Notes under the pieces: model-generated
Databases searched by the model: none
The model's input: only the letters and a program-made list of their open reading frames with translations
What the model was told of the DNA's origin: nothing
Shown: one piece after another, positions 1 through 64,000 of the stretch
How positions within the stretch are numbered: the first letter of the stretch is position 1
Layout: the number at the start of each line of letters is the position of its first letter
Assembly (NCBI GenBank): GCA_963809485.1
Contig: CAWEJX010000017.1
Location: forward strand, 1 to 64,000
Reading direction: 5' to 3'
Origin: an uncultured Acidobacteriota bacterium
Lineage (GTDB): Bacteria; Acidobacteriota; UBA6911
DNA: 64,000 bases
Position numbers and translations under genes: made by a program

Positions 1-447
1 AGGATCGACAATGCCGACTGGCCTGATTTGTCCCGTGCCGCAGGGCGACGTGCCCGATTTCATGGCCGATGACGCCGGCCAGTTCAGCTTCATTGTCCGC
101 AGCCTCGATGGTCCCGCGGTTGATATAGAGGAAACCTCCGGGCAGGGCGAATGCATTGATGCTGGAATCGTTGACGCATTTGAACTGATAAGGAAATTTT
201 TCGCCCGGCGCTTTGGCAGCCAGCTTTTTCCCCAGCCTGTTCAGATAATCGTCCACCTGCCGGTTGTTGAGCATGGGCAGCTGATTTTCCGCATCCTGGG
301 CGACCTTCTGTCCCAGTTCGACGTCTTGCTGGGGCGAAAAGAAATTCATGCCCGGTTTCAGCGGAGTACGCTGGGAAAAAATCATTGGCGCCGATGCGAA
401 GATCAGCGCGAAGACCAGCGCAATCCTGCCAAAACTAATCCGACCTG
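1..447 (-). pseudogene. Truncated, internally deleted duplicate of the M48 peptidase gene at 28845-30233
   Basis: 18-447 aligns to 29782-30211 with about 6 substitutions; 4-23 matches 29011-29030. The two segments join at CTGGCC, a 757-bp out-of-frame deletion. The start codon region is missing. Confidence 0.9.
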
Positions 448-990
448 ACCTTCTGTGAAATCGAATGCAGGAAACAGGTGGTTATGGCGCTGAAATTCAT
501 CAACAAGTACATGCCCGGATTTGAAAAAGCCTATCTTACAAGGATCTGCAGCGAACTGAGAATTCGCGAAAGCCGAAGAATCATCGGGGACTATATTCTC
601 TGTAAGGAGGACGTTGCTGAAGCCAGGAAATTCAAGGACGTTATCGGCAAGAGCTCTTTTTCGTCCGGCGCCAAACACGTGGCGACAAAAGATACGATTT
701 CCTATGAAGGCATTGTGTACCCTAAAGACGGGGGCTCTTACGATATCCCTTACCGTTGCCTAGTGCCGAAGGCCATGGAAAACCTTCTGGTGGGGGGCAA
801 AGCGATTTCAACCGACAGGGATTCCTACGCCAGGTTCCTGCAGGAAACCATGGTGACCGGGCAGGCAGCCGGAGTGGCGGCGGCGGTGTGCGCCCGAAGA
901 GGCATCACTCCCCGCAAACTCGAGGAGGACGCAACCGTACTGCAGGACATACTCCTCAAGCAGGGAGCCATCCTGTTCGGGACTCACTGA
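442..990 (+). pseudogene. C-terminal fragment of an FAD-dependent oxidoreductase
   Basis: Motifs IRESRRIIGDY, YDIPYRCLVP, NLLVGGKAIS and GQAAGVAAA. The N-terminal GxGxxG domain is absent and the frame begins at the junction with the M48 copy. Confidence 0.8.
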
Positions 991-1086
991 TGAGAAAAAG
1001 GCAATTGCACCGCCGATTTTGGGGTGCCCAAAATGCGGGGACCGCTTGGGCGGGTTGCCTTGAAATTGAGGGGGGGGGGATTGAAC

Positions 1087-1350
1087 ATGGACTATCGGCC
1101 CTGGACCTGGAAAGTGCCGGAAGGCTATGAGGAAACAAAATCAAAAATATCCCGTCAGGATGCGCATGAAAGGACAAGCGGAAAGGCCGTTTACACCCGG
1201 GACATTTATCTTCCCGGCATGTTGTATGCCAAAATATTCACCTCCCCTTACGCTCATGCCAGGATAAAAAGCATCGATACAAGCCGGGCCGAAGCCCTCC
1301 CGGGAGTCAGGGACATACTTAAATACGATGATCCCGACATACGGTATGAC
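1087..1350 (+). pseudogene. N-terminal fragment of a xanthine dehydrogenase/aldehyde oxidoreductase molybdopterin subunit
   Basis: RQDAHERTSGKAVYTRDIYLPGMLYAKIFTSPYAHARIKSIDTSRAEALPGV is the a/b hammerhead start; similarity stops after about 88 aa. Confidence 0.85.
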
Positions 1351-1519
1351 AGCGCAACTCGGCATGAGCGCGGGCGCCATTGCGATAGCCGCTGCCAGCA
1401 ACAACCTTGCTAAAGGGATCTACGCGTATGCCTTCGGCAGTCGCATGGCCGGTCGCCAGAGCTTTCTGCTGCTTATTGCACTCGCACTTCTCGGATTACT
1501 CCCGATATTCTGGCTGTAG
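1343..1519 (+). pseudogene. C-terminal fragment of an MgtC/SapB-DUF4010-like membrane protein
   Basis: AIAIAAASNNLAKGIYAYAFG followed by a final hydrophobic helix and a stop; no 5' portion. Confidence 0.6.
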
Positions 1520-1529
1520 CGCGACCGAC

Positions 1530-1673
1530 ATCGGCGTCACCATCCCCAAAATGCTGCGCCTGTGCTTCAGGTACGATCGCAAGCTGCTCGGCCTTTTGAG
1601 CCAGTATTTCTACGCCTCCGTCAAGGAACTCCTCCAGGATGGCGCCGGCGATCGCCGATCCCGAGCTCGGTGA
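1530..1673 (+). mobile_element. IS91-like transposase fragment
   Basis: VTIPKMLRLCFRYDRKLLGLLSQYFYASVKE resembles the FTIPKxLRxxFxxDRxLLG segment of IS91-family Y2 transposases; no element ends seen. Confidence 0.6.
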
Positions 1674-1887
1674 CGCAATCGATTTGGCGCCCAAAAGTCA
1701 GATTGAATTATTGACGAACACCCGGAAGCCCTTGATCATATTTGGAATCCTGATGATATCCGCATCCAAATGAAAAGTCGGGCCTCTCCCTTTGTTTGCC
1801 TGTTTGGCGCCGATTATGGCGGGGAGCGGTCTATCCATCATTTGTCTGTCAATTTTCTCTCTGCCGCGATGGAAGAATCCGCAGGAA

Positions 1888-1901
1888 TTGACCCAGGTCA
1901 A
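1888..1901. promoter_or_regulatory. Crp/Fnr-type palindrome TTGAC-N4-GTCAA upstream of acs
   Basis: TTGACCCAGGTCAA has perfect 5-bp arms and a 4-bp spacer, the geometry of the Fnr box TTGAT-N4-ATCAA. Confidence 0.4.
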
Positions 1902-1910
1902 GAAATGTGG

Positions 1911-1925
1911 TACCACAATGTGGTA
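1911..1925. promoter_or_regulatory. Putative operator TACCAC-N3-GTGGTA upstream of acs
   Basis: TACCACAATGTGGTA, perfect arms; identical arms recur at 4561-4575. Confidence 0.6.
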
Positions 1926-2118
1926 TTTAAGAGACCATAGCGCCGGGCTACCTATGATGATGTCACATGGATTGTTAACGCTGACGCTGGTTGGATCCTC
2001 CAAATCTGACAACGATCGTGTTTTCAAAATCAGGCCATAAGCCGGGTACAAAGCTGATCGCGTAGTTGAATGGCGCCCCATTTTGTTTCTGTTAGCAACT
2101 GGATTGGAGGAGATGATT

Positions 2119-4023
2119 ATGCCGGATAAGGTGGTGGAAACCTCGCGAGAGGAAGTGTATTACCCTTCGGCCGAAGTCGTGGCCCGCGCCTATATCAAAG
2201 ACTGGGATGAACTGGCGCATAGGGCTGATGAGGATTTTGTCGGTTTTTGGGAGGAGTGCGCCAGAGAATTGATTGATTGGCATCATCCTTGGACCAAAGT
2301 TCTGGATGATTCCACCAAACCCTTTTTCAAATGGTTCATTGACGCCAAGACCAACATTGTCCATAACGCCGTCGATCGCCATTTGAAGACGGCGAGCAGG
2401 AATAAACTTGCCCTGATCTGGGAAGGGGAAAGGGGTGAGCAGCGAACTTTTTCCTATTTTGCGCTTAACCGCGAAGTCAGCAAATTTGCCAGTGTGCTCA
2501 AGGCTCTGGGGGTGCGTAAGGGCGACCGGGTAACCCTATATATGGGTCGTGTGCCGGAATTGCCGATTGCCATGCTCGCATGTGCAAAAATCGGCGCGTT
2601 GCATTCTGTGGTATATGGCGGCTTTTCCACCGAAGCGCTTCACGGGCGCATCGAAGACTCGTTGTCTCGAGTGGTTATCACTTGCGACGGCGCATTCATC
2701 AACGGCAAAGTTGTTGAACTTAAAAAAATCGCCGATGAAGCGATCAAACGCGCGCCGATCGTGGAACATGTCGTTGTCTTTAAACGCACGGGACAGACTA
2801 TTGAAATGGAGGAGGGCCGCGACATGTGGTGGCACGAACTGATGGCCCTCCCCATTGCAGACTGGCGATGTCCTACAGAGGTACTCGATTCGGAAGATCC
2901 TTTGTTCTTGCTTTATACATCTGGCACCACAGGGAAACCCAAGGCCATCGTGCACACTCACGGTGGCTATCAGGTAGGCATTGCAGCCACAATGAAATAC
3001 GTCTTCGATCTGAAGGATGAGGATCGATGGTGGTGTGCTGCGGATCCAGGATGGATTACGGGGCATTCGTATATGGTATATGGACCCCTCATCCTTGGTG
3101 CGACGGGCATCCTTTATGAAGGAGCGCCAACCTTTCCATATCCGGACCGTTGGTGGTCAATGGTGGAAAAATACGGTGTAAATGTTTTCTACACCTCTCC
3201 AACGGCCATTCGCGGCCTGATGCGCTTTGGTGAAGCATGGCCTAACCGGCGGGATTTATCATCGCTTCGTTTGCTCGGATCGGTCGGAGAGCCTATCAAC
3301 CCGGAAGCTTGGCGTTGGTATCACAAAAACATAGGGAAAGAGCGTTGCCCGATCATGGACACATGGTGGCAAACGGAGACGGGGCAATTCATGATCACTC
3401 CTGTGCCATGTGCACCGCTAAAGCCCGGCTCCGGCACGCGTCCATTTTTTGGTCAGCAAGCCGATATTCTGGATGAAAACGGGAATCCTGTAAAAGAGGG
3501 AGAGGAAGGCTATCTGGTTCTGAAACGTCCCTGGCCCGCGATGTTACGCACTATTTATGGGGATCCCGATAGGTATGTGCAGCAATACTGGAATCGTTTC
3601 CCGGGAGTGTATTTCACCGGTGATTCTGCGCGGCGTGACAAGGACGGCTACTATTGGATTATCGGCCGCGTCGACGAAGTGATCAAGGTATCCGGCTATC
3701 GGCTGGGCACGGCGGAAATCGAGTCGGCTCTTACGTCTCATCCGGCAGTAGCAGAAGCGGCAGCAATTGGCTTACCCCACGAGGTGAAAGGCCAGGGAAT
3801 TCACGCCTTTGTTCTGCTGCGGCAAGGTTTCTCGCCTTCAAAGGATCTGGAAGAAGAACTGCGCCAGCATGTCGGTTCCGAGATGGGGCCCATCGCTAAA
3901 CCGGAGAATATACACTTCCTGGAAAAGCTGCCCAAAACCCGCTCAGGCAAAATCCTGAGGCGCGTTCTAAAGGCTCGCATGCTGGGATTGAGTGAAGGAG
4001 ACACTTCTACACTGGAAGAATAG
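2119..4023 (+). CDS. acs: Acetate--CoA ligase (acetyl-CoA synthetase)
   Basis: YTSGTTGKPK, GSVGEPINPEAW, DTWWQTETG and PKTRSGKILRR motifs; GGAGG RBS at 2106-2110. Confidence 0.96.
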   Translation: MPDKVVETSREEVYYPSAEVVARAYIKDWDELAHRADEDFVGFWEECARELIDWHHPWTKVLDDSTKPFFKWFIDAKTNIVHNAVDRHLKTASRNKLALIWEGERGEQRTFSYFALNREVSKFASVLKALGVRKGDRVTLYMGRVPELPIAMLACAKIGALHSVVYGGFSTEALHGRIEDSLSRVVITCDGAFINGKVVELKKIADEAIKRAPIVEHVVVFKRTGQTIEMEEGRDMWWHELMALPIADWRCPTEVLDSEDPLFLLYTSGTTGKPKAIVHTHGGYQVGIAATMKYVFDLKDEDRWWCAADPGWITGHSYMVYGPLILGATGILYEGAPTFPYPDRWWSMVEKYGVNVFYTSPTAIRGLMRFGEAWPNRRDLSSLRLLGSVGEPINPEAWRWYHKNIGKERCPIMDTWWQTETGQFMITPVPCAPLKPGSGTRPFFGQQADILDENGNPVKEGEEGYLVLKRPWPAMLRTIYGDPDRYVQQYWNRFPGVYFTGDSARRDKDGYYWIIGRVDEVIKVSGYRLGTAEIESALTSHPAVAEAAAIGLPHEVKGQGIHAFVLLRQGFSPSKDLEEELRQHVGSEMGPIAKPENIHFLEKLPKTRSGKILRRVLKARMLGLSEGDTSTLEE

Positions 4024-4560
4024 GTTCATGGAGGGTCGGCTTCCGGATCCCTACAGGATGGTACAGCTTATCTGATTGGGGAATCTATACCTCGAAAATT
4101 GGGTCAGGAATATTGGTACTCCAATTCCCGTGCCAATTTGTATAACCGACAATCCGAAGAAGACCACTGCTGATCCCGCGGACAGCCTCTCCGGCAAAGA
4201 GGAGATTGCCAACTTCGACAAACCTCGTTCATTCCCTGGATCCCATTCGCGGCGTCGCTTGCCTGATTGACTGGAAGGTGCAGAAGTATGTTTCGCGGGG
4301 CGTTTCGTTTCTGAGGGCTAACGGGAGAAGATGGGTTTACCGGACGGATACGTCCTTTACGAATCAGCATCTCGAAAGGTTTATATGACAGCCCTCACGA
4401 TCCGGGGTTTGATCGCCGATAAACATAACCATACAAATGGATTATGGTATCGCTGTTGTATCGGGTCTCCATTCTTTCCACTTACATCCTCTTCTGTAAT
4501 TCCCCGGTTTCTACGGATAAATTTTTCTTCCACTTCGAATGAAGATATTATAGGATATGA

Positions 4561-4575
4561 TACCACGTAGTGGTA
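4561..4575. promoter_or_regulatory. Putative operator TACCAC-N3-GTGGTA upstream of the cytochrome operon
   Basis: TACCACGTAGTGGTA, 57 bp upstream of the ATG at 4633, in an AT-rich intergenic stretch. Confidence 0.6.
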
Positions 4576-4632
4576 CTGGGAATGGATATTTCAGATATGT
4601 ACTCTGAATCACAGATTGGTGATTCTTTTAGG

Positions 4633-6073
4633 ATGGTTTTTACCTTTTTGCGGCTCACCGTGATCCGCAATGTATCGATTGCCGTTTTGCTTGCCGCTTG
4701 CGGTACTGCGCTCCTTTTTGCCGCCAAGCATCCCATTCCTCTCGATAAAGATACTGACAGTGCAAAGTGCCTCAATTGCCACCAGGGCAAGTTCAAAGCA
4801 AAATCTGTCCATACGGCGGTCTCGAAGGGCTGTCTTTCCTGCCATGAAGTGCGTGTCGCCAATGACATTACCCGTATAAAGCTGACCACAACCACGGTCC
4901 TATCCCTGTGCTTGCAGTGCCATGCCGACAAGAAACCCGTCCCGGGAGAGAAGCTGCTGCATCCTCCGGCCGCACAGGATTGCACCAAGTGCCATGATCC
5001 CCATGTTTCCTCGAACAAGGACCATCTGCGAAAATCCCTCTCAGGCGGCCGCAGGACCGAGAACCTTTGTCTTAACTGTCACAATATGGGGTTGAACGTC
5101 CCGGCAAATGGGAGCCGGCATGATCCTCTCGATGTGGGGTGCGACACCTGTCACGTAATTCACAAGGCAGGTGCGCCGGGAAATGCGGAATTCAATCTTC
5201 ATCTGGCCGCAGACCCGCGCGCTCTGTGCGCAACGTGCCATGATTTGGAAGACGAGTTGCTCGTCAAAGCCCACCAAGGGCAGCCGTTCGGCAGTGCAGA
5301 TTGTTTGACCTGTCATGCTACCCACCAGTCTGACCGGCCGAAACTGGCCCAGCAGTTCGTGCATCGTCCCTATGCGGAAAAATTGTGCGATGCCTGTCAC
5401 CAGGCGCCGCAGGACGGCAAGGTGGTTCTTACGAAAACCGACTCCAACGAGCTTTGCGTCTCATGCCACGAAGAAACTGCCGGGAAGATCAAAAGCGCGA
5501 TAGTTCAGCATAAGGGAGCTCAGGCGCCGTGTCTCAGTTGCCATGCCCCCCACGCGTCGAGAAACCCCGGATTTGTGCGTCCCGATCCGGTGAACGCCTG
5601 CCTTCGCTGCCATAGCGACCAAGCGAAGCAGACAGAAAAAGAAATATTTGCACCAACCGGCCTTCGGGCAGGGCTGCAGCACCTGTCACGAGCCGCACGG
5701 CGGCGAAAACAGCCCTTTACTTCGCGCAAAAACCGCCAACAGCCTTTGTCTCGAGTGCCACGGGACTGAGCCCAAGCCTATGCCAGCAAAGGAGGCGAAC
5801 ATGGTCACGATCTTCAATGGCCGTGTGAAACTGCCGGAAGGGTACTTCAGCACAGTATCGACGATCCCCATCAAGTACGGCTTGGGCCATCCAGTCGAGC
5901 GGCATCCAGTCGTTGATCAGATGGATCCGGGGGACAATGCCAAGGTTCGCGTCGCTATCAACTGTAGTTCCTGCCACCAGCCCCATTCGTCGGAAGAACG
6001 TAATCTGCTGGTGAAGGATCAGGCCAATAACATCCAGTTCTGTGCTGGCTGCCACATAAATTGGGGCAAGTAG
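4633..6073 (+). CDS. Periplasmic multiheme cytochrome c, 16 CxxCH, one frameshift
   Basis: Signal peptide; 12 CxxCH in ORF 4570-5769 and 4 in ORF 5648-6073. Removing one A from the run at 5636-5640 joins them (..EKKYLHQPAFGQGCSTCH..). Confidence 0.88.
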
Positions 6074-6093
6074 GAAGCGGGAGGACCGACAGG

Positions 6094-7368
6094 ATGTCAG
6101 CAGTTCGGAACAACCGGGCTATTCGCCGGATCAGCCGCAAGACACTGTCAACTATGTTGGTGATTACCTTGGCCCTCATTGCAGCCTGCTCCTTATTCGC
6201 AAAGGACAAAAAGAAAAACAAGAACGATCAAGAAGAACAACCGAATCCCACCTATGCGGATAACCGCAAGCTTTGGGAGAGTCTCGACGTTTCGAAGTTC
6301 GTGTGGCCAAACCCGCCGGCGATCACCCGAATCCGCTATACGGGCTATTGGTCGGGAGAAAAACTCGTCGAGAAAAAACAGCAGAAGAAGTCCAGCTGGA
6401 TGGAACGCCTCTCCGGCATCGCTACCGGGTCCATCCCCAGCGATTACAAGCCGCGCTGGCAGTTGGTTACTCCCAATGGGATCGCGGTTGACTCCAAAAA
6501 CCTTGTCTACATCGCCGACAGCAAGGTCCGGGCGATCTTTATTGTCAACGTCGAGACCGGTGAATATTCAATGATCAAGAACGGCTCCGACGGCAGGTTC
6601 AAGTGGCTTGTGGGATTGGCGATCGATGACAGCGACCGGCTGTTCGCTGCCGACAGCGGCATGCGACATGTCGTCGTATTCGATAAGAATCACAAGGCTG
6701 AAGCAGCGATTGCCGAAGGCCTCCATGCTCCCGGCGGCCTCGCCATCGACAACGATAGCCGCTTGCTCTACGTCACCGATGCGGATCAGGACCTGGTGCT
6801 TGTTTACGATGCCGATCCGCCGTACAAGCTTGTCCGGAAGTTGGGCAAGCCGGACACCGAGCACACTTCGACTGCGCCCGGAGAGTTTGCAAAGCCGGCC
6901 GGTGTGGCCGTGAACGAGGAAGGCATGGTTTTCGTCTCCGATACCTGGAACAACCGCATCCAGGTATTTGATGCCGATGGTACGTTTATCAGGGCGTTCG
7001 GCGAGGCCGGAGACGGCCCGGGATATTTCGCGCGTCCGAAAGGCATTTCAATCGACAGTGATGGCCACGTCTGGGTCGCCGACGGTGTGCAGGACCGGGT
7101 CCAGGTGTTTACTCCCGAGGGCAGACTGCTGATTTACATGGGAGAACACGGCTTGCTGCCGGGTCAATTTCAAAGCCTCGCAAATGTGATGGTCGACAAA
7201 AACAACCGAGTCCTTACCACGGAGCTGTATCCGGGCCGGTTGCAAGTGTTTCGGTATTACACGAATTCTGAGGCAAAGGCTGAGTTAGATCGCCGCAATG
7301 CAGAGGGCAAGAAGAAAGCATCTCAAAAGGAACCCACGTCCTCGTCTGCGCCTGCGGTCAAGAACTAG
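6094..7368 (+). CDS. Secreted NHL-repeat six-bladed beta-propeller
   Basis: Signal peptide, WPNPPAITRIRY motif, repeated PxGIAVD..YIAD and NNRIQVFD units; GGAGG RBS at 6080-6084. Confidence 0.9.
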   Translation: MSAVRNNRAIRRISRKTLSTMLVITLALIAACSLFAKDKKKNKNDQEEQPNPTYADNRKLWESLDVSKFVWPNPPAITRIRYTGYWSGEKLVEKKQQKKSSWMERLSGIATGSIPSDYKPRWQLVTPNGIAVDSKNLVYIADSKVRAIFIVNVETGEYSMIKNGSDGRFKWLVGLAIDDSDRLFAADSGMRHVVVFDKNHKAEAAIAEGLHAPGGLAIDNDSRLLYVTDADQDLVLVYDADPPYKLVRKLGKPDTEHTSTAPGEFAKPAGVAVNEEGMVFVSDTWNNRIQVFDADGTFIRAFGEAGDGPGYFARPKGISIDSDGHVWVADGVQDRVQVFTPEGRLLIYMGEHGLLPGQFQSLANVMVDKNNRVLTTELYPGRLQVFRYYTNSEAKAELDRRNAEGKKKASQKEPTSSSAPAVKN

Positions 7369-7502
7369 CCGTGCCACAACGAGTCTGGCTGTCATTTCAA
7401 TTGCGGCAGCCAAAAACGGGCCAACCGTAATCCGGCCCGTGGAGTGGAAGTGCAAAGCCAAAGCATAACTAAGTTGGATCCTTTATCAGGAGGTTTCAGT
7501 CG

Positions 7503-8531
7503 ATGAAGAAGTTATTGATGTTTTCTCTCGCCGTGCTGGTTTGTGCCAGTGTGGCAATGGCACAAACGTATACACAAGGAACCGGCATCCAGGGCATCGA
7601 CAAATTGGGCGCTCACCAGAACGGCGGGCGTGGTTGCGTCGGTTGCCATACCCCTCACAGCGGAGCCCGCGGCAATGGCGGCACGCTGCAGTGGGATCCA
7701 GCCAGTCGGACGTTTATAACCGTGCCCGTTGTTGGTGAATCTGGCGATGATGCCCTATGGGGACAGGACCTCGGGCCGGTGATTGGTTTGGGCGGCCTTG
7801 CCACCGGCACAGGCGGCGAATTTCCTGTTGAATTCACCGAGCTGGAAACCAGGCCCCGCATTAAGACCGGTGTCGTCATGTGCTTGAGCTGTCATGACGG
7901 GAATGTGGCCCGGGGCGCAATGATGACCAACCAGTCGTTCGAGCAAACTGCCGGGCTTCTGCCGCCCGGCTATGGCACGCAACCAATTCCCACCCTGTTA
8001 GGCAACGATGGGGGCAGTATAGGCAACTACACAAACGATCATCCGATTGGGCCGGAGGCTAATGTAGGCACGCTCGGTATAAGCACCAGCTCAACCCGGA
8101 GTTATCTGGCCTTCGACAATGCGGCAGCCCCATTAAGACTGGTCAAGGGTACTACCTTCACCGGTAGCCCCTACGAAGAGTTCCAAAAAAATTATGGCTT
8201 GCCGACGACCATTGGCGCCCGCACAGGTTCTGGTTTCGCGGTGGAAACAAATATGACTTCGGTGAACCAGGCGTACGTGGTTTGCACCACCTGTCATACA
8301 CCGCACACCATGTACACTGCCACGGCAGGGAGTACTAATCCGATTGCCAATGCCACTGCTGGCACGTACCCAAGCTACTTCTTCATCTCCGCTCCCTACA
8401 ACCCGGGGGCAGACACTGCCGGCGGAACCAAAGCATCCTCCGCAACTCAATTCTGCCGTCAGTGCCACTTCACAGGTGCGGGCGGTTCGAACGAAGGCAG
8501 CAGTATCCTGGGAATTGGCACTTCTTTCTAA
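7503..8531 (+). CDS. OmcE-like tetraheme cytochrome c, candidate nanowire subunit
   Basis: Sec signal; CVGCHTPH..ALW..CLSCHDG..NDHPI..CTTCHTPH..CRQCH; exactly 8 His for 4 hemes; AGGAGG RBS at 7488-7493. Confidence 0.8.
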   Translation: MKKLLMFSLAVLVCASVAMAQTYTQGTGIQGIDKLGAHQNGGRGCVGCHTPHSGARGNGGTLQWDPASRTFITVPVVGESGDDALWGQDLGPVIGLGGLATGTGGEFPVEFTELETRPRIKTGVVMCLSCHDGNVARGAMMTNQSFEQTAGLLPPGYGTQPIPTLLGNDGGSIGNYTNDHPIGPEANVGTLGISTSSTRSYLAFDNAAAPLRLVKGTTFTGSPYEEFQKNYGLPTTIGARTGSGFAVETNMTSVNQAYVVCTTCHTPHTMYTATAGSTNPIANATAGTYPSYFFISAPYNPGADTAGGTKASSATQFCRQCHFTGAGGSNEGSSILGIGTSF

Positions 8532-8541
8532 CAAGCTTTTG

Positions 8542-8571
8542 CGAGGGGGGAGAGTATTTCTCCCCCCCTCG
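8542..8571 (+). terminator. GC-rich stem-loop after the tetraheme gene (mRNA stabiliser or leaky terminator)
   Basis: CGAGGGGGGAGA-gtatt-TCTCCCCCCCTCG forms a 12-bp stem with one bulge; no following U-tract. Confidence 0.65.
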
Positions 8572-8608
8572 ACAGACTCAGACAGTTTTCAGCAAGTTGA
8601 GAAGACCT

Positions 8609-9625
8609 ATGGAACTCCGGCTGTGCATGATGGCCGTAGTATTGTTTGGCGGGCCCCTGGTTTTCGGGCAGGGCCCCCTGGGGTCCTCGCACGCTTCGCC
8701 CGTTAAAAATGCGGCCCCGGGCAAGTTGGCTTCCACCACGACGCCCGCCGTGCGAGTCAACGGCGCCGTGCTGACAGAAGCCGATGTTATCCGCCAAATG
8801 AACGCGATGTTCCCATATGCCAGTCAACACGGCGGCTTTCCAAAGCCGTTGGAGGCCGACATCCGGAAGGGCGCCATAGAGATGATCGTTTTTGAAGAAC
8901 TGCTCTATCAGGAAGCCAGGCTCATCAAAATTCCCATAGCTCCCGAGCGGCTGAAAAAGGCTGAAGACGCATTCCGCAAGCAACTGGGCTCCAGCGCCTT
9001 CGATCAGTTCCTGCGCACCGAGTGCCAAGGCTCAAAGCAGGTGCTGCGCGAGAAGATCCGGCGTTCGTTGCTGATCGAGAAGATGCTCGAGACCGAGGTC
9101 GAACAGAAGTCAGTTATCAGCGTGATGGAAGCCAAGGCGTATTACGACAAAAACCCGAAGCAATTCGAGAACGCCGAGAGTTTAAGAATCCAGACGATCT
9201 CGATTATCCCGCCCCAAAACGGCGGAGCCGCTGTCAAGCAAGAAGCCCGCCGTCGGGCGGAGGAAACATCCAAGCTCGCCCGGGCCACAAAAAGCTATCA
9301 GGATTTTGGGCTGCTTGCGGAAAAAATATCCGAAGACGATTGGAAGATCAACATGGGCGACCGCAAATTTGTCGCGGTCTCGACACTCCCTCCTCAGGTT
9401 GTCAAAGCAGCAGCAGCAATGAAACCAGGCGAGGTTAGCGATCTTATCCAGTTGGGGGATGCCTATACCCTGTTCCGGCTGGTCGAACATAAACGTGCGA
9501 GCAAAACACCGTTTGACGCAGTGAGGGTCAAATTACAGTCCGATCTGCAAAAGCAAAAGCGGGTGGAGCTGCGCGCGGCGCTGAACCGGAGACTGCGCGA
9601 GAACGCGAAAATTGAAGTATTCTAA
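8609..9625 (+). CDS. SurA/PrsA-like foldase with PpiC (parvulin) prolyl isomerase domain
   Basis: Signal peptide, VRVNGAVLT, EELLYQEA, YYDKNPKQF, DFGLLAEKISED and MKPGEVSDLI. Confidence 0.88.
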   Translation: MELRLCMMAVVLFGGPLVFGQGPLGSSHASPVKNAAPGKLASTTTPAVRVNGAVLTEADVIRQMNAMFPYASQHGGFPKPLEADIRKGAIEMIVFEELLYQEARLIKIPIAPERLKKAEDAFRKQLGSSAFDQFLRTECQGSKQVLREKIRRSLLIEKMLETEVEQKSVISVMEAKAYYDKNPKQFENAESLRIQTISIIPPQNGGAAVKQEARRRAEETSKLARATKSYQDFGLLAEKISEDDWKINMGDRKFVAVSTLPPQVVKAAAAMKPGEVSDLIQLGDAYTLFRLVEHKRASKTPFDAVRVKLQSDLQKQKRVELRAALNRRLRENAKIEVF

Positions 9626-11471
9626 GGTTGTTCTGGTGTATCCAGGGACGAAAGCAGGGAGATTTCTTGCCGTAAGCGCGATAGGCCTGGTGTTTGTGCT
9701 CGTGTGCGTGTCTTCGGCAAACGGCCAGGTGACGGTGGGCAACAAACTCAAAATGCTCATGAACGGAAGCTTGGGCACCGTTTATTCGGGCAACTTCGGC
9801 AATTACATCGGGTCCAGCCACAGTCTGGGCGTTGGGGTAAACGGCACTTTAGAAGGCTACTATTTCCATCCTCAATTCCTGAGCTTCCAAGTTCGCCCCT
9901 ATTACGACCGCGCACAATCCAATTCCGAATCGCAGATGATTACGAGTGGCACGGGCGCGGAGGGTTCGGTAAGCCTTTTCGGAGGCAGCCATTTCCCCGG
10001 CTCGATCTCATACGGGAAAAATTTCAGCGGCAACAGCGAGTTTAGAATCGCGGGGATCCCATCGGTTCTGGTGGATTCATCCGGCAGCAGCTTTAATGTT
10101 AGCTGGAGCGCCTTGCTCGACGGCCTACCCAGCCTTAACGCCAGTTACTCCATGGCCGATTCCACGTCAACATTGCTGGGTACAACAAGCCAGAGCAGGA
10201 GTTCCTCCAGGAACTTGAACCTGAATTCGAGTTATGCGCTCGGTGGGTTCAGCCTGCACGGCAGATTTAACCATTATGATACGGACTTTTTGTCTCCGAG
10301 TTTTTTGACCGGAGAAACCATCGGCAGCACCTCATCGAGTACGAATTACGGCGTTACTGCGACGCGCAGTCTTCCGCTTTCCGGCAGTCTGGGACTGGCG
10401 TGGTCGCGTACGACCTCGGAAAGTGGAAATAACGATTTCACAAGTGACGCCTACACGGCATCGGCCAGCCTTTCACCTTGGCGGAGATTGTCCATAAGTC
10501 AGATTGTCAATTACACAACAAATGATATTATCCCAATTTCACAGTTATCCGGTGACAACACTATTTCACCTTTCGTTAACATCAATTCAAATTCAAACGC
10601 AGTTTATATGAATACTACGGGGACTCTCTGGGTGGGTCACGGACTTACAGTCACCGGCTACTTGAACCATAGGGTCCGGCATTTTCAGGCGCAAGATGTA
10701 TCGAATACGCAATACGGAGGCACAGTAAACTATCAAAAGGCGAACAACTTTCTAGGATTCCTGCGATTCTCCGTCGGCGTTGTGGATATGGCGACGCAGG
10801 ATGGCAACAGCGGCCTCGGCCTGGTGGCAAATCTCGGGATGACGCGCAAGTTCGGCCGATGGGAAACCACAGCAGACGTCAGCTATGCGCAGCATACCCA
10901 GACTCTTCTTGCCATCGTAACAACCAGCAATTACAATTATGGAGGTACGTTCCGGCGCAAGCTCAATTCGTCGACATACTGGGGTGCGAGCTTCCGGGAA
11001 TCGCGCAGCGGATTGGCTGTGCAGGAGGGCAACAGCAACGTTTCCGATACGTACGCCACGAACCTCTCGTGGAATAAATACTCTTTATCCGGCCACTATT
11101 CGCGGTCGAATGGTGAGGCGTTGCTGGGGGCAGACGGCACACTGACCGCCACGCCCTTGGGTTCCGTTATCAGCGATTATTTTCTCACTTTTGATGCCCG
11201 GAGCTATGGCCTATACGCCAGTACGCAACTGTTCCGCATGCTGACCCTGAGCAGCGCTTACACAAATGTCTCCAGTAGCACCATTCGGAAGGCAATAGGC
11301 ACATTTAACAACGGCGACCGCATTAGTGCCCGCCTTGCCTTTCGGATGCGGAGACTTTATATTCAGGCCGGATTTAGTCACGCAGTGCAGGAATCCAGCG
11401 CTGTTTCGGGCGGACCGCGAGTGGTAAACTCGTATTATGTGAGTCTATCAAGATGGTTCAACGTGTTCTGA
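9612..11471 (+). CDS. Large outer-membrane beta-barrel (candidate porin or secretion channel)
   Basis: 619 aa, signal-like N-terminus, S/T/N/G/Y-rich alternating strands, C-terminal YYVSLSRWFNVF beta-signal; start codon uncertain. Confidence 0.8.
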   Translation: MKYSKVVLVYPGTKAGRFLAVSAIGLVFVLVCVSSANGQVTVGNKLKMLMNGSLGTVYSGNFGNYIGSSHSLGVGVNGTLEGYYFHPQFLSFQVRPYYDRAQSNSESQMITSGTGAEGSVSLFGGSHFPGSISYGKNFSGNSEFRIAGIPSVLVDSSGSSFNVSWSALLDGLPSLNASYSMADSTSTLLGTTSQSRSSSRNLNLNSSYALGGFSLHGRFNHYDTDFLSPSFLTGETIGSTSSSTNYGVTATRSLPLSGSLGLAWSRTTSESGNNDFTSDAYTASASLSPWRRLSISQIVNYTTNDIIPISQLSGDNTISPFVNINSNSNAVYMNTTGTLWVGHGLTVTGYLNHRVRHFQAQDVSNTQYGGTVNYQKANNFLGFLRFSVGVVDMATQDGNSGLGLVANLGMTRKFGRWETTADVSYAQHTQTLLAIVTTSNYNYGGTFRRKLNSSTYWGASFRESRSGLAVQEGNSNVSDTYATNLSWNKYSLSGHYSRSNGEALLGADGTLTATPLGSVISDYFLTFDARSYGLYASTQLFRMLTLSSAYTNVSSSTIRKAIGTFNNGDRISARLAFRMRRLYIQAGFSHAVQESSAVSGGPRVVNSYYVSLSRWFNVF

Positions 11472-12553
11472 TCCGGACGTGCGGAACAAGGTCGCTTTTT
11501 CCTCTGCTGTTGACCGGCGCACTTTTGCTTTCACTGGTCCCCGCATTTGCCCTCGAACGGTCGAAGACTCCCGCGGATAAATCTTGGCCGGAACTCCTGC
11601 TTGAGGCCGGACGTAAGCTTACCTACCAGCAATCGATTACATCGGAGCGCGATGTGGGTGGCAAACAGGGATTCTGGTCCAAATTGGTCGGCATCGTGGC
11701 GGGTGCGCCCGAGTTCCGCGAAATGGTGCGCCCCTACGGAATCGCGGTCGATTCCCATGGCCGCGTGATTGTTACCGATCCGGCCATTTCCGCCGTACAC
11801 ATTTTCGATCCTGCAAAGCGCAAGTATAAGCTGATCAATCGCTGGGACATGAGAAAAGACCCGATGATGGCTCCCCAGTGTGCGGCAGTCGATGAGAAAG
11901 ATAATATTTACATAACGGATTCGGAAGCCGGCAAAGTGTTCGTTTTTGATCCGCAGGGCAAGGCCCGAAAGGTATTCGGCAGCCTGAAAGGGGGTGAGGG
12001 CTTTTTCAGGCGTCCCACGGGAATTGCTATCGATCGTGGGACGCATCGCGTTTACGTGACCGATACGCTGGCCCATCGAGTGTATATTCTCGATGGTGAT
12101 GGGAGGGTGCTGCGAAGCTTCGGACAACATGGCGCAGAAAAGGGCGAATTCAGCTTTCCGATTGAGGTTCAAGTGAAGAACGGCGTGGTCGTGGTGGTCG
12201 ATGCAATGAACTTCCGCGTCCAGTTGTTTGATCGTGACGGCAACTTCCAGGCGCAGATCGGAACCAGCGGAGATCCGGCGGGCGGCATTTACCGTCCGAA
12301 AGGTGTCGGCATCGACTCGGAAGATCACATTTATGTTGTGGACAGCGAGTTGGGATTGGTTCAGGTGTTTGATCGCAGGGGGCGCTTGCTCTACCACTTC
12401 GGCAATGGCACTAACTTCGGTCAGTTCCTGCTCCCCGCGGGGTTGTTCATTGATCCCAACGACCGCGTGTATTTGGTGGACTCGTATAATCGTCGCGTGC
12501 AGGTCTTCCAGTATCACGCCATGCCGCCAATCCCGACTGGAGCGCGGCAATGA
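11453..12553 (+). CDS. Second secreted NHL-repeat beta-propeller
   Basis: Signal peptide; RPYGIAVD, RPTGIAID, RPKGVGID and NRRVQVFQY repeats. Confidence 0.9.
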   Translation: MVQRVLIRTCGTRSLFPLLLTGALLLSLVPAFALERSKTPADKSWPELLLEAGRKLTYQQSITSERDVGGKQGFWSKLVGIVAGAPEFREMVRPYGIAVDSHGRVIVTDPAISAVHIFDPAKRKYKLINRWDMRKDPMMAPQCAAVDEKDNIYITDSEAGKVFVFDPQGKARKVFGSLKGGEGFFRRPTGIAIDRGTHRVYVTDTLAHRVYILDGDGRVLRSFGQHGAEKGEFSFPIEVQVKNGVVVVVDAMNFRVQLFDRDGNFQAQIGTSGDPAGGIYRPKGVGIDSEDHIYVVDSELGLVQVFDRRGRLLYHFGNGTNFGQFLLPAGLFIDPNDRVYLVDSYNRRVQVFQYHAMPPIPTGARQ

Positions 12554-14394
12554 GCTGGAACCGCATGGCGAGGGCCAAGGCACTCGCGTGGGCGCTCCTG
12601 CTTGCCGCACCCACGGGAGCCCAGACCAACCGGACGACCGATGTCCTCGGCGTGCATGACATGAGTTCCGGAGCTTCACCGATGCACGGGCCCAACGCGA
12701 ACGCCTGCATCTACTGCCACGCCCCGCATAACGCACTCTCGGCCTCCAGGCTCTGGAACCAGACCCTCTCGACAAACGAGTACATTCTGCATCCAGACTC
12801 GACGAGCACACCCTCTGCGCCAACAGCGGTCGGAACGGCAAGTTTGCGGTGTCTAAGCTGTCATGATGGCAGCGTAGGGGTGGGGCGTACGGTGGCCATC
12901 GGCACACTGCAGATGACCGGCGCACTCCGCGCCAATATGGGAGCACAACTGGAAGGATCGCATCCCTTCAGCATGCAACCGGAGATCAAGGATCACCCAA
13001 CCCTGGTGTCATCCTTGGTGGCATCGCATACCACCAAGGATGATTCAGTCTCGTTGGTGGAGAACAATATAGAATGCTCCACCTGCCACGACGTTCACAA
13101 CCAGTTCAAGGACCCGCGCTCCCCCAAATTCCTGGTACGGGACAACACCGGAAGCCGTCTGTGCCTTGCGTGCCACGATGTGGGTGGCCGCACGGTAGGC
13201 GGGATCAACAATTCACTCACCGCCTGGCCTACCAGCGCGCATGCCCTATCAACGTTTGGGGTGGCGCAGTTGGGCGGATATGAGACCGTGAACGAATATG
13301 CCTGTTCTGTTTGCCACAGATCTCATAATGCACTCGGTACGGGGTTGCTGCGCAAAAACCCGAATCGTCCGGCGAACGTCGACGAGACGTCTCAGGCATG
13401 TCTTACGTGTCATGACGGCAGCGATAGCCTGGCTCAACCGCTCCTCAACGTGCTAGGGGCATTCAACGGGCAACAAGGGCATCCATTCTCGGACGACAGT
13501 AACCCGCACATGCTGAACGAGCCGGTTGTATTGGGCCGGAATCGTCACACCACCTGCGCGGATTGCCATAGCTCGCACGCCGCACAGCCGACGACATATT
13601 TTCCTGCAACGCCTGATCTTCGCCCCTCGCAAATTGGCGTTGCGGGCGTGGCATCGGATGGTTTGGTTGTCACCCCCGCAACCTATCAGTATGAGAATTG
13701 CCTGCGATGCCATGGTACCAGCCAGAACAAGCAGAGCTTGCCCGCTTACGGCTATATGCCCGCACGCGCTCTCTTCTCAGGTGACACCCTGGATGTGTCT
13801 CTGCAGTTCGCGCATGGCGCGATTTCGTCTCATCCTGTCATGCGCGATGCTCGAAACCTGGCGCGCCCGAGTTTGCTTAAATCCATGTGGAATATCGGCT
13901 CCGAAGTGCCGGGTCGCGCCATGAGTCCCCGGATTCTCTGCACGGATTGCCACAACAACGATAATGCCCGTGAGTTTGGCGGCACGGGTCCGAACGGGCC
14001 TCACGGGTCTATAAACGATCACATTCTGGAACGCCAGTATCTGATGAGCCGCGTCGGGACGGGAGCCTTGCCCGGAACAGTGGTTGCCAATCTTAATCCG
14101 AACCCGATTTTGGACTCCGCGCCTGCATCGCCTTATGCTCTCTGCGCGAAGTGTCACGATCTGAACTACATCAACTTAAGCGAGAGTTGGAGCGGGCATG
14201 GCAGGCACATTCAGCAAGGATTTTCGTGTTCAGTGTGCCACAGTGCACATGGCGTACCGGCAGGAACTTCGAACGTCAGCGGCAGCGCTCTGGTGAGCTT
14301 CGACATGAATGTCGTCGGAAGCAACAATAGCCTGCCGGTATCTTACAGCGGCTCCACGTGCACACTGACGTGCCACGGGAAGGCGCACCCGTGA
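12550..14394 (+). CDS. Multiheme cytochrome c (11 CxxCH + 1 CxxxCH) with OmcE-like N-terminal module
   Basis: HDMS..CIYCHAPH..LWN..CLSCHDG..SHPF..ECSTCHDVH..FLV..GSRLCLACH, then 8 further motifs; ATGA overlap with the upstream gene. Confidence 0.9.
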   Translation: MSWNRMARAKALAWALLLAAPTGAQTNRTTDVLGVHDMSSGASPMHGPNANACIYCHAPHNALSASRLWNQTLSTNEYILHPDSTSTPSAPTAVGTASLRCLSCHDGSVGVGRTVAIGTLQMTGALRANMGAQLEGSHPFSMQPEIKDHPTLVSSLVASHTTKDDSVSLVENNIECSTCHDVHNQFKDPRSPKFLVRDNTGSRLCLACHDVGGRTVGGINNSLTAWPTSAHALSTFGVAQLGGYETVNEYACSVCHRSHNALGTGLLRKNPNRPANVDETSQACLTCHDGSDSLAQPLLNVLGAFNGQQGHPFSDDSNPHMLNEPVVLGRNRHTTCADCHSSHAAQPTTYFPATPDLRPSQIGVAGVASDGLVVTPATYQYENCLRCHGTSQNKQSLPAYGYMPARALFSGDTLDVSLQFAHGAISSHPVMRDARNLARPSLLKSMWNIGSEVPGRAMSPRILCTDCHNNDNAREFGGTGPNGPHGSINDHILERQYLMSRVGTGALPGTVVANLNPNPILDSAPASPYALCAKCHDLNYINLSESWSGHGRHIQQGFSCSVCHSAHGVPAGTSNVSGSALVSFDMNVVGSNNSLPVSYSGSTCTLTCHGKAHP

Positions 14395-14535
14395 CTATCA
14401 GATCATTTGACAGGCCTCGATCCGAAAACTATCATGGGCCCGATCCGGGATTATCGTGCTCGATGCGTCGGCCATGGTGGCAATGCTTCTTTCCAAAGAT
14501 TGCGGCAGTCAATGCTTGGCGGTTAAGGGCATCCA

Positions 14536-15162
14536 ATGGAACGTATTGAGCCAACGGCGAAGTCCTGGAGCGGCACGCAGGTTTACGGGCTTGCAGTGAT
14601 CTGTTTGTTCTCGGGCATCGGCATTGGGTACTTGGCCCGTGCTCCCTTCCAGGCAAGTGACGTCAAGCCCCCGGTGGCAAGGCCCTCCGCCGCGCACGGT
14701 TCCAGCGTGAGGATCACACCCGGCGAATTGAAGCAGGCGGCAGATAAACAGGCCGAACCTTTAGTGGCCCGACTGCGGAAGTCGCCTGACGATCCCTCCC
14801 TTCTGGCGGAAATCGGTAAGATCTATTATCAGATGCGCCAATTCCCCATGGCGGCAAAGTATTATGAGGACTCCGTCAGAGTAAAGCCGGACGCCGTCGT
14901 CTTCGTAAAACTCGGCGGTGCCTATCACTTTGACGGGAAAGAGGAGAAGGCAATCGGCGCCTGGAACCACGCGCTGCGTCTCGATCCCAATAATCCCGAC
15001 GCACTGTTCAACATCGGCTTTGTGAGCTGGCATGCGCAGGGCAACCGGGAGGCGGCGATTGCCGCCTGGCAGAAGCTTCTTAAGACGAATCCGAACCATC
15101 CGAAGCGCGCTCAAGTGGAAGAGCTTCTCGCTCAGGCAAAACAACACCCAGAAAACGATTAG
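14536..15162 (+). CDS. Membrane-anchored TPR protein
   Basis: N-terminal TM helix; TPR units such as AIGAWNHALRLDPNNPDALFNIG. Resembles CcmH/CycH-type TPR domains. Confidence 0.8.
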   Translation: MERIEPTAKSWSGTQVYGLAVICLFSGIGIGYLARAPFQASDVKPPVARPSAAHGSSVRITPGELKQAADKQAEPLVARLRKSPDDPSLLAEIGKIYYQMRQFPMAAKYYEDSVRVKPDAVVFVKLGGAYHFDGKEEKAIGAWNHALRLDPNNPDALFNIGFVSWHAQGNREAAIAAWQKLLKTNPNHPKRAQVEELLAQAKQHPEND

Positions 15163-15305
15163 CGTGCGCAAGCTGCCGGTCGAGAGCCGCAGGCTTTGAT
15201 GAACAGCATCCAGCTGCGTGCTGGGCCGTCAACGGCTGAGGAGGGACTCCCCAAAGCAAGCCAGAGCACCTGCAGTTGATCGTATTCGTTCCAAAGCTTT
15301 TATAT

Positions 15306-16682
15306 ATGAAATGTAGTTTGCTGGTTATAGCGTTGCTCCTTGTCGTAATCCTCGTTTACCTGCCGGCCGCTCGCTATTCTCTTGTCTATGACGACCACGA
15401 GCAGATCGAAATGAATCCGCGTTTGACGGACTGGAGCTATGTGCCTGGGTACTTCACAACTCATCTATGGGCACACTCACCTCTGCAAGCCCCGAATTAT
15501 TACCGGCCGCTTTCGCTGCTGTTTTTTCGCCTGGAATACGCCCTTTGGGGACCTCCCTCTTCCATCTGGCATTTCGCATCCCTGGCGGCCCATCTAGGAG
15601 CGACTGTTTGCCTGTTCTTGCTGATTCAACACTTGGTGGGGAGCTTCAAGGCCGCATTAGTGGCCGGAGCGCTGTTTGCCCTTCATCCCATCCAAACAGA
15701 GACCGTTGTATGGATATCTTCCTGTCCCGACATTCTGGTGACAGCCTTTCTTGCACTTTCTCTGTATTTCTACAGGGTCCGAAAAGGGCCGATCAGCTTC
15801 GGTTCCGTCCTATTCGCAGCTTTGGCCGTATTCACCAAGGAAACGGGAATCGCGGCACCGGCCCTAATTTTCGCCTACGAGTGGATACACTCCCGCTTCA
15901 AAAACGCAGTTATCGCCACTTTCCCTTACGTCGTCGTGGCGCTGCTTTACATCGCCGCCCGCATCAACGCGATTGGGAGCGTCACATCGGCAGTCGCTCC
16001 AGACATGAGCATGGCATCCACGATTTTGACCCTGCCGAAAGTGCTGGCTATCTATGCGCTTCACCTGATTTGGCCCGCACGTCTCAGCCCCAGCTACGAG
16101 GTGGCCGTGGAATCGCGCGTCTGGCCGCTCCCGTTGGCTATCGCGGTGCTGCTTGCCCTATTCTGGCTGCTGCGAGGCAGTTCTGCAAATGCGCGATTCG
16201 GAGCGGCGTGGGTGGCGATTACACTCGCTCCCTCGCTGGCGCTGGGCTATCTGACCAGGGGCGACTTTACGCATGACCGTTATCTCTACCTTCCAAGCCT
16301 GGGCCTCGCCATCATCGTGGCGGTGTGGAGTACACGTACCCAATTTACGTTTCGAGAGCGAGCACTGGCCGGCGCACTTGCTTTGGCTTGTTGTTTCGGT
16401 GTCCGGAAATATCTGCCAGTTTGGGAAAGCGACATCACTTTGTTTACGCGTGCGGTTGAGCGGGCCCCGCACAATCCACATGTCAAGAATAGCCTTGCGG
16501 ATGCCTATTTGAAAGCCAACCGCCCTGCCGAAGCATTTCCTCTGCTGCAGGAGGCCATAAAACTCAAACCGGACTATGGGCTCCTGTACTACAACATGGC
16601 GCGCTACTACAGAATGATAGGGGATTATGGGGAGTCTGAGCGCTACCTCACGATTTCAGATCGCCTCTACCCGGGAAGATAG
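15306..16682 (+). CDS. TMTC-like GT-C membrane glycosyltransferase with C-terminal TPR
   Basis: LVYDD, YYRPL, LFALHPIQTETVVWIS, TKE and DRYLYLP motifs, many TM helices and a TPR tail. Confidence 0.82.
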   Translation: MKCSLLVIALLLVVILVYLPAARYSLVYDDHEQIEMNPRLTDWSYVPGYFTTHLWAHSPLQAPNYYRPLSLLFFRLEYALWGPPSSIWHFASLAAHLGATVCLFLLIQHLVGSFKAALVAGALFALHPIQTETVVWISSCPDILVTAFLALSLYFYRVRKGPISFGSVLFAALAVFTKETGIAAPALIFAYEWIHSRFKNAVIATFPYVVVALLYIAARINAIGSVTSAVAPDMSMASTILTLPKVLAIYALHLIWPARLSPSYEVAVESRVWPLPLAIAVLLALFWLLRGSSANARFGAAWVAITLAPSLALGYLTRGDFTHDRYLYLPSLGLAIIVAVWSTRTQFTFRERALAGALALACCFGVRKYLPVWESDITLFTRAVERAPHNPHVKNSLADAYLKANRPAEAFPLLQEAIKLKPDYGLLYYNMARYYRMIGDYGESERYLTISDRLYPGR

Positions 16683-16852
16683 CACTCCATCGGGGCAATG
16701 CTCCCATGCAAAATGAAATCTCCCGATTCAATTGTCCGCATTGATTGAACAAGCTACAATCAATGCTTAGAGAACAAATGGACACCATAAACTTTTCGAA
16801 AGGGATAAATGTTTTCCGACAAAGGGGACGCTTTACCGGAGTGAAACTACTA

Positions 16853-18241
16853 ATGATGAGGTCATTTATAAGGCACAGATTGTGCCTTTGCATGGCGGTG
16901 GGACTCGAAATGCTTCTGGCCGGCAGCTCCTCAGTTTTCAGCCAAGGCAAACCCGGGAGTCCTGTGACTCAGACAAAGGGTTATTGGCGTACCTCCACCT
17001 GTAAGGGATGTCACGATCAGATCGTGGCCCAGCATCTGGCGTCCTCTCATGAAAGGTCTTTTACAAATCCAGCATTTCAGGCCCAATACCAGAAAGATCT
17101 CCTGCCCAAGGCCGCGACGGACCCGGATCTCCAAGCGGAGGCGCGCGAATGCATCGCTTGCCATGAGCCGGTCACCTACGCCATGAAGGGTCCGGGGTTT
17201 TTGTCGCTCCGGGAAATCGACCCCGATATGAATGGCGTAACATGCGATATCTGTCATAGCATGACGGGATACCGCGACGCAAAGCCGCAAAATGGCAACT
17301 ATATTATAGAACCGAGCGATAGGAAACTTGGCCCCTTCAAGGGGGAGGGCGACTGGCATCATACTTATTCGGAATTACAGACAAAGAGCGAAATCTGCGC
17401 CGTTTGCCATGAAGCCGTAAACAGACATGGACTCAGGATCAAGGCCACATTCACCGAGTGGCAGGAGAGCGCTTTCGCCCAGCAAGGGGTGCACTGCCAG
17501 GACTGTCACATGAACATCGATGGATTCCTTACGTCAGGAAAACCTCGATTCGCCTCCGGCACAGGCTGCCGCCATGAGTCTTGGAAGCGCTCCGCAGCGA
17601 GAGCGTCTATACACGCATCAATTCCCCGGCGCCCACTCCAAAACCCAGATCGAGGGTGCCATCACCCTGGCGATCGAGTCCATCCCCCCAAAGGACTCAC
17701 AGAACAATACGCTTGCCCTTGAAGTAACCGTTGACAACTCGCGCACGGGACACAGCATGCCATCCGGCAGCGCCGATCTTCGACTGCTGTGGATCGAGGT
17801 AACTGGTTCGTATCGGAGACGAGCCAATTGGGCAGCCTGCGGTCATCCTCGAGCCTGAGACACTGGATGAATCGAGTGCCTACTCACTCGCAGGCCGTGG
17901 AAGGTTCGACTCCATTCTCTTAGGACCGGAGATCCCGAAAGGAAGTCGCATCTATCGGGCTGTCTTTGCCGATGGTGCAGGACAGGCAACACTCGATTCG
18001 TACAACGCCGTAGCCAAGTTATTTGACAACCGGCTGAAAGCCCGCAGAGAAGCGCAAAGAGCCCTATCGATTCATGATTCCCGAAGGGGCGAAGGGCGAC
18101 ATCACGATCAAAGCCACATTGAAGTATTTGCCCTACTCCAGCACCTTCACTAACCGATTTGGCCTCCCTGTCCCCCAGGAGGTCATCGTGGCACAGCGGG
18201 AGATCCGCCTTGGTGCCAAAGATCGGCAACCTGCAAGCTGA
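16853..18241 (+). CDS. Cytochrome c554-like pentaheme protein, several frameshifts
   Basis: CKGCH, CIACH, CDICH, CAVCH and CQDCH, then in shifted frames YTHQFPG, TGHSMPSG..RLLWIEV and FDNRL; stop TGA at 18239-18241. Confidence 0.75.
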
Positions 18242-18550
18242 AAAATTGTGCTGGAAATTCCTGGCGACTGGATTTGGCGAATGCAGGACCAAGTCCAGGA
18301 CCAGGTTTAGCCTGCTTTTCACACAGGATTCCTGCTGCACCGATTCATCCTGGTGTCTCCGTTCAGCTTGCATGTCACAAGTCGCAGGTCACAGGCGGCA
18401 AAATGCAACTTGCGACCTGCGACATTTGACCCTTAATCGATAATCTCCATGACCATGCAGCCCGTTTCGTGACGAAAAGCTGTGAGAAATGCCGGTTGGG
18501 TCCGAGTGCGGGTTTCCAAGCCCAGGAGCTTGCCGCCCCTCCCGGCCAGA

Positions 18551-19957
18551 CTACAGCTCGTGACACTTCTGGCATATGGTGTTTCTATCGCCCTCCGATA
18601 ATAGTTTCGGGCCTGTTGAGGCCGAGTGGGAACTGTGGCATGAAACACAATTGAGTTCTTCCTTATCCTTTGTCGCAGCGACCAAAACCGGGTGTTCCGC
18701 AGTAGGGTGCCCAAACCTCACCTTGACAAGATTGAGTATAGAAAGCTTCTCGAATGACTTTGGCGGCACACTAACTCTTCCGCCGAAAAGCGGGAATGGC
18801 TCCTTGCTTCGCATTAGCTTTATTCCATTGGAACCGTGGCACGCGAGGCAAAGGTCTGTTATCGGCGCGTATAGTTCCGCCGAATAATCGGAAGCGTGAG
18901 CGTCGTGGCAGAAAGCGCACGATACGTTGACCGGTTCATGAACATACTTGCCGGAGAGTTCGAAGAGCTTCAGCTTTTCAAACGTTCCTGGAGGCAAGCT
19001 CACAAGACCGTTAAAGAGAGGGAACGGCTGGCTGCTTTGAAGTATCTTCGCGGAGTTCGTGCCATGGCAGTCCATGCAGAGGTCGCGCATAGCAACCCGC
19101 AATTCCTTCGGAAACTGGGAGGCATGCGCATCGTGACATATAAGGCAGGATTTTCTTGCGGGCTCATGAACATATCTTGAGGACAGCTTCAGATACTGCC
19201 TGTCCATACCGTCAGGCGTCGGGGAAAATGCGTCTTCCTGAGTAGGTTGTTTCGGCGGTTCGTCGTGACAACTCACGCAAAGCTCCTGCGCGGGCTTTTT
19301 TAAATGGTATTCCTGGTTACCCGCATGAGGATCGTGGCATTCCATGCACGACCGATTGCTCTGCTCCAGGAGCTTGTGCCGGCTTCCTGCGCCTGCCATC
19401 TCCGCCTTGAAATTGGCGTGACAGTTATAGCACAACGAGTCTACGTTCTCCGCGGTCAATCCAACTTTCCCGTCCACAGGAGCGGGGTGGCAAGCCGAAC
19501 ACAAGCGTGCGGCGTAAGGACCGTGGGAAAATCTGAGTAAGAGCTTTGGTATATCCGAAGAATGCGGGTCGTGACATCCGGTGCACCTGGATTTTCCAAG
19601 AGGCTGTTTGTCATGTGTCGGCGAAAGATCCTTGCCTGAGGTAGCGTGGCATTCCAGGCATAATTCGGGCTCTTTTGCTTTCAAGTAATAATCCGGTGGT
19701 TCCTTCTGTTGGGCTGGAGAGAGTTTGTCGCAGTCCAGGTGACAAGCGACGCAACCCTTATCCATAGCCGGCTCCACGAATTTCTTCAGCGGCGCAATCG
19801 TTTGCGGATCCTGGTATTTGGAACAGCCTCTATTTATGACCGCTTCCTGCAGCGAGCCTGCCTGCGCCGAAGCGAAACAGGCAAGGATAATCAGAACACG
19901 AGCGGATTGCCCAATGAATCCCCAGACCCCGTAAACGTCTCTTGCCATAGTTACCAT
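18551..19957 (-). CDS. Multiheme cytochrome c, 13 CxxCH; paralog of 4633-6073
   Basis: Signal peptide, 13 CxxCH; shares HxPYAxxLCxACHxAPxDGKV and FxGRVxxP..GHP..HPV blocks with 4633-6073. Confidence 0.9.
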   Translation of the reverse strand: MVTMARDVYGVWGFIGQSARVLIILACFASAQAGSLQEAVINRGCSKYQDPQTIAPLKKFVEPAMDKGCVACHLDCDKLSPAQQKEPPDYYLKAKEPELCLECHATSGKDLSPTHDKQPLGKSRCTGCHDPHSSDIPKLLLRFSHGPYAARLCSACHPAPVDGKVGLTAENVDSLCYNCHANFKAEMAGAGSRHKLLEQSNRSCMECHDPHAGNQEYHLKKPAQELCVSCHDEPPKQPTQEDAFSPTPDGMDRQYLKLSSRYVHEPARKSCLICHDAHASQFPKELRVAMRDLCMDCHGTNSAKILQSSQPFPLFNGLVSLPPGTFEKLKLFELSGKYVHEPVNVSCAFCHDAHASDYSAELYAPITDLCLACHGSNGIKLMRSKEPFPLFGGRVSVPPKSFEKLSILNLVKVRFGHPTAEHPVLVAATKDKEELNCVSCHSSHSASTGPKLLSEGDRNTICQKCHEL

Positions 19958-19981
19958 CCGCGTGCTTGCCGAAATTGAAAC

Positions 19982-21253
19982 CTACTGCTTTCCCAGTTTC
20001 GCCGGCTGGCGGCTGTACTTCTGGAGGGCATGACAACCCGGTGTACAGCCGCCTCCGTTTTCGGCCTTCTCATATTTTATCGGGAGTTCCCAATTTCCAA
20101 ACGGCACGGTTGCCGCGATGTGCTTAGGGTTTGCGCTTGCATGAACCAGATGACACGAGCGACAGGTTCTCCCATGAGATGTCTTGTTGACGTGAACGAA
20201 ATGAAGATTACGATCGCCGTCACGAAATTCAGTGGCGCTTGTAGTGCGTTCTTCCGTCGCCAGCGCAGCATCGTGGCAGCGGAAACAAAGATCGAAATTT
20301 GAAATGAAGAAGGGAGCGTAAAATCCCTCCGGGTATTGGTTTGTCAATAGCCGGAAATAAGGGGAGCCGTGCGGATTGTGGCATGCGGAACAGTCCCGGT
20401 TTTGGATCGGGCCGTGAGGATACGGATTTGCCGCCAGCAGTTTCTTCATATCAGCGTATTCCTGTTTCTCATCCTTGACCGTCTTGTCGTGGCACTTCAA
20501 ACAGATATCCATTCCGTCAGCAAGGAGCAGTCCGCTTTCCTGCGACGCGTGCGGGTCGTGACAGTTCATACAGGCGGTCTCCTTTGTGACCGGGGAATGC
20601 TTGACCGCCGCTGTCTGCAGATCTCTGGCAATAGTCTCGATGACACTTGCCGCATAGTTCAGGAACTGCAGAAGTCAGCATGTATCGTTGCTCGGACATA
20701 TGCGGGGAATGGCAATCAAGGCAATTGCTGGCAGCAGCCTTGTGCCGGAATCTTGCATTCGCAAACCATGTGCTCATATCCTGGTGACATTTCAGACACA
20801 TCTGTGGACCCGTGATACGCAGCATTACGGGAACATTTCCACCATGCGGATCGTGGCAGGCAATACACGCCCCGGCGGCGAACGATCCATGGGCGAAGGT
20901 TCCCTTGAATTGATCCTTTTTGTGACATTTTAGAGCAAAGCGGTTCCGGTGCTTCCACAAGACGCGAGAGCCCTCCTTCCGCCGGGACCTGATGGCAAAA
21001 TTCGCACAGATCCTCTTTCGCAACCAGACAATTCACTTTTGACGGCGCCACGCGTGTATGGCAGTCGGTGCATTCCTTTCCCACGAACGGATCATGCGGC
21101 TTAACCGTCGGAATCGGTTGCTCAGGAGGCTTCTGCGTTCTGAGCGGAAAGGGGATCGCTTACACCGAAGAGCGCGATCAGTGAAATAAATGGGATTATT
21201 GCGCCTGCCAACCCAAAAATGTTTCTTTTATGGCAGCTGTAACCGCGCATCAT
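19982..21253 (-). CDS. Multiheme cytochrome c, about 13 motifs, three frameshifts
   Basis: ORFs 20716-21084, 20517-21023 and 19982-20569 carry consecutive CxxCH blocks ending in CTPGCH; signal-peptide-like start near 21250. Confidence 0.8.
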
Positions 21254-21407
21254 CCTTAGTTTGAATTTCAGAACTGAGACGTTTCGCATAGCAAAAGGGG
21301 ATGGCTCAAATGCCGCTTATATCATGACTGAATCCACAAAAGCGCTGCATATTTCCGCCCCGATTATTCACATCCTGCATTTTGGGGCCGCGAGGTTCCA
21401 TGCGATT

Positions 21408-22804
21408 CTATTGTGCACGGAGCTGCACCGGATTGACACGGTCATAGGCATACTCCCCGTGACATCCTGCAAGGCAGCTACCTCCGGTATTGCTTTTCTT
21501 AAACTCTAACGGAATCTCCCAATTCCCAAACTGCTCCTTATCTCGGATCAGCTTGGGTTGGTCACCGGCATGATCGGCGTGACAGGCTCGGCAGGTTTGC
21601 CCGCCTTTCTCCTTGTTTACATGAAGGTAATGCAAATTGAGCCTCCCGTTGCGAAAATCCGTATCCGAAGTCACATATCGTTCGCGCATGATTTTTTCCG
21701 AATGGCAGGAAAAGCAGAAGGCGTACTTGGCGGGGTCGTACGCAGAGGAAGTGCCGGACGGATAATCGGCGAAAAGCAGTTTGCTGTAGCTTGAGTCGTG
21801 CGGCACGTGGCAGGATAGGCAACTCTTGTCCGCCACAGGGCGATGTCTGAACTTTGCCGTCTCAACCTGATTCTGCAACTGGTCATGGCAGGGAAAACAC
21901 AGATCCGCTGCCGGTTTGCGGAGCAAGCCGCCAAACCTGTTGTCATGGGCTCGGTGGCACTCGGCGCAGGCCAATTCTTTTGTCATTGCGTCGTGCTTGA
22001 ACTCGCTCGATTCCATGTTTTCCTTAATTTCCTCGTGGCATCCGTCCAAGCACAGCTCACGCAGGGGACTTCGTCAGCAGCGATGGATAGTTGGAATCAT
22101 GGTCTCTGTGGCACTTGGTGCAATCTTCGGATGCCAGATGCACTTTCTGTTCCTTGCCAGCCCCACACTGCCGGACGCATTTTTTCGTGGCACTGCTGGA
22201 GGCAAAGCTTGCTTCCCGAGGCTTCGAGCAGGTTTGCAGCCTTGCTTCCGTGCGGTCGGTGACAGGACAGGCATTTACCCTCGGCAACAGGCTTATGTGC
22301 ATATTTCCTGGTCAGCACCGGCTTTTTATGATGGCACTCATTGCACAGCTTGATTGCGGGAGTCTTGACCATCCGGTAGGGTTCCTCCGATCCGTGCGGA
22401 TCATGGCACCCCAGGCACTTTCCCTTCGCCACTGGGTCGTGCAGTATGTATCCCTTGGTGTCCACGCCCTTGTGACATATTAGGCACAGCTTGGCTTCGG
22501 TTTCCATGAGTTTGAATTTGTGGTCGGTTCCGGGAAGCGGTGCGTGGCACACGGTGCATTGCCCTATTTTCAGCGGGCCGTGCAGATATTTATGTTTGAC
22601 GACCGGAGCATGGCATTCACTGGATACGCAACTCTTGGAGGGATCGGAATGCTTCTTTTCCTGGGCGAACGCATTGCTTGAAGAATTCAGGATTGCAAAA
22701 AGCAGGAGAACGGCCGTTCGGACAAGAAGCGCGAATGCGCCCATCCTGTACCCCGGCGCTAGAGCGCATCGGTTTCTGGAATGCCAATCCTTATTTTGAA
22801 ACAC
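21408..22804 (-). CDS. Multiheme cytochrome c, 11 CxxCH + 4 non-canonical motifs, frameshifted
   Basis: ORFs 22097-22867, 22057-22302 and 21408-22049 join; C-terminus is paralogous to 19982-20569 (FRxGxxNLHxxHVNK, FGNWE). Start is GTG 22804 or ATG 22744. Confidence 0.8.
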
Positions 22805-22817
22805 GAAAGTCAGTTCC

Positions 22818-24284
22818 TCACTTTTCTTTGTGCACCATGAAATCGAACAGGGGAGGTTTCTCTTCATCCAGCGCCAGGATGGTATGGCACAGCCGGCAAT
22901 CGGCGCGAACCGCTGTCCCTTCGGCGGTTACGTGATTATTCCCGTGGCAGCGCAGGCAGCCAGGGCTGGCAGCAGTATGGGTGTCAGTAGAATGACCGAT
23001 ATGGTTGACGTACGTCCCCCAGGTAATGTTCATCCGCGGCCAGACATTTCGGCTATAAATCTCCTGAACGTGCTCCGCGGCCTTCTCCAGCAACGCCGGA
23101 TCTGCCTTCTCTTCCGGGCGAGCTCTGTACCACTCCAAAAGTGCACGTCCGACTTCCTTGCGCTGGATCGCCGCCTCATCGAACCGCCGCGCCAGCACCT
23201 CTCCGGAAGCTTTCTTCAAATACGGGACTTGCTGAAGTTCCGGCCATAGATTTAACATGCCATCGATTTCCTCGTCGGCAGTGCGATAGACGTGCGTTGG
23301 GCGGTTGTGGCAGTCGACGCATTCAATCATCCTTTTGGGAGCGGCCGCAATCTCCTCGTCCGAAATATTGCTTCCGGTGAAGCGATACTCGACCGGCGGT
23401 TCAGTCCCCCTTACAAGACGCACCCATGGAATATCTTTGCGCTCACCTCTTTCGGACATGAACTCCACACGATTCCCTTTGCTCACATGCCAATGAATGC
23501 CTCCCTTCCTGGCCCCGACCACCTCCGGCCCTCCGATTTTCAGCAGCAGCGCCGTGTAGCGTTTGGTGTTGCTGCGATCACTGGCGTAGTGGGCGATGAT
23601 TTTCAATTTATCCCCCTCGAACTTGTCCGGCCAATGGCACTGCTCACACGTTTCACGGGAGGGCCTCAGGTGTTCGACCGGAGTTGGAATCGGCCGGCTG
23701 TAGGTTTTTGCCGTTACCGCGTAGACCTGGCGCAGCCCGGATATTTTGGAGCGCACGAACCAGGACGCGCCGGGACCGATGTGGCAGTCGACGCACGCCA
23801 CGCGCGCGTGCGGCGACCGTTGGTACAATACGTACTCCGGTTCCATCACCTTGTGGCAAAGAAGCCCACAGAAACTGGGAGAGTCCATATATTCGAATCC
23901 GGCCATCACGATGACCAGCGTAAGCACCACGTTAGCAATACTGAACAGGATGAAGACGATTATGCGATTACGAACATCCTGTTCGCCCGAGAGCTGCTTC
24001 AGGATTTCTCCGAGAGATTTACTCCTCAGGCTCGGGTCCGCGATGCACGCCTTTTTGAACGCGAGATAGATACCTGTCGGAATGAGGGCCAGGCCGCCGA
24101 AAAAAGAGGCAGGCACAAGGATAAGGAAGATAATTCCAGCGTAGGCGCTATCCGCACGAGTAAATATTGTTGCACCGGTGTAGCTGATAGCCGATATGGT
24201 CCCGAAGGTGACCATGTAGCCACCCAATTTAGCGATGGGATGGCAAGTGATGAGCCCGACAAGCAGCCGGTACCAACGCCACAT
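22818..24284 (-). CDS. ImcH-like NapC/NirT-family inner-membrane multiheme quinol oxidase
   Basis: Three N-terminal TM helices, FCGLLCH..MEPE..SPHARVACVDCH, SKISG, LRPSRETCEQCHWP and GIHWH; 6 heme motifs in total. Confidence 0.85.
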   Translation of the reverse strand: MWRWYRLLVGLITCHPIAKLGGYMVTFGTISAISYTGATIFTRADSAYAGIIFLILVPASFFGGLALIPTGIYLAFKKACIADPSLRSKSLGEILKQLSGEQDVRNRIIVFILFSIANVVLTLVIVMAGFEYMDSPSFCGLLCHKVMEPEYVLYQRSPHARVACVDCHIGPGASWFVRSKISGLRQVYAVTAKTYSRPIPTPVEHLRPSRETCEQCHWPDKFEGDKLKIIAHYASDRSNTKRYTALLLKIGGPEVVGARKGGIHWHVSKGNRVEFMSERGERKDIPWVRLVRGTEPPVEYRFTGSNISDEEIAAAPKRMIECVDCHNRPTHVYRTADEEIDGMLNLWPELQQVPYLKKASGEVLARRFDEAAIQRKEVGRALLEWYRARPEEKADPALLEKAAEHVQEIYSRNVWPRMNITWGTYVNHIGHSTDTHTAASPGCLRCHGNNHVTAEGTAVRADCRLCHTILALDEEKPPLFDFMVHKEK

Positions 24285-24523
24285 GGAGTTCTCCTTTTAG
24301 ATCAAATCGTGCCTGCACGCCTCTTTGCATTTCGGCAGCAAGCTGGTAAAGCCGTCTCGGGCTCAATTGATCAGCGGTTTGCCGGAAAGACGGGCAAACG
24401 ATGCATATGCTCGGATCGCACTTCTAGCCTTCTGTATGATTCATTTATTTCAACATGCCTGGAAGAGCACCAAATTCCAGTCCGTTCATAATCATGCACT
24501 TTCACGGGATTCACACCCCAGCC

Positions 24524-26668
24524 TCACTTTTGCGGCGCGGCAACGGCGGGGCGCTGCCGCGAGCGCTGCCATTGGATCCAGCGCTCGCGGTCAGGTCCAA
24601 AATCTTCGCCTGTAAGTTGCTTGAGCGCCCACGACGCCTCAACGCGCACAATTTCGCGTCTGTCCCCTAGAGCCGCAACTAGCAATCCCACCGAACCGGG
24701 GTCCCTCATTTTCCCAAGGACTCGTATCGCTGCCAATCGAACGTCCTGATTCGGATCCTCCAAAGCGGCGCCGACAGGACCAACGACGCGTGCATCTTCG
24801 GTCTGACCCAATGCCTGAATCACCATCCGTCGGATGTTAGAATCCTTATCCTTTAAGGCGGCAATGAGAGGGACCACGATTCGCGGGTCGCTGAACTGAC
24901 TCAATGTCTGGACTGCGCCGGCCCGGACGGAGGGCGCCGGATTCCTCAAGGCGGCCTCGAGGAGATCGATAACCTGCGGATCTTTGATGCGCTTCAATGT
25001 CCGAAGCGCGCTGTCCCGGACCCGGGCATTATCATCATTCAGGGCCGACATCAGGGGTGCCAGAACTTGTGGATCGTTAATATCCCCAAAAGCCAGGACA
25101 ACGGCTTCGCGAATATCGGGATCGGGGTCTTTCTGAATGGCAATCAGAGGCTTAATCGCGCGCCGATTTTTGATCTGCCCCAGTGTCTGAATCACTGTCT
25201 TCCGTGTATCGGGATTATTTCCTTTCAATAACAAAACGAGCGGTTCGACGGCTCGCTCGTCCCTGATCTGCCCCAAAGCCTTTATGGCGCCTTCCTGTCT
25301 GCGCCCTCCGCTATCTTTCAGCGCAGCGATCAGGAGATCGATGACGCGTCTATCCTTGACAGTCCCCAGAGCCAGAATTGCACCATCGCGTATTTGTGCA
25401 TCCTCATCATCCAGAATCGGTATGAGGGCCTCTGCAATGCGCGGGTCTTTGACAGGAGGCAATGATTGAACGATCCTCTTTTTCGAACCGGCATCCTCTT
25501 TTTTCAAAGCTGTGACGATGGGTTCCACGGCAGGCTCGCCCATCCTGGCAAGCGTTTCGGCAGCTTCTTCCGCAGGAGAGACCGTGATTGTCAGGCTCGG
25601 CTCCCCGGCATACACATAAACCTTTTTATCGATTCTTGGATCACTAAGCGTTTCGAGGAGAGCCAATATAGCTCCCTGTGCCGATGAACCTGCTTTTCTC
25701 AATTGCATAGCCGCGTCTGCTTCCAAACTCGCATCGCCGCTCCGGAGTTTTATAATCTGCTCCTGTACAGGCGCGGCCGATGCCTTCTCCCACTCGATCA
25801 GCTGCTTCTTTAGCTGCGCCGCATTCCTAAACAGGGATTCGTCCCCGAAGGATTTGTTTTCGGGCGTATCCTTAACCTCCAATATTCTCGTGCCAAGCAC
25901 ACGTACATCCGATTCTTTAATCAGACTACCCGATTCTTTAATATGCGCCAGCGCGTTGGCGGTGCGGCTGCGGACGTTACTGTTTGGATCTTGAAGCAGA
26001 GCGTTGAGCGGACCTATCGCCCGCGCATCTTTGATTTTTCCCAGTGCTCCTGCCGCCTCCATACGAGCGTTGTCATTCCGGCTCCCTAACGCGGCAATAA
26101 GGGGATCCACAGCTGCCGTGCCCAGCTTCACCAATGCATCGGCGGCCAGCTTTTGGAGCAAAGGATTGGAGTCATTTAAGGCGGCAATGAGTGGATCGAT
26201 GGCGCGCGCATCCTTGAATTCGCCCAGGGCATCCACAGCCCCATAGCTGACGACAGAATCTTTGACCTCGAGGACCGCAATCAGAGGATCCACCGCACGT
26301 GGATCCCGTAAGCGCGTTAGAGCGACAGTTGCTCGAATGCCAACAATCGTATCTTCATCCTTCAAGGCTGCTATGAGGGGATCCACCGCGCGCAGATCCT
26401 GGATTCGTCCTAAAATGGCCGCCGCTTCTCGACGCGCGTTCACGTTCTGGCTCTTCAGCGTCTCAATCAGAGGATCTACGGCAGCCGGACCAAGCTTCAG
26501 CAATGAATTGACCGCTTCCGCCCGGACGTTGCGACTATCGTCTTTCAGCGTCTCCATCAACCTGGTCATTGGACTTTCCTGGCTGTACCCTGTGCGTCCC
26601 CCTCCATCATGCGAATATGAGCATAGAAGCATCAGACACAAAATCGGAAAGTGCATTCGCGATTTCAT
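24524..26668 (-). CDS. HEAT/PBS-lyase repeat protein, possibly exported
   Basis: Many DPRAVDPLIAALKD..VR..AA.ALG repeats; hydrophobic N-terminus. Confidence 0.88.
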   Translation of the reverse strand: MKSRMHFPILCLMLLCSYSHDGGGRTGYSQESPMTRLMETLKDDSRNVRAEAVNSLLKLGPAAVDPLIETLKSQNVNARREAAAILGRIQDLRAVDPLIAALKDEDTIVGIRATVALTRLRDPRAVDPLIAVLEVKDSVVSYGAVDALGEFKDARAIDPLIAALNDSNPLLQKLAADALVKLGTAAVDPLIAALGSRNDNARMEAAGALGKIKDARAIGPLNALLQDPNSNVRSRTANALAHIKESGSLIKESDVRVLGTRILEVKDTPENKSFGDESLFRNAAQLKKQLIEWEKASAAPVQEQIIKLRSGDASLEADAAMQLRKAGSSAQGAILALLETLSDPRIDKKVYVYAGEPSLTITVSPAEEAAETLARMGEPAVEPIVTALKKEDAGSKKRIVQSLPPVKDPRIAEALIPILDDEDAQIRDGAILALGTVKDRRVIDLLIAALKDSGGRRQEGAIKALGQIRDERAVEPLVLLLKGNNPDTRKTVIQTLGQIKNRRAIKPLIAIQKDPDPDIREAVVLAFGDINDPQVLAPLMSALNDDNARVRDSALRTLKRIKDPQVIDLLEAALRNPAPSVRAGAVQTLSQFSDPRIVVPLIAALKDKDSNIRRMVIQALGQTEDARVVGPVGAALEDPNQDVRLAAIRVLGKMRDPGSVGLLVAALGDRREIVRVEASWALKQLTGEDFGPDRERWIQWQRSRQRPAVAAPQK

Positions 26669-27046
26669 TTTTTTATGACAACACAGGAACGGCGCTGAGC
26701 CGGTCAGAGGTTTATGCAAAATCATGGGGTAATCAGAAAATTGGTCGTGCGGTCATGACCGGTCCGCATTCCATCGAGCCGTCGAAGTACGGCCGCACGG
26801 AATCAAGGGGAAGCGGGGGGCTGACGAGACAGTGTGAACATGTTGCTGAAGGACTTCCCTGAAGCCCCTCGTGATAGGAGATGGATACCGGATGGTCGCT
26901 GGAGAGGCCCATTTCAAGATCATTTTTCGTCCCTGCAGCCATTTTAGTATCGCTCCTTCCGCCGTAGGTGCCAATAGTGGCAGTCCCGTCGCGGTATAAC
27001 AGGAAGCCTTTTGACCCACACCGTTCGGCTAGCCGGGCCCTTCAAG
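26666..27046 (-). pseudogene. Decayed omcE-like cytochrome gene
   Basis: Translates as PG*PNG..SKGFLLYRDGT..LSSDHPVSISY..FDGSMECG(shift)HD..GSAPFLCCHKK, matching OmcE-type SxxCLSCHDG / LSNDHPV / ECxxCHxxH / GSALCxxCHKK. Confidence 0.72.
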
Positions 27047-27219
27047 CAGACCAACGCTATAGGCTTCCGCTATAGCCTTGATTAAACAATCAGCATGACC
27101 CAATCGTCAAATGATAAATATTTTGGTTTCAAGCGCTTTTTATGCGGAATTCTAATAGTCCGATACAGAGAGGAACTCCAACACTGGAACGCCGCTCCCT
27201 TTTTGCCGCAGCCCGGCAT

Positions 27220-27624
27220 GGGTTGTAGATCTGCGCTCGATCGAACCCTTTATTGCCGCTCTCAAGGATTAAGATTCGGCAGTCAGCCAAAGAGCGCGGA
27301 TGCGTTGGAGGATATCAAGGATCGGTGTGCGGTTGCCCCCCCATATCGCCGCCCTGAAAAATGAGGATTATATCTTCTGCGCAAGGGCGGCGGATGCCTT
27401 GGGGAGCATTAAAGAAACACCCCGTATACAGCCCTGCGGACAAACCCGAGCTCATCTGCCTTACGTGCCATTATCCATATTCCGAATCCTCCGGCATGAA
27501 GGCTCGGGTGAAAGATTACGGGTCGCTGTGCTTCAGTTGTCACAAAAGGCAGATCGTCAGACCGTATTCTGATCGCAACCCCCTCGCTGAGAACCGTGAG
27601 AACTATCCGCTCCATTACGGCTAG
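27220..27624 (+). pseudogene. Decayed HEAT repeat followed by a diheme cytochrome tail
   Basis: EPFIAALKD*, IAALKNED..ARAADALGSIK, then shifted frame HPVY..ELICLTCH..SLCFSCHK. Confidence 0.6.
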
Positions 27625-27766
27625 GAAGTTTCGAAAACATATATTTATTCTTTGACACCTCGCCCTAGTAAGTTTCTGTCGCGAACACGGTTTTTACGAG
27701 CAAACCGGCTTTTATAACGGTCAATAGGATATTTGATATTACATAGAAGCCGGAAATGGGAGCCGG

Positions 27767-27944
27767 GCCGCGTAGCGGCCAGCTGAATTTAGCCCGGCCT
27801 TTTAGGGCCTGGATCTAAAGGGATTAGGTTTTCCGTCGCGTAGCGACGGTTGAATTTCAGGCGTCGCTACGCGACGCACTGTTCCCAATACCATGGCTCC
27901 CGGCCTTGAAAGGCCGGGCTAAAATCATAGTGCCGCTGCGCGGC
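27767..27944. repeat. REP/REPIN-like nested palindromic element
   Basis: Perfect 15-bp inverted repeat CGTCGCGTAGCGACG at 27834-27848 and 27862-27876, inside imperfect outer arms; GTAG tetranucleotides present. Confidence 0.75.
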
Positions 27945-28092
27945 GCAAACCAGTTTTGCGACAGAAACCAATTAATACTTTATTATGCCTACGTTGTGGT
28001 ACATACATAATCTGATCAATGCCTTTACATGTGTCCGTAACGTCGGGATCGGCCCCGGCAGGGGGAAGCGACGCCGGAAGCATGTCAGGAGA

Positions 28093-28111
28093 AGCCACAT
28101 TGTGGTATAGT
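28093..28111 (+). promoter_or_regulatory. Imperfect operator overlapping an extended -10 of the XRE regulator
   Basis: AGCCAC-ATT-GTGGTA (10/12 arm match) overlaps TGgTATAGT at 28103-28111; a weaker copy lies at 27987-28001. Confidence 0.5.
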
Positions 28112-28139
28112 GGCGGCCTACATGGACAGGGGCTAAAGG

Positions 28140-28559
28140 ATGAATAGGCGGGAATTCGTGAAGATTCGGCATCATCTGGGAAAGACACAGGTGCAGTTGG
28201 CGCGCTTGCTGGGAGTGTCGGTTAAAGCAATCCAGAGCTGTGAGCAGGGTTGGAGGAGAATTCCATTGCATTCAGAACGCCAGTTGCTGCTTCTGCTGGC
28301 GCTGAATCACTCTCGTGCCGGCAAAAACAGCCCCTGTTGGTTAAAAAAGGGCTGTCCCGTTGAAAACAGAGAGAATTGCCCGGCTTGGGAATTCGGCGCC
28401 GGACAATTGTGCTGGTTCATCAATGGCACGATTTGTGAGGGGGTTGTGCGGACGAGTTGGCAAAAAAAGATGCAGTTTTGTCGAAAATGCGAGGTTTTTG
28501 CTTCTATCCTTTCCATCTCCAATTCAAACCATTCTCGAAAACGTTTACGGCAGGACTGA
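28140..28559 (+). CDS. XRE-family HTH regulator with Cys-rich two-CW domain
   Basis: IRHHLGKTQVQLARLLGVSVKAIQSCEQG helix-turn-helix; CW..C..CPAW..CW..GTIC..C..C tail. Confidence 0.88.
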   Translation: MNRREFVKIRHHLGKTQVQLARLLGVSVKAIQSCEQGWRRIPLHSERQLLLLLALNHSRAGKNSPCWLKKGCPVENRENCPAWEFGAGQLCWFINGTICEGVVRTSWQKKMQFCRKCEVFASILSISNSNHSRKRLRQD

Positions 28560-28844
28560 GGCGTGAAACGGAAAGGACGTAGGGATAAAGTCTCTTGTTG
28601 GCGAAATCCTAAGACCCATTCGAGGACCAAAGGGTTCTATTCATCAGGCTTTTTATATGATGGACCTTGCCTTCGTTATCAGACGCATCTCAGTCCTCCA
28701 TCGGTTCAGCTTGAGGCCATTCGGAGTGAGTCCTGTCGGCGCCGTCCACGCACTGCAAACAGCCCCACAGGCTCTGACTAAAAACAGCGCACAAACCAGG
28801 TCTGGAACTCCCCGAACACGCTGCAGGCAACTTCGGGGCCAACC

Positions 28845-30233
28845 CTACTGGAAGCGGACCGAGCCCAGTATCTGGTCAAAAGCACGCTGATAATTGTCGA
28901 ATTCCTGCTCCGGAGCCACAAAGATGAAGTATACCAATCCCTCAGGGCGCAGAACCGTAACCAGCCAATCCCCTTCGCGTCCGCCCAGCGGAGAATCATT
29001 GGTGAAGAGTATCGACAATGCCGACTGGCCCCCAACCCGGATGGTGCCGTTGTCCTTGTATTTCCGCATGGCTGAATTTGAGCGCTGCAGGACTTCTATG
29101 AGCTGATCCGTGGCTTCTTGAAGCCCGATGGATCCCGATCGCCGGCTGCCTTGCGGAGTGAACACGGCCATCATGGCGCCATAGGCAAGGGCGTTCATAT
29201 CGCCCGTTACCACGATGCCCCCGTCGGGAGCCAGCGTGAACGCCTGCTCCTCCACATAGGATTGCCAGTTGTCCGGGTGACTCAGCCGCATGTTGCCCGA
29301 CTCAAGGTTCTTATACCGGCTGGAGGGGCTGGCAGGCCGCCTGATGGTTCCAGTGGTCTGCCTTTGAGCCTCCGCAGCAGCAGCCTTTGGAGCGGCAGGA
29401 AGGGATTTCACCAGCCGCTGAATGTTGCGGAAATCCCTGGAATCGCTGTAGGCATCGGCTGAAATTACCCCCAGCCTTCCGATTTCCGCGTTGATGTTCT
29501 GTATGCGGTTATCCGGATTCGGGTGGCTGCTGAAAAAATCCGTACCTCTCCCGCCACCCAATTTTTCAAAGAATTCGGCCACATACCGCGGATTATACCC
29601 CGTATCATAAAGAATCTGCGCCCCCATCAAATCCGCTTGCCGTTCGTCGTCCCGGGAATACTTCAGAAGAACCGAATTGAGGGCAAAGCCGGTGCCGATC
29701 TGCGCAAGGATTGCGCCTACGGAATTATTCCCCAGGAATCCGCCCAGGATCGCCAGCGGAGCCTGTGCCAGGTATTGCTTGCTGGCCTGATTTGTCCCGT
29801 GCCGCAGGGCGACGTGCCCGATTTCATGGCCGATGACGCCGGCCAGTTCAGCTTCATTGTCCGCAGCTTCGATGGTCCCGCGATTGATATAGAGGAAACC
29901 TCCGGGCAGGGCGAATGCATTGATGGTGGAATCGTTGACGCATTTGAACTGATAAGGAAATTTTTCGCCCGGCGCTTTGGCAGCCAGCCTTTTCCCCAGC
30001 CTGTTCAGATAATCGTCCACCTGCCGGTTGTTGAGCATGGGCAGCTGATTTTCCGCATCCTGGGCGACCTTCTGTCCCAGTTCGACGTCCTGCTGGGGCG
30101 AAAAGAAATTCATGCCCGGTTTCAGCGGAGTACGCTGGGAAAAAATCATTGGCGCCGATGCGAAGACCAGCGCGAAGACCAGCGCAATCCTGCCAAAACT
30201 AATCCGACCTGCCGCTCTCAGAGCATTTCGCAT
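28845..30233 (-). CDS. M48-family zinc metallopeptidase
   Basis: Signal peptide, NAFALPGG, ELAGVIGHEIGH (HExxH), YSRDDERQAD and SSHP. Confidence 0.93.
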   Translation of the reverse strand: MRNALRAAGRISFGRIALVFALVFASAPMIFSQRTPLKPGMNFFSPQQDVELGQKVAQDAENQLPMLNNRQVDDYLNRLGKRLAAKAPGEKFPYQFKCVNDSTINAFALPGGFLYINRGTIEAADNEAELAGVIGHEIGHVALRHGTNQASKQYLAQAPLAILGGFLGNNSVGAILAQIGTGFALNSVLLKYSRDDERQADLMGAQILYDTGYNPRYVAEFFEKLGGGRGTDFFSSHPNPDNRIQNINAEIGRLGVISADAYSDSRDFRNIQRLVKSLPAAPKAAAAEAQRQTTGTIRRPASPSSRYKNLESGNMRLSHPDNWQSYVEEQAFTLAPDGGIVVTGDMNALAYGAMMAVFTPQGSRRSGSIGLQEATDQLIEVLQRSNSAMRKYKDNGTIRVGGQSALSILFTNDSPLGGREGDWLVTVLRPEGLVYFIFVAPEQEFDNYQRAFDQILGSVRFQ

Positions 30234-30380
30234 TTCGTCACCTCCGATTGCATAAGTCTAAAGGAAATATCCGTCCGCATCCACTCCGCCGATAGCTTTT
30301 ACCCGGATCTTGCGGAATTTCCCCAGGATTGCACCTTCCCGAGCAATCGTCCCCGTTCAAAACCGTATCAAAAAATGCTT

Positions 30381-31727
30381 TCATTTCTGTCCGATGCAAT
30401 AGAGCAGGTTCTGGCTTCGGAGAAAAATCTCGCCTCCGCATATGGCCGGAGTGGCAATAAACATCTGGTCGGGCATGGTATTCGTCGCAAGCACCTCGAA
30501 CTGCTCGCCCATCCGCAGCACCAGCACATCCTCGTTTTCGCTCGCCAGGTAGAGTTTTCCATTCGCTCCTACGGGAGAAGACTTGAAGCTGTAGGATTTG
30601 GGCAGGCGGACCTGATGGTAGTATGGCTCGCCGGTGCGGGCATTGTAGCAGCTGACCATGCCGTTGTCGGTCAGCACATAAAGCTTGTTGTCGTGAAGGA
30701 CCGGCGAAGGAGTATAGGAATTCCCCCGCGTCTGGCTCCAGACGACGGCATCGGTGCCGGTCAAATCCCCTTCCCTGCCAAGCCGGATTGCCATGAGCTT
30801 GGGATCCCTGTGCCCGCTCATGACGAAAACAAGGTCGTCCTGGCGAACAGGGTGCGGGATTGTATTGCTGCCCAGTCCGCCGCATTCCCATATCAGTTTT
30901 CCGCTCTCAAAGTCGTAGCTGCGGACCTTGTTGACAGCGCTGACCACAACCTGTTTCTTGCCCCCGTATTCCACAACCAGGGGAGCGGCCCAATTCGATT
31001 TTTCCTCCCGGTTCACCCGCCAGATTTCCTTTCCGGTGGCTTTGTCGAGCGCGACCATGAACGAATCCCCTTCATAATCGAACACCAGGAACAGCCGGTT
31101 GCCGGAAATGACCGGTCCCATTCCTTCCCCGAACGACATCCTCATCTTCATCTGAACGCCGAAGTCTTTCTTCCAGATCAAATTCCCTTCCAGGTCGAAG
31201 CAATACATGCCGCGCGAGCCGAAAAAGGCATACAGATATTTGCCGTCCGTGACCGGCGAATTGGAGGCGAAGCTGCCGTAAGTGCCGTGATATCCCTCGT
31301 GGGGCACGGCCCTGGTCGCCGTGCGCTGCCATAGTATTTTGCCCGTCTTGCGGTCGAGGCAAAGCATATCGAACTGGTGCTCGACCTGGGGCCCCGGGGA
31401 AATCAGCGGATTGGGTTTGGCGTCAGGTTGCGGAGGTTTTGCCGGCTCATCGGCGGCCCCGATTTTAACGGCCGTCGTCAGGAATATCCGATCCCCCCAA
31501 ATAACCGGGCTGGAGTGGCCGCGTCCCGGAATTTCGGTTTTCCATTTCACATTTTGGGTATCTGTCCATTTCAGCGGCGCATCACCGACCGCCATTCCAT
31601 CTGCAGCCGGCCCGCGCCAGTAGGGCCAATCGCCTGCCGCCGGCACAGGGATTGAAGCCTGGGTCCAAATTGCCAGGGCCATGAACAAAACCGCCAGGGG
31701 CAATAAAAACACGCCGGAACTTTTCAT
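30381..31727 (-). CDS. PQQ-like (BamB-family) beta-propeller protein
   Basis: Signal peptide, WPYWRGP, GHSSPVIWGD and ALDKATGKEIW repeats. Confidence 0.9.
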   Translation of the reverse strand: MKSSGVFLLPLAVLFMALAIWTQASIPVPAAGDWPYWRGPAADGMAVGDAPLKWTDTQNVKWKTEIPGRGHSSPVIWGDRIFLTTAVKIGAADEPAKPPQPDAKPNPLISPGPQVEHQFDMLCLDRKTGKILWQRTATRAVPHEGYHGTYGSFASNSPVTDGKYLYAFFGSRGMYCFDLEGNLIWKKDFGVQMKMRMSFGEGMGPVISGNRLFLVFDYEGDSFMVALDKATGKEIWRVNREEKSNWAAPLVVEYGGKKQVVVSAVNKVRSYDFESGKLIWECGGLGSNTIPHPVRQDDLVFVMSGHRDPKLMAIRLGREGDLTGTDAVVWSQTRGNSYTPSPVLHDNKLYVLTDNGMVSCYNARTGEPYYHQVRLPKSYSFKSSPVGANGKLYLASENEDVLVLRMGEQFEVLATNTMPDQMFIATPAICGGEIFLRSQNLLYCIGQK

Positions 31728-31908
31728 AACGTAGTCCTCCTGCATTATAGGTTTATGGATTCCAGGGAACAGGTCAAGAGAAACCGGCGGCATATTGAGA
31801 GCTTTTGACCGGGTCCGCCGCACTTGAATCTATATTCCTTCATCCTGTATTCTGACCTGGTGGATTTTCCCGCACTCTGAGGCCCTTGCTTTTTGAGTGG
31901 AGAAGCCT

Positions 31909-33135
31909 ATGCGTCTCTTCAAGTTGCCCGCTGTATTTTTGGGATTTGTGATCCCGGCAGTCGCTTTCAATAGCGATTGGACTCAATGGCGCGGCCCCGG
32001 CCGGCAGGGCGTCTCAAGCGAAACCGGTTTTTTAAAGGAGTGGCCAAAGACAGGCCCGCCCCTGCTCTGGTCCATCCAGGGATTGGGGCAAGGCTATGGC
32101 AGTGTAGCCATACAGGGCGACCGCATTTACGTCCAGGGCACCCAGGGCAAAGAAAGCGTCGTTTTCTGCCTGAATCGCGCCGACGGCAAGAAAATCTGGG
32201 CGAGACCCCTGGGCCGGGCCCTGGAACAGGACAGGGGGGGCGGGCCGCGCGGGACGCCCAGCTTGGAAGGCGATCGGCTCTATGCCCTTTCGGAAAACGG
32301 CGACCTTGCGTGTATCGATGCACAGAGCGGTTCCGTTGTATGGTTCCTGAACATACTTGCTAGGTTTAAGGGGAAAAATCCGAATTGGCACATCAGCGAA
32401 TCTCCTCTGATAGACGGCAAAAACCTCATCATCACGCCCGGGGGAGAGAAAGCCGCGATAGCGGCCCTGGATAAAGCCACCGGCAAAACTGTCTGGACCT
32501 CCGCAGACCTGAGCGATCCAGCCGCCTATTCTTCATGCATCGTGGCCGATGTTCAGGGCGTCCGCACCATCATGGCTCTCACTTCGGGAGCCGGCGTCGG
32601 AGTGAGAGCAAACGACGGCAAACTCATGTGGCGTTATACAAAGGTCTCGAACCGGACTGCCAATATCGCGACGCCGATTTTTTTCAACAACAAGGTTTTC
32701 TACACTACGGCCTACGATACAGGTTCAGCCCTGCTGCGATTGAGATCGGAGTACGGACTGGTCAAAGCCGAGGAGCAATATTTCAGCCCAGGCATGATGA
32801 ACCACCACGGGGGCGTGATTCTGGTAAACGGCTTTCTCTACGGATTTTCCAACGCAATTCTGACCTGCATGGAGTTTGAAACCGGGAAAGTGCGCTGGCG
32901 TCACCGGAGTGTGGGCAAGGGATCGCTTACCTACGCGGATGGCGGTTTATATCTTTTATCCGAGGATAACAAAGTCGGCCTGGCAGAAGCGAATCCATCG
33001 GCCTATCTGGAAAAAGGCCGGTTTGAAATCGCGGATCAGGGCTGGCCCAGCTGGGCCCATCCCGTAGTCTGTGAAGGCAAGCTTTACATCCGCAATCAGG
33101 GAGTGCTTGCCTGTTACAACGTGAAGGCAAAATAG
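31909..33135 (+). CDS. PQQ-like beta-propeller protein
   Basis: WTQWRGP, GPRGTP, ALDKATGKTVW and WAHPVV motifs. Confidence 0.9.
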   Translation: MRLFKLPAVFLGFVIPAVAFNSDWTQWRGPGRQGVSSETGFLKEWPKTGPPLLWSIQGLGQGYGSVAIQGDRIYVQGTQGKESVVFCLNRADGKKIWARPLGRALEQDRGGGPRGTPSLEGDRLYALSENGDLACIDAQSGSVVWFLNILARFKGKNPNWHISESPLIDGKNLIITPGGEKAAIAALDKATGKTVWTSADLSDPAAYSSCIVADVQGVRTIMALTSGAGVGVRANDGKLMWRYTKVSNRTANIATPIFFNNKVFYTTAYDTGSALLRLRSEYGLVKAEEQYFSPGMMNHHGGVILVNGFLYGFSNAILTCMEFETGKVRWRHRSVGKGSLTYADGGLYLLSEDNKVGLAEANPSAYLEKGRFEIADQGWPSWAHPVVCEGKLYIRNQGVLACYNVKAK

Positions 33136-33210
33136 CCAAAGCCGGAACAGCGAGTATCCGAGCTTCCGGCTTCGCTTACGGCTTCTCGATGGATAGATAG
33201 CAACAAAAAC

Positions 33211-34632
33211 ATGAAAAAAAAATTCAATCAATCCAAAAATGCGATTACGGGATCCCTTCTGGCGCTCCTGATGGTGCTGCCCATCGCCTCGCAGGATTGG
33301 CCGATGTGGGGCGGCACATCGGGCCGGAACATGACATCGCCCATGAAAAATCTTCCGGCGGTCTGGGATGCAGCCACCGGAAAAAACATCAAGTGGAAAG
33401 CAGGCCTGGGATCAACCTCTTACGGTAATCCCGTTATTTCAGGCGGGAAGATCTTTCTCGGAACCAACAACGACAATCCGAAGAATGCCGAAATCACGGG
33501 AGACAAGGGTATTCTGCTGTGCCTGCGCGAATCGGACGGAAAATTCCTGTGGCAGGCTGTTTCCGACAAATTGGAGCAGGGACTCGACTGGCCCGAACAG
33601 GGAGTCTGCTCTTCGCCGGCCGTTGAAGGCAAGCGGCTTTACTACGTCACCAACCGCGGCGAACTGGTTTGCCTGGACACTGAGGGGTTTCTCGACGGCA
33701 CCAACGATGGCCCTTATAAGGAAGAAACCTACAAGGGCTCGACGGATGCGGACATCATCTGGAAGCTGGACATGATGAAGGAGTTGGGCGTCGTCCAGCA
33801 CAATATGGCTAACTCCTCTCCCGCTATCTGGCAAGACCTGGTTTTTGTCGAGACTTCGAACGGTCAGGACGAAAACCACGAAAAAATCACCTCGCCCCTT
33901 GCTCCCAGCTTCATCGCCGTTGACAAAAATACCGGGAAAGTCGTCTGGAAGGATAATTCGCCCGGAGAACGCATTCTTCACGGCCAGTGGTCGTCGCCGG
34001 CATTGGGAGAAGTCGCAGGAGTGCAGCAGGTATTTTTCCCGGGAGGCGATGGATGGCTCTACGGTTTCGAGGCTCGCACCGGCCAGAAGCTCTGGAGCTT
34101 CGATACAAATCCAAAGGATGCCGTCTGGCCGAAAACCCGCAATTACGTCATCGCCACTCCGGTTTTCCATGAGGGGAAAGTGATTCTGGCTGTCGGGCAG
34201 GATCCGGAAAACGGCGAAGGCATCGGGCACATGTACTGTATCGATCCGTCCAGGCGGGGCGTGATCACCGAAAGCGGGCTTGTATGGCATTATGACAAGA
34301 TCCGCCGGTCCATCTCAACCGCGGCAATATCCGATGGCCTGGTTTATGCTTCAGATTACACCGGATTCCTTCATTGCCTGGACTTTCAAACCGGGAAGCC
34401 TTATTGGACGTACGATATGCTTGCAGCAATCTGGGGTTCCCCATTCGTGGCAGACGGGAAAGTTTACCTCGGGGACGAGGACGGGGATGTCGTGGTTTTC
34501 CAGGCCGGCAAAGAGCTCAAAAAGTTGTCGGAGATCAACATGGGCAGCGCAATATACGGCACGCCCGTGGCCGCGAACGGGGTGCTGTACATCATGAACC
34601 GCATGGAGCTCTATGCCATCCAAAATCAATGA
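33211..34632 (+). CDS. PQQ-like beta-propeller protein
   Basis: DWPMWGG, GVCSSP, AVDKNTGKVVW and HGQWSSP motifs. Confidence 0.9.
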   Translation: MKKKFNQSKNAITGSLLALLMVLPIASQDWPMWGGTSGRNMTSPMKNLPAVWDAATGKNIKWKAGLGSTSYGNPVISGGKIFLGTNNDNPKNAEITGDKGILLCLRESDGKFLWQAVSDKLEQGLDWPEQGVCSSPAVEGKRLYYVTNRGELVCLDTEGFLDGTNDGPYKEETYKGSTDADIIWKLDMMKELGVVQHNMANSSPAIWQDLVFVETSNGQDENHEKITSPLAPSFIAVDKNTGKVVWKDNSPGERILHGQWSSPALGEVAGVQQVFFPGGDGWLYGFEARTGQKLWSFDTNPKDAVWPKTRNYVIATPVFHEGKVILAVGQDPENGEGIGHMYCIDPSRRGVITESGLVWHYDKIRRSISTAAISDGLVYASDYTGFLHCLDFQTGKPYWTYDMLAAIWGSPFVADGKVYLGDEDGDVVVFQAGKELKKLSEINMGSAIYGTPVAANGVLYIMNRMELYAIQNQ

Positions 34633-34772
34633 CGAATTACTAATTACGAATTACGAATGGACTCATACCGCCAGGAACCCGGTTGGTCCGGCCGTTCCGA
34701 ATAGTAGATTCAGCACCAGCCACCTATCCCGTATGGTTCAATTCGTCATTCGTCATTCGTCATTCGTCATTC
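34628..34772. repeat. Inverted pair of 7-mer tandem arrays
   Basis: AATgACG-like units about 4x at 34628-34659 face (ATTCGTC)x4 at 34741-34772. Confidence 0.75.
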
Positions 34773-35848
34773 TGTTCCTGTGTTCCGCTCTGGCCGCCGA
34801 TTTAGCTCCGGCAGGATGGCCGATGTTCCGCGGTTCGCCTTCACTCACAGGCGCAACCGATGTTGATCTGCCGAAACCGCTCAAGCTGCGCTGGGAATTC
34901 CGGGCAAAGGATTCCATCGAATCCTCTGCAGCCATCTCCGGGGGCCTGGTGTACGTTGGATCGATGGACAGTTCCCTCTATGCCGTGGATCTTGCCACCG
35001 GGAAGATGCGCTGGCGCTATGCCACAGCCGGACCCGTGCAGGAATCCTCGCCCTGCGTCGGGAACGGGATGGTCTATGTCGGCGACCTCGAGGGAATTCT
35101 CCACGCGGTCGACGCGGCAACGGGGAAGGGCCGATGGACATTCAAGGCCGAAAGCGAAATCAAATCATCGCCCAATTGCGCAGGCGACAGGGTCTATTTC
35201 GGGTCCTACGACCAGAATCTCTATTGCCTCTCCGCCAAAACCGGCGCCCTGATATGGAAATACACCACGGATGGCCCGGTGCACTGTACTCCTGCCCTCG
35301 ACCGGGGCCGCGTTTACGTTTCCGGGTGCGATGAAAACCTCAGGGCCATCGATGCGGCAACCGGAAAGCAGATATTCGCCCTGCAGCTTGGCGGCTATAC
35401 CGGCGCTTCCGCCGCAATACGGGATAACGCCGTTTACGTCGGTACCTTCGCCAACGAAGTGCTTGCCATAGATCTCGGCAGCAAGGCTACCCGGTGGACC
35501 TACAGGCACCCGAGCCGCAGTTTCCCTTTTTATTCCTCGGCAGCCGTGACGGCAGTCCGCGTCGTCCTGGGAGGAAGGGATAAACTTGTGCACTGCCTGG
35601 AGAGATCCACCGGAAAGCAGATCTGGACATTTCCGACGCGAGCCCGGGTCGAGTCTTCTCCCCTCATTGCCGGAAACCGTGTTTTTGTCGGATCGAATGA
35701 CGGGCTCCTGTATGAGCTGGACCTGGCAAGCGGCCAAAAAAACTGGGAGTTCACGGCCGGCGCCCCGCTGTCGGCATCGCCCGCCGCTGTCCGGGGATTC
35801 CTCGTCATCGGATCTCAGGACGGCGTGCTTTACTGCTTTGGGAGCTGA
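34733..35848 (+). CDS. PQQ-like beta-propeller protein
   Basis: WPMFRG, ESSAAI..VYVGS.D..LYAVD repeats; start codon uncertain. Confidence 0.88.
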   Translation: MVQFVIRHSSFVILFLCSALAADLAPAGWPMFRGSPSLTGATDVDLPKPLKLRWEFRAKDSIESSAAISGGLVYVGSMDSSLYAVDLATGKMRWRYATAGPVQESSPCVGNGMVYVGDLEGILHAVDAATGKGRWTFKAESEIKSSPNCAGDRVYFGSYDQNLYCLSAKTGALIWKYTTDGPVHCTPALDRGRVYVSGCDENLRAIDAATGKQIFALQLGGYTGASAAIRDNAVYVGTFANEVLAIDLGSKATRWTYRHPSRSFPFYSSAAVTAVRVVLGGRDKLVHCLERSTGKQIWTFPTRARVESSPLIAGNRVFVGSNDGLLYELDLASGQKNWEFTAGAPLSASPAAVRGFLVIGSQDGVLYCFGS

Positions 35849-35854
35849 AGCTAT

Positions 35855-37144
35855 ATGCGGATTGCCTGCATCACGGCCGGGGCGGGAAGAATGTACTGCG
35901 GGAGCTGCCTGCGCGACAACGCCCTCGCCCGCGCCTTGATGGACGCAGGCCACGACGTGATTTTGATTCCCACTTACACGCCGACGCGTACCGATGAGGA
36001 CAATGTCAGCACGCACCGCGTTTTCATGGGCGGAATCAACGTATATCTCCAGCAGCGCTTCAAGGCCTTGCGCAGGTCCCCGCGATTTCTCAGCCGGCTC
36101 CTGGATTCGGGCCCGCTGCTGCGGCTTGCCACCCGCTCCGGCATAAGCGTGAATCCGGCCGCCCTGGGAGAACTTGCGGTCTCCATGCTGAAGGGCACCC
36201 ACGGGTCCGTACGCGGAGAAATTCAGGAACTGGTGGGATTTTTGAGCGGCGAAATTTCACCCGAAATCATCAATCTTCCAAATTCCATGCTCATCGCGCT
36301 GGCGCCGGCTCTAAAGGCTTCTTTGAACGTGCCGGTATGCTGCACTTTCCAGGGGGAGGATTTATTCCTGGATGGGCTCCCTGAGGTTCACCGCAAGGAA
36401 TCAATCCGGCTTATTCGCGAGCATGCGGATGCCGTCGACGCATTCATAGCCGTAAGCTATTTCGGCGCCCGCCGTATGGCGAACTATCTCGGGATCAACA
36501 TCAACCGCATCCGCGTCGTTCCCCTGGGCATCAATTTCGACGGCTTTGAGCCCGCGGACCGGAAGGACTCCGAACCATTTACCATCGGCTACCTGGCACG
36601 GATCAGTCCCGAGAAAGGGCTGCACTTCCTGTGCGAAGCCTATCGCCGCCTGAGGCTTCTCAACGGCAGGAGCGCCAGCCGCCTGTGGGCCGCGGGATAC
36701 CTGGCCCCGGATCATAAATCCTATCTTTCGGGCATCCGGAAAAATCTGGCTTCCTGGGGGATTTCGGATCATTTCAGCTATCATGGCGAACTCGACAGGC
36801 GCGAAAAACTGGATTTCCTGAGAAATACAAGCGTCTTCTCGGTACCCACACCCTACGCCGAGCCCAAAGGATTATTCCTGCTTGAAGCCATGGCCGGCGG
36901 CATTCCCGTGGTTCAGCCGCGGCGCGGGGCCTTTACGGAAATGATCGAAACGACCGGCGGCGGGCTCCTGGTCGAACCGGACAACCCGGACGCGCTGGCG
37001 GAGGGGTTGCTGGAGCTTTGGAAAAATCCCGAAAAAAGAGCGGAAATGGGCGCAAGGGGATATCACGGAGTGCGCGAGAATTACAGCACGGCGCAAATGG
37101 CGGAAAAGGCTTTGCAGATCTATCGCATGCTTATAAAACGGTGA
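35855..37144 (+). CDS. Glycosyltransferase family 4
   Basis: GYLARISPEKG and EPKGLFLLEAMAGGIPVV; N-terminal GRMYCGSCLRDN. Confidence 0.9.
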   Translation: MRIACITAGAGRMYCGSCLRDNALARALMDAGHDVILIPTYTPTRTDEDNVSTHRVFMGGINVYLQQRFKALRRSPRFLSRLLDSGPLLRLATRSGISVNPAALGELAVSMLKGTHGSVRGEIQELVGFLSGEISPEIINLPNSMLIALAPALKASLNVPVCCTFQGEDLFLDGLPEVHRKESIRLIREHADAVDAFIAVSYFGARRMANYLGININRIRVVPLGINFDGFEPADRKDSEPFTIGYLARISPEKGLHFLCEAYRRLRLLNGRSASRLWAAGYLAPDHKSYLSGIRKNLASWGISDHFSYHGELDRREKLDFLRNTSVFSVPTPYAEPKGLFLLEAMAGGIPVVQPRRGAFTEMIETTGGGLLVEPDNPDALAEGLLELWKNPEKRAEMGARGYHGVRENYSTAQMAEKALQIYRMLIKR

Positions 37145-37168
37145 CGAATAGGCAGGAAATAAACGGGT

Positions 37169-37238
37169 AATCCCTCAGCTCTGCTGGGGACTCACAGAGT
37201 TTGACAGTTTCAGGATCATTGAACGCTGACGAACGCCG
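37169..37238 (+). repeat. Small dispersed element with (AACGCTGACG)-type tail, copy 1
   Basis: Core 37187-37230 is 39/44 identical to the reverse complement of 43638-43681. Confidence 0.7.
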
Positions 37239-37248
37239 AAAGGATCCC

Positions 37249-37926
37249 ATGCTTGAAGCACACAATATTTCCAAAAAATATCCCATGGCGGACGGACAGT
37301 TGGGTGTGCTGTCGGATGTCAGCATCCGCCTGAGTGCAGGCGACGCCATTTCCATAACAGGCCCATCAGGGAGCGGCAAGAGCACGCTTCTTTACATCCT
37401 GGGCGCGCTCGAACCTCCCACGGAAGGGACCGTTCTGCTTGACGGTGTGAATCCCTATGAACTGGATGAGCGAGGCGTCTCCGCATTTCGCAACCGGAAA
37501 ATCGGCTTTGTATTTCAGGATCACCACCTGCTTCCGCAATGCACGGTGCTGGAAAACGTCCTGGTCCCGACCCTGCCCGCCCCACCGGATGGTTCCGCCG
37601 AACCGCGGGCCCTGGACCTGCTCGGCCAGGTCGGATTGCGTTCCCGGCTACACCACCATCCGCACGAGTTATCCGGGGGCGAAAAGCAGCGCGTCGCGCT
37701 GGCCCGCGCCCTCATGATGAAACCCGACCTCGTTCTTTGTGACGAGCCAACCGGGAACCTGGACCGCGACTCCACGGAGTTGGTTACGGAGCTATTGCTC
37801 AATCTCCACAAGCAGAGGCAGGACATTCTGATTGTTGTTACGCACAATCCGGAGGTGGCTGCAAAATTCAGCCACAGGTACCGGCTCAGCGAAGCCCGCC
37901 TGCAGCCGGAGGGCGCGGGCTCCTAG
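37249..37926 (+). CDS. ABC transporter ATP-binding protein (LolD/MacB type)
   Basis: GPSGSGKST, LSGGEKQR and DEPTGNLD. Confidence 0.95.
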   Translation: MLEAHNISKKYPMADGQLGVLSDVSIRLSAGDAISITGPSGSGKSTLLYILGALEPPTEGTVLLDGVNPYELDERGVSAFRNRKIGFVFQDHHLLPQCTVLENVLVPTLPAPPDGSAEPRALDLLGQVGLRSRLHHHPHELSGGEKQRVALARALMMKPDLVLCDEPTGNLDRDSTELVTELLLNLHKQRQDILIVVTHNPEVAAKFSHRYRLSEARLQPEGAGS

Positions 37927-37942
37927 CCTGCAGGAGTGATCC

Positions 37943-40900
37943 GTGAAGCTGAAACAACTACTATTTCGCAACCTTTTTTATTACTGGCGAACCAATTTAG
38001 CCGTCGTCGCAGGAGTGGCAACCGCAGCCGCCGTCCTTTCCGGCGCGCTTCTGGCAGGCCAATCGGTGCGCGAGAGCCTGCGCCGCCTGCTTTTTGAGCG
38101 GATCGGCGCAACCGGATACGTAGTAACCACGAATGATTTTTTCGGTGAAAACCTGGCGGCAGCGCTCGCCGCTCCGGGCGGCAGCTGTCCGATCATTTAT
38201 CTTAAAGGAGTCCTGACGCTCGAAAAAAGCGGCATTCAAGCGTACGACGTCAACGTTTACGGCATTGACGAGAGGTTCTGGAGATTTCAGGGAACGGAAG
38301 GTCCGGCATTGGCAGAAAGCCGTGGAGGATACATCGGTTCCAGCCTGGCGCGGTATCTGGATGCCGCCCCGGGCGATGCGATGTTATTGAGGATTGAGAC
38401 CAAACAGGCTATCCCGAGAGAATGGCTTTATGGGCAGCGCGACGCAGTCGGGAAAACCATGCGGCTGGATTGCGCCGGCATCATCCCCGCGAACCGGCTG
38501 GGCGAGTTTTCGCTGCGCCCTACGCAGGGAAACGTCTATTCGATTTTCGTACCGTCGAAGCTGCTCCAAAGAGAGCTCGAGCAGCCTTCGCGGATCAATA
38601 CCATCCTCTTGGGCGCGCAGGCTCAAAAGGAAGGGCCCGCTTCGGTTTCGAACACGCTGAAATCCGCCCTCTCTCTTCAGGATCTGGGTTTAACGCTTAG
38701 ACCCGCGCCCGCAGGAGACGCATTTTCGCTGGAAAGCAATCGCATCATTCTGGACGATGCCCTGGCGGAAGAGGCGCTGAAGGCCGCCTCGCATTTGGGC
38801 ATGGACGCTTCGCCGGTCTACACCTACCTGGTGAATTCCATCCGCGCAAAGGACCGGGAGATCCCCTACTCCATAATCTCTGCGGTCGACCTCGGCAAGG
38901 GCGCCATGGCGTCCATTCATGCCCTGAAGCGCGCAGACTCTCAAAGGGTGCCCGCTGATTCCGGCAACCCGATATGGCTCACAGACTGGGCTCAGCGGGA
39001 TCTCGGCATTACCGAAGGCGAACCTCTGGAAATCGACTATTACTTCTGGCTGGACGAGGGAAACCTGGTAACGCGGACCGCCCGCTTCCGCCTGGCAGGC
39101 GTCGTTCCAATCGCCGGGCCTGTTGATACGGCGCTGGCTCCTGAAATTCCCGGCATAACCCTAACCGACAGCATTCACTCGTGGAACCCTCCGTTCCCAA
39201 TGGATCTGAGCCGCATTCGCACGAGGGACGAGGATTATTGGGATCGATACCGGGCGACACCCAAAGCCTTCATCCCGCTGGCAAAGGGACAGGAACTCTG
39301 GGCCAACCGATTCGGCAAATTGACGGGAATTCGCGTTTCCGTACCCGGAGGCGAGAATCTCGAATCCGCCCGGAAGCGGATTGCACAGGCCTTGCTCGAC
39401 GGCTTGGATGCAGACAAGGCTGGCTTCAGGATAAACGCAGTTCGGGACCTGGGTTTGACGGCCTCACAAGGGTCAACGGACTTCGGGGAATATTTTGCCT
39501 ATTTCAGTTCGTTTCTGATTGCGGCCGCCATTCTTCTTTCGGCTTTGTTTTTCCGTTTGATGACAGAGCAGCGCGTGCGGGAGATCGGGATTCTCCGGGC
39601 TGCCGGATACTCAATAAAAATGCTGCGGCGCATCCTGTTCACCGAAGGTGTGATTTTATCCCTCGCCGGCATCGTCATTGGGTTGCTGGGATCGATTGCC
39701 TACGGATGGTTCATGGTTTACGGGTTGCGCACTTTCTGGACCGGGGCGGTCGGGACACAGCGTCTTTACCTGCACATTTCGTGGGCTTACCTGGCTATCG
39801 GCGCTTTTGCGGGATTGGCTTTCTCTCTCGGGACCATCGCATGGACGCTGCGGGACCTGTGGAGGAATTCGCCCCGTATGCTGCTGACGGGCGTTGTCGA
39901 ATCGTCAGCGCTCAGAACACGCCGGGCACGGTTCTCGGGAATCGTTTCCGTCATTTCCCTGCTGGCCGCGGCGATTCTGATCGCGGGTTCATTCTGGAAG
40001 AAAATTCCGCAGATCGAGGCCTTCTTCGGTGCAGGATTCCTGCTGCTTATCTCAATTCTCTGCCTGACTGCCTTGTACCTGCGCGGAAATCGATCACGCC
40101 TGTTACGCGGTAACGGCTGGACCGCATTCTTCCGCTTCGGGATGCGCAACGCCATGCACCGGCCGGCCCGCAGCCTGCTGTGCGCGTCCCTGATTGCCTC
40201 GGCAACATTTTTGATCATTTCCATGGAAGCGTTCCGCCGGGATCTTCAGCAGATCTCGCTGGAGCCAAAATCCGGCACCGGCGGATATCCGCTGGTAGCC
40301 GAAACGCAAATTCCCGTTGTCTATGATCCTAACAGCAAAGAAGGTATGGAGGCTCTCGGGCTTGACACGCTGGACGCTTCAGACAAAGAAAGCCTGAAGT
40401 TTGTTTCCTTCCGCGAACGCCCCGGGGACGACGCCAGCTGCCTGAATCTGTACGCGCCCCGGGAACCCAGAATCCTGGGAGCGCCGCGATCCTTCCTGTC
40501 GGCCGGAAGGTTTGTCTTTCAGGATTCGCTCGCCGCGACGCCAGAGCAGAAGCGCAACCCGTGGCTGCTGCTCGATTCCCCCGCTGACGGCGGGGCGATT
40601 CCCGCAATCGCGGATGCAAACACGATTCAGTACATACTCCACCTCTCTGTCGGCAGCGAGCTTACCGTGCCGGGGGCAAAGGGGAATCCTGTTCGCCTGC
40701 GTCTTGTCGCTTCGTTGAGTGACAGCATATTTCAGGGGGAACTGCTGATTTCGGAGGCCAATTTTATGCGCGCATTCCCCGATTACGAAGGATATCGGTT
40801 CTTCCTTCTGGACGCCCCGGAAAGCGCGGCTGAATCGCTGACGCAGCCGCTCAAGCAGGCTCTGGCCTACTGGGGCATCCGCCTGGAATCTTCCCGGGAT

Positions 40901-41311
40901 CGGCTGCGGGCATACAGGCAGGTGGAAAACACTTACCTGTCCACATTCCAGTCGCTCGGCGCGCTCGGCCTCATTCTGGGGACGATAGGGCTTGCGGCCG
41001 TTCTCCTGAGAAATGTGCTCGAGCGCCGGCAGGAACTGGCTCTCCTGCGCGCCGTAGGATACCGCCAGAAGATTTTGTCCGGCATCGTACTTTCCGAACA
41101 CCTTGTCCTATTGATCTGGGGGCTGGTTTCCGGAGCAGTCTGCGCAATGCTGGCCGTCGCGCCGGCCCTGTACGCACGGGGCTCCTCTTTCCCCTTCCTG
41201 GCTTCTGCCATGACCCTATTGCTGGTATTGACCGTGGGAGCGGTTTCCTCGATACTTGCAGCGATTGCCGCCTTCCGCTCCCCGCTCCTGTCTGCCCTGC
41301 GCAGCGAGTGA
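37943..41311 (+). CDS. Large FtsX/MacB-type ABC permease (1122 aa)
   Basis: Two permease repeats (EQRVREIGILRAAG, ERRQELALLRAVG) with large periplasmic domains; ends ALRSE. Confidence 0.92.
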   Translation: MKLKQLLFRNLFYYWRTNLAVVAGVATAAAVLSGALLAGQSVRESLRRLLFERIGATGYVVTTNDFFGENLAAALAAPGGSCPIIYLKGVLTLEKSGIQAYDVNVYGIDERFWRFQGTEGPALAESRGGYIGSSLARYLDAAPGDAMLLRIETKQAIPREWLYGQRDAVGKTMRLDCAGIIPANRLGEFSLRPTQGNVYSIFVPSKLLQRELEQPSRINTILLGAQAQKEGPASVSNTLKSALSLQDLGLTLRPAPAGDAFSLESNRIILDDALAEEALKAASHLGMDASPVYTYLVNSIRAKDREIPYSIISAVDLGKGAMASIHALKRADSQRVPADSGNPIWLTDWAQRDLGITEGEPLEIDYYFWLDEGNLVTRTARFRLAGVVPIAGPVDTALAPEIPGITLTDSIHSWNPPFPMDLSRIRTRDEDYWDRYRATPKAFIPLAKGQELWANRFGKLTGIRVSVPGGENLESARKRIAQALLDGLDADKAGFRINAVRDLGLTASQGSTDFGEYFAYFSSFLIAAAILLSALFFRLMTEQRVREIGILRAAGYSIKMLRRILFTEGVILSLAGIVIGLLGSIAYGWFMVYGLRTFWTGAVGTQRLYLHISWAYLAIGAFAGLAFSLGTIAWTLRDLWRNSPRMLLTGVVESSALRTRRARFSGIVSVISLLAAAILIAGSFWKKIPQIEAFFGAGFLLLISILCLTALYLRGNRSRLLRGNGWTAFFRFGMRNAMHRPARSLLCASLIASATFLIISMEAFRRDLQQISLEPKSGTGGYPLVAETQIPVVYDPNSKEGMEALGLDTLDASDKESLKFVSFRERPGDDASCLNLYAPREPRILGAPRSFLSAGRFVFQDSLAATPEQKRNPWLLLDSPADGGAIPAIADANTIQYILHLSVGSELTVPGAKGNPVRLRLVASLSDSIFQGELLISEANFMRAFPDYEGYRFFLLDAPESAAESLTQPLKQALAYWGIRLESSRDRLRAYRQVENTYLSTFQSLGALGLILGTIGLAAVLLRNVLERRQELALLRAVGYRQKILSGIVLSEHLVLLIWGLVSGAVCAMLAVAPALYARGSSFPFLASAMTLLLVLTVGAVSSILAAIAAFRSPLLSALRSE

Positions 41312-41364
41312 TAGAGCAAAAGGGACAGTCCAAATTGAAGGAGAGGGTGAACGGAAAAACCAGT

Positions 41365-43588
41365 ATGGCTACTGCAAACAAATTCAATCAATCCCTTCGG
41401 ATCGCGCAATTTCTGTTCGCATTGGTATGTTTGGCGCTCATTCCAGGCTTTATCCATGCCCAGGACCCGGGAAATAACGAAGATCAATCATCAACAGCAA
41501 TAAGCGATAAGAAGACCCTTACAGTGGAGCCTCTATCAATCACGATAACGGTTGTTGCACGAAAAGAAGCTGAACCGGCTATGTCCATTCCCTTGAGCGT
41601 CACCGCGGTGACCCAGGGCACGCTCAATGATGCGGACATTCAAGCCGTCAAGCAGGCCGCCATATATGCGCCCAACACTTTCATAAATGAATTCACAGCC
41701 CGGGCCGTGAGCAATCCATTTTTCCGCGGCATCGGGGGCAGCCCGGCTAATCCGGGAGTAAGCACGTTCATTGACGGCGTTCCACAACTCAACGGCTCTT
41801 CATCCAATATCGAAATGATCGATGTCGGCCAGGTTGAATTTGTGCGCGGGCCCGAAGGAGCCCTATACGGGCGCAATACCGCGGGCGGATTGATCAACAT
41901 CCGCAGCCGTCCGTCGTCGGAGCAATGGAATGCCCAGGCAGACGGGGCTTTCGGAAATTACAGCTACCGTGACCTGCGCGCCTCCGTTTCCAGCCCTCTA
42001 CTCAAGGAGCGCTTCAGCCTGAACCTGGCCGGCGGCTATTCCGGGCGGGACGGCTATACCGACAATGATCTCACCGGTCATGACCTTGACAGTCGAGCTG
42101 CGGGTTTCGGCAAAGGTCAGCTGTTTTTTAAAATAAACGACCAGTGGAAAATCCGCTGGATTGTATCGGGTGAACGCGATCGGGACGGCGACTATGCGCT
42201 GGGCGACCTGCAATATATCCGCGAAAATCCAAACCATGTAAGCCGTGATTTTGAAGGTTACACGCATCGCGGTGTGGGTTCCACGACCCTTGTCGTGGAT
42301 TATCGCCGGCGCCACAATAGATTTTTCATCAATCTCGGGCGGCGTCTGGTGGAAGACTCACAGTCTTACGGATCTCGACTATCAAACGGCAGCCTTGGCA
42401 AACGGCGGACTGTACGCTATCCGGGATAGCACGGAGCAGCAGCATCAGCTGACCCAGGAATTCCGCTTCGCCTCCGCCAGGGACAAGGCAGTCCGTTTGG
42501 GCACCGCACTGGATCTAAGCTGGCAGGCAGGAGTCTTCATTTTTGGACAGGATTACGGGCAAGACGCGTCGAACGACATTTCCAGCACCTTCGGTTTTTT
42601 CCCGAGGATGCTGACTACATCCGCTACCGACCTGGATGATCAGGGCATCGGCATTTACGGCCAGGCCAGGTTCACTGCCTGGAAGAAACTGGATATCGCA
42701 GCCGGTCTGCGCTTCGACTATGAAGACAAGGACGCAAACCTGGTAAATGCCATGGGATTCACAACCAGGCTTAGTGACAGCTATTCCGAAGCATCTCCTC
42801 AGTTCAGCGCAGCGTATCGGTACGCGCCGGATCAAATGGCCTATGCCTCCATTTCCCGCGGATACAAGGCCGGAGGATTCAATCCCGCACCGACAGGCGT
42901 TCCCGCTCCGGCCAGGACGGAATCGTATGACGCCGAGCATACCTGGAACTATGAACTGGGTCACAAGGCCAGGTGGCTGGGGAACAAGCTCGAATCGACC
43001 GTGGCGCTTTTTTATATAAACTGGCAAAACCTGCAGCTGAATCAGCAGATCCCCTACAGCGGCGGACAGTATTATATCGGCAACGCCGGCGCCGCCTACA
43101 GCAAAGGTATCGAGGTTGAAACAAGGTACCATCCGTTTTATTGGTGGGAGCTTTTCGGTATGGCCGGATATACCGATGCCAAATTTCTCAGCGGCAGCAG
43201 CGCGTATAACGCAAACCTTGGGGCCAATGAGCCGGTCGGCGGCAATGATCTTCCCTATACGCCCACCTACAATGCGAATATGGGCACCCAGATTTCATGG
43301 GCCCCAGCCCGTGATGCAAGGTTGTATTTGCGGCTGCAGGTCACGATGTACGGCGACCTCCAGTTCGATGCATCCAATGCGGTGGGTCAGGCAGGTTACA
43401 GCCTGACAAGCTTTCGGGGAGGCGTACGCGGCAAGCGTTGGTTTGCCGAAGGCTGGGTGGACAACGCATGGAACACGCACTATGTGCCCATCGCCATCCC
43501 TTACGCTCAACTGGGAGCACCGTCAGGATACATAGGCGAAATCGGAGCCCCGCGCACCTACGGAGTCCGCGCCGGTATAATTTTTTAG
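41365..43588 (+). CDS. TonB-dependent receptor, one frameshift near 42305
   Basis: TonB-box-like ITITVVARK, plug motif VEFVRGPEGALYGRNTAGG, RGYKAGGFN and C-terminal Phe; split over ORFs 41308-42429 and 42245-43588. Confidence 0.9.
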
Positions 43589-43604
43589 CTTTTGTTCCAA
43601 CAGA

Positions 43605-43699
43605 TGTTGGCGTTTGTCAGCGTGCTGCTCAGCGTCTGTCAGCGTCCAATAATTCTGAAACGGTCAAACTCTCTGAGTCCCGCAATAGGGCTGCGGATT
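43605..43699 (-). repeat. Small dispersed element with 10-mer tail, copy 2 (inverted)
   Basis: Reverse complement of copy 1, plus about 4 TGTCAGCGT-type units. Confidence 0.7.
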
Positions 43700-43776
43700 T
43701 GCCTATTTCGAACCTTTTTTGTTTATTTCCTTTTCAATAGGCATTCAGGCAAGCCGCGAGTTGCCGGTTCTTCCTT

Positions 43777-45219
43777 TTACGCTTCGAAATCTGATGACCG
43801 TTTCACCGGCTTTTTCTTTTTGACGTCCGCGGGTTTCTCCAGGTATTTCAGAATTCCGGCCGGCACACCGGCGCCGGCGCCCTGACGGGGACGAAGCCAA
43901 TGCAGCCAGATTACGAGCAACCCAGCTGAAAGCAGTAGAATAATTCCGCCACGGTCATAGACAAAGCGTCGGCCGGATACCGCCTTTGCCTGTCGGTCGA
44001 GTTCCGGCTGCAGGGCTTTTTGGACTTCGGCGTCGTTTACGGCCTTCTCTTTCAGAGCTTCCACCAACGCCGTCTCAGCCGGCGTGACGCTCCTGGCATG
44101 AAGATAGGTCCCGAGCAGCCATCCGGACGATGCCAGGACTATGAGAGTGGCTAGGATGCCCGTCCAGGTGCGAGCCACGGCTTCCCAGCGGCGGGGGACT
44201 GCCTGTACCGGAGCGGCCTTGCGCGGCCCAGCTCTGAGGGCCACCCACCTCTTGTGGCGTGGGCAGGCATCATAGCAGCGCGTGCAGGCAAGGCACAATC
44301 CGCGGTCCGCGCGCAGATCATGAATGGCTCCGTAAGGGCACGCATCTGCGCACATGCCGCAGTTCAGCTCCTTGTCGGGCGTGATGCTGACATTTTTCCA
44401 GGAAACTCGCGAAAGGATCGAGAGGATTCCGCCATAGGGGCACAGCCAGCGGCAGTAAGGGCGTCCAATGAACATTCCCGCCAAAACAAAAGCGGCCCCG
44501 ATCGCGACCATATGAAAAGGGCCCGACCGTCGGAAAATCGGGATAAACGGGTCATAATCGCAAATGAGAAACCGCTGCCCGATATTTATGTTCCATGCGC
44601 CGAGCTGCATCTGAAGAGCCCATCCCGCAAAGAAGACCGCCAGCGCGAGATAGACATACTGAAGCGATCGCAGCGCCTTGTCGAGCTTGACAGGCACCCT
44701 GAGCGGCCTCAGGAGCACGATATCCTGAAGCGCTCCCAGCGGGCAAACGCCGCTGCAGAAAACGCGGCCGAAAAAGAGCGCAAACACCAGCGGCAGGAAA
44801 AATATGGCGATGACGTTTATGGAAATGCTGTAATGCGGATCGACAAGGCAGAGCACAACATTCTGTATGGCGCCGACAGAGCAGATGCACCCTTTGCGGA
44901 AAAAGCCAAAATAGGCAACGGCGGCAATGCTGAGGATTATGGTGCCTTTGCGGCTGCGTCTTTTGAAAACCAGCCAGGCGGCCACCCCCAGGGCCAGCGC
45001 GAGCAATCCTACATCCAGGATGCGGAGCCAGTCGGGACTCGGCTCCGGGTGGACGGGCGTCGGGAAACTATGGGTTCCGCCAAAATCCGGCGGCGATTTC
45101 TGGTATTGAGCCAGAACAATCCCTGGCGCCATGCCGGCAGCCGCGAGATAAACACAGAGGCGGCGATACCATGATCGGAACATGTGAAGTTTGTGTGTGC
45201 CCGAGTTTGATTTATGCAT
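43777..45219 (-). CDS. Membrane 4Fe-4S binding protein (NapH/NosR-RdxA type)
   Basis: GRVFCSGVCPLGALQD, RPYCRWLCPYG, CGMCADACP and CLACTRCYDACP, with TM helices. Confidence 0.88.
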   Translation of the reverse strand: MHKSNSGTHKLHMFRSWYRRLCVYLAAAGMAPGIVLAQYQKSPPDFGGTHSFPTPVHPEPSPDWLRILDVGLLALALGVAAWLVFKRRSRKGTIILSIAAVAYFGFFRKGCICSVGAIQNVVLCLVDPHYSISINVIAIFFLPLVFALFFGRVFCSGVCPLGALQDIVLLRPLRVPVKLDKALRSLQYVYLALAVFFAGWALQMQLGAWNINIGQRFLICDYDPFIPIFRRSGPFHMVAIGAAFVLAGMFIGRPYCRWLCPYGGILSILSRVSWKNVSITPDKELNCGMCADACPYGAIHDLRADRGLCLACTRCYDACPRHKRWVALRAGPRKAAPVQAVPRRWEAVARTWTGILATLIVLASSGWLLGTYLHARSVTPAETALVEALKEKAVNDAEVQKALQPELDRQAKAVSGRRFVYDRGGIILLLSAGLLVIWLHWLRPRQGAGAGVPAGILKYLEKPADVKKKKPVKRSSDFEA

Positions 45220-45222
45220 TCT

Positions 45223-45819
45223 TCAGCTGGATTCCTGCGACTCGGCGTGTTCCGCGGCCGGAGAAAGTCCCGGCGTCGCGACCCGGACGATTGCATCTTC
45301 CGGGCAGACTGGCTGGATAGCGCAGGCATCGCATTCGAAGCATTGACTATAGCGGATTTCCAATCGGAGGGCACCGTTGCCCGCCGGAGGCTTGCAGGCT
45401 TTTACGCATTTGCCGCATCCGTCGCACAGGGACTCGTCGATCGTATACTCATAATAATTGTTGTTCGGATCCTCTTCGTCGATTTTGCCGACCACCTGCC
45501 TCTTGAGCGCGTCCCGTGGACAGACTTTCCCGGTCGGAAGCCCCATTTCATCGGGCTGGCTCGTTACATCATAATAGGCCGGGCAGAGCTGGCAGTATCC
45601 GCACTTGGGAAAGTCGTTAACCGCTCTAACAGCGGAATGGGCCAGAACACAGGAAGTGCGGCACAGGTCACAGGCCACACACTTCGAGGGATCGACCTGG
45701 AATACTGTGTTGCTTGCCGCCCGCTTCGTCAGGACCGCCGCAGCTCCCCCGATGCCGGCCAGACCAACGATGCGCAGCGACCGGTCCATAAACTGCCGCC
45801 GGCTGGATTTATCGCTCAT
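45223..45819 (-). CDS. Polyferredoxin with twin-arginine-like leader
   Basis: SRRQFM leader; CVACDLCRTSC, CGYCQLCP, CDGCGKCVKAC and CFECDAC..CP; ATGA overlap with the upstream gene. Confidence 0.88.
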   Translation of the reverse strand: MSDKSSRRQFMDRSLRIVGLAGIGGAAAVLTKRAASNTVFQVDPSKCVACDLCRTSCVLAHSAVRAVNDFPKCGYCQLCPAYYDVTSQPDEMGLPTGKVCPRDALKRQVVGKIDEEDPNNNYYEYTIDESLCDGCGKCVKACKPPAGNGALRLEIRYSQCFECDACAIQPVCPEDAIVRVATPGLSPAAEHAESQESS

Positions 45820-46901
45820 GCAGGCTCCCTGCCCCCTTGTTCCGGCCTTGCCGAAAACACTTTGATCTCCAGCCGCAGCGGATCCGCGACCAGGATGCGT
45901 CCTTTGGAATCTACAGCCAGATGAAGATGGGTGCATCTCGGATCGAAATGCTCCGGCCCGATTACGGCCAGCAGCGGACCTCCGGCGGCATACACCTTGA
46001 CCCGTGCGGCCACCTTTTCCGCGGTAACAATCTTCCCATCGGGTGTTACCGCAAGATTAACCGGATTGCAGCATCCCACAAAATCTTCCGGATTCCTTAG
46101 CCCGAATTTTCCAAAATGCCCTAAGGGCTCCCCCTTCAAATTCCAGGCGGAAATCCTGTGACGCCCCGGATCGGCCGCGCGAATCATTCCCCCGGCATCG
46201 ACACCCATGTCCAGGAAACGGTTGGGAAGCATAAAGCTTCGAGTCTTGCCATGAGCACCGATCGCGCCAAGCTGCTTCCCCTCCCGGTCGTAGCGGCGGA
46301 TAATGCGGGCCGCCGCGTCTGCTATCAGAATTTCCTTCCCGCATATTTTAACAGCGGTTATTTCGGCGGGCCGCCCGCTTTCCCCGGCCGCGAATTCTCC
46401 CAGGCGATTTCCATCACGGCTGCAAATGTGAACTCGTCCGGGAGAGCCCAAGACAACATTCCCCTCCGCAGAAACCGTCAGGCATGCCGATTGATCGGGC
46501 GCCTTCCAGCTTCCTTCCGGATGGCCGCCGCGACTGAAGATTCTCACTTCTCCGTCGCCCAGGGCAAAAATGCTATCCCTGTCGCCGGTCGCAATCCCAA
46601 GGAGCGAACGGCGAAATGGACGGGTTGAAGACAATCCGCCCGGACCGGTGACTTCGGAATATTCCAGCTCGAAACGGGCTGGGATCGATACGGCAGAACG
46701 GGAAGGCACAGCCTCAACCTGCACCAGCACGGGATCAGGCTTGCGTTCGGCTCGCAGTTCCGCCTGCGGATTCAGGGCTGCCGCCACAAAGGACGAAAAA
46801 GCACCTAACAGGGCCGCCGGCGGCGACTGGGACGCCCGGGCACGCCGCGTCGATTCCACCTTTTTCCGCCTATTTTCTTTGAGATCCGATGAGTTGCCCA
46901 C
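45816..46901 (-). CDS. NHL-like beta-propeller protein with GCCNP motif
   Basis: Propeller-type repeats, DPGRHRI and FVGCCNPVNLAV. Confidence 0.75.
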   Translation of the reverse strand: MGNSSDLKENRRKKVESTRRARASQSPPAALLGAFSSFVAAALNPQAELRAERKPDPVLVQVEAVPSRSAVSIPARFELEYSEVTGPGGLSSTRPFRRSLLGIATGDRDSIFALGDGEVRIFSRGGHPEGSWKAPDQSACLTVSAEGNVVLGSPGRVHICSRDGNRLGEFAAGESGRPAEITAVKICGKEILIADAAARIIRRYDREGKQLGAIGAHGKTRSFMLPNRFLDMGVDAGGMIRAADPGRHRISAWNLKGEPLGHFGKFGLRNPEDFVGCCNPVNLAVTPDGKIVTAEKVAARVKVYAAGGPLLAVIGPEHFDPRCTHLHLAVDSKGRILVADPLRLEIKVFSARPEQGGREPA

Positions 46902-48181
46902 TATTTTTTCCCGCTTCCGGCCTGGCCTACCTGGAGGCAGACCATCTGGCTCATGTCCCGAATTATCAGCTTTCCGTTCGAGAGAGCTATCGGCCCCCAG
47001 ACGTCTTCGCCCTTCAGGATCTGTGCCGATGCGAGCTCTTTATATTCTTTCGTGTTCGCTTCTATCAACCGCAGCATGCCGGTTTTGCCGTCCAGGACAA
47101 AAAACATTCCGTCTGCAAGCAGGAACGCTCCGAGGTCAAAGGTCCTTGAAGCCCCGGCATCGCCCGAGACAACCGGGCTTTGCCATACAATTTTTCCGTC
47201 AAGCCCGAGGCAGCTGAACCTTCCCCGGGTTTTGCTGCTCACGGAAAAAAGATGATTTTGAAAGAGGATGGGAGTTTGGGCTTCGGAGCTGAATTGCGTG
47301 CTGGTCAGGTCGTAAAGTTTCCGGGCTGAAAAGCCTGAAGCGCCCTTTTCAACCTGATACATCTTGCTCCCGGCTTCATACCCGCTCGTTACAAAAATCC
47401 TGCCATCCCCGATGGCGACTGGAGACGGAACGGCAACAATTCTCGCGGAGAACGGAATGCTCCAAAGAAGCTGCCCGTCGGCAGCCGCGATCCCCGACAG
47501 GTTCTTCATCGACAGGTACAGATACTGTTTGACTCCCCCAATGGTTGTCGGCATCAGGGAGGAATGCGACATTAATTCCTTGGCCGGATTCGATGTGCGC
47601 CAGATTTCCTTCCCGGTTGCCTGATCAAAGGCAACTGCCAGCGCATCTCCGCCTGTCGCCAGGATCACGCGGTCTCCGTCCAGGAGCGGATTCTGGCCCG
47701 CATACCACCCCGGAATTGTGGCCTTATATTCCTGCACCAGGTTCTTCTGCCAGACGAGCTTGCCCGTTTTGGAATCCAGGGCGTGGAAGCGGCACTTGGG
47801 GTCCATCGAGAATATCAATTTCTGGCCGACTGAAGGAACCGTGCGGGTAATCCCGTGATTGGGGCGGACTTCGACAGGGTAAGTCCAGCTCCAGACGTCC
47901 TTTCCGGTCGCCAGCGAGATGCAGCGCACCAGGTGTTCTTTTTTCGCCGCGTCGTAGTCATTGACATAGACCAGGCCATCCTTTATGGCCGCGCCGGCAT
48001 ACCCCTCGCATACCGGGGTCTTCCAAAGAACTTTCGGTCCCTGCGCCGGCCAGCTGCGGAGCAGGCCCGTCTCCGGGGATATGTTGTTCCGTTCAGGGCC
48101 GCGGAACTGCGGCCAATCCCCGCCACGCAGAGGAATCGTATTCAGGGCCAGCAAAACCAAGAACAAAAGACGAAAGAACAT
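46901..48181 (-). CDS. PQQ-like beta-propeller protein
   Basis: DWPQFRGP, ALDSKTGKLVW and AFDQATGKEIW. Confidence 0.9.
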   Translation of the reverse strand: MFFRLLFLVLLALNTIPLRGGDWPQFRGPERNNISPETGLLRSWPAQGPKVLWKTPVCEGYAGAAIKDGLVYVNDYDAAKKEHLVRCISLATGKDVWSWTYPVEVRPNHGITRTVPSVGQKLIFSMDPKCRFHALDSKTGKLVWQKNLVQEYKATIPGWYAGQNPLLDGDRVILATGGDALAVAFDQATGKEIWRTSNPAKELMSHSSLMPTTIGGVKQYLYLSMKNLSGIAAADGQLLWSIPFSARIVAVPSPVAIGDGRIFVTSGYEAGSKMYQVEKGASGFSARKLYDLTSTQFSSEAQTPILFQNHLFSVSSKTRGRFSCLGLDGKIVWQSPVVSGDAGASRTFDLGAFLLADGMFFVLDGKTGMLRLIEANTKEYKELASAQILKGEDVWGPIALSNGKLIIRDMSQMVCLQVGQAGSGKK

Positions 48182-48359
48182 GGTTGGTATTCCTTTTTGA
48201 AAATCCAAGCCTTAATACATCTAAACCGATGCAGATTAATTATATTAGTGTGCGCGAATCCTGTCCAAGCAAAAGCGGTGCCATGTAGGCACAGTTCCAG
48301 ACCCTTGTCCCCAAAAGCCTGTAACGCCGACAAACGCCGAAAATATATACATTTTGGGA

Positions 48360-48845
48360 TTAGCAAACATCGCCGAGGAGGGCATCCCAGTCAAGGCCGG
48401 CAAAGGTGGCATGAAGGGAGTGATCGTCGTCCACGCAATGGAATTCGTGGTTTATAAAAAGCCATCCGGCAATTTTCCGCACCACGGCCAGGGGCACCAC
48501 ATCATCCCGAATTCCGTGCACGATAAATACTGGCATGTTCAGCTTCTTCTTCAGATAAGGCGTATACGGCTCCAGGTGCAGGGCTGGAGCGAGCAGAATG
48601 AGCTTTTTCACTCGCTCCTCGTGAAGGCTGGCGTAGACAGCGGCCATAAGCCCCCCGTAGCTGGAGCCGACGAGGATGATGTCGTTCTTGCCCGCTAAAA
48701 TGGCCTCGAGTTTTTCCATCCGCTGCTGAAGGGGTCCCTCGAAGTCATCGAGGATCATGCCCGGATAATGCTCACGGAAGTAAGCTCCCTTGGTTCCCTG
48801 ACTTGAACTCTCCAGTCCGTGAATAAACATGCATGTGGGCTTCAT
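48360..48845 (-). CDS. Alpha/beta hydrolase (YqiA-like esterase)
   Basis: FIHGLES, GSSYG nucleophile elbow, HGIRDDVV and DDDH. Confidence 0.88.
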   Translation of the reverse strand: MKPTCMFIHGLESSSQGTKGAYFREHYPGMILDDFEGPLQQRMEKLEAILAGKNDIILVGSSYGGLMAAVYASLHEERVKKLILLAPALHLEPYTPYLKKKLNMPVFIVHGIRDDVVPLAVVRKIAGWLFINHEFHCVDDDHSLHATFAGLDWDALLGDVC

Positions 48846-48939
48846 CACACCTCCGCCCTGATGCCGGGCCTGCTGGAAAGGTACCACAAAACGATTGGGG
48901 CCGGGTGCTCTGCTGGAATCAATCGTGCAGTTTTGCCGG

Positions 48940-50328
48940 TTATTTGCCCTGGTCGGGCATCCGGATGGTGATTGGGAACTCCACGCCTCTTCTCAGGACC
49001 CGGAGCTCCATTTGCGCGCCCCAGTCGCGTGTCTGCAAATGAGAGGCAAAACTGGGGACATCCCTGATTGGCTGCCCGTCCATCGCAACGATCAGGTCGC
49101 CCACCAGGACTCCCGCCAGATCCGCCGGCATCCGTTTCGCCACATCGACCACGAGAAGCCCGCTTTGTTTTGGAATCTGCAGAGCGTCGGCGAGTTCAGG
49201 CGTCAGAACTAGGGTGTCGAGGCCGACCATCGGTTGCGGGATGATGCGCTTAGTCCCGGAAACCAATCCGACAGCCTGGGGATTGAAGCTTCCGGACAAA
49301 TTAAACGCGAGCCTTCCCCGAGCCGGCCGGGGCCTGCGGCTTTCAATCAACGCGCCGAGCTTCATCGGGCTTCCCTGCCGGACAATTTCCAGTTCGGCCA
49401 GGGATCCGATCGGCGTGTACTGGACGAGCTGAATGAATTGGCGGGCGTCCCTTATTTCCTGGCCGTTATACTTGAACAGGATATCCTCCGACAAAAGGCC
49501 GGCTTTGGCTGCCGGGCTATCCGGTTCAACAGCCTGAATCCAGAGTCCGGAAGGGCCCGCGGACTGCGAATCCGCCAGAAAAACTCCCAGCCACCCGGTG
49601 CGAATATCTCCACCTTCCTTGAGAATCCTTTGCGCGGAAGCCAGGAGATTCGATATTGGGTACACTACGGTTCGGAATCCCATGGCGTCCTGGCTGGCGA
49701 CAAACCCCAGAATGCGGTGATCAGCCGTGAGAACGGGCAGGCCAATCTCAGGAAACGGGCGGTTCATTTTTACCGTCCAGCTTCCCTGGGCGGGGATCCC
49801 ATTGGCGCTTCCGACCGAGAGTATTTGCGCTTCATGAAACTGCGACAGGCCCTTGCGACCGATGACCGGGGCCATTACCGTGACGCCGTCTTTGATTTCA
49901 CAGTCCGTGCATAGGGGCGTCTTTTTAAGCTTGCCGCCCAGCGACTGCACTACGGCTACCCCGCTGAGCTGGTCGATGCCTATCATCTTCCCGGGCCACT
50001 TCTGCCCCTCGCCGGCAGTGATCTCGATGCGGGAATTCTTACTCGGGATATCGACCCAGTGATAGCCCAGGAAGGTCATGATACGGCCTTTGCCGTCAAG
50101 AACGATTCCCGTGGAGGAAAAAACCTGGATAAGGATGGGACTGTAATCGACGACCGTTTTCCCGTTGATCTCGACCGTGTCCTTAACGCCGGAAGTTTCG
50201 GTGATGATATTCACGCGAACCAGGGCGAGTTCCTGATCCGAAGCCTGGAAAAAACCGATCGCGGAGGCTTCACCCCCCAACAGAAGGCACAGGATCAGAA
50301 ATCGTATTATAGGAATTGAGCGGATCAT
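48940..50328 (-). CDS. HtrA/DegQ-like protein with two PDZ domains and degenerate protease site
   Basis: GWLGV, VEPDSPAAKAGL and PADLAGVLVGD PDZ motifs; trypsin-like scaffold lacking TNxH and GNSGG. Confidence 0.8.
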   Translation of the reverse strand: MIRSIPIIRFLILCLLLGGEASAIGFFQASDQELALVRVNIITETSGVKDTVEINGKTVVDYSPILIQVFSSTGIVLDGKGRIMTFLGYHWVDIPSKNSRIEITAGEGQKWPGKMIGIDQLSGVAVVQSLGGKLKKTPLCTDCEIKDGVTVMAPVIGRKGLSQFHEAQILSVGSANGIPAQGSWTVKMNRPFPEIGLPVLTADHRILGFVASQDAMGFRTVVYPISNLLASAQRILKEGGDIRTGWLGVFLADSQSAGPSGLWIQAVEPDSPAAKAGLLSEDILFKYNGQEIRDARQFIQLVQYTPIGSLAELEIVRQGSPMKLGALIESRRPRPARGRLAFNLSGSFNPQAVGLVSGTKRIIPQPMVGLDTLVLTPELADALQIPKQSGLLVVDVAKRMPADLAGVLVGDLIVAMDGQPIRDVPSFASHLQTRDWGAQMELRVLRRGVEFPITIRMPDQGK

Positions 50329-50350
50329 GGTTGCACAAGCCACGGCCAAT

Positions 50351-51043
50351 CTAATGGCTGACGTTCCGGATAAAATATTCTTCGGACGCCTGTCCATACT
50401 GCATCCGGATTCTTTTGGGCAACCGGATCGTCACGGGGCGGTTGTCCGGTCCGGTCACTTGGTATTCCAAATATTCCGTTTCGGTACTTTCCAGGTCCGG
50501 CATATGCGCTCTTTTCAGCGGCCGCGGAGTTTCAAGGGATGCTGACACTCTGGCAATTTCTTTTGTCTCCGCAGGCTCGATGGTGTTCTGGACAGGCTCC
50601 GTTACGGCAGATTTTGGAGTCTCTGCCGGAGCTGTCCGGCTGGAAGCAACGGAAGGCACCGGCCCCGGGCCGGGAACCATCCGATGATACAAAGGAATCG
50701 CTGCTATCCCTATGATGGCAACGCTCGATGCCGCTACGGCCAACTTCTGCCAGGAGGGCCACTCGATCCCGTAAATCAAGAATCTTCGTATCCAGGAAAA
50801 TCCGCTCCGGGTTTTGCGTCTCGCTATTTTATCGAGGACGGAAGCTTCAAAGTTTTCCGGGGCCTTGACACGCCGGAGCTCAAGAGCCATGTGGCTGAGC
50901 TTTTGGGCGCCGGCCAGTTCTTTACCGCAACGGATGCACTGCAGGGCGTGGCGCTCCATGCCGAAACGGCCGGAAAAATCCAGTCCGCCCTCAAGATAAT
51001 CCTCCAAATTCCTATGAAATGTCCGGCAGTCCATAGTCTTCAA
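50351..51043 (-). CDS. Anti-sigma factor (zf-HC2)
   Basis: C..HALQCIRC zinc motif, one TM helix, directly downstream of the ECF sigma. Confidence 0.85.
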   Translation of the reverse strand: MKTMDCRTFHRNLEDYLEGGLDFSGRFGMERHALQCIRCGKELAGAQKLSHMALELRRVKAPENFEASVLDKIARRKTRSGFSWIRRFLIYGIEWPSWQKLAVAASSVAIIGIAAIPLYHRMVPGPGPVPSVASSRTAPAETPKSAVTEPVQNTIEPAETKEIARVSASLETPRPLKRAHMPDLESTETEYLEYQVTGPDNRPVTIRLPKRIRMQYGQASEEYFIRNVSH

Positions 51044-51645
51044 ATATAATGCTCCAGCTTTCTCTGAAGCAGTTCTCTCGCCCGGTGCAGTCGCGACTTG
51101 ATGGTTCCGGCCGAACAGTTCAAAACCTTGGCGATGGTTTCGTACGGCAATTCCTGAACTTCTTTCATTATAAAAGCGGTCCGGTACTTTTCGGGCAGCG
51201 ATCGAATGGCGTCTTCCAGTACATGGCTGCTCTCTTTGCGCAGTACCTCGTCGCGGGGATTGCGCCGGCTATCGGTTATTTCAAATTCCGGCTTTGAATC
51301 GTCCGATGGCTGCCGCTGCCCCCAGACATTTCTGTAAAACACCTGCCCGCGGCGTTTCCGATAACGCATTTCATCGATTGCCAGGTTCGTCGCGATGCGG
51401 TACATCCACGTGGAAAACTGGTACAGATTGCTGTAGCGGTTGATGTTCCGATACACCCTGAGGAAGGTCTCCTGACACAGATCGACAGCAATATCGTAAT
51501 CGCCGACCATCATGTTGAGATAGTTGGTGAGTGCATCCTTATATCGGGTAACCAGCTGCGTGAATGCCTCATCGTTGCCCGCTATGAATTCGCTCACCAG
51601 CCTGTTATCGGTGGCCGGTCGCGTCCTGACCGAGTTCCAAATCAA
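51040..51645 (-). CDS. ECF sigma-70 factor (RpoE-like)
   Basis: DLCQETFLRVY, FSTWMYRIATN and GTIKSRLHRAR. Confidence 0.93.
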   Translation of the reverse strand: MIWNSVRTRPATDNRLVSEFIAGNDEAFTQLVTRYKDALTNYLNMMVGDYDIAVDLCQETFLRVYRNINRYSNLYQFSTWMYRIATNLAIDEMRYRKRRGQVFYRNVWGQRQPSDDSKPEFEITDSRRNPRDEVLRKESSHVLEDAIRSLPEKYRTAFIMKEVQELPYETIAKVLNCSAGTIKSRLHRARELLQRKLEHYI

Positions 51646-51817
51646 AGCTGGGTGTCGTTATGGCCTTTTCCCCAAGCTCGGAATTCAACTTCTTCAACCT
51701 CCGGCAATTCCTGGATCGACGGATCCTGTTTCTGCATGCTTTAGGCCGGATCAGCCGAACCGCTCAACTCCTAAATCCACCAATCTAGTACGTAAATCAC
51801 GCAATTCAGGTTTCCTT

Positions 51818-54448
51818 TTATTTCATATCCATCCAGTTGTCGGCGACGTTCAAATCCACTTTCAAGCGGAACCATGCAGCCGGGCGGCCCCCTCCATCTC
51901 CCGTTGAACCAGGGTACGCCTGTCCTCCACTTCCGCCACGGGAACCTCGAGAACCAGTTCATCGTGCACCTGAAGCAAAATTTTAGCGGATAACCGTTTT
52001 TCCTGCAAAGCTTGATGGATGCGAATCATGGCAATTTTAATGATGTCGGCCGCCGTCCCCTGGATCGGGCTGTTGACGGCAATCCGTTCGGCGAAATGCT
52101 CCTCACATTGATAGTCTTTGCTGTGGATATCCGGAATGGGACGGATCCGGCCAAACAGGGTTCTCACGTCAGTCCGGACTGGCGCACCTCTTCAAGCGTC
52201 CGGTCCAGCCAGGACCTGAACTCCGCGATAGCGCTGAAAGTAGGCATCGATAAATGCCTGCGCATCTTCTCTGGAGATCCCGAGCGTCTGGGCCAGTCCG
52301 AAGGCAGAAAGCCCGTATACAATTCCGAAGTTGATGACCTTGGCCCTGCCGTCGGCATTCGGCCCGGTTTGCGAGTTCGGCCTCGCTGAAGACCTCGCGC
52401 GCCGTCCGGTCATGGATATCTTCGCCTGCTCGAAACGCGCTGATCAGCACCTCATCCTCCGAAAGGTGCGCAAGGATGCGCAGCTCCACCTGAGAATAGT
52501 CGCAGCCGAGATCAGCAGATTTCCCTTTTCCGGGACAAAGGCGCCCCGGATCAGTCGGCCCAGTTCGGATCGGATCGGGATATTCTGCAGGTTGGGATCG
52601 GAGCTCGACAGACGGCCGGTGGCGGCGCCGGTCTGGTTGAAGGAGGTGTGCACTCTACCGGTTGCTGGATGGATCAGTGCGGGAAGCGCATCCACATAGG
52701 TCGATTTAAGCTTGGTCACCTGCCGGTATTCCAGAATCAGTCTGGGAAGCCCATAGGTTCCTGTGCGAGTTCTTCGAGAACGCCCTGGTCAGTGCTGTAT
52801 CCGCCGGTTTTGCGCGTTTTCTTTTTGGCCGGCAGGTTCAGCTTCTCAAAGAGAATTTCGCCCAGCTGCTTGGGCGAGTTGATGTTAAATTCCATCCCAG
52901 CCGCCTGGTAGATAGTTTGAGTAAGATCGTTCTGCTGCTTTTCCATGGCGGAAGACATCTGCTGAAGCATTCCGCGGTCAACCTTTATACCCGTGCGCTC
53001 CATAGCCGCCAGAACCGGGACCAGGGGGAGCTCGATTTCCTCATAGAGCTTGCGCAATTCAAGCTGATCCAGGCGAGGATTGAGCTGCTCGTAAAGACGG
53101 CGCATGGCCTCGAGCTGAAGGCAGAGCCTTTGGGCGAGATCCTGCGGTTCCGGAATGAGCAGGCCCTGGTCTCTCGGCTTCTCCTCGGGCAGCGAAATAT
53201 GCAGCTGATCCAGAGCCCAGCGATTGAGAGAATAATCTCCGGCATTGGGCGCGGTCAGGAAGGCCATGAGCATTACGTCATCCGGGATGCCGGAAGAGTC
53301 AATCTCACGATTTTCCTGGGAAAGGAAATAAAGCTTCGAATCCCAGCACACCTTGGGCTGGGAACCCTTCACGAGGCGGTTCCAGAGCAGGGATTGGGCT
53401 TTGTTTTTCAGATCTATCAGAACGGCATCTCCTGAATCACCCTGTGCGCACACCACCTGGGCGGTTTTTCTGCCCAGCGCCGAGCCCGCGTGGTAAAGAG
53501 TCAAATAGAGCCTGGAGTGCTTTCCCAGTTTTTCCACCGGATCGCCGGAATCGCGCGAGCCACTTGGCCCTTGAGAGGTTCTGCGGCTTTCTCATCGAGG
53601 AACTCGCGCATCAGGGATTTGAATTCCAGCTCTGAGAACAATTCAAATGCGGCCTTGCGGTCCGGTTCGCAAAGAACGAGGGACGGAAGATCCAGTTCCA
53701 GCGGCAGGTCGCACCGGATCGTGGCCAGCTCGCGGCTCATGCGAATAAGCTCCGCGTTGTCGCGCAGGCTTTCCTGGTAGGTTCGTTTTTTGACTTTGTC
53801 CCAGTTTCCCAGGAGGTTTTCGATGCTTCCGAAGTTCTGAATCAGCTCGCGCGCTCCCTTTTCGCCGATACCCGGAGCCCCCGGGATATTGTCCACCGTG
53901 TCACCCCAAAGACCCAGCAGATCCGCAACCTGGTCCGGCCGCACACCCAGCTTCTCTTCAACCTTGTGCGCGTCCAGAACCGTGTTGTCCTTCATGGCAT
54001 CCAGGACCAGCACCTGATGCGAAACCAGCTGCAGCATATCCTTATCGCTGGTCACGATGACGGAGTCGAGCCCCTGTTCGGCAGCTTTTCGTGAAAGCGT
54101 GCCGATCACGTCGTCCGCCTCGTATCCTGCGTAACTGATCACCGGAACGCAAAAGGCATGGCAGACCTTTTCGATATAGGGTATCTGCTGGACCAGATCG
54201 GGAGGCATGGGCTTTCGCGTCGCTTTGTATGCTTCGTACTTCTCGTGCCGGACGGTAGGGCCTTCAAGATCCAGTGCGACACCGATGAAGTCGGGCTTCT
54301 GTTCTTCGATCAGCTTGCGCAGCATCGACGTGAAGCCGTATATGGCATTGGTCGGCAGCCCCTTGCTGTTGCTCAGGTTGCGTATTGCAAAATATGCGCG
54401 GTAGATGTGGGACATGCCGTCGATCAGGAACAGGCGTTTGGAACTCAT
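51818..54448 (-). CDS. polA: DNA polymerase I, multiple frameshifts
   Basis: [61 protein letters not shown] and QVHDEL spread over at least seven ORF pieces. Confidence 0.95.
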
Positions 54449-54497
54449 GGGAGATCCTTTGTTTGAATGGAGCCAGATTGTAGCATGTTCCGGCAGG

Positions 54498-54725
54498 CTA
54501 CGGAGAGCCTTTGCGGAAGGCTTCGAGGCTCCAGCAGTCCTTGCCTTCGTCATGGCAAAGGAAATAGGTGTTGCCGTCGCTCGCCCGCACCCGGAAGTAA
54601 TGTAACGACGGGCTGTACCACTGGTCCTCGACCTGCAAAACCTCGAGCGGCTGTCCTCCAAGGGTGAAGCGCACCGGCCGCTCATCCGCCTTGTGCCCGG
54701 AATAGCATTCCACCTTGATATTCAT
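54498..54725 (-). CDS. Small conserved hypothetical protein
   Basis: VECYSGHKADERPVRF..DQWYSP..YFRV; coupled to the xerC stop. Confidence 0.7.
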   Translation of the reverse strand: MNIKVECYSGHKADERPVRFTLGGQPLEVLQVEDQWYSPSLHYFRVRASDGNTYFLCHDEGKDCWSLEAFRKGSP

Positions 54726-55732
54726 CAGGATTTCGCCGTCTTGTTTTTTGCGCGGGGATGGCAGGACTGGTAGACTCGAACCAGTTGCTCAACCGACACG
54801 TGCGTGTATTTCTGGGTCGTCGACAGGCTTTCATGGCCCAGCAGTTCCTGGATGGAACGTAGATCGGCTCCGGCACTTAGCATATGGGTGGCGAAGGTGT
54901 GTCGGAGTGTATGCGGATGCACCTTCAGTCTCTGTGCCAGCTTTGAGACATGATGATCTACGATGTTTCCCACACTTCTGCTTGTCAGCCGGCCGCCCCT
55001 GAAGTTCAGGAAGAGAGCGTCGCCTGCCGGCTCCTGGCTTTTTGACTGAGCAGGCCGGGCCCTGACCTGTTTCGCTCTGACCTGAAGGTACGATTCCAGG
55101 GATTGCGCAGCGCTCCTGCCGAATGGAACGATGCGCTCCTTCCTGCCTTTTCCCACGCACCGCACCAGACCTTCGGTGAGACTGATGTCACCCAGGTTCA
55201 ATCCGACCAGTTCGCCGACACGCAGGCCGGCGGCATACAGAAGCTCCAGAATCGCCCGGTCGCGCTTGCCCAGGTCCATGCCCGTGTCCGGGGCCTCGAT
55301 GAGGCTGACTGTCGCCTCCAGCGTCAGGAAATCCGGCAGCCGGATTTCCTGTTTCGGTGAAGCGACGCTTTTTGCCGGATTTGAAGGAATAGCGCCCTGA
55401 ACCGAAAGATACTTCAGGAACGAACGCATGGCTGCCAGTTTCCGGGCTGCGGATGATTTTTTGTTTTTCCTCTGATAGAGCACGCCCAGGAATTCGCGGA
55501 TAGTCAGGTTATCGATCTGGGCCGGTTCGGGCTCGGGACGCGCTTCGCCTGACGGGGAGGTTGTCAGAAAATGATGGAACTGCTGCAGGTCGGAAGCATA
55601 GTTTCTCAGTGTATGGGGTGAGGCATTTTTCTGATAGCGAAGGCTTTCGAGGAATTTCCCGATCCAGAAAGCCAGCGATCCTTCGGCAACCGGCGCCTCT
55701 TCAGGGCTGATTGAAATATCCGTATTTTTCAT
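54725..55732 (-). CDS. xerC: Tyrosine recombinase XerC
   Basis: RDRAILELLYAAGLR, HPHTLRHTFATH and LGHESLSTTQKY; trmFO-xerC gene order. Confidence 0.88.
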   Translation of the reverse strand: MKNTDISISPEEAPVAEGSLAFWIGKFLESLRYQKNASPHTLRNYASDLQQFHHFLTTSPSGEARPEPEPAQIDNLTIREFLGVLYQRKNKKSSAARKLAAMRSFLKYLSVQGAIPSNPAKSVASPKQEIRLPDFLTLEATVSLIEAPDTGMDLGKRDRAILELLYAAGLRVGELVGLNLGDISLTEGLVRCVGKGRKERIVPFGRSAAQSLESYLQVRAKQVRARPAQSKSQEPAGDALFLNFRGGRLTSRSVGNIVDHHVSKLAQRLKVHPHTLRHTFATHMLSAGADLRSIQELLGHESLSTTQKYTHVSVEQLVRVYQSCHPRAKNKTAKS

Positions 55733-57054
55733 GGTTCCTGCGTTTCAATCCACCGGTCCATTTGCCGGAGCGATTCCTCGACCTGCAACCGGTGGCGCTC
55801 CTTCCGGTCTTTAATGCGCGTCTTGAGATCCGGAGACGCTTCCGTCAGCAGCCCGAAACTCATGTTGGCCGGCTGGAAATGGTTCGGGTCCGCGAATGCG
55901 AGATAATGAACGAGACTTCCGCAGGCCGTGCCGCGCGGCGGCTGCAGAGGCTCAAGGCCCTGCACAAGCCTGCCTGCATTGATGCCGGCCAGAAGACCCG
56001 TGGCGATGGATTCGACATATCCTTCAACTCCGCATATCTGCCCGGCAAAAAAAAGGGCCGGATTCGTCCGCGTCTGGAGGGTCGGGTTGAGAAGTGCCGG
56101 CGAGTTGATGTACGAGTTCCGATGGATCCGGCCATAGCGAAGGAATTCGGCTTTCTCCAGGCCGGGAATCATGCGAAATACGCGGGCCTGTTCGGGGAAT
56201 TTCAAATGATTCTGGAATCCGACAAGGTTGTAGCAGTTCGCCATCAGATTTTCCAGCCTCAGCTGAACGGCCGCGTAGGGACGTTTGCCGGTGCGAGGGT
56301 CCACAAGACCCACAGGCTTCATCGGGCCGAACCGGAGCGTGTCGGCCCCCCTGCGCGCCAGTTCCTCGATGGGAAGACAGCCCTCAAAAAACTGGGGTTT
56401 CTCGAAGGAATGAAGAGGAACGGATTCGGCTGTGATCAGGGCCTCATAAAATCGAGCATACTCATCCCGTGTAAGGGGAGCGTTGAGATAATCCTCGCCG
56501 CCTTTCCCGTAGCGCGAGGCCGCAAATAGCCGCGAACGGTCCAGCGTGGCTGCATCCACTATGGGCGATATCGCGTCGTAAAAATACAGGTTTTGCGATC
56601 CGGCGAAGCGCGCGATCGATTCCGAAAGATCTCCTGACGTCAGCGGCCCCGTGGCCACAATTGTAACTCCGTCCTCAGGAAGCTGCCGGACTTCCTCACG
56701 AACCACCCGGATCTCGGGAGCATTGAGGATCTGCTCGGTGATGCGGCGGCTGAATTGTTCCCGGTCCACAGCCAGGGCATGTCCTGCCGGTATTTTGGTT
56801 TCGTCCGCGATACGCATCAGCAGGCTGCCCAGATGCCTCAATTCCTCTTTGAGTAGAAATGGCGCGGTCCCCGGAAGATCCGATTTCAGGGAATTGCTGC
56901 ACACGAGTTCGCCCAGGTAATCCGTCGTGTGGGCAGAGGTCGCGGTCCCGGGCCGCATTTCGTAAAGGAGCACTTTCAGTCCCCTGCGCGCGATCTGCCA
57001 CGCTGCCTCCGTTCCTGCGAGGCCTCCGCCGATGACGGTGATTTCGGGCTCCAT
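55729..57054 (-). CDS. trmFO: FAD/folate-dependent tRNA (uracil-5)-methyltransferase
   Basis: GGGLAGTEAA, ELVCSNS, FYDAISP, FEGCLPIE, GPMKPVG and GVEGYVES. Confidence 0.96.
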   Translation of the reverse strand: MEPEITVIGGGLAGTEAAWQIARRGLKVLLYEMRPGTATSAHTTDYLGELVCSNSLKSDLPGTAPFLLKEELRHLGSLLMRIADETKIPAGHALAVDREQFSRRITEQILNAPEIRVVREEVRQLPEDGVTIVATGPLTSGDLSESIARFAGSQNLYFYDAISPIVDAATLDRSRLFAASRYGKGGEDYLNAPLTRDEYARFYEALITAESVPLHSFEKPQFFEGCLPIEELARRGADTLRFGPMKPVGLVDPRTGKRPYAAVQLRLENLMANCYNLVGFQNHLKFPEQARVFRMIPGLEKAEFLRYGRIHRNSYINSPALLNPTLQTRTNPALFFAGQICGVEGYVESIATGLLAGINAGRLVQGLEPLQPPRGTACGSLVHYLAFADPNHFQPANMSFGLLTEASPDLKTRIKDRKERHRLQVEESLRQMDRWIETQEP

Positions 57055-57153
57055 CCCGAGATTTTATTAAATGCAGCCACAGAGAACAATACCGCCGGTG
57101 AATCGCCGGCCCGTCCGACAAGCTACCATTTGGTATTCGCCCACCATGATTTT

Positions 57154-57193
57154 AACGCGGACGAACGCCGATAAACGCTGACGCACGCTGATA
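57154..57193 (+). repeat. 10-mer tandem array, 4 units
   Basis: AACGCGGACG AACGCCGATA AACGCTGACG CACGCTGATA. Confidence 0.75.
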
Positions 57194-57465
57194 AATTATA
57201 AATAAATACTATTTTCTCAGCAGTTGATGGCGCCGCTTGACTGGATTTTACAGAACAGGCTATGGACTAAGCGTGATTTCACAGGCGAATCTCTTCTATC
57301 CTAAAACCCCAAAATATTCATCCGATATTGCGGATTGCAGTTACGGAGATCCTGTAAATGCAAAAGGCGTCGGGGCGATGAAACTTTGATGAGGAGGATG
57401 CATCCAATCCGGTGAAGGGATTCCGTAAAGGCGGTCACGGAAGACCCGATACAACAGGAGACACC

Positions 57466-58032
57466 ATGCGCAAGATATTGCTTGGCTCGTTTTTGATGAT
57501 GCTGGTTCCGCTGGCTGCGATGGCGCAACCGGATTATCCAAGAGCGGAAGTATTCGGCGGATACTCCTACTTCAGGGCCAATCCGGATGAGTTCAACCTC
57601 CACGGATGGAATGCCTCGGTTGCGGTCAATATCAACGAATGGCTGGGCGTGGAAGGGGATTTCAGCGGACATTACGGCTCCCCATCATTTTACGGATTCA
57701 GCATTCCGTATACCGACATCAGTTCATTTACATACATGGCGGGACCCAAGGTGACATACCGTGCCGGTTCCGTCGCGCCGTTCGCTCATTTTCTGATCGG
57801 AGGAGCCCGGGCCGCCACAGGCGCGTATGGCGTATCGGTGTCCGACACAGCCCTGGCGGCAGCGGTCGGCGGTGGGATCGACATCAAGGTAAGCGAGCAT
57901 GTGGCAATCCGGGCGGTCCAGGCGGATTACCTGATGACCCGGTTTGAAACAGGACCGGCGATTCTCTTCAGCGGATTTGACGATCGCCAGAACAACTTCA
58001 GGCTTTCTGCAGGGATTGTGTTCCGCTTCTGA
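57466..58032 (+). CDS. Small outer-membrane beta-barrel protein
   Basis: Signal peptide, EVFGGYSY, GGGID and C-terminal LSAGIVFRF; AGGAG RBS. Confidence 0.88.
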   Translation: MRKILLGSFLMMLVPLAAMAQPDYPRAEVFGGYSYFRANPDEFNLHGWNASVAVNINEWLGVEGDFSGHYGSPSFYGFSIPYTDISSFTYMAGPKVTYRAGSVAPFAHFLIGGARAATGAYGVSVSDTALAAAVGGGIDIKVSEHVAIRAVQADYLMTRFETGPAILFSGFDDRQNNFRLSAGIVFRF

Positions 58033-58059
58033 TTTTGACGGGAAGCTCCTGCGGTAAGG

Positions 58060-58398
58060 TCAATAAAATTCCTGACCGGACCGCAGGAGCTTGGCTCTCC
58101 ACATTTCCACAAGCTCCTTAAGATCCTCCGTATAATCGCAGGACGGGTCGCTTTTAGGTTCGAGGTAATCAAGCGCTTCAAAGGCAAATTGATCTTTGCC
58201 CAGTTCGCTGAAATCCTTCTGGAGCGTTTTATTGGGGTGGCTCCCGATCTCCAGCTGAAACCGGTGGCCGTTGAGCTTTCCCGGAAGATTCCTGCTGCAT
58301 CCAATAAACATTTTCCCGCTGACCAGGTTTCTGATCCGGTATACGCCCATGGGAGTCGGTGTCTGTTTGTAGTTTCTTTTTATCTGCGCCTTGTCCAT
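58060..58398 (-). CDS. GIY-YIG family protein
   Basis: MGVYRIRN..KMFIG motif; 112 aa stand-alone. Confidence 0.75.
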   Translation of the reverse strand: MDKAQIKRNYKQTPTPMGVYRIRNLVSGKMFIGCSRNLPGKLNGHRFQLEIGSHPNKTLQKDFSELGKDQFAFEALDYLEPKSDPSCDYTEDLKELVEMWRAKLLRSGQEFY

Positions 58399-58472
58399 CC
58401 CCGTATACTCCGTTGCGCTTCCTCAAAGTGAAGGACAGTTCTTCAGAGCCTCTTTATAAGAATTGCGGACAT

Positions 58473-59165
58473 TCACAACAGCGGAAGCAAAACTTTCCAT
58501 ACGTTCTCAACAACAATGGCATAGCCTTCGGCCGTGGGGTGAATCCCGTCATCCTGATTCAGCCGGGCGTGACCGCCAACCCCTTCCAGAAAAAAGGGTA
58601 TGAGAGCAATTCCGTGTTCTTTGGCCACCTGCCTGAAGATTTCACGAAAGGAACTTGTATATTGCGGGCCATAGTTGGGGGGAATCTCCATGCCGGCCAG
58701 GACCACTTCTGCCCCGGCAGATTTGAGCCGGTTGACCATCGCGGCAAGATTGCTGCGGGTGGCTTCAACGGGCATTCCGCGCAATCCATCGTTGGCGCCG
58801 AACTCGATAATGGCGATTGCAGGGCGAAGCTCAAGCACAGCCTGAATTCGCTGGAGTCCCTGGGCGGAGGTCTCCCCGCTGACGCCCGCGTTTGCGATCC
58901 GATAGCGATATCCGGCCGCATCGATTTTTGCCTGGAGTTGGGCAGGATAATTGCGGGAGGCATCGACCCCCGCTCCAGCAGTCAAACTGTCGCCAAAAGC
59001 GACAATGACCGGCCGGTCGTCCTGTTCCTCATTGATGGATGAGGCCGTCGAACCGAGCTGCGTCTTTGGAGTCTCTTCATCCCTGGATCTTGAGCATCCT
59101 CCGCATAAAAGTATACAGGCAATCACTGTAAAAAATGCGTATCGTCCCAATTTTCCCTCCCGCAT
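58473..59165 (-). CDS. Arylesterase/GDSL lipase (TesA-like), probable lipoprotein
   Basis: FGDSLTAG, NAGVSG, GANDG and DGIHP; start uncertain. Confidence 0.92.
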   Translation of the reverse strand: MREGKLGRYAFFTVIACILLCGGCSRSRDEETPKTQLGSTASSINEEQDDRPVIVAFGDSLTAGAGVDASRNYPAQLQAKIDAAGYRYRIANAGVSGETSAQGLQRIQAVLELRPAIAIIEFGANDGLRGMPVEATRSNLAAMVNRLKSAGAEVVLAGMEIPPNYGPQYTSSFREIFRQVAKEHGIALIPFFLEGVGGHARLNQDDGIHPTAEGYAIVVENVWKVLLPLL

Positions 59166-59280
59166 TCCCCAGGATAGCAGATCCGGCCTGCAATCCGGGA
59201 CATGGGACATGCGTCCTGCGGCTTTCAGCCTATATAACCTAACCCGCGCCCATGCTACAGTGTACCCGGAGAAAAAGTCC

Positions 59281-59946
59281 ATGATCGAAGTGCGAAATCT
59301 GACAAAGGAGCTGAATTCGGGCGCCCATCGGGTTGAAATCCTGAAGGGCATCGATTTGACGGTGCGCAAGGGAGAAGTGCTTGCCGTGGAAGGTCCGTCG
59401 GGCAGCGGGAAAAGTACGCTGCTTGGGTTAATCGCCGGATTCGACACGCCCACATCCGGATCGATCAAAATCGACGGGGAGGAAATCACCGGCCTGGATG
59501 AGGACCAGCTTGCGCTTCTGAGAGGCAGGAAGCTCGGCTTTGTATTCCAGTCCTATAATCTCATCCCGACGCTGACGGCGGAGGAAAACGTGATGCTCCC
59601 CCTGGAACTGCGCGGCGACGCCATGAATCCGCAGGAGAGAGCATGCAGCCTGCTTTCGGCCGTTGGACTGGAGACCCGCCGTTCGCACTATCCGGCTCAA
59701 TTGTCCGGGGGCGAGCAGCAGAGGGTCGCGCTTGCGCGCGCATTCGCCTGCAGCCCGTCGATCCTGCTGGCGGATGAGCCCACCGGAAACCTTGACAGCG
59801 TGACGGGAGGAATCGTCCTGGAGATGCTTCTGAAACTCAACCGCAGCGAGGGAGCCACCCTGGTGATAGTGACGCACGATCCTTCTCTCAGCCGGCTTGC
59901 AGACCGCATCGTCCGGCTGCGTGACGGCCGGATCGTTGATGAATAG
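59281..59946 (+). CDS. ABC transporter ATP-binding protein (YbbA-like)
   Basis: GPSGSGKST, LSGGEQQR and DEPTGNLD; divergent from the tesA-like gene. Confidence 0.93.
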   Translation: MIEVRNLTKELNSGAHRVEILKGIDLTVRKGEVLAVEGPSGSGKSTLLGLIAGFDTPTSGSIKIDGEEITGLDEDQLALLRGRKLGFVFQSYNLIPTLTAEENVMLPLELRGDAMNPQERACSLLSAVGLETRRSHYPAQLSGGEQQRVALARAFACSPSILLADEPTGNLDSVTGGIVLEMLLKLNRSEGATLVIVTHDPSLSRLADRIVRLRDGRIVDE

Positions 59947-59975
59947 AGGGGAAGATTTTTAATGAGGATCCGCAG

Positions 59976-62504
59976 ATGACCTTTGAGATTCGCATGGCCT
60001 GGCGCGAAACCCGGCCCGCCGTCAGAAGGTTCCTTTTCCTGGTTGCGGCTATCGCGCTCGGAGTCGGGGCGCTTACGGGGCTCAAAGGTTTCAGCCGGGC
60101 ATTGGACCGCGCCATCTCCGTATCGGCACGAGAACTGATTGCCGCAGACATGGCCGTGCGATTGAACTCGCTGCCGGATCACAATGAGCTCAGCGTCCTG
60201 GAGTCCCTGATGCGGAGAGGAGTTCAATTGACACGGGTGACCGAAACGATCTCAATGGTCTCCTCCTCAAAGGAATCGAGCCCGATTCTGTGCGACATCC
60301 GGGCAGTCGATCCCGCCGTTTATCCTTTTTACGGCAGGGTTGAGCTCGAACCGGTCGCCGCTCTGAAGGATGCGCTCTTTGACAACAGCGTTATCGTCAG
60401 CAGGGATTTTCTGGTTCGATCGGGAATCTCTTTGGGTGACACCGTGCAGATTGGCGCAAGCCACTTTCGCGTCGCGGCAGTGCTTAAATCGGAGCCCGAC
60501 CGCATAGGGATCGGCATGGACCTGGGCCCACGAATGCTGATTACACGCACGGGACTCAAAAACAGCGGTCTGATCCAGTTCGGCAGCCGCCTGTCGGAGT
60601 CTTTCCTCTATCGGTTTCCTCCAAGCGGACTGAGTCTTGAGGAGGCCCGGGAAATTGTCAGTTCCGGAATCCAGCGGCGCGTCCGCATCACGGATTACCG
60701 TAATCCGAACCCATCCGTCTCACGCGGACTGGAGCGCACCGCCAATTTTCTCAGCCTCATCGGCCTGCTCGCTTTGCTTGTTGCCGGCATCGGCGTGTCC
60801 TCGACGATGCACACGTATCTTCAGCAGAAGCTCGACAGCATCGCCGTATTGAAATGTATCGGCGGCCGCTCGAGCCAGATCCTGCGCATCTACCTGGCTC
60901 AGGGGCTTCTTCTGGGGCTGTTGGGGAGTGTTGCCGGCATAGGGATTGGGTACCTCATCCAGTTGGCCTTTCCGCGGCTGCTCAGGGGACTGATCAATCT
61001 GCCTCCGCGTCTGGAGCCGTCTCACGGATCGGCGGTCCAGGGATTGTGTATCGGGATTTTCACGACAGCGCTCTTCTTGGTTATTCCTCTTCTGGCCATC
61101 CGCAAAGTCCGGCCCGCGCGGGTGTTTCTGCGCGATATGCCCGAGACCCGGTATTCCGCTTTTTCGCGACTGCGCCACGATCCGATCCCGCTGATTGCTG
61201 CAATGATGTTGACATTTGGCGTTGGACTGGCGGCCAGCTGGCTGGCGGAATCCCTTCGCTGGGGATTCACTTTCCTTGCCTGCCTTGCCGGTTGCATACT
61301 CGTTCTGGCCGGGGCGGCCAGGCTGCTGCTTGCTGCGCTCAGGCGAATCCCAAGGCTGCCGTGGCTTTCCGTCAGGCAGGGCATCAGAAACCTCTACCGG
61401 CCGGGCAACCAAACGGCATCGGTGCTGGTTACCCTCGGGCTTGGCGTTGCATTTATTCTGACGGTTTACTTCATTCAAACTTCGCTCATTTCCCAGATTG
61501 TAAAAAGTGCTCCCGCAGATTTCCCGAACGTTTTTCTGCTTGGAGTGACCGAAGGAGATAAAGCGGCTCTCGCGGATTTCCTGAAGGGACAGGAAGGAAT
61601 CGAGGCTCAGTCGCTGATACCGTCATTTTCTTCCCGCCTGCTGCGTGTTGATGGCAAAACCGCAGACCAGCTGGATTTGACGCCGCATGACCAAAGGTAT
61701 TTCCAGGTCGAGTTTACGCTGACCTGGAGCGAAACCATCCCGGCGGACACGCGCATCGTCGCAGGCCGGTGGTGGCAACCGCCCTATGCTTCGCCGATGA
61801 TATCGGTTGGCGAAAATGCCGCCCAGCGGCTGAAGATCCGCCTTGGAAGCGTGTTGGAATTCGATGTCGGCGGCCGAAAAATACGCGGCAAAGTTGTCAA
61901 TTTCAGGGATGCCGATTTTGCGCGTCCCGGGACCAGCAACCAGTTTGTTTTCTCGCCGGGCTCCCTCGAGGATCTTCCCGCTTCCTATATCGGGGCCGTC
62001 CGCATGGCGCCATCCCGGGTCGCCGTGCTCCAAAGCTCTCTCTTCCGCCAATTCCCCAACATCACCTCCATCGATGTAGGACAAGTGCTCATCAGGGTTC
62101 AGGAGTTGCTGGACAAGATTTCCGACGTCATCCATTTCATCGCCTTTTTCGCCATAGCCTCGGGGATCATCCTGCTTGCGGCGGGTGTGGTCTCCACGCG
62201 CTACCAGAGAATACGGGAAATCGTTTTGCTGAAGACGCTGGGCGCCACTCGGAGCCGCATCGCCCGCATACAGGCGGCCGAATTCATAATCATCGGGTCT
62301 GCCGCCGGATTGATCGGGGGTTGCCTGGCAGCCATTGCGTCCTATTTTCTCCTGGGACGTCTTTTGAGCGCCGAGTTCAATCTCCAGTGGGTCCCGTTGA
62401 TCGCGGGCGTTGCAGCCACGGCGGCATTATGCGTAATCACGGGATGGCTGGCAAACCACGGTGTCCTGAAGCACAGGCCTCTGCAGACACTGCGGGAAAA
62501 CTGA
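59976..62504 (+). CDS. ABC permease (YbbP-like)
   Basis: Two FtsX-type repeats, IAVLKCIG and LLKTLGA. Confidence 0.92.
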   Translation: MTFEIRMAWRETRPAVRRFLFLVAAIALGVGALTGLKGFSRALDRAISVSARELIAADMAVRLNSLPDHNELSVLESLMRRGVQLTRVTETISMVSSSKESSPILCDIRAVDPAVYPFYGRVELEPVAALKDALFDNSVIVSRDFLVRSGISLGDTVQIGASHFRVAAVLKSEPDRIGIGMDLGPRMLITRTGLKNSGLIQFGSRLSESFLYRFPPSGLSLEEAREIVSSGIQRRVRITDYRNPNPSVSRGLERTANFLSLIGLLALLVAGIGVSSTMHTYLQQKLDSIAVLKCIGGRSSQILRIYLAQGLLLGLLGSVAGIGIGYLIQLAFPRLLRGLINLPPRLEPSHGSAVQGLCIGIFTTALFLVIPLLAIRKVRPARVFLRDMPETRYSAFSRLRHDPIPLIAAMMLTFGVGLAASWLAESLRWGFTFLACLAGCILVLAGAARLLLAALRRIPRLPWLSVRQGIRNLYRPGNQTASVLVTLGLGVAFILTVYFIQTSLISQIVKSAPADFPNVFLLGVTEGDKAALADFLKGQEGIEAQSLIPSFSSRLLRVDGKTADQLDLTPHDQRYFQVEFTLTWSETIPADTRIVAGRWWQPPYASPMISVGENAAQRLKIRLGSVLEFDVGGRKIRGKVVNFRDADFARPGTSNQFVFSPGSLEDLPASYIGAVRMAPSRVAVLQSSLFRQFPNITSIDVGQVLIRVQELLDKISDVIHFIAFFAIASGIILLAAGVVSTRYQRIREIVLLKTLGATRSRIARIQAAEFIIIGSAAGLIGGCLAAIASYFLLGRLLSAEFNLQWVPLIAGVAATAALCVITGWLANHGVLKHRPLQTLREN

Positions 62505-62546
62505 AACCCGCCACGGTCGCAACGATCAGCTCCAATCATCCTATCC

Positions 62547-62587
62547 AACGCTGACGCACGCTGACAGAACGCTGACATACGCTGACA
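62547..62587 (+). repeat. 10-mer tandem array, 4 units
   Basis: AACGCTGACG CACGCTGACA G AACGCTGACA TACGCTGACA. Confidence 0.75.
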
Positions 62588-62821
62588 AAATTTTATTGTT
62601 CGGCCTTCGTCGGCGCATTGTCACGGTGAGGCGCAGAAAAATGCGCTGCTCCGGTGATGCAGATCACCGAAAACAAAAATATTTCTTATATAGTGAAGTT
62701 CATACACACCGGCAGGTAAAAGGAAAAACCACAAAATAAAACATATTTTTCCCTTATTTTTGTTCGTCATGCTGGCGATAAGGGAAGAATCGAGGAATAG
62801 ATTGAGGCGTCCGGAGTCTCA

Positions 62822-63394
62822 TTGCAGGCGATTTTCGCCATTGGAGCCATAAACATAGGAAATGATAAAGGCTTCTCCATGATTGAACTTGCCATTATCT
62901 TGAGCATGACCGTCGTCATGATGGCGGTAGCCATCCCCATGCTCTCCTCCTCCATACAGGACATGTAGCTTGCCTCCGATGCCCGGAGCATCGCTTCAGC
63001 GCTAACCACGGCCAAAATGAGCGCCACGGCACGAATGACTCACTGCCGGTTACGGTTTGACTTGAGCAGCAACCAGTGGAGGCTCGAAAGGCTCAACCGA
63101 CAGAGCGGTGAATATGAACTCCAGCAGGCGGTAAATGGGCTTTCCAGCGGTGTAGCAAATAGCGGCATCCATTTCAAAGCCACCTCAACTACTGCGCCGA
63201 CCGGCCTGCCGACAAGTTCGTCAACTTCCATAACATTCAACTCCAGGGGCATCCCGATTGACAGCTCGGGCATTCCGACGGCCAGCAGCATCATATACCT
63301 TTCGAGGGAGGGCGCCGATTATGCCGTAAGCGTGTCGCTTGCCGGCAAGGTTCAGTTGTGGAAGAAGGGAAACACCGGGTGGGCAGTGCAATAG
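62822..63394 (+). pseudogene. GspH/FimT-like minor pilin with an in-frame TAG
   Basis: KG|FSMIEL prepilin motif is in frame with ORF 63017-63394 (ITFNSRG); TAG at 62966-62968 interrupts it. Confidence 0.75.
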
Positions 63395-63412
63395 GATTCA
63401 AGGGAAGGCCTC

Positions 63413-63901
63413 ATGCCTAAAAACCTGAAAAACGAAACCGGGATGACGCTGGTGGAAGTGATGATCGAAATGCTGGTCATGCTTTTCGGTCTGCTGAGCA
63501 TGGCACAGGTTCTTACATTCAGCGTGATCGCAAGTAAAACCTACGGACGGGATTCCACCAAGGCAACGGCTGCGGCCCACGACAAGATGGAGGAACTGAC
63601 CGGCCTCTCCTTTACGGATACGAAAACCAATGTCACCGTGGACGCCCCGTTCACGGCTGATGGAGTGGGTTTGAAGGCTGGGGGCAGTGTGGCTCCATCG
63701 GCCGCGGTGAACGGATATGCGGATTATCTTGATGAAGCCGGCGCAAGGACTTCAGCCGGTGACGCTTTCTACACAAGGCAATGGCAGATCATCGACGTAT
63801 CCGCCAGCCTCAAGAGAATCATGGTCTCAGTAACCAGCAACAAGAGCTTTGACTACGGCGTGGTCCCTGCGACCACGCTGGTCACGGAGAAAACGCCATG
63901 A
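63413..63901 (+). CDS. PilV-like minor pilin
   Basis: TG|MTLVEV prepilin motif and hydrophobic helix. Confidence 0.85.
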   Translation: MPKNLKNETGMTLVEVMIEMLVMLFGLLSMAQVLTFSVIASKTYGRDSTKATAAAHDKMEELTGLSFTDTKTNVTVDAPFTADGVGLKAGGSVAPSAAVNGYADYLDEAGARTSAGDAFYTRQWQIIDVSASLKRIMVSVTSNKSFDYGVVPATTLVTEKTP

Positions 63902-64000
63902 GGTACGCCATACGGGCAGGAGGCGGAGAAATAAAACCAGCAACTCGAATAGGGTTGAGGGACGGCTTTTCGCTCTTGGAGATGATGGTCTCAATACTTG
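63898..64000 (+). CDS. Prepilin-type protein (PilW-like), truncated by the window end
   Basis: DG|FSLLEMMVSIL; ATGA overlap with the upstream gene. Confidence 0.75.
   Translation, partial: MRYAIRAGGGEIKPATRIGLRDGFSLLEMMVSIL

Follow-up and report, generated by a model that had tools for sequence, protein, structure and literature searches.

Does the run of nine genes at 4633–16682 encode an extracellular cytochrome filament with its assembly factors, as an earlier note on this DNA had proposed, or another kind of electron transfer system? The window, i.e., the whole 64,000 nt stretch that was analysed, belongs to a soil-type acidobacterium; the phylum was taken from the labels of three same-genus genomes, in agreement with the probable acidobacterium of the earlier note. 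The reading favoured here, with some reserve, is that the cluster is akin to the Geobacter OmcE "nanowire" genes, as an acidobacterial form of the gene cluster for OmcE-type extracellular cytochrome filaments.

Gene order and its conservation

The nine ORFs are co-oriented and partly overlapping, as first described (Table 1). Overlaps between neighbouring genes occur at four pairs (6061/6073, 9612/9625, 11453/11471 and 12550/12553).

Table 1. Features of the cytochrome gene cluster, in window coordinates.
Feature	Position	Strand	Basis or remark
16-heme c-type cytochrome	4633–6073	+	Paired_CXXCH_1 (Pfam) 1.5e-42; split by frameshift
Frameshift site in 16-heme gene	5643–5655	+	A5-G-A3 run
NHL-repeat beta-propeller 1, secreted	6061–7368	+	NHL (Pfam) 3.8e-28; directly upstream of subunit gene
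Long-form OmcE-like tetraheme, 342 aa, presumed filament subunit	7503–8531	+	4 CxxCH, Sec signal
Periplasmic SurA-N + PpiC (parvulin) prolyl isomerase/chaperone	8609–9625	+	Rotamase_2 2e-17, SurA_N 1.9e-5 (Pfam)
619-aa putative outer-membrane beta-barrel, no known family	9612–11471	+	Presumed secretion pore or anchor
NHL-repeat beta-propeller 2	11453–12553	+	NHL (Pfam) 1.1e-27; stop overlaps 12-heme start
12-heme cytochrome, three tetraheme modules	12550–14394	+	11 CxxCH + 1 CxxxCH
Module 1 of 12-heme protein	12550–13185	+	Full OmcE module
Module 2 of 12-heme protein	13195–13749	+	Second OmcE-like module
Module 3 of 12-heme protein	13750–14391	+	Divergent tetraheme module
Membrane-anchored TPR protein, CcmH/NrfG-type TPR domain likeness	14536–15162	+	Pfam TPR families
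Polytopic membrane protein with C-terminal TPR	15276–16682	+	At least 5 hydrophobic segments

The conserved core consists of seven genes in the order 16-heme cytochrome, NHL propeller, tetraheme, PpiC/SurA-like foldase, 619-aa putative barrel, NHL propeller and 12-heme cytochrome. This order is kept in 70 of 80 related genome loci, and six of the ten loci departing from it are cut by contig ends. The linkage is far beyond chance, and the neighbourhood survey upheld this part of the original proposal. Three of the 80 loci carry Verrucomicrobiia labels. Spread within the genus is patchy (6 of 29 other genomes), and includes an intact cluster in L088, a single-contig genome of 6.9 Mb. The layout recurs in distant acidobacterial loci and in metagenome loci, there with short, classical OmcE-like subunits.

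The two genes downstream of the 12-heme gene are local additions that lie outside the conserved core. The product of the first was correctly named a TPR protein; its match to TPR_CcmH_CycH (Pfam, 1.2e-7) is under the cut-off, and its gene is found downstream of the 12-heme (cyt12) gene in 9/63 loci. A promoter-like site before it (14407–14435) has 11 of 12 matches, but the counts of such sites are at chance level. The membrane/TPR gene adjoins the cluster in a single locus of 63. Its product was earlier taken for a GT-C-type glycosyltransferase, which is a possible identity that the searches did not confirm: residues 1–375 gave no Pfam match at E ≤ 10, PDB matches were confined to the C-terminal TPR part, and a weak NCBIfam match (AZOBR_p60025, 2.6e-6) reached 26.8 bits against a cut-off of 150. 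A polytopic membrane domain joined to TPR is compatible with GT-C enzymes without proving one. Given how rarely either gene adjoins the core, the suggestion that this pair modifies the filament as part of the cluster found no support.

The OmcE-type cytochromes

The tetraheme, described in the earlier note as OmcE-type, is by profile comparison a member of the OmcE superfamily. A search of 177,635 PDB sequences with its family profile returned the solved OmcE filaments as the top two matches (9YUQ, 2.8e-10; 7TFS, 0.0043), and alignment to the stand-alone OmcE family by hhalign gave 99.5% (E 6e-23). The latter family includes Geobacter metallireducens protein P0362, itself matching 7TFS at 1.9e-26. 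Homology between the two families is secure only over the stretch between heme 1 and the NDHP motif (102 columns of the hhalign alignment), the C-terminal half carrying large insertions and an extra tail, which is conserved and ends in Phe. At 342 aa, the protein is longer than OmcE subunits of 218–232 aa. OmcS structures were absent from the PDB matches, whether the search used the tetraheme itself or its profile (E ≤ 10 or E ≤ 1).

Across the 44 sequences of the tetraheme family, the four CxxCH motifs and eight His (38, 49, 52, 131, 180, 265, 268 and 322) are invariant, and H38, H52, H180 and H268 are the ones beyond the four motif His. OmcE conservation is likewise described as four CxxCH plus four further His (PMC13712944), the arrangement seen in the Desulfuromonadia proteins of G. 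sulfurreducens (7TFS) and D. soudanensis (9YUQ). A separate 134-nt leader containing an AGGAGG site precedes the gene.

Eight His residues of this kind also fit a monomeric bis-His tetraheme. A heme-free AF2 model of the tetraheme gave no fold match.

The 12-heme cytochrome was recorded earlier with its correct motif content, and 12 heme motifs are present in 66 of 67 homologues; that it is made up of OmcE modules had been overlooked. A phmmer search against the PDB gave a single match, 7TFS_A (E 4.1e-13), covering chain residues 10–230 of 232 and placing a complete OmcE module at residues 13–209. The OmcE and cyt12 families align by hhalign at 100% (E 9.5e-52). Module 2 resembles module 1 (BLASTP, 2e-8) and the OmcE family (97.7%, E 1.6e-12), and each of these two modules has four hemes and eight invariant His; module 3 matches the OmcE family at 87% with a register offset. 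From these alignments the protein resembles a head-to-tail fusion of two OmcE subunits. The OmcE operons described so far encode no anchor or tip candidate (PMC13712944), whereas here OmcE modules occur within the 12-heme protein, and it is this finding, drawn from sequence comparison, that is new. The protein is a possible filament anchor, seed or adaptor.

Among metagenome loci, an NHL gene precedes 44 of 54 cyt12-like genes. A stand-alone OmcE-like tetraheme is also present in 26 of the 32 loci entered via a cyt12-like gene, and a cyt12-like gene in only 4 of the 12 entered via a stand-alone OmcE-like gene.

Putative barrel, 16-heme cytochrome, foldase and propellers

The 619-aa protein had been called a barrel. 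Its ORF was confirmed, and its product, which matches no family in Pfam, NCBIfam or PDB, is better described as a putative barrel. It has one hydrophobic segment, at the N-terminus, and none internally, is 42% G+S+T+N, and its homologues end in Phe in 70/70 cases. Its ESM-Atlas feature neighbours are outer-membrane barrel clusters, which is a lead only. The gene is single-copy in the genome, and its profile found no match among the ORFs of the metagenome loci, equivalent positions included.

The 16-heme protein is probably a periplasmic or barrel-inserted electron feeder. The system might instead work as a porin-cytochrome conduit with no polymer at all: the barrel would hold the 16-heme protein on the periplasmic side, the tetraheme and 12-heme proteins would be monomeric surface cytochromes, the NHL propellers would act as a scaffold, and humics, peat organic matter or Fe(III) would be the electron acceptors. 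A barrel (putative here) together with periplasmic-type and secreted multiheme cytochromes is the classic layout, shared with Mtr/Pcc conduits. The likeness of the 16-heme protein to the DmsE/MtrA family (TIGR03508, NCBIfam, 2.5e-33) points the same way, but at 115.7 bits it is under the curated cut-off of 192.2, and the 619-aa protein matches neither MtrB nor any other porin family. The only solved relatives of the tetraheme and of module 1 are polymers, and these OmcE-family proteins are additions to the Mtr/Pcc parts list. So are the dedicated foldase and the two propellers, which are not known as parts of such conduits. That the cluster is a conduit alone appears doubtful; the conduit and filament readings are in any case not mutually exclusive, because even a filament must be rooted in a conduit.

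The conduit reading has a precedent in EET1, a peat acidobacterial 'porin-scaffold-cytochrome system' of Terriglobales/UBA7540 that, in the available part of a 2026 preprint (bioRxiv 10.64898/2026.05.27.727921), has transcripts at depth and is read as an Mtr-like conduit. EET1 shares with the present cluster the phylum and syntenic multiheme cytochromes, porin (a putative barrel here) and 'scaffold', a figure legend there mentions 'OmcE-like' multiheme cytochromes, and the system is also reported from Verrucomicrobiota, to which the labels of three of the loci here likewise point. It is probably identical to the present cluster. The words 'nanowire' and 'isomerase' do not occur in that available text.

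The 16-heme gene has the 16 heme motifs claimed for it, but not in a single open frame. Twelve CxxCH lie in one ORF (4570/4633–5769) and the last four in the +1 frame (5648–6073), with the break near 5643–5655. The two parts share one frame in all 71 relatives, and intact homologues occur in L088, L089 and L090. The cluster copy in the window may be impaired by this frameshift, and a decaying remnant would be the result if this and the frame breaks of neighbouring cytochrome genes, i.e., the c554-like gene (three changes) and the minus-strand cytochrome array at 18551–24284, were real. Most long ORFs from 24 to 64 kb look intact by the ORF list alone, and the patchy spread within the genus also suits loss of function. 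Against this, the break falls in a run rich in homopolymers, where long-read indel errors are typical, the assembly has only 21 contigs, and the six other core genes are intact in the window. In the same-genus genome G435 (L007) there are stop codons within the tetraheme match and split tblastn matches in several cluster genes, suggesting error-prone assemblies. A non-working system in this genome is considered unlikely.

The foldase and both propellers were identified as in the earlier note. The foldase ORF opens at 8462, with Met50 at 8609 the likely start, and the Rotamase_2 match lies within it. The gene is retained in all 70 loci with the seven-gene order; it is missing from distant clusters with short subunits and was found in 8 of 45 metagenome loci. 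Propeller 1 keeps its position in 70 of the 80 loci. Its copy in the window has a lipobox-like Cys, but by a crude lipobox test only 5 of 75 homologues do, and the same test gave 5 of 73 for propeller 2. NHL/SGL-type propellers include enzymes (Pfam SGL and Arylesterase matches were obtained), so that the cluster could encode a redox enzyme complex of the periplasm that has nothing to do with extracellular electron transfer, with catalytic propellers and the cytochromes as electron partners, but the conserved linkage with a subunit of the OmcE family and a barrel-like secreted protein, and the lack of any catalytic family above curated cut-offs in Pfam and NCBIfam, make this highly improbable.

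Relation to known systems and a model for assembly

The favoured reading, an OmcE-type filament cluster, was compared with described systems. Occurrence outside Geobacter, named in the earlier note, no longer counts as new: OmcE clusters have been published for five phyla, Acidobacteriota not among them (mBio 2026, PMC13712944), and the acidobacterial EET1 appeared in the 2026 preprint. The minimal OmcE cluster has the same parts list of two multiheme cytochromes, two beta-propellers and a large secreted barrel-like protein (a putative barrel here), and freshwater Geobacter clusters have a nearby TPR gene and a possible glycosyltransferase gene, as here (PMC13712944). Differences are the insertions past the NDHP motif and the conserved C-terminal tail of the subunit, the SurA/PpiC foldase encoded between subunit and barrel (the word 'isomerase' does not occur in PMC13712944), and the propellers, which are lipoproteins in the published clusters (PMC13712944) and mostly not here.

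The osc (OmcS companion) operon of G. sulfurreducens similarly places a subunit gene with proposed factors for folding (OscH), secretion (OscE/F/G) and morphology (OscD), according to PMC13194489, with which the roles given in the earlier note agree. Its subunit is the hexaheme OmcS, of a different family from the 4-heme subunit here. In chaperone-usher pili, too, a periplasmic chaperone and an outer-membrane barrel are encoded alongside a major subunit and a minor protein resembling it, and these pili serve as an analogy for anchor subunits in PMC13712944. There is no sequence relation and the subunits here are heme proteins, so the likeness is one of analogy only.

In the model proposed for the filament, Sec would export all parts and heme would be attached in the periplasm. 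The coil-rich tetraheme would be kept assembly-competent by the foldase and propeller 1, and the 619-aa protein, as an outer-membrane barrel, would either secrete the polymer or carry it. The tetraheme would polymerise head to tail, one of its hemes taking a His ligand from the neighbouring subunit. OmcE filaments have such an interfacial heme, to which the adjacent subunit contributes a His ligand (PMC12954529). The 12-heme protein, produced along with propeller 2, would be a ready-made two-subunit stub that docks on a filament end via the subunit interface, its divergent module 3 coupling the filament to the 16-heme feeder.

A bolder version can be offered only tentatively: the 12-heme cytochrome may mimic two successive OmcE subunits in one covalent chain, with an adaptor module added, and be the long-sought anchor or nucleus of OmcE filaments. 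The invariant H231 at the N-terminus of module 2 would then ligate a module-1 heme in cis, like the neighbouring subunit in the polymer, and the first true subunit would be captured either by the free H36 of module 1 or by the heme left open at the opposite end. The stub would be kept at the barrel by propeller 2 and connected to the periplasmic feeder by module 3. If this were true, 12-heme anchoring would apply generally to OmcE nanowire assembly in different phyla rather than being an acidobacterial oddity, because many unrelated metagenome loci have cyt12-like genes alongside stand-alone OmcE-like ones.

The cytochrome cluster and its neighbours in the window

Nine ORFs were called on the forward strand between 4570 and 16682, with overlapping ends in several of them. 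Pfam identified both NHL beta-propellers, the PpiC foldase (as SurA-N/PpiC) and the TPR protein named in the earlier note, and heme-motif counts bore out the tetraheme gene and the 12-heme gene, the latter with 11 CxxCH motifs and one CxxxCH. Secretion signals are present in cluster proteins. The 16-heme gene does carry 16 CxxCH motifs in total, but not in one frame: ORF 4570-5769 contains 12, and the remaining four are read in the +1 frame, as far as 6073; the break falls at an A5-G-A3 run near 5643-5655. Both parts share one frame in 71/71 relatives, and intact 16-heme proteins of 485–574 aa occur in three other loci (L088-L090).

The 619-aa ORF, a putative barrel, has no match in Pfam, NCBIfam or PDB. 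PDB was empty for it by both phmmer and profile, and Pfam was likewise empty for 25 members of its family. For the cluster proteins looked up there, the ESM Atlas returned their own acidobacterial clusters plus weak barrel-like neighbours and nothing else. The last of the nine ORFs had been called a GT-C glycosyltransferase; its polytopic membrane part lacks any family match, so that 'GT-C' is a guess, and its C-terminal part is TPR.

Features of the window, with positions and strands
Feature	Position	Strand	Remarks
AMP-binding enzyme	2083-4023	+	acetyl-CoA synthetase-type; flank
16-heme cytochrome	4633-6073	+	
NHL propeller 1	6061-7368	+	
Hairpin	7416-7440		9 bp, GC-rich; within 134-nt spacer 5′ of the subunit gene
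Tetraheme cytochrome	7503-8531	+	
Tetraheme C-terminal 20 residues	8469-8528	+	Asn330-Glu331 and Thr340 nearly invariant
Foldase	8609-9625	+	
619-aa putative barrel	9612-11471	+	
NHL propeller 2	11453-12553	+	
12-heme cytochrome	12550-14394	+	
Promoter-like site	14407-14435		11/12 matches; between 12-heme and TPR genes
TPR protein	14536-15162	+	
Membrane/TPR ORF	15276-16682	+	
c554-like pentaheme gene	16745-18440	+	three frame changes near 17560, 17804, 18045
Multiheme cytochrome ORF pieces	18551-24284	-	convergent array; different frames, 43 heme motifs, 7 listed ORFs
13-heme ORF	18551-19957	-	intact; in array
ORF with NapC/NirT-like N-terminal part	22818-24284	-	in array
HEAT/PBS-lyase repeat protein	24524-26725	-	733 aa; flank

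That the window's cluster is frameshifted and adjoins further broken cytochrome genes counts against reading it as a filament system. The contexts of the three frame changes in the c554-like gene show no obvious homopolymers, and in L088, from the same genus, the homologue of this gene is an uninterrupted ORF of 475 aa. Two of the seven ORFs of the minus-strand array overlap in different frames; the array could represent a further electron-transfer module or a set of decaying genes. A promoter/terminator scan of the window gave overall site counts at chance level, and no tRNA gene was found in the window by a tRNA scan.

Conservation and distribution of the gene order

A profile of the tetraheme protein detected at least 543 encoding stretches in a species-level genome collection. 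With 8,000 candidates scored, more than 3,800 proteins had E ≤ 0.001, making this a large family; in a search of 1.84 billion representatives at the same threshold it formed 379 clusters at 50% identity, i.e., a compact one. The linkage of the genes was well supported by the neighbourhood survey: among the 80 best loci (of at least 543), 70 carry the 16-heme, NHL, tetraheme, foldase, 619-aa, NHL and 12-heme genes on one strand in this order. By label, 76 of these 80 loci are acidobacterial, three Verrucomicrobiia and one Binatia; lineages were looked up for three candidate taxa. Six of the ten exceptions are truncated by contig ends (L006, L031, L041, L042, L057 and L079). The other four have a tetraheme copy alone (L034, L071), both upstream genes missing (L056) or the tetraheme and foldase genes only (L064).

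The 12-heme gene is followed by a TPR gene in 9 of the 63 loci with enough sequence, by the membrane/TPR gene in 1/63 and by the c554-like gene in 2/63. The conserved unit therefore consists of seven genes, two fewer than proposed earlier. Extra long-form tetraheme copies also occur: a second copy lies 3′ of the 12-heme gene in L028 and L060, L068 has a tandem pair, the lone copy of L071 is 14 kb from the cluster (L065/L071), and one genome (G344) gave three matches.

The source genome is 6.0 Mb in 21 contigs, the window lying on contig 17, with 95.7% completeness and 7.3% contamination. A mis-binned contig is ruled out, since a same-genus genome consisting of a single 6.9 Mb contig carries the intact cluster (L088). 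Three same-genus genomes, labelled only 'Acidobacteriota bacterium', contribute loci L002, L003 and L007. In the window's order, for which 51 genomes including the source genome were searched, the tetraheme was found in 6 of the genus's 29 other genomes and in 0/21 from the order's ten other genera. An even sample of the phylum gave matches at E ≤ 1e-10 in 15/401 genomes, the strong ones confined to one family of another class. This patchy distribution may reflect transfer or repeated loss.

Relation of the tetraheme and 12-heme proteins to OmcE

Searched as a single sequence, the tetraheme protein had one PDB match, the OmcE filament chain of D. soudanensis (9YUQ, E = 2.2e-6). A broader profile of 44 tetraheme sequences ranked 9YUQ (2.8e-10) first and the OmcE filament of G. 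sulfurreducens, 7TFS (0.0043), second among 177,635 PDB sequences. Its relationship to OmcE, proposed earlier, was also evident in a profile-profile comparison with A4, a family constructed from stand-alone tetrahemes of 200–290 aa that includes a G. metallireducens protein matching 7TFS at 1.9e-26 (99.5% probability, E = 6e-23, with 102 columns spanning heme 1 to NDHP). Eight His are invariant across the 44 sequences, a pattern equal to the four CxxCH and four further His reported as conserved in OmcE in section 7 of PMC13712944. Compared with classical OmcE, the long-form tetraheme is about 110 residues longer; inserted segments follow NDHP and also lie between hemes 3 and 4, and whereas classical OmcE stops directly after heme 4, the long form has a conserved tail ending in Phe, which is the last residue throughout the close family. 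The tail may be an export or docking signal. As judged from the alignments, homology to OmcE is firm for the N-terminal half only.

AF2 models built from 30 close-relative sequences were unusable (pLDDT 50), and a more diverse alignment of 44 sequences raised the pLDDT to 71; the heme-free tetraheme model gave no fold match. Complex prediction with two mature tetrahemes and four hemes (eight sites), run without controls, scored 0.04 and 0.06 where the mark was 0.42, an outcome that weighs neither for nor against a polymer.

The 12-heme protein, as a single sequence, had 7TFS chain A as its sole PDB match (E = 4.1e-13). Its residues 13-209 align with residues 10-230 of 232 in 7TFS, including the N-terminal His motif, four heme motifs and the HP motif, and the OmcE and 12-heme families match over the entire OmcE length (100% probability, E = 9.5e-52). 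Residues 20-215 also match named short cytochromes of Geobacter, Desulfuromonadales, Nitrospiraceae and Gammaproteobacteria. The pattern is repeated in residues 213-400: modules 1 and 2 match by BLASTP at 2e-8, with hemes 1 to 3 in colinear order, and a module-2 profile matches the OmcE family from the N-terminal His onward (97.7%, E = 1.6e-12). Across 29 homologues, the same ordered set of exactly eight invariant His recurs in both modules. Module 3 has four hemes and ten invariant His, and its OmcE match is weak and out of register (87%), making its status as an OmcE module doubtful. Modules 2 and 3 as single sequences had no significant PDB match, and the relation of module 2 to OmcE is visible by profiles only. 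Twelve heme motifs are kept in 66/67 full-length homologues. Profile comparison establishes two cluster proteins as homologues of a polymerising cytochrome; an OmcE profile run over the window's genome had no match beyond the cluster.

Four distant acidobacterial loci detected by the tetraheme profile (L083, L085, L086 and L087) encode short tetrahemes of 214–287 aa, both NHL genes and a 12-heme homologue, without a foldase; L082 is truncated and L084 deviates from this layout. A metagenome scan based on the OmcE family turned up 80 loci, of which 45 span at least 9 kb. Since module 1 fits the scan patterns as well, a gene resembling that of the 12-heme protein (cyt12-like) was the point of entry for 32 of these 45, so the presence of such a gene in 36/45 reflects a biased sample and is not a prevalence. 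A stand-alone OmcE-like tetraheme is also present in 26 of those 32 loci, and a cyt12-like gene in four of the 12 entered via a stand-alone tetraheme. Immediately 5′ of 44/54 cyt12-like genes is an NHL gene, and 25 of the 33 such NHL genes with at least 2.3 kb upstream are preceded by a heme-less ORF of at least 350 aa. The last residue is aromatic in 16 of these 25 ORFs, and the barrel profile matched none of the 25 at this equivalent position. Foldase homologues occur in 8/45 loci, several of which have the exact order of the window (L143, L146, L160). The scan yielded no close Geobacter contig, the best having 38% identity to the G. metallireducens protein P0362.

Larger proteins adjoin OmcE-like genes in some metagenome loci: a 24-heme ORF with six OmcE-profile domains (L097:91-3261), a 16-heme ORF with four such domains (L138:8080-10116) and an ORF of 2317 aa that carries 58 heme motifs (L091:10831-17784). 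'Filaments' built of covalently joined modules may be a broader pattern.

Published clusters and proposed function

According to PMC13712944, a minimal omcE cluster comprises OmcE itself, a large beta-barrel, a pair of beta-propeller lipoproteins and two multiheme cytochromes, with glycosyltransferase and TPR genes 3′ of the cluster in freshwater genera. The paper places OmcE homologues in five phyla, Acidobacteriota not among these; its sole anchor candidate is encoded elsewhere than in the omcE cluster, and it states that OmcE operons come without a tip candidate. The propellers of the cluster described here, unlike the published ones, are mostly not lipoproteins. The roles given in the earlier note for the omcS-companion (osc) cluster match passages of PMC13194489.

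In the literature searched, 'OmcE-like' occurred only in PMC13712944 and in a 2026 peat preprint (10.64898/2026.05.27.727921). The preprint describes EET1, a syntenic 'porin-scaffold-cytochrome' cluster of Terriglobales/UBA7540, with 'OmcE-like' multiheme cytochromes in a legend; it is transcribed at depth and interpreted as a conduit. EET1 is probably the cluster of the window. The OmcE-type cluster in general is already published, and the acidobacterial one has probably been seen before; what is new is that the cluster is tied explicitly to OmcE filaments, that a foldase accompanies the long subunit and that the 12-heme protein is built from OmcE modules.

An OmcE-type cluster in Acidobacteriota is real and strongly conserved, and the seven genes very probably belong to this kind of cluster. 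That they make a filament is the favoured reading by a modest measure. The foldase and propeller 1 would tend a coil-rich tetraheme subunit, the 619-aa protein would be an outer-membrane pore or mount, and the tetraheme would form the polymer. The 12-heme protein with propeller 2 would provide a ready two-subunit stub on which the polymer is seeded, anchored or capped and through which it connects to the 16-heme feeder; its role as anchor or seed is tentative and less likely than not. In filaments of both OmcE and OmcS, a heme at the subunit interface takes a His ligand from the neighbouring subunit (PMC12954529), and H36 of module 1, H231 of module 2 and H38 of the tetraheme are candidates for the donated His. 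Standing against the filament reading are the lack of a fold match for the model, homology that is firm only in the N-terminal half, the unmatched barrel family and the mostly non-lipoprotein propellers.

The nanowire field asks by what means OmcE filaments are exported, initiated, anchored and terminated; here a co-encoded and co-conserved 12-heme protein of OmcE modules is a concrete, testable candidate. For heterologous reconstitution, the long-subunit variant with its foldase supplies a compact unit of seven genes. Acidobacteriota are dominant in many soils and peats, and if they form cytochrome filaments, these would account in molecular terms for long-range electron transfer to humics and minerals beyond the classical metal reducers.
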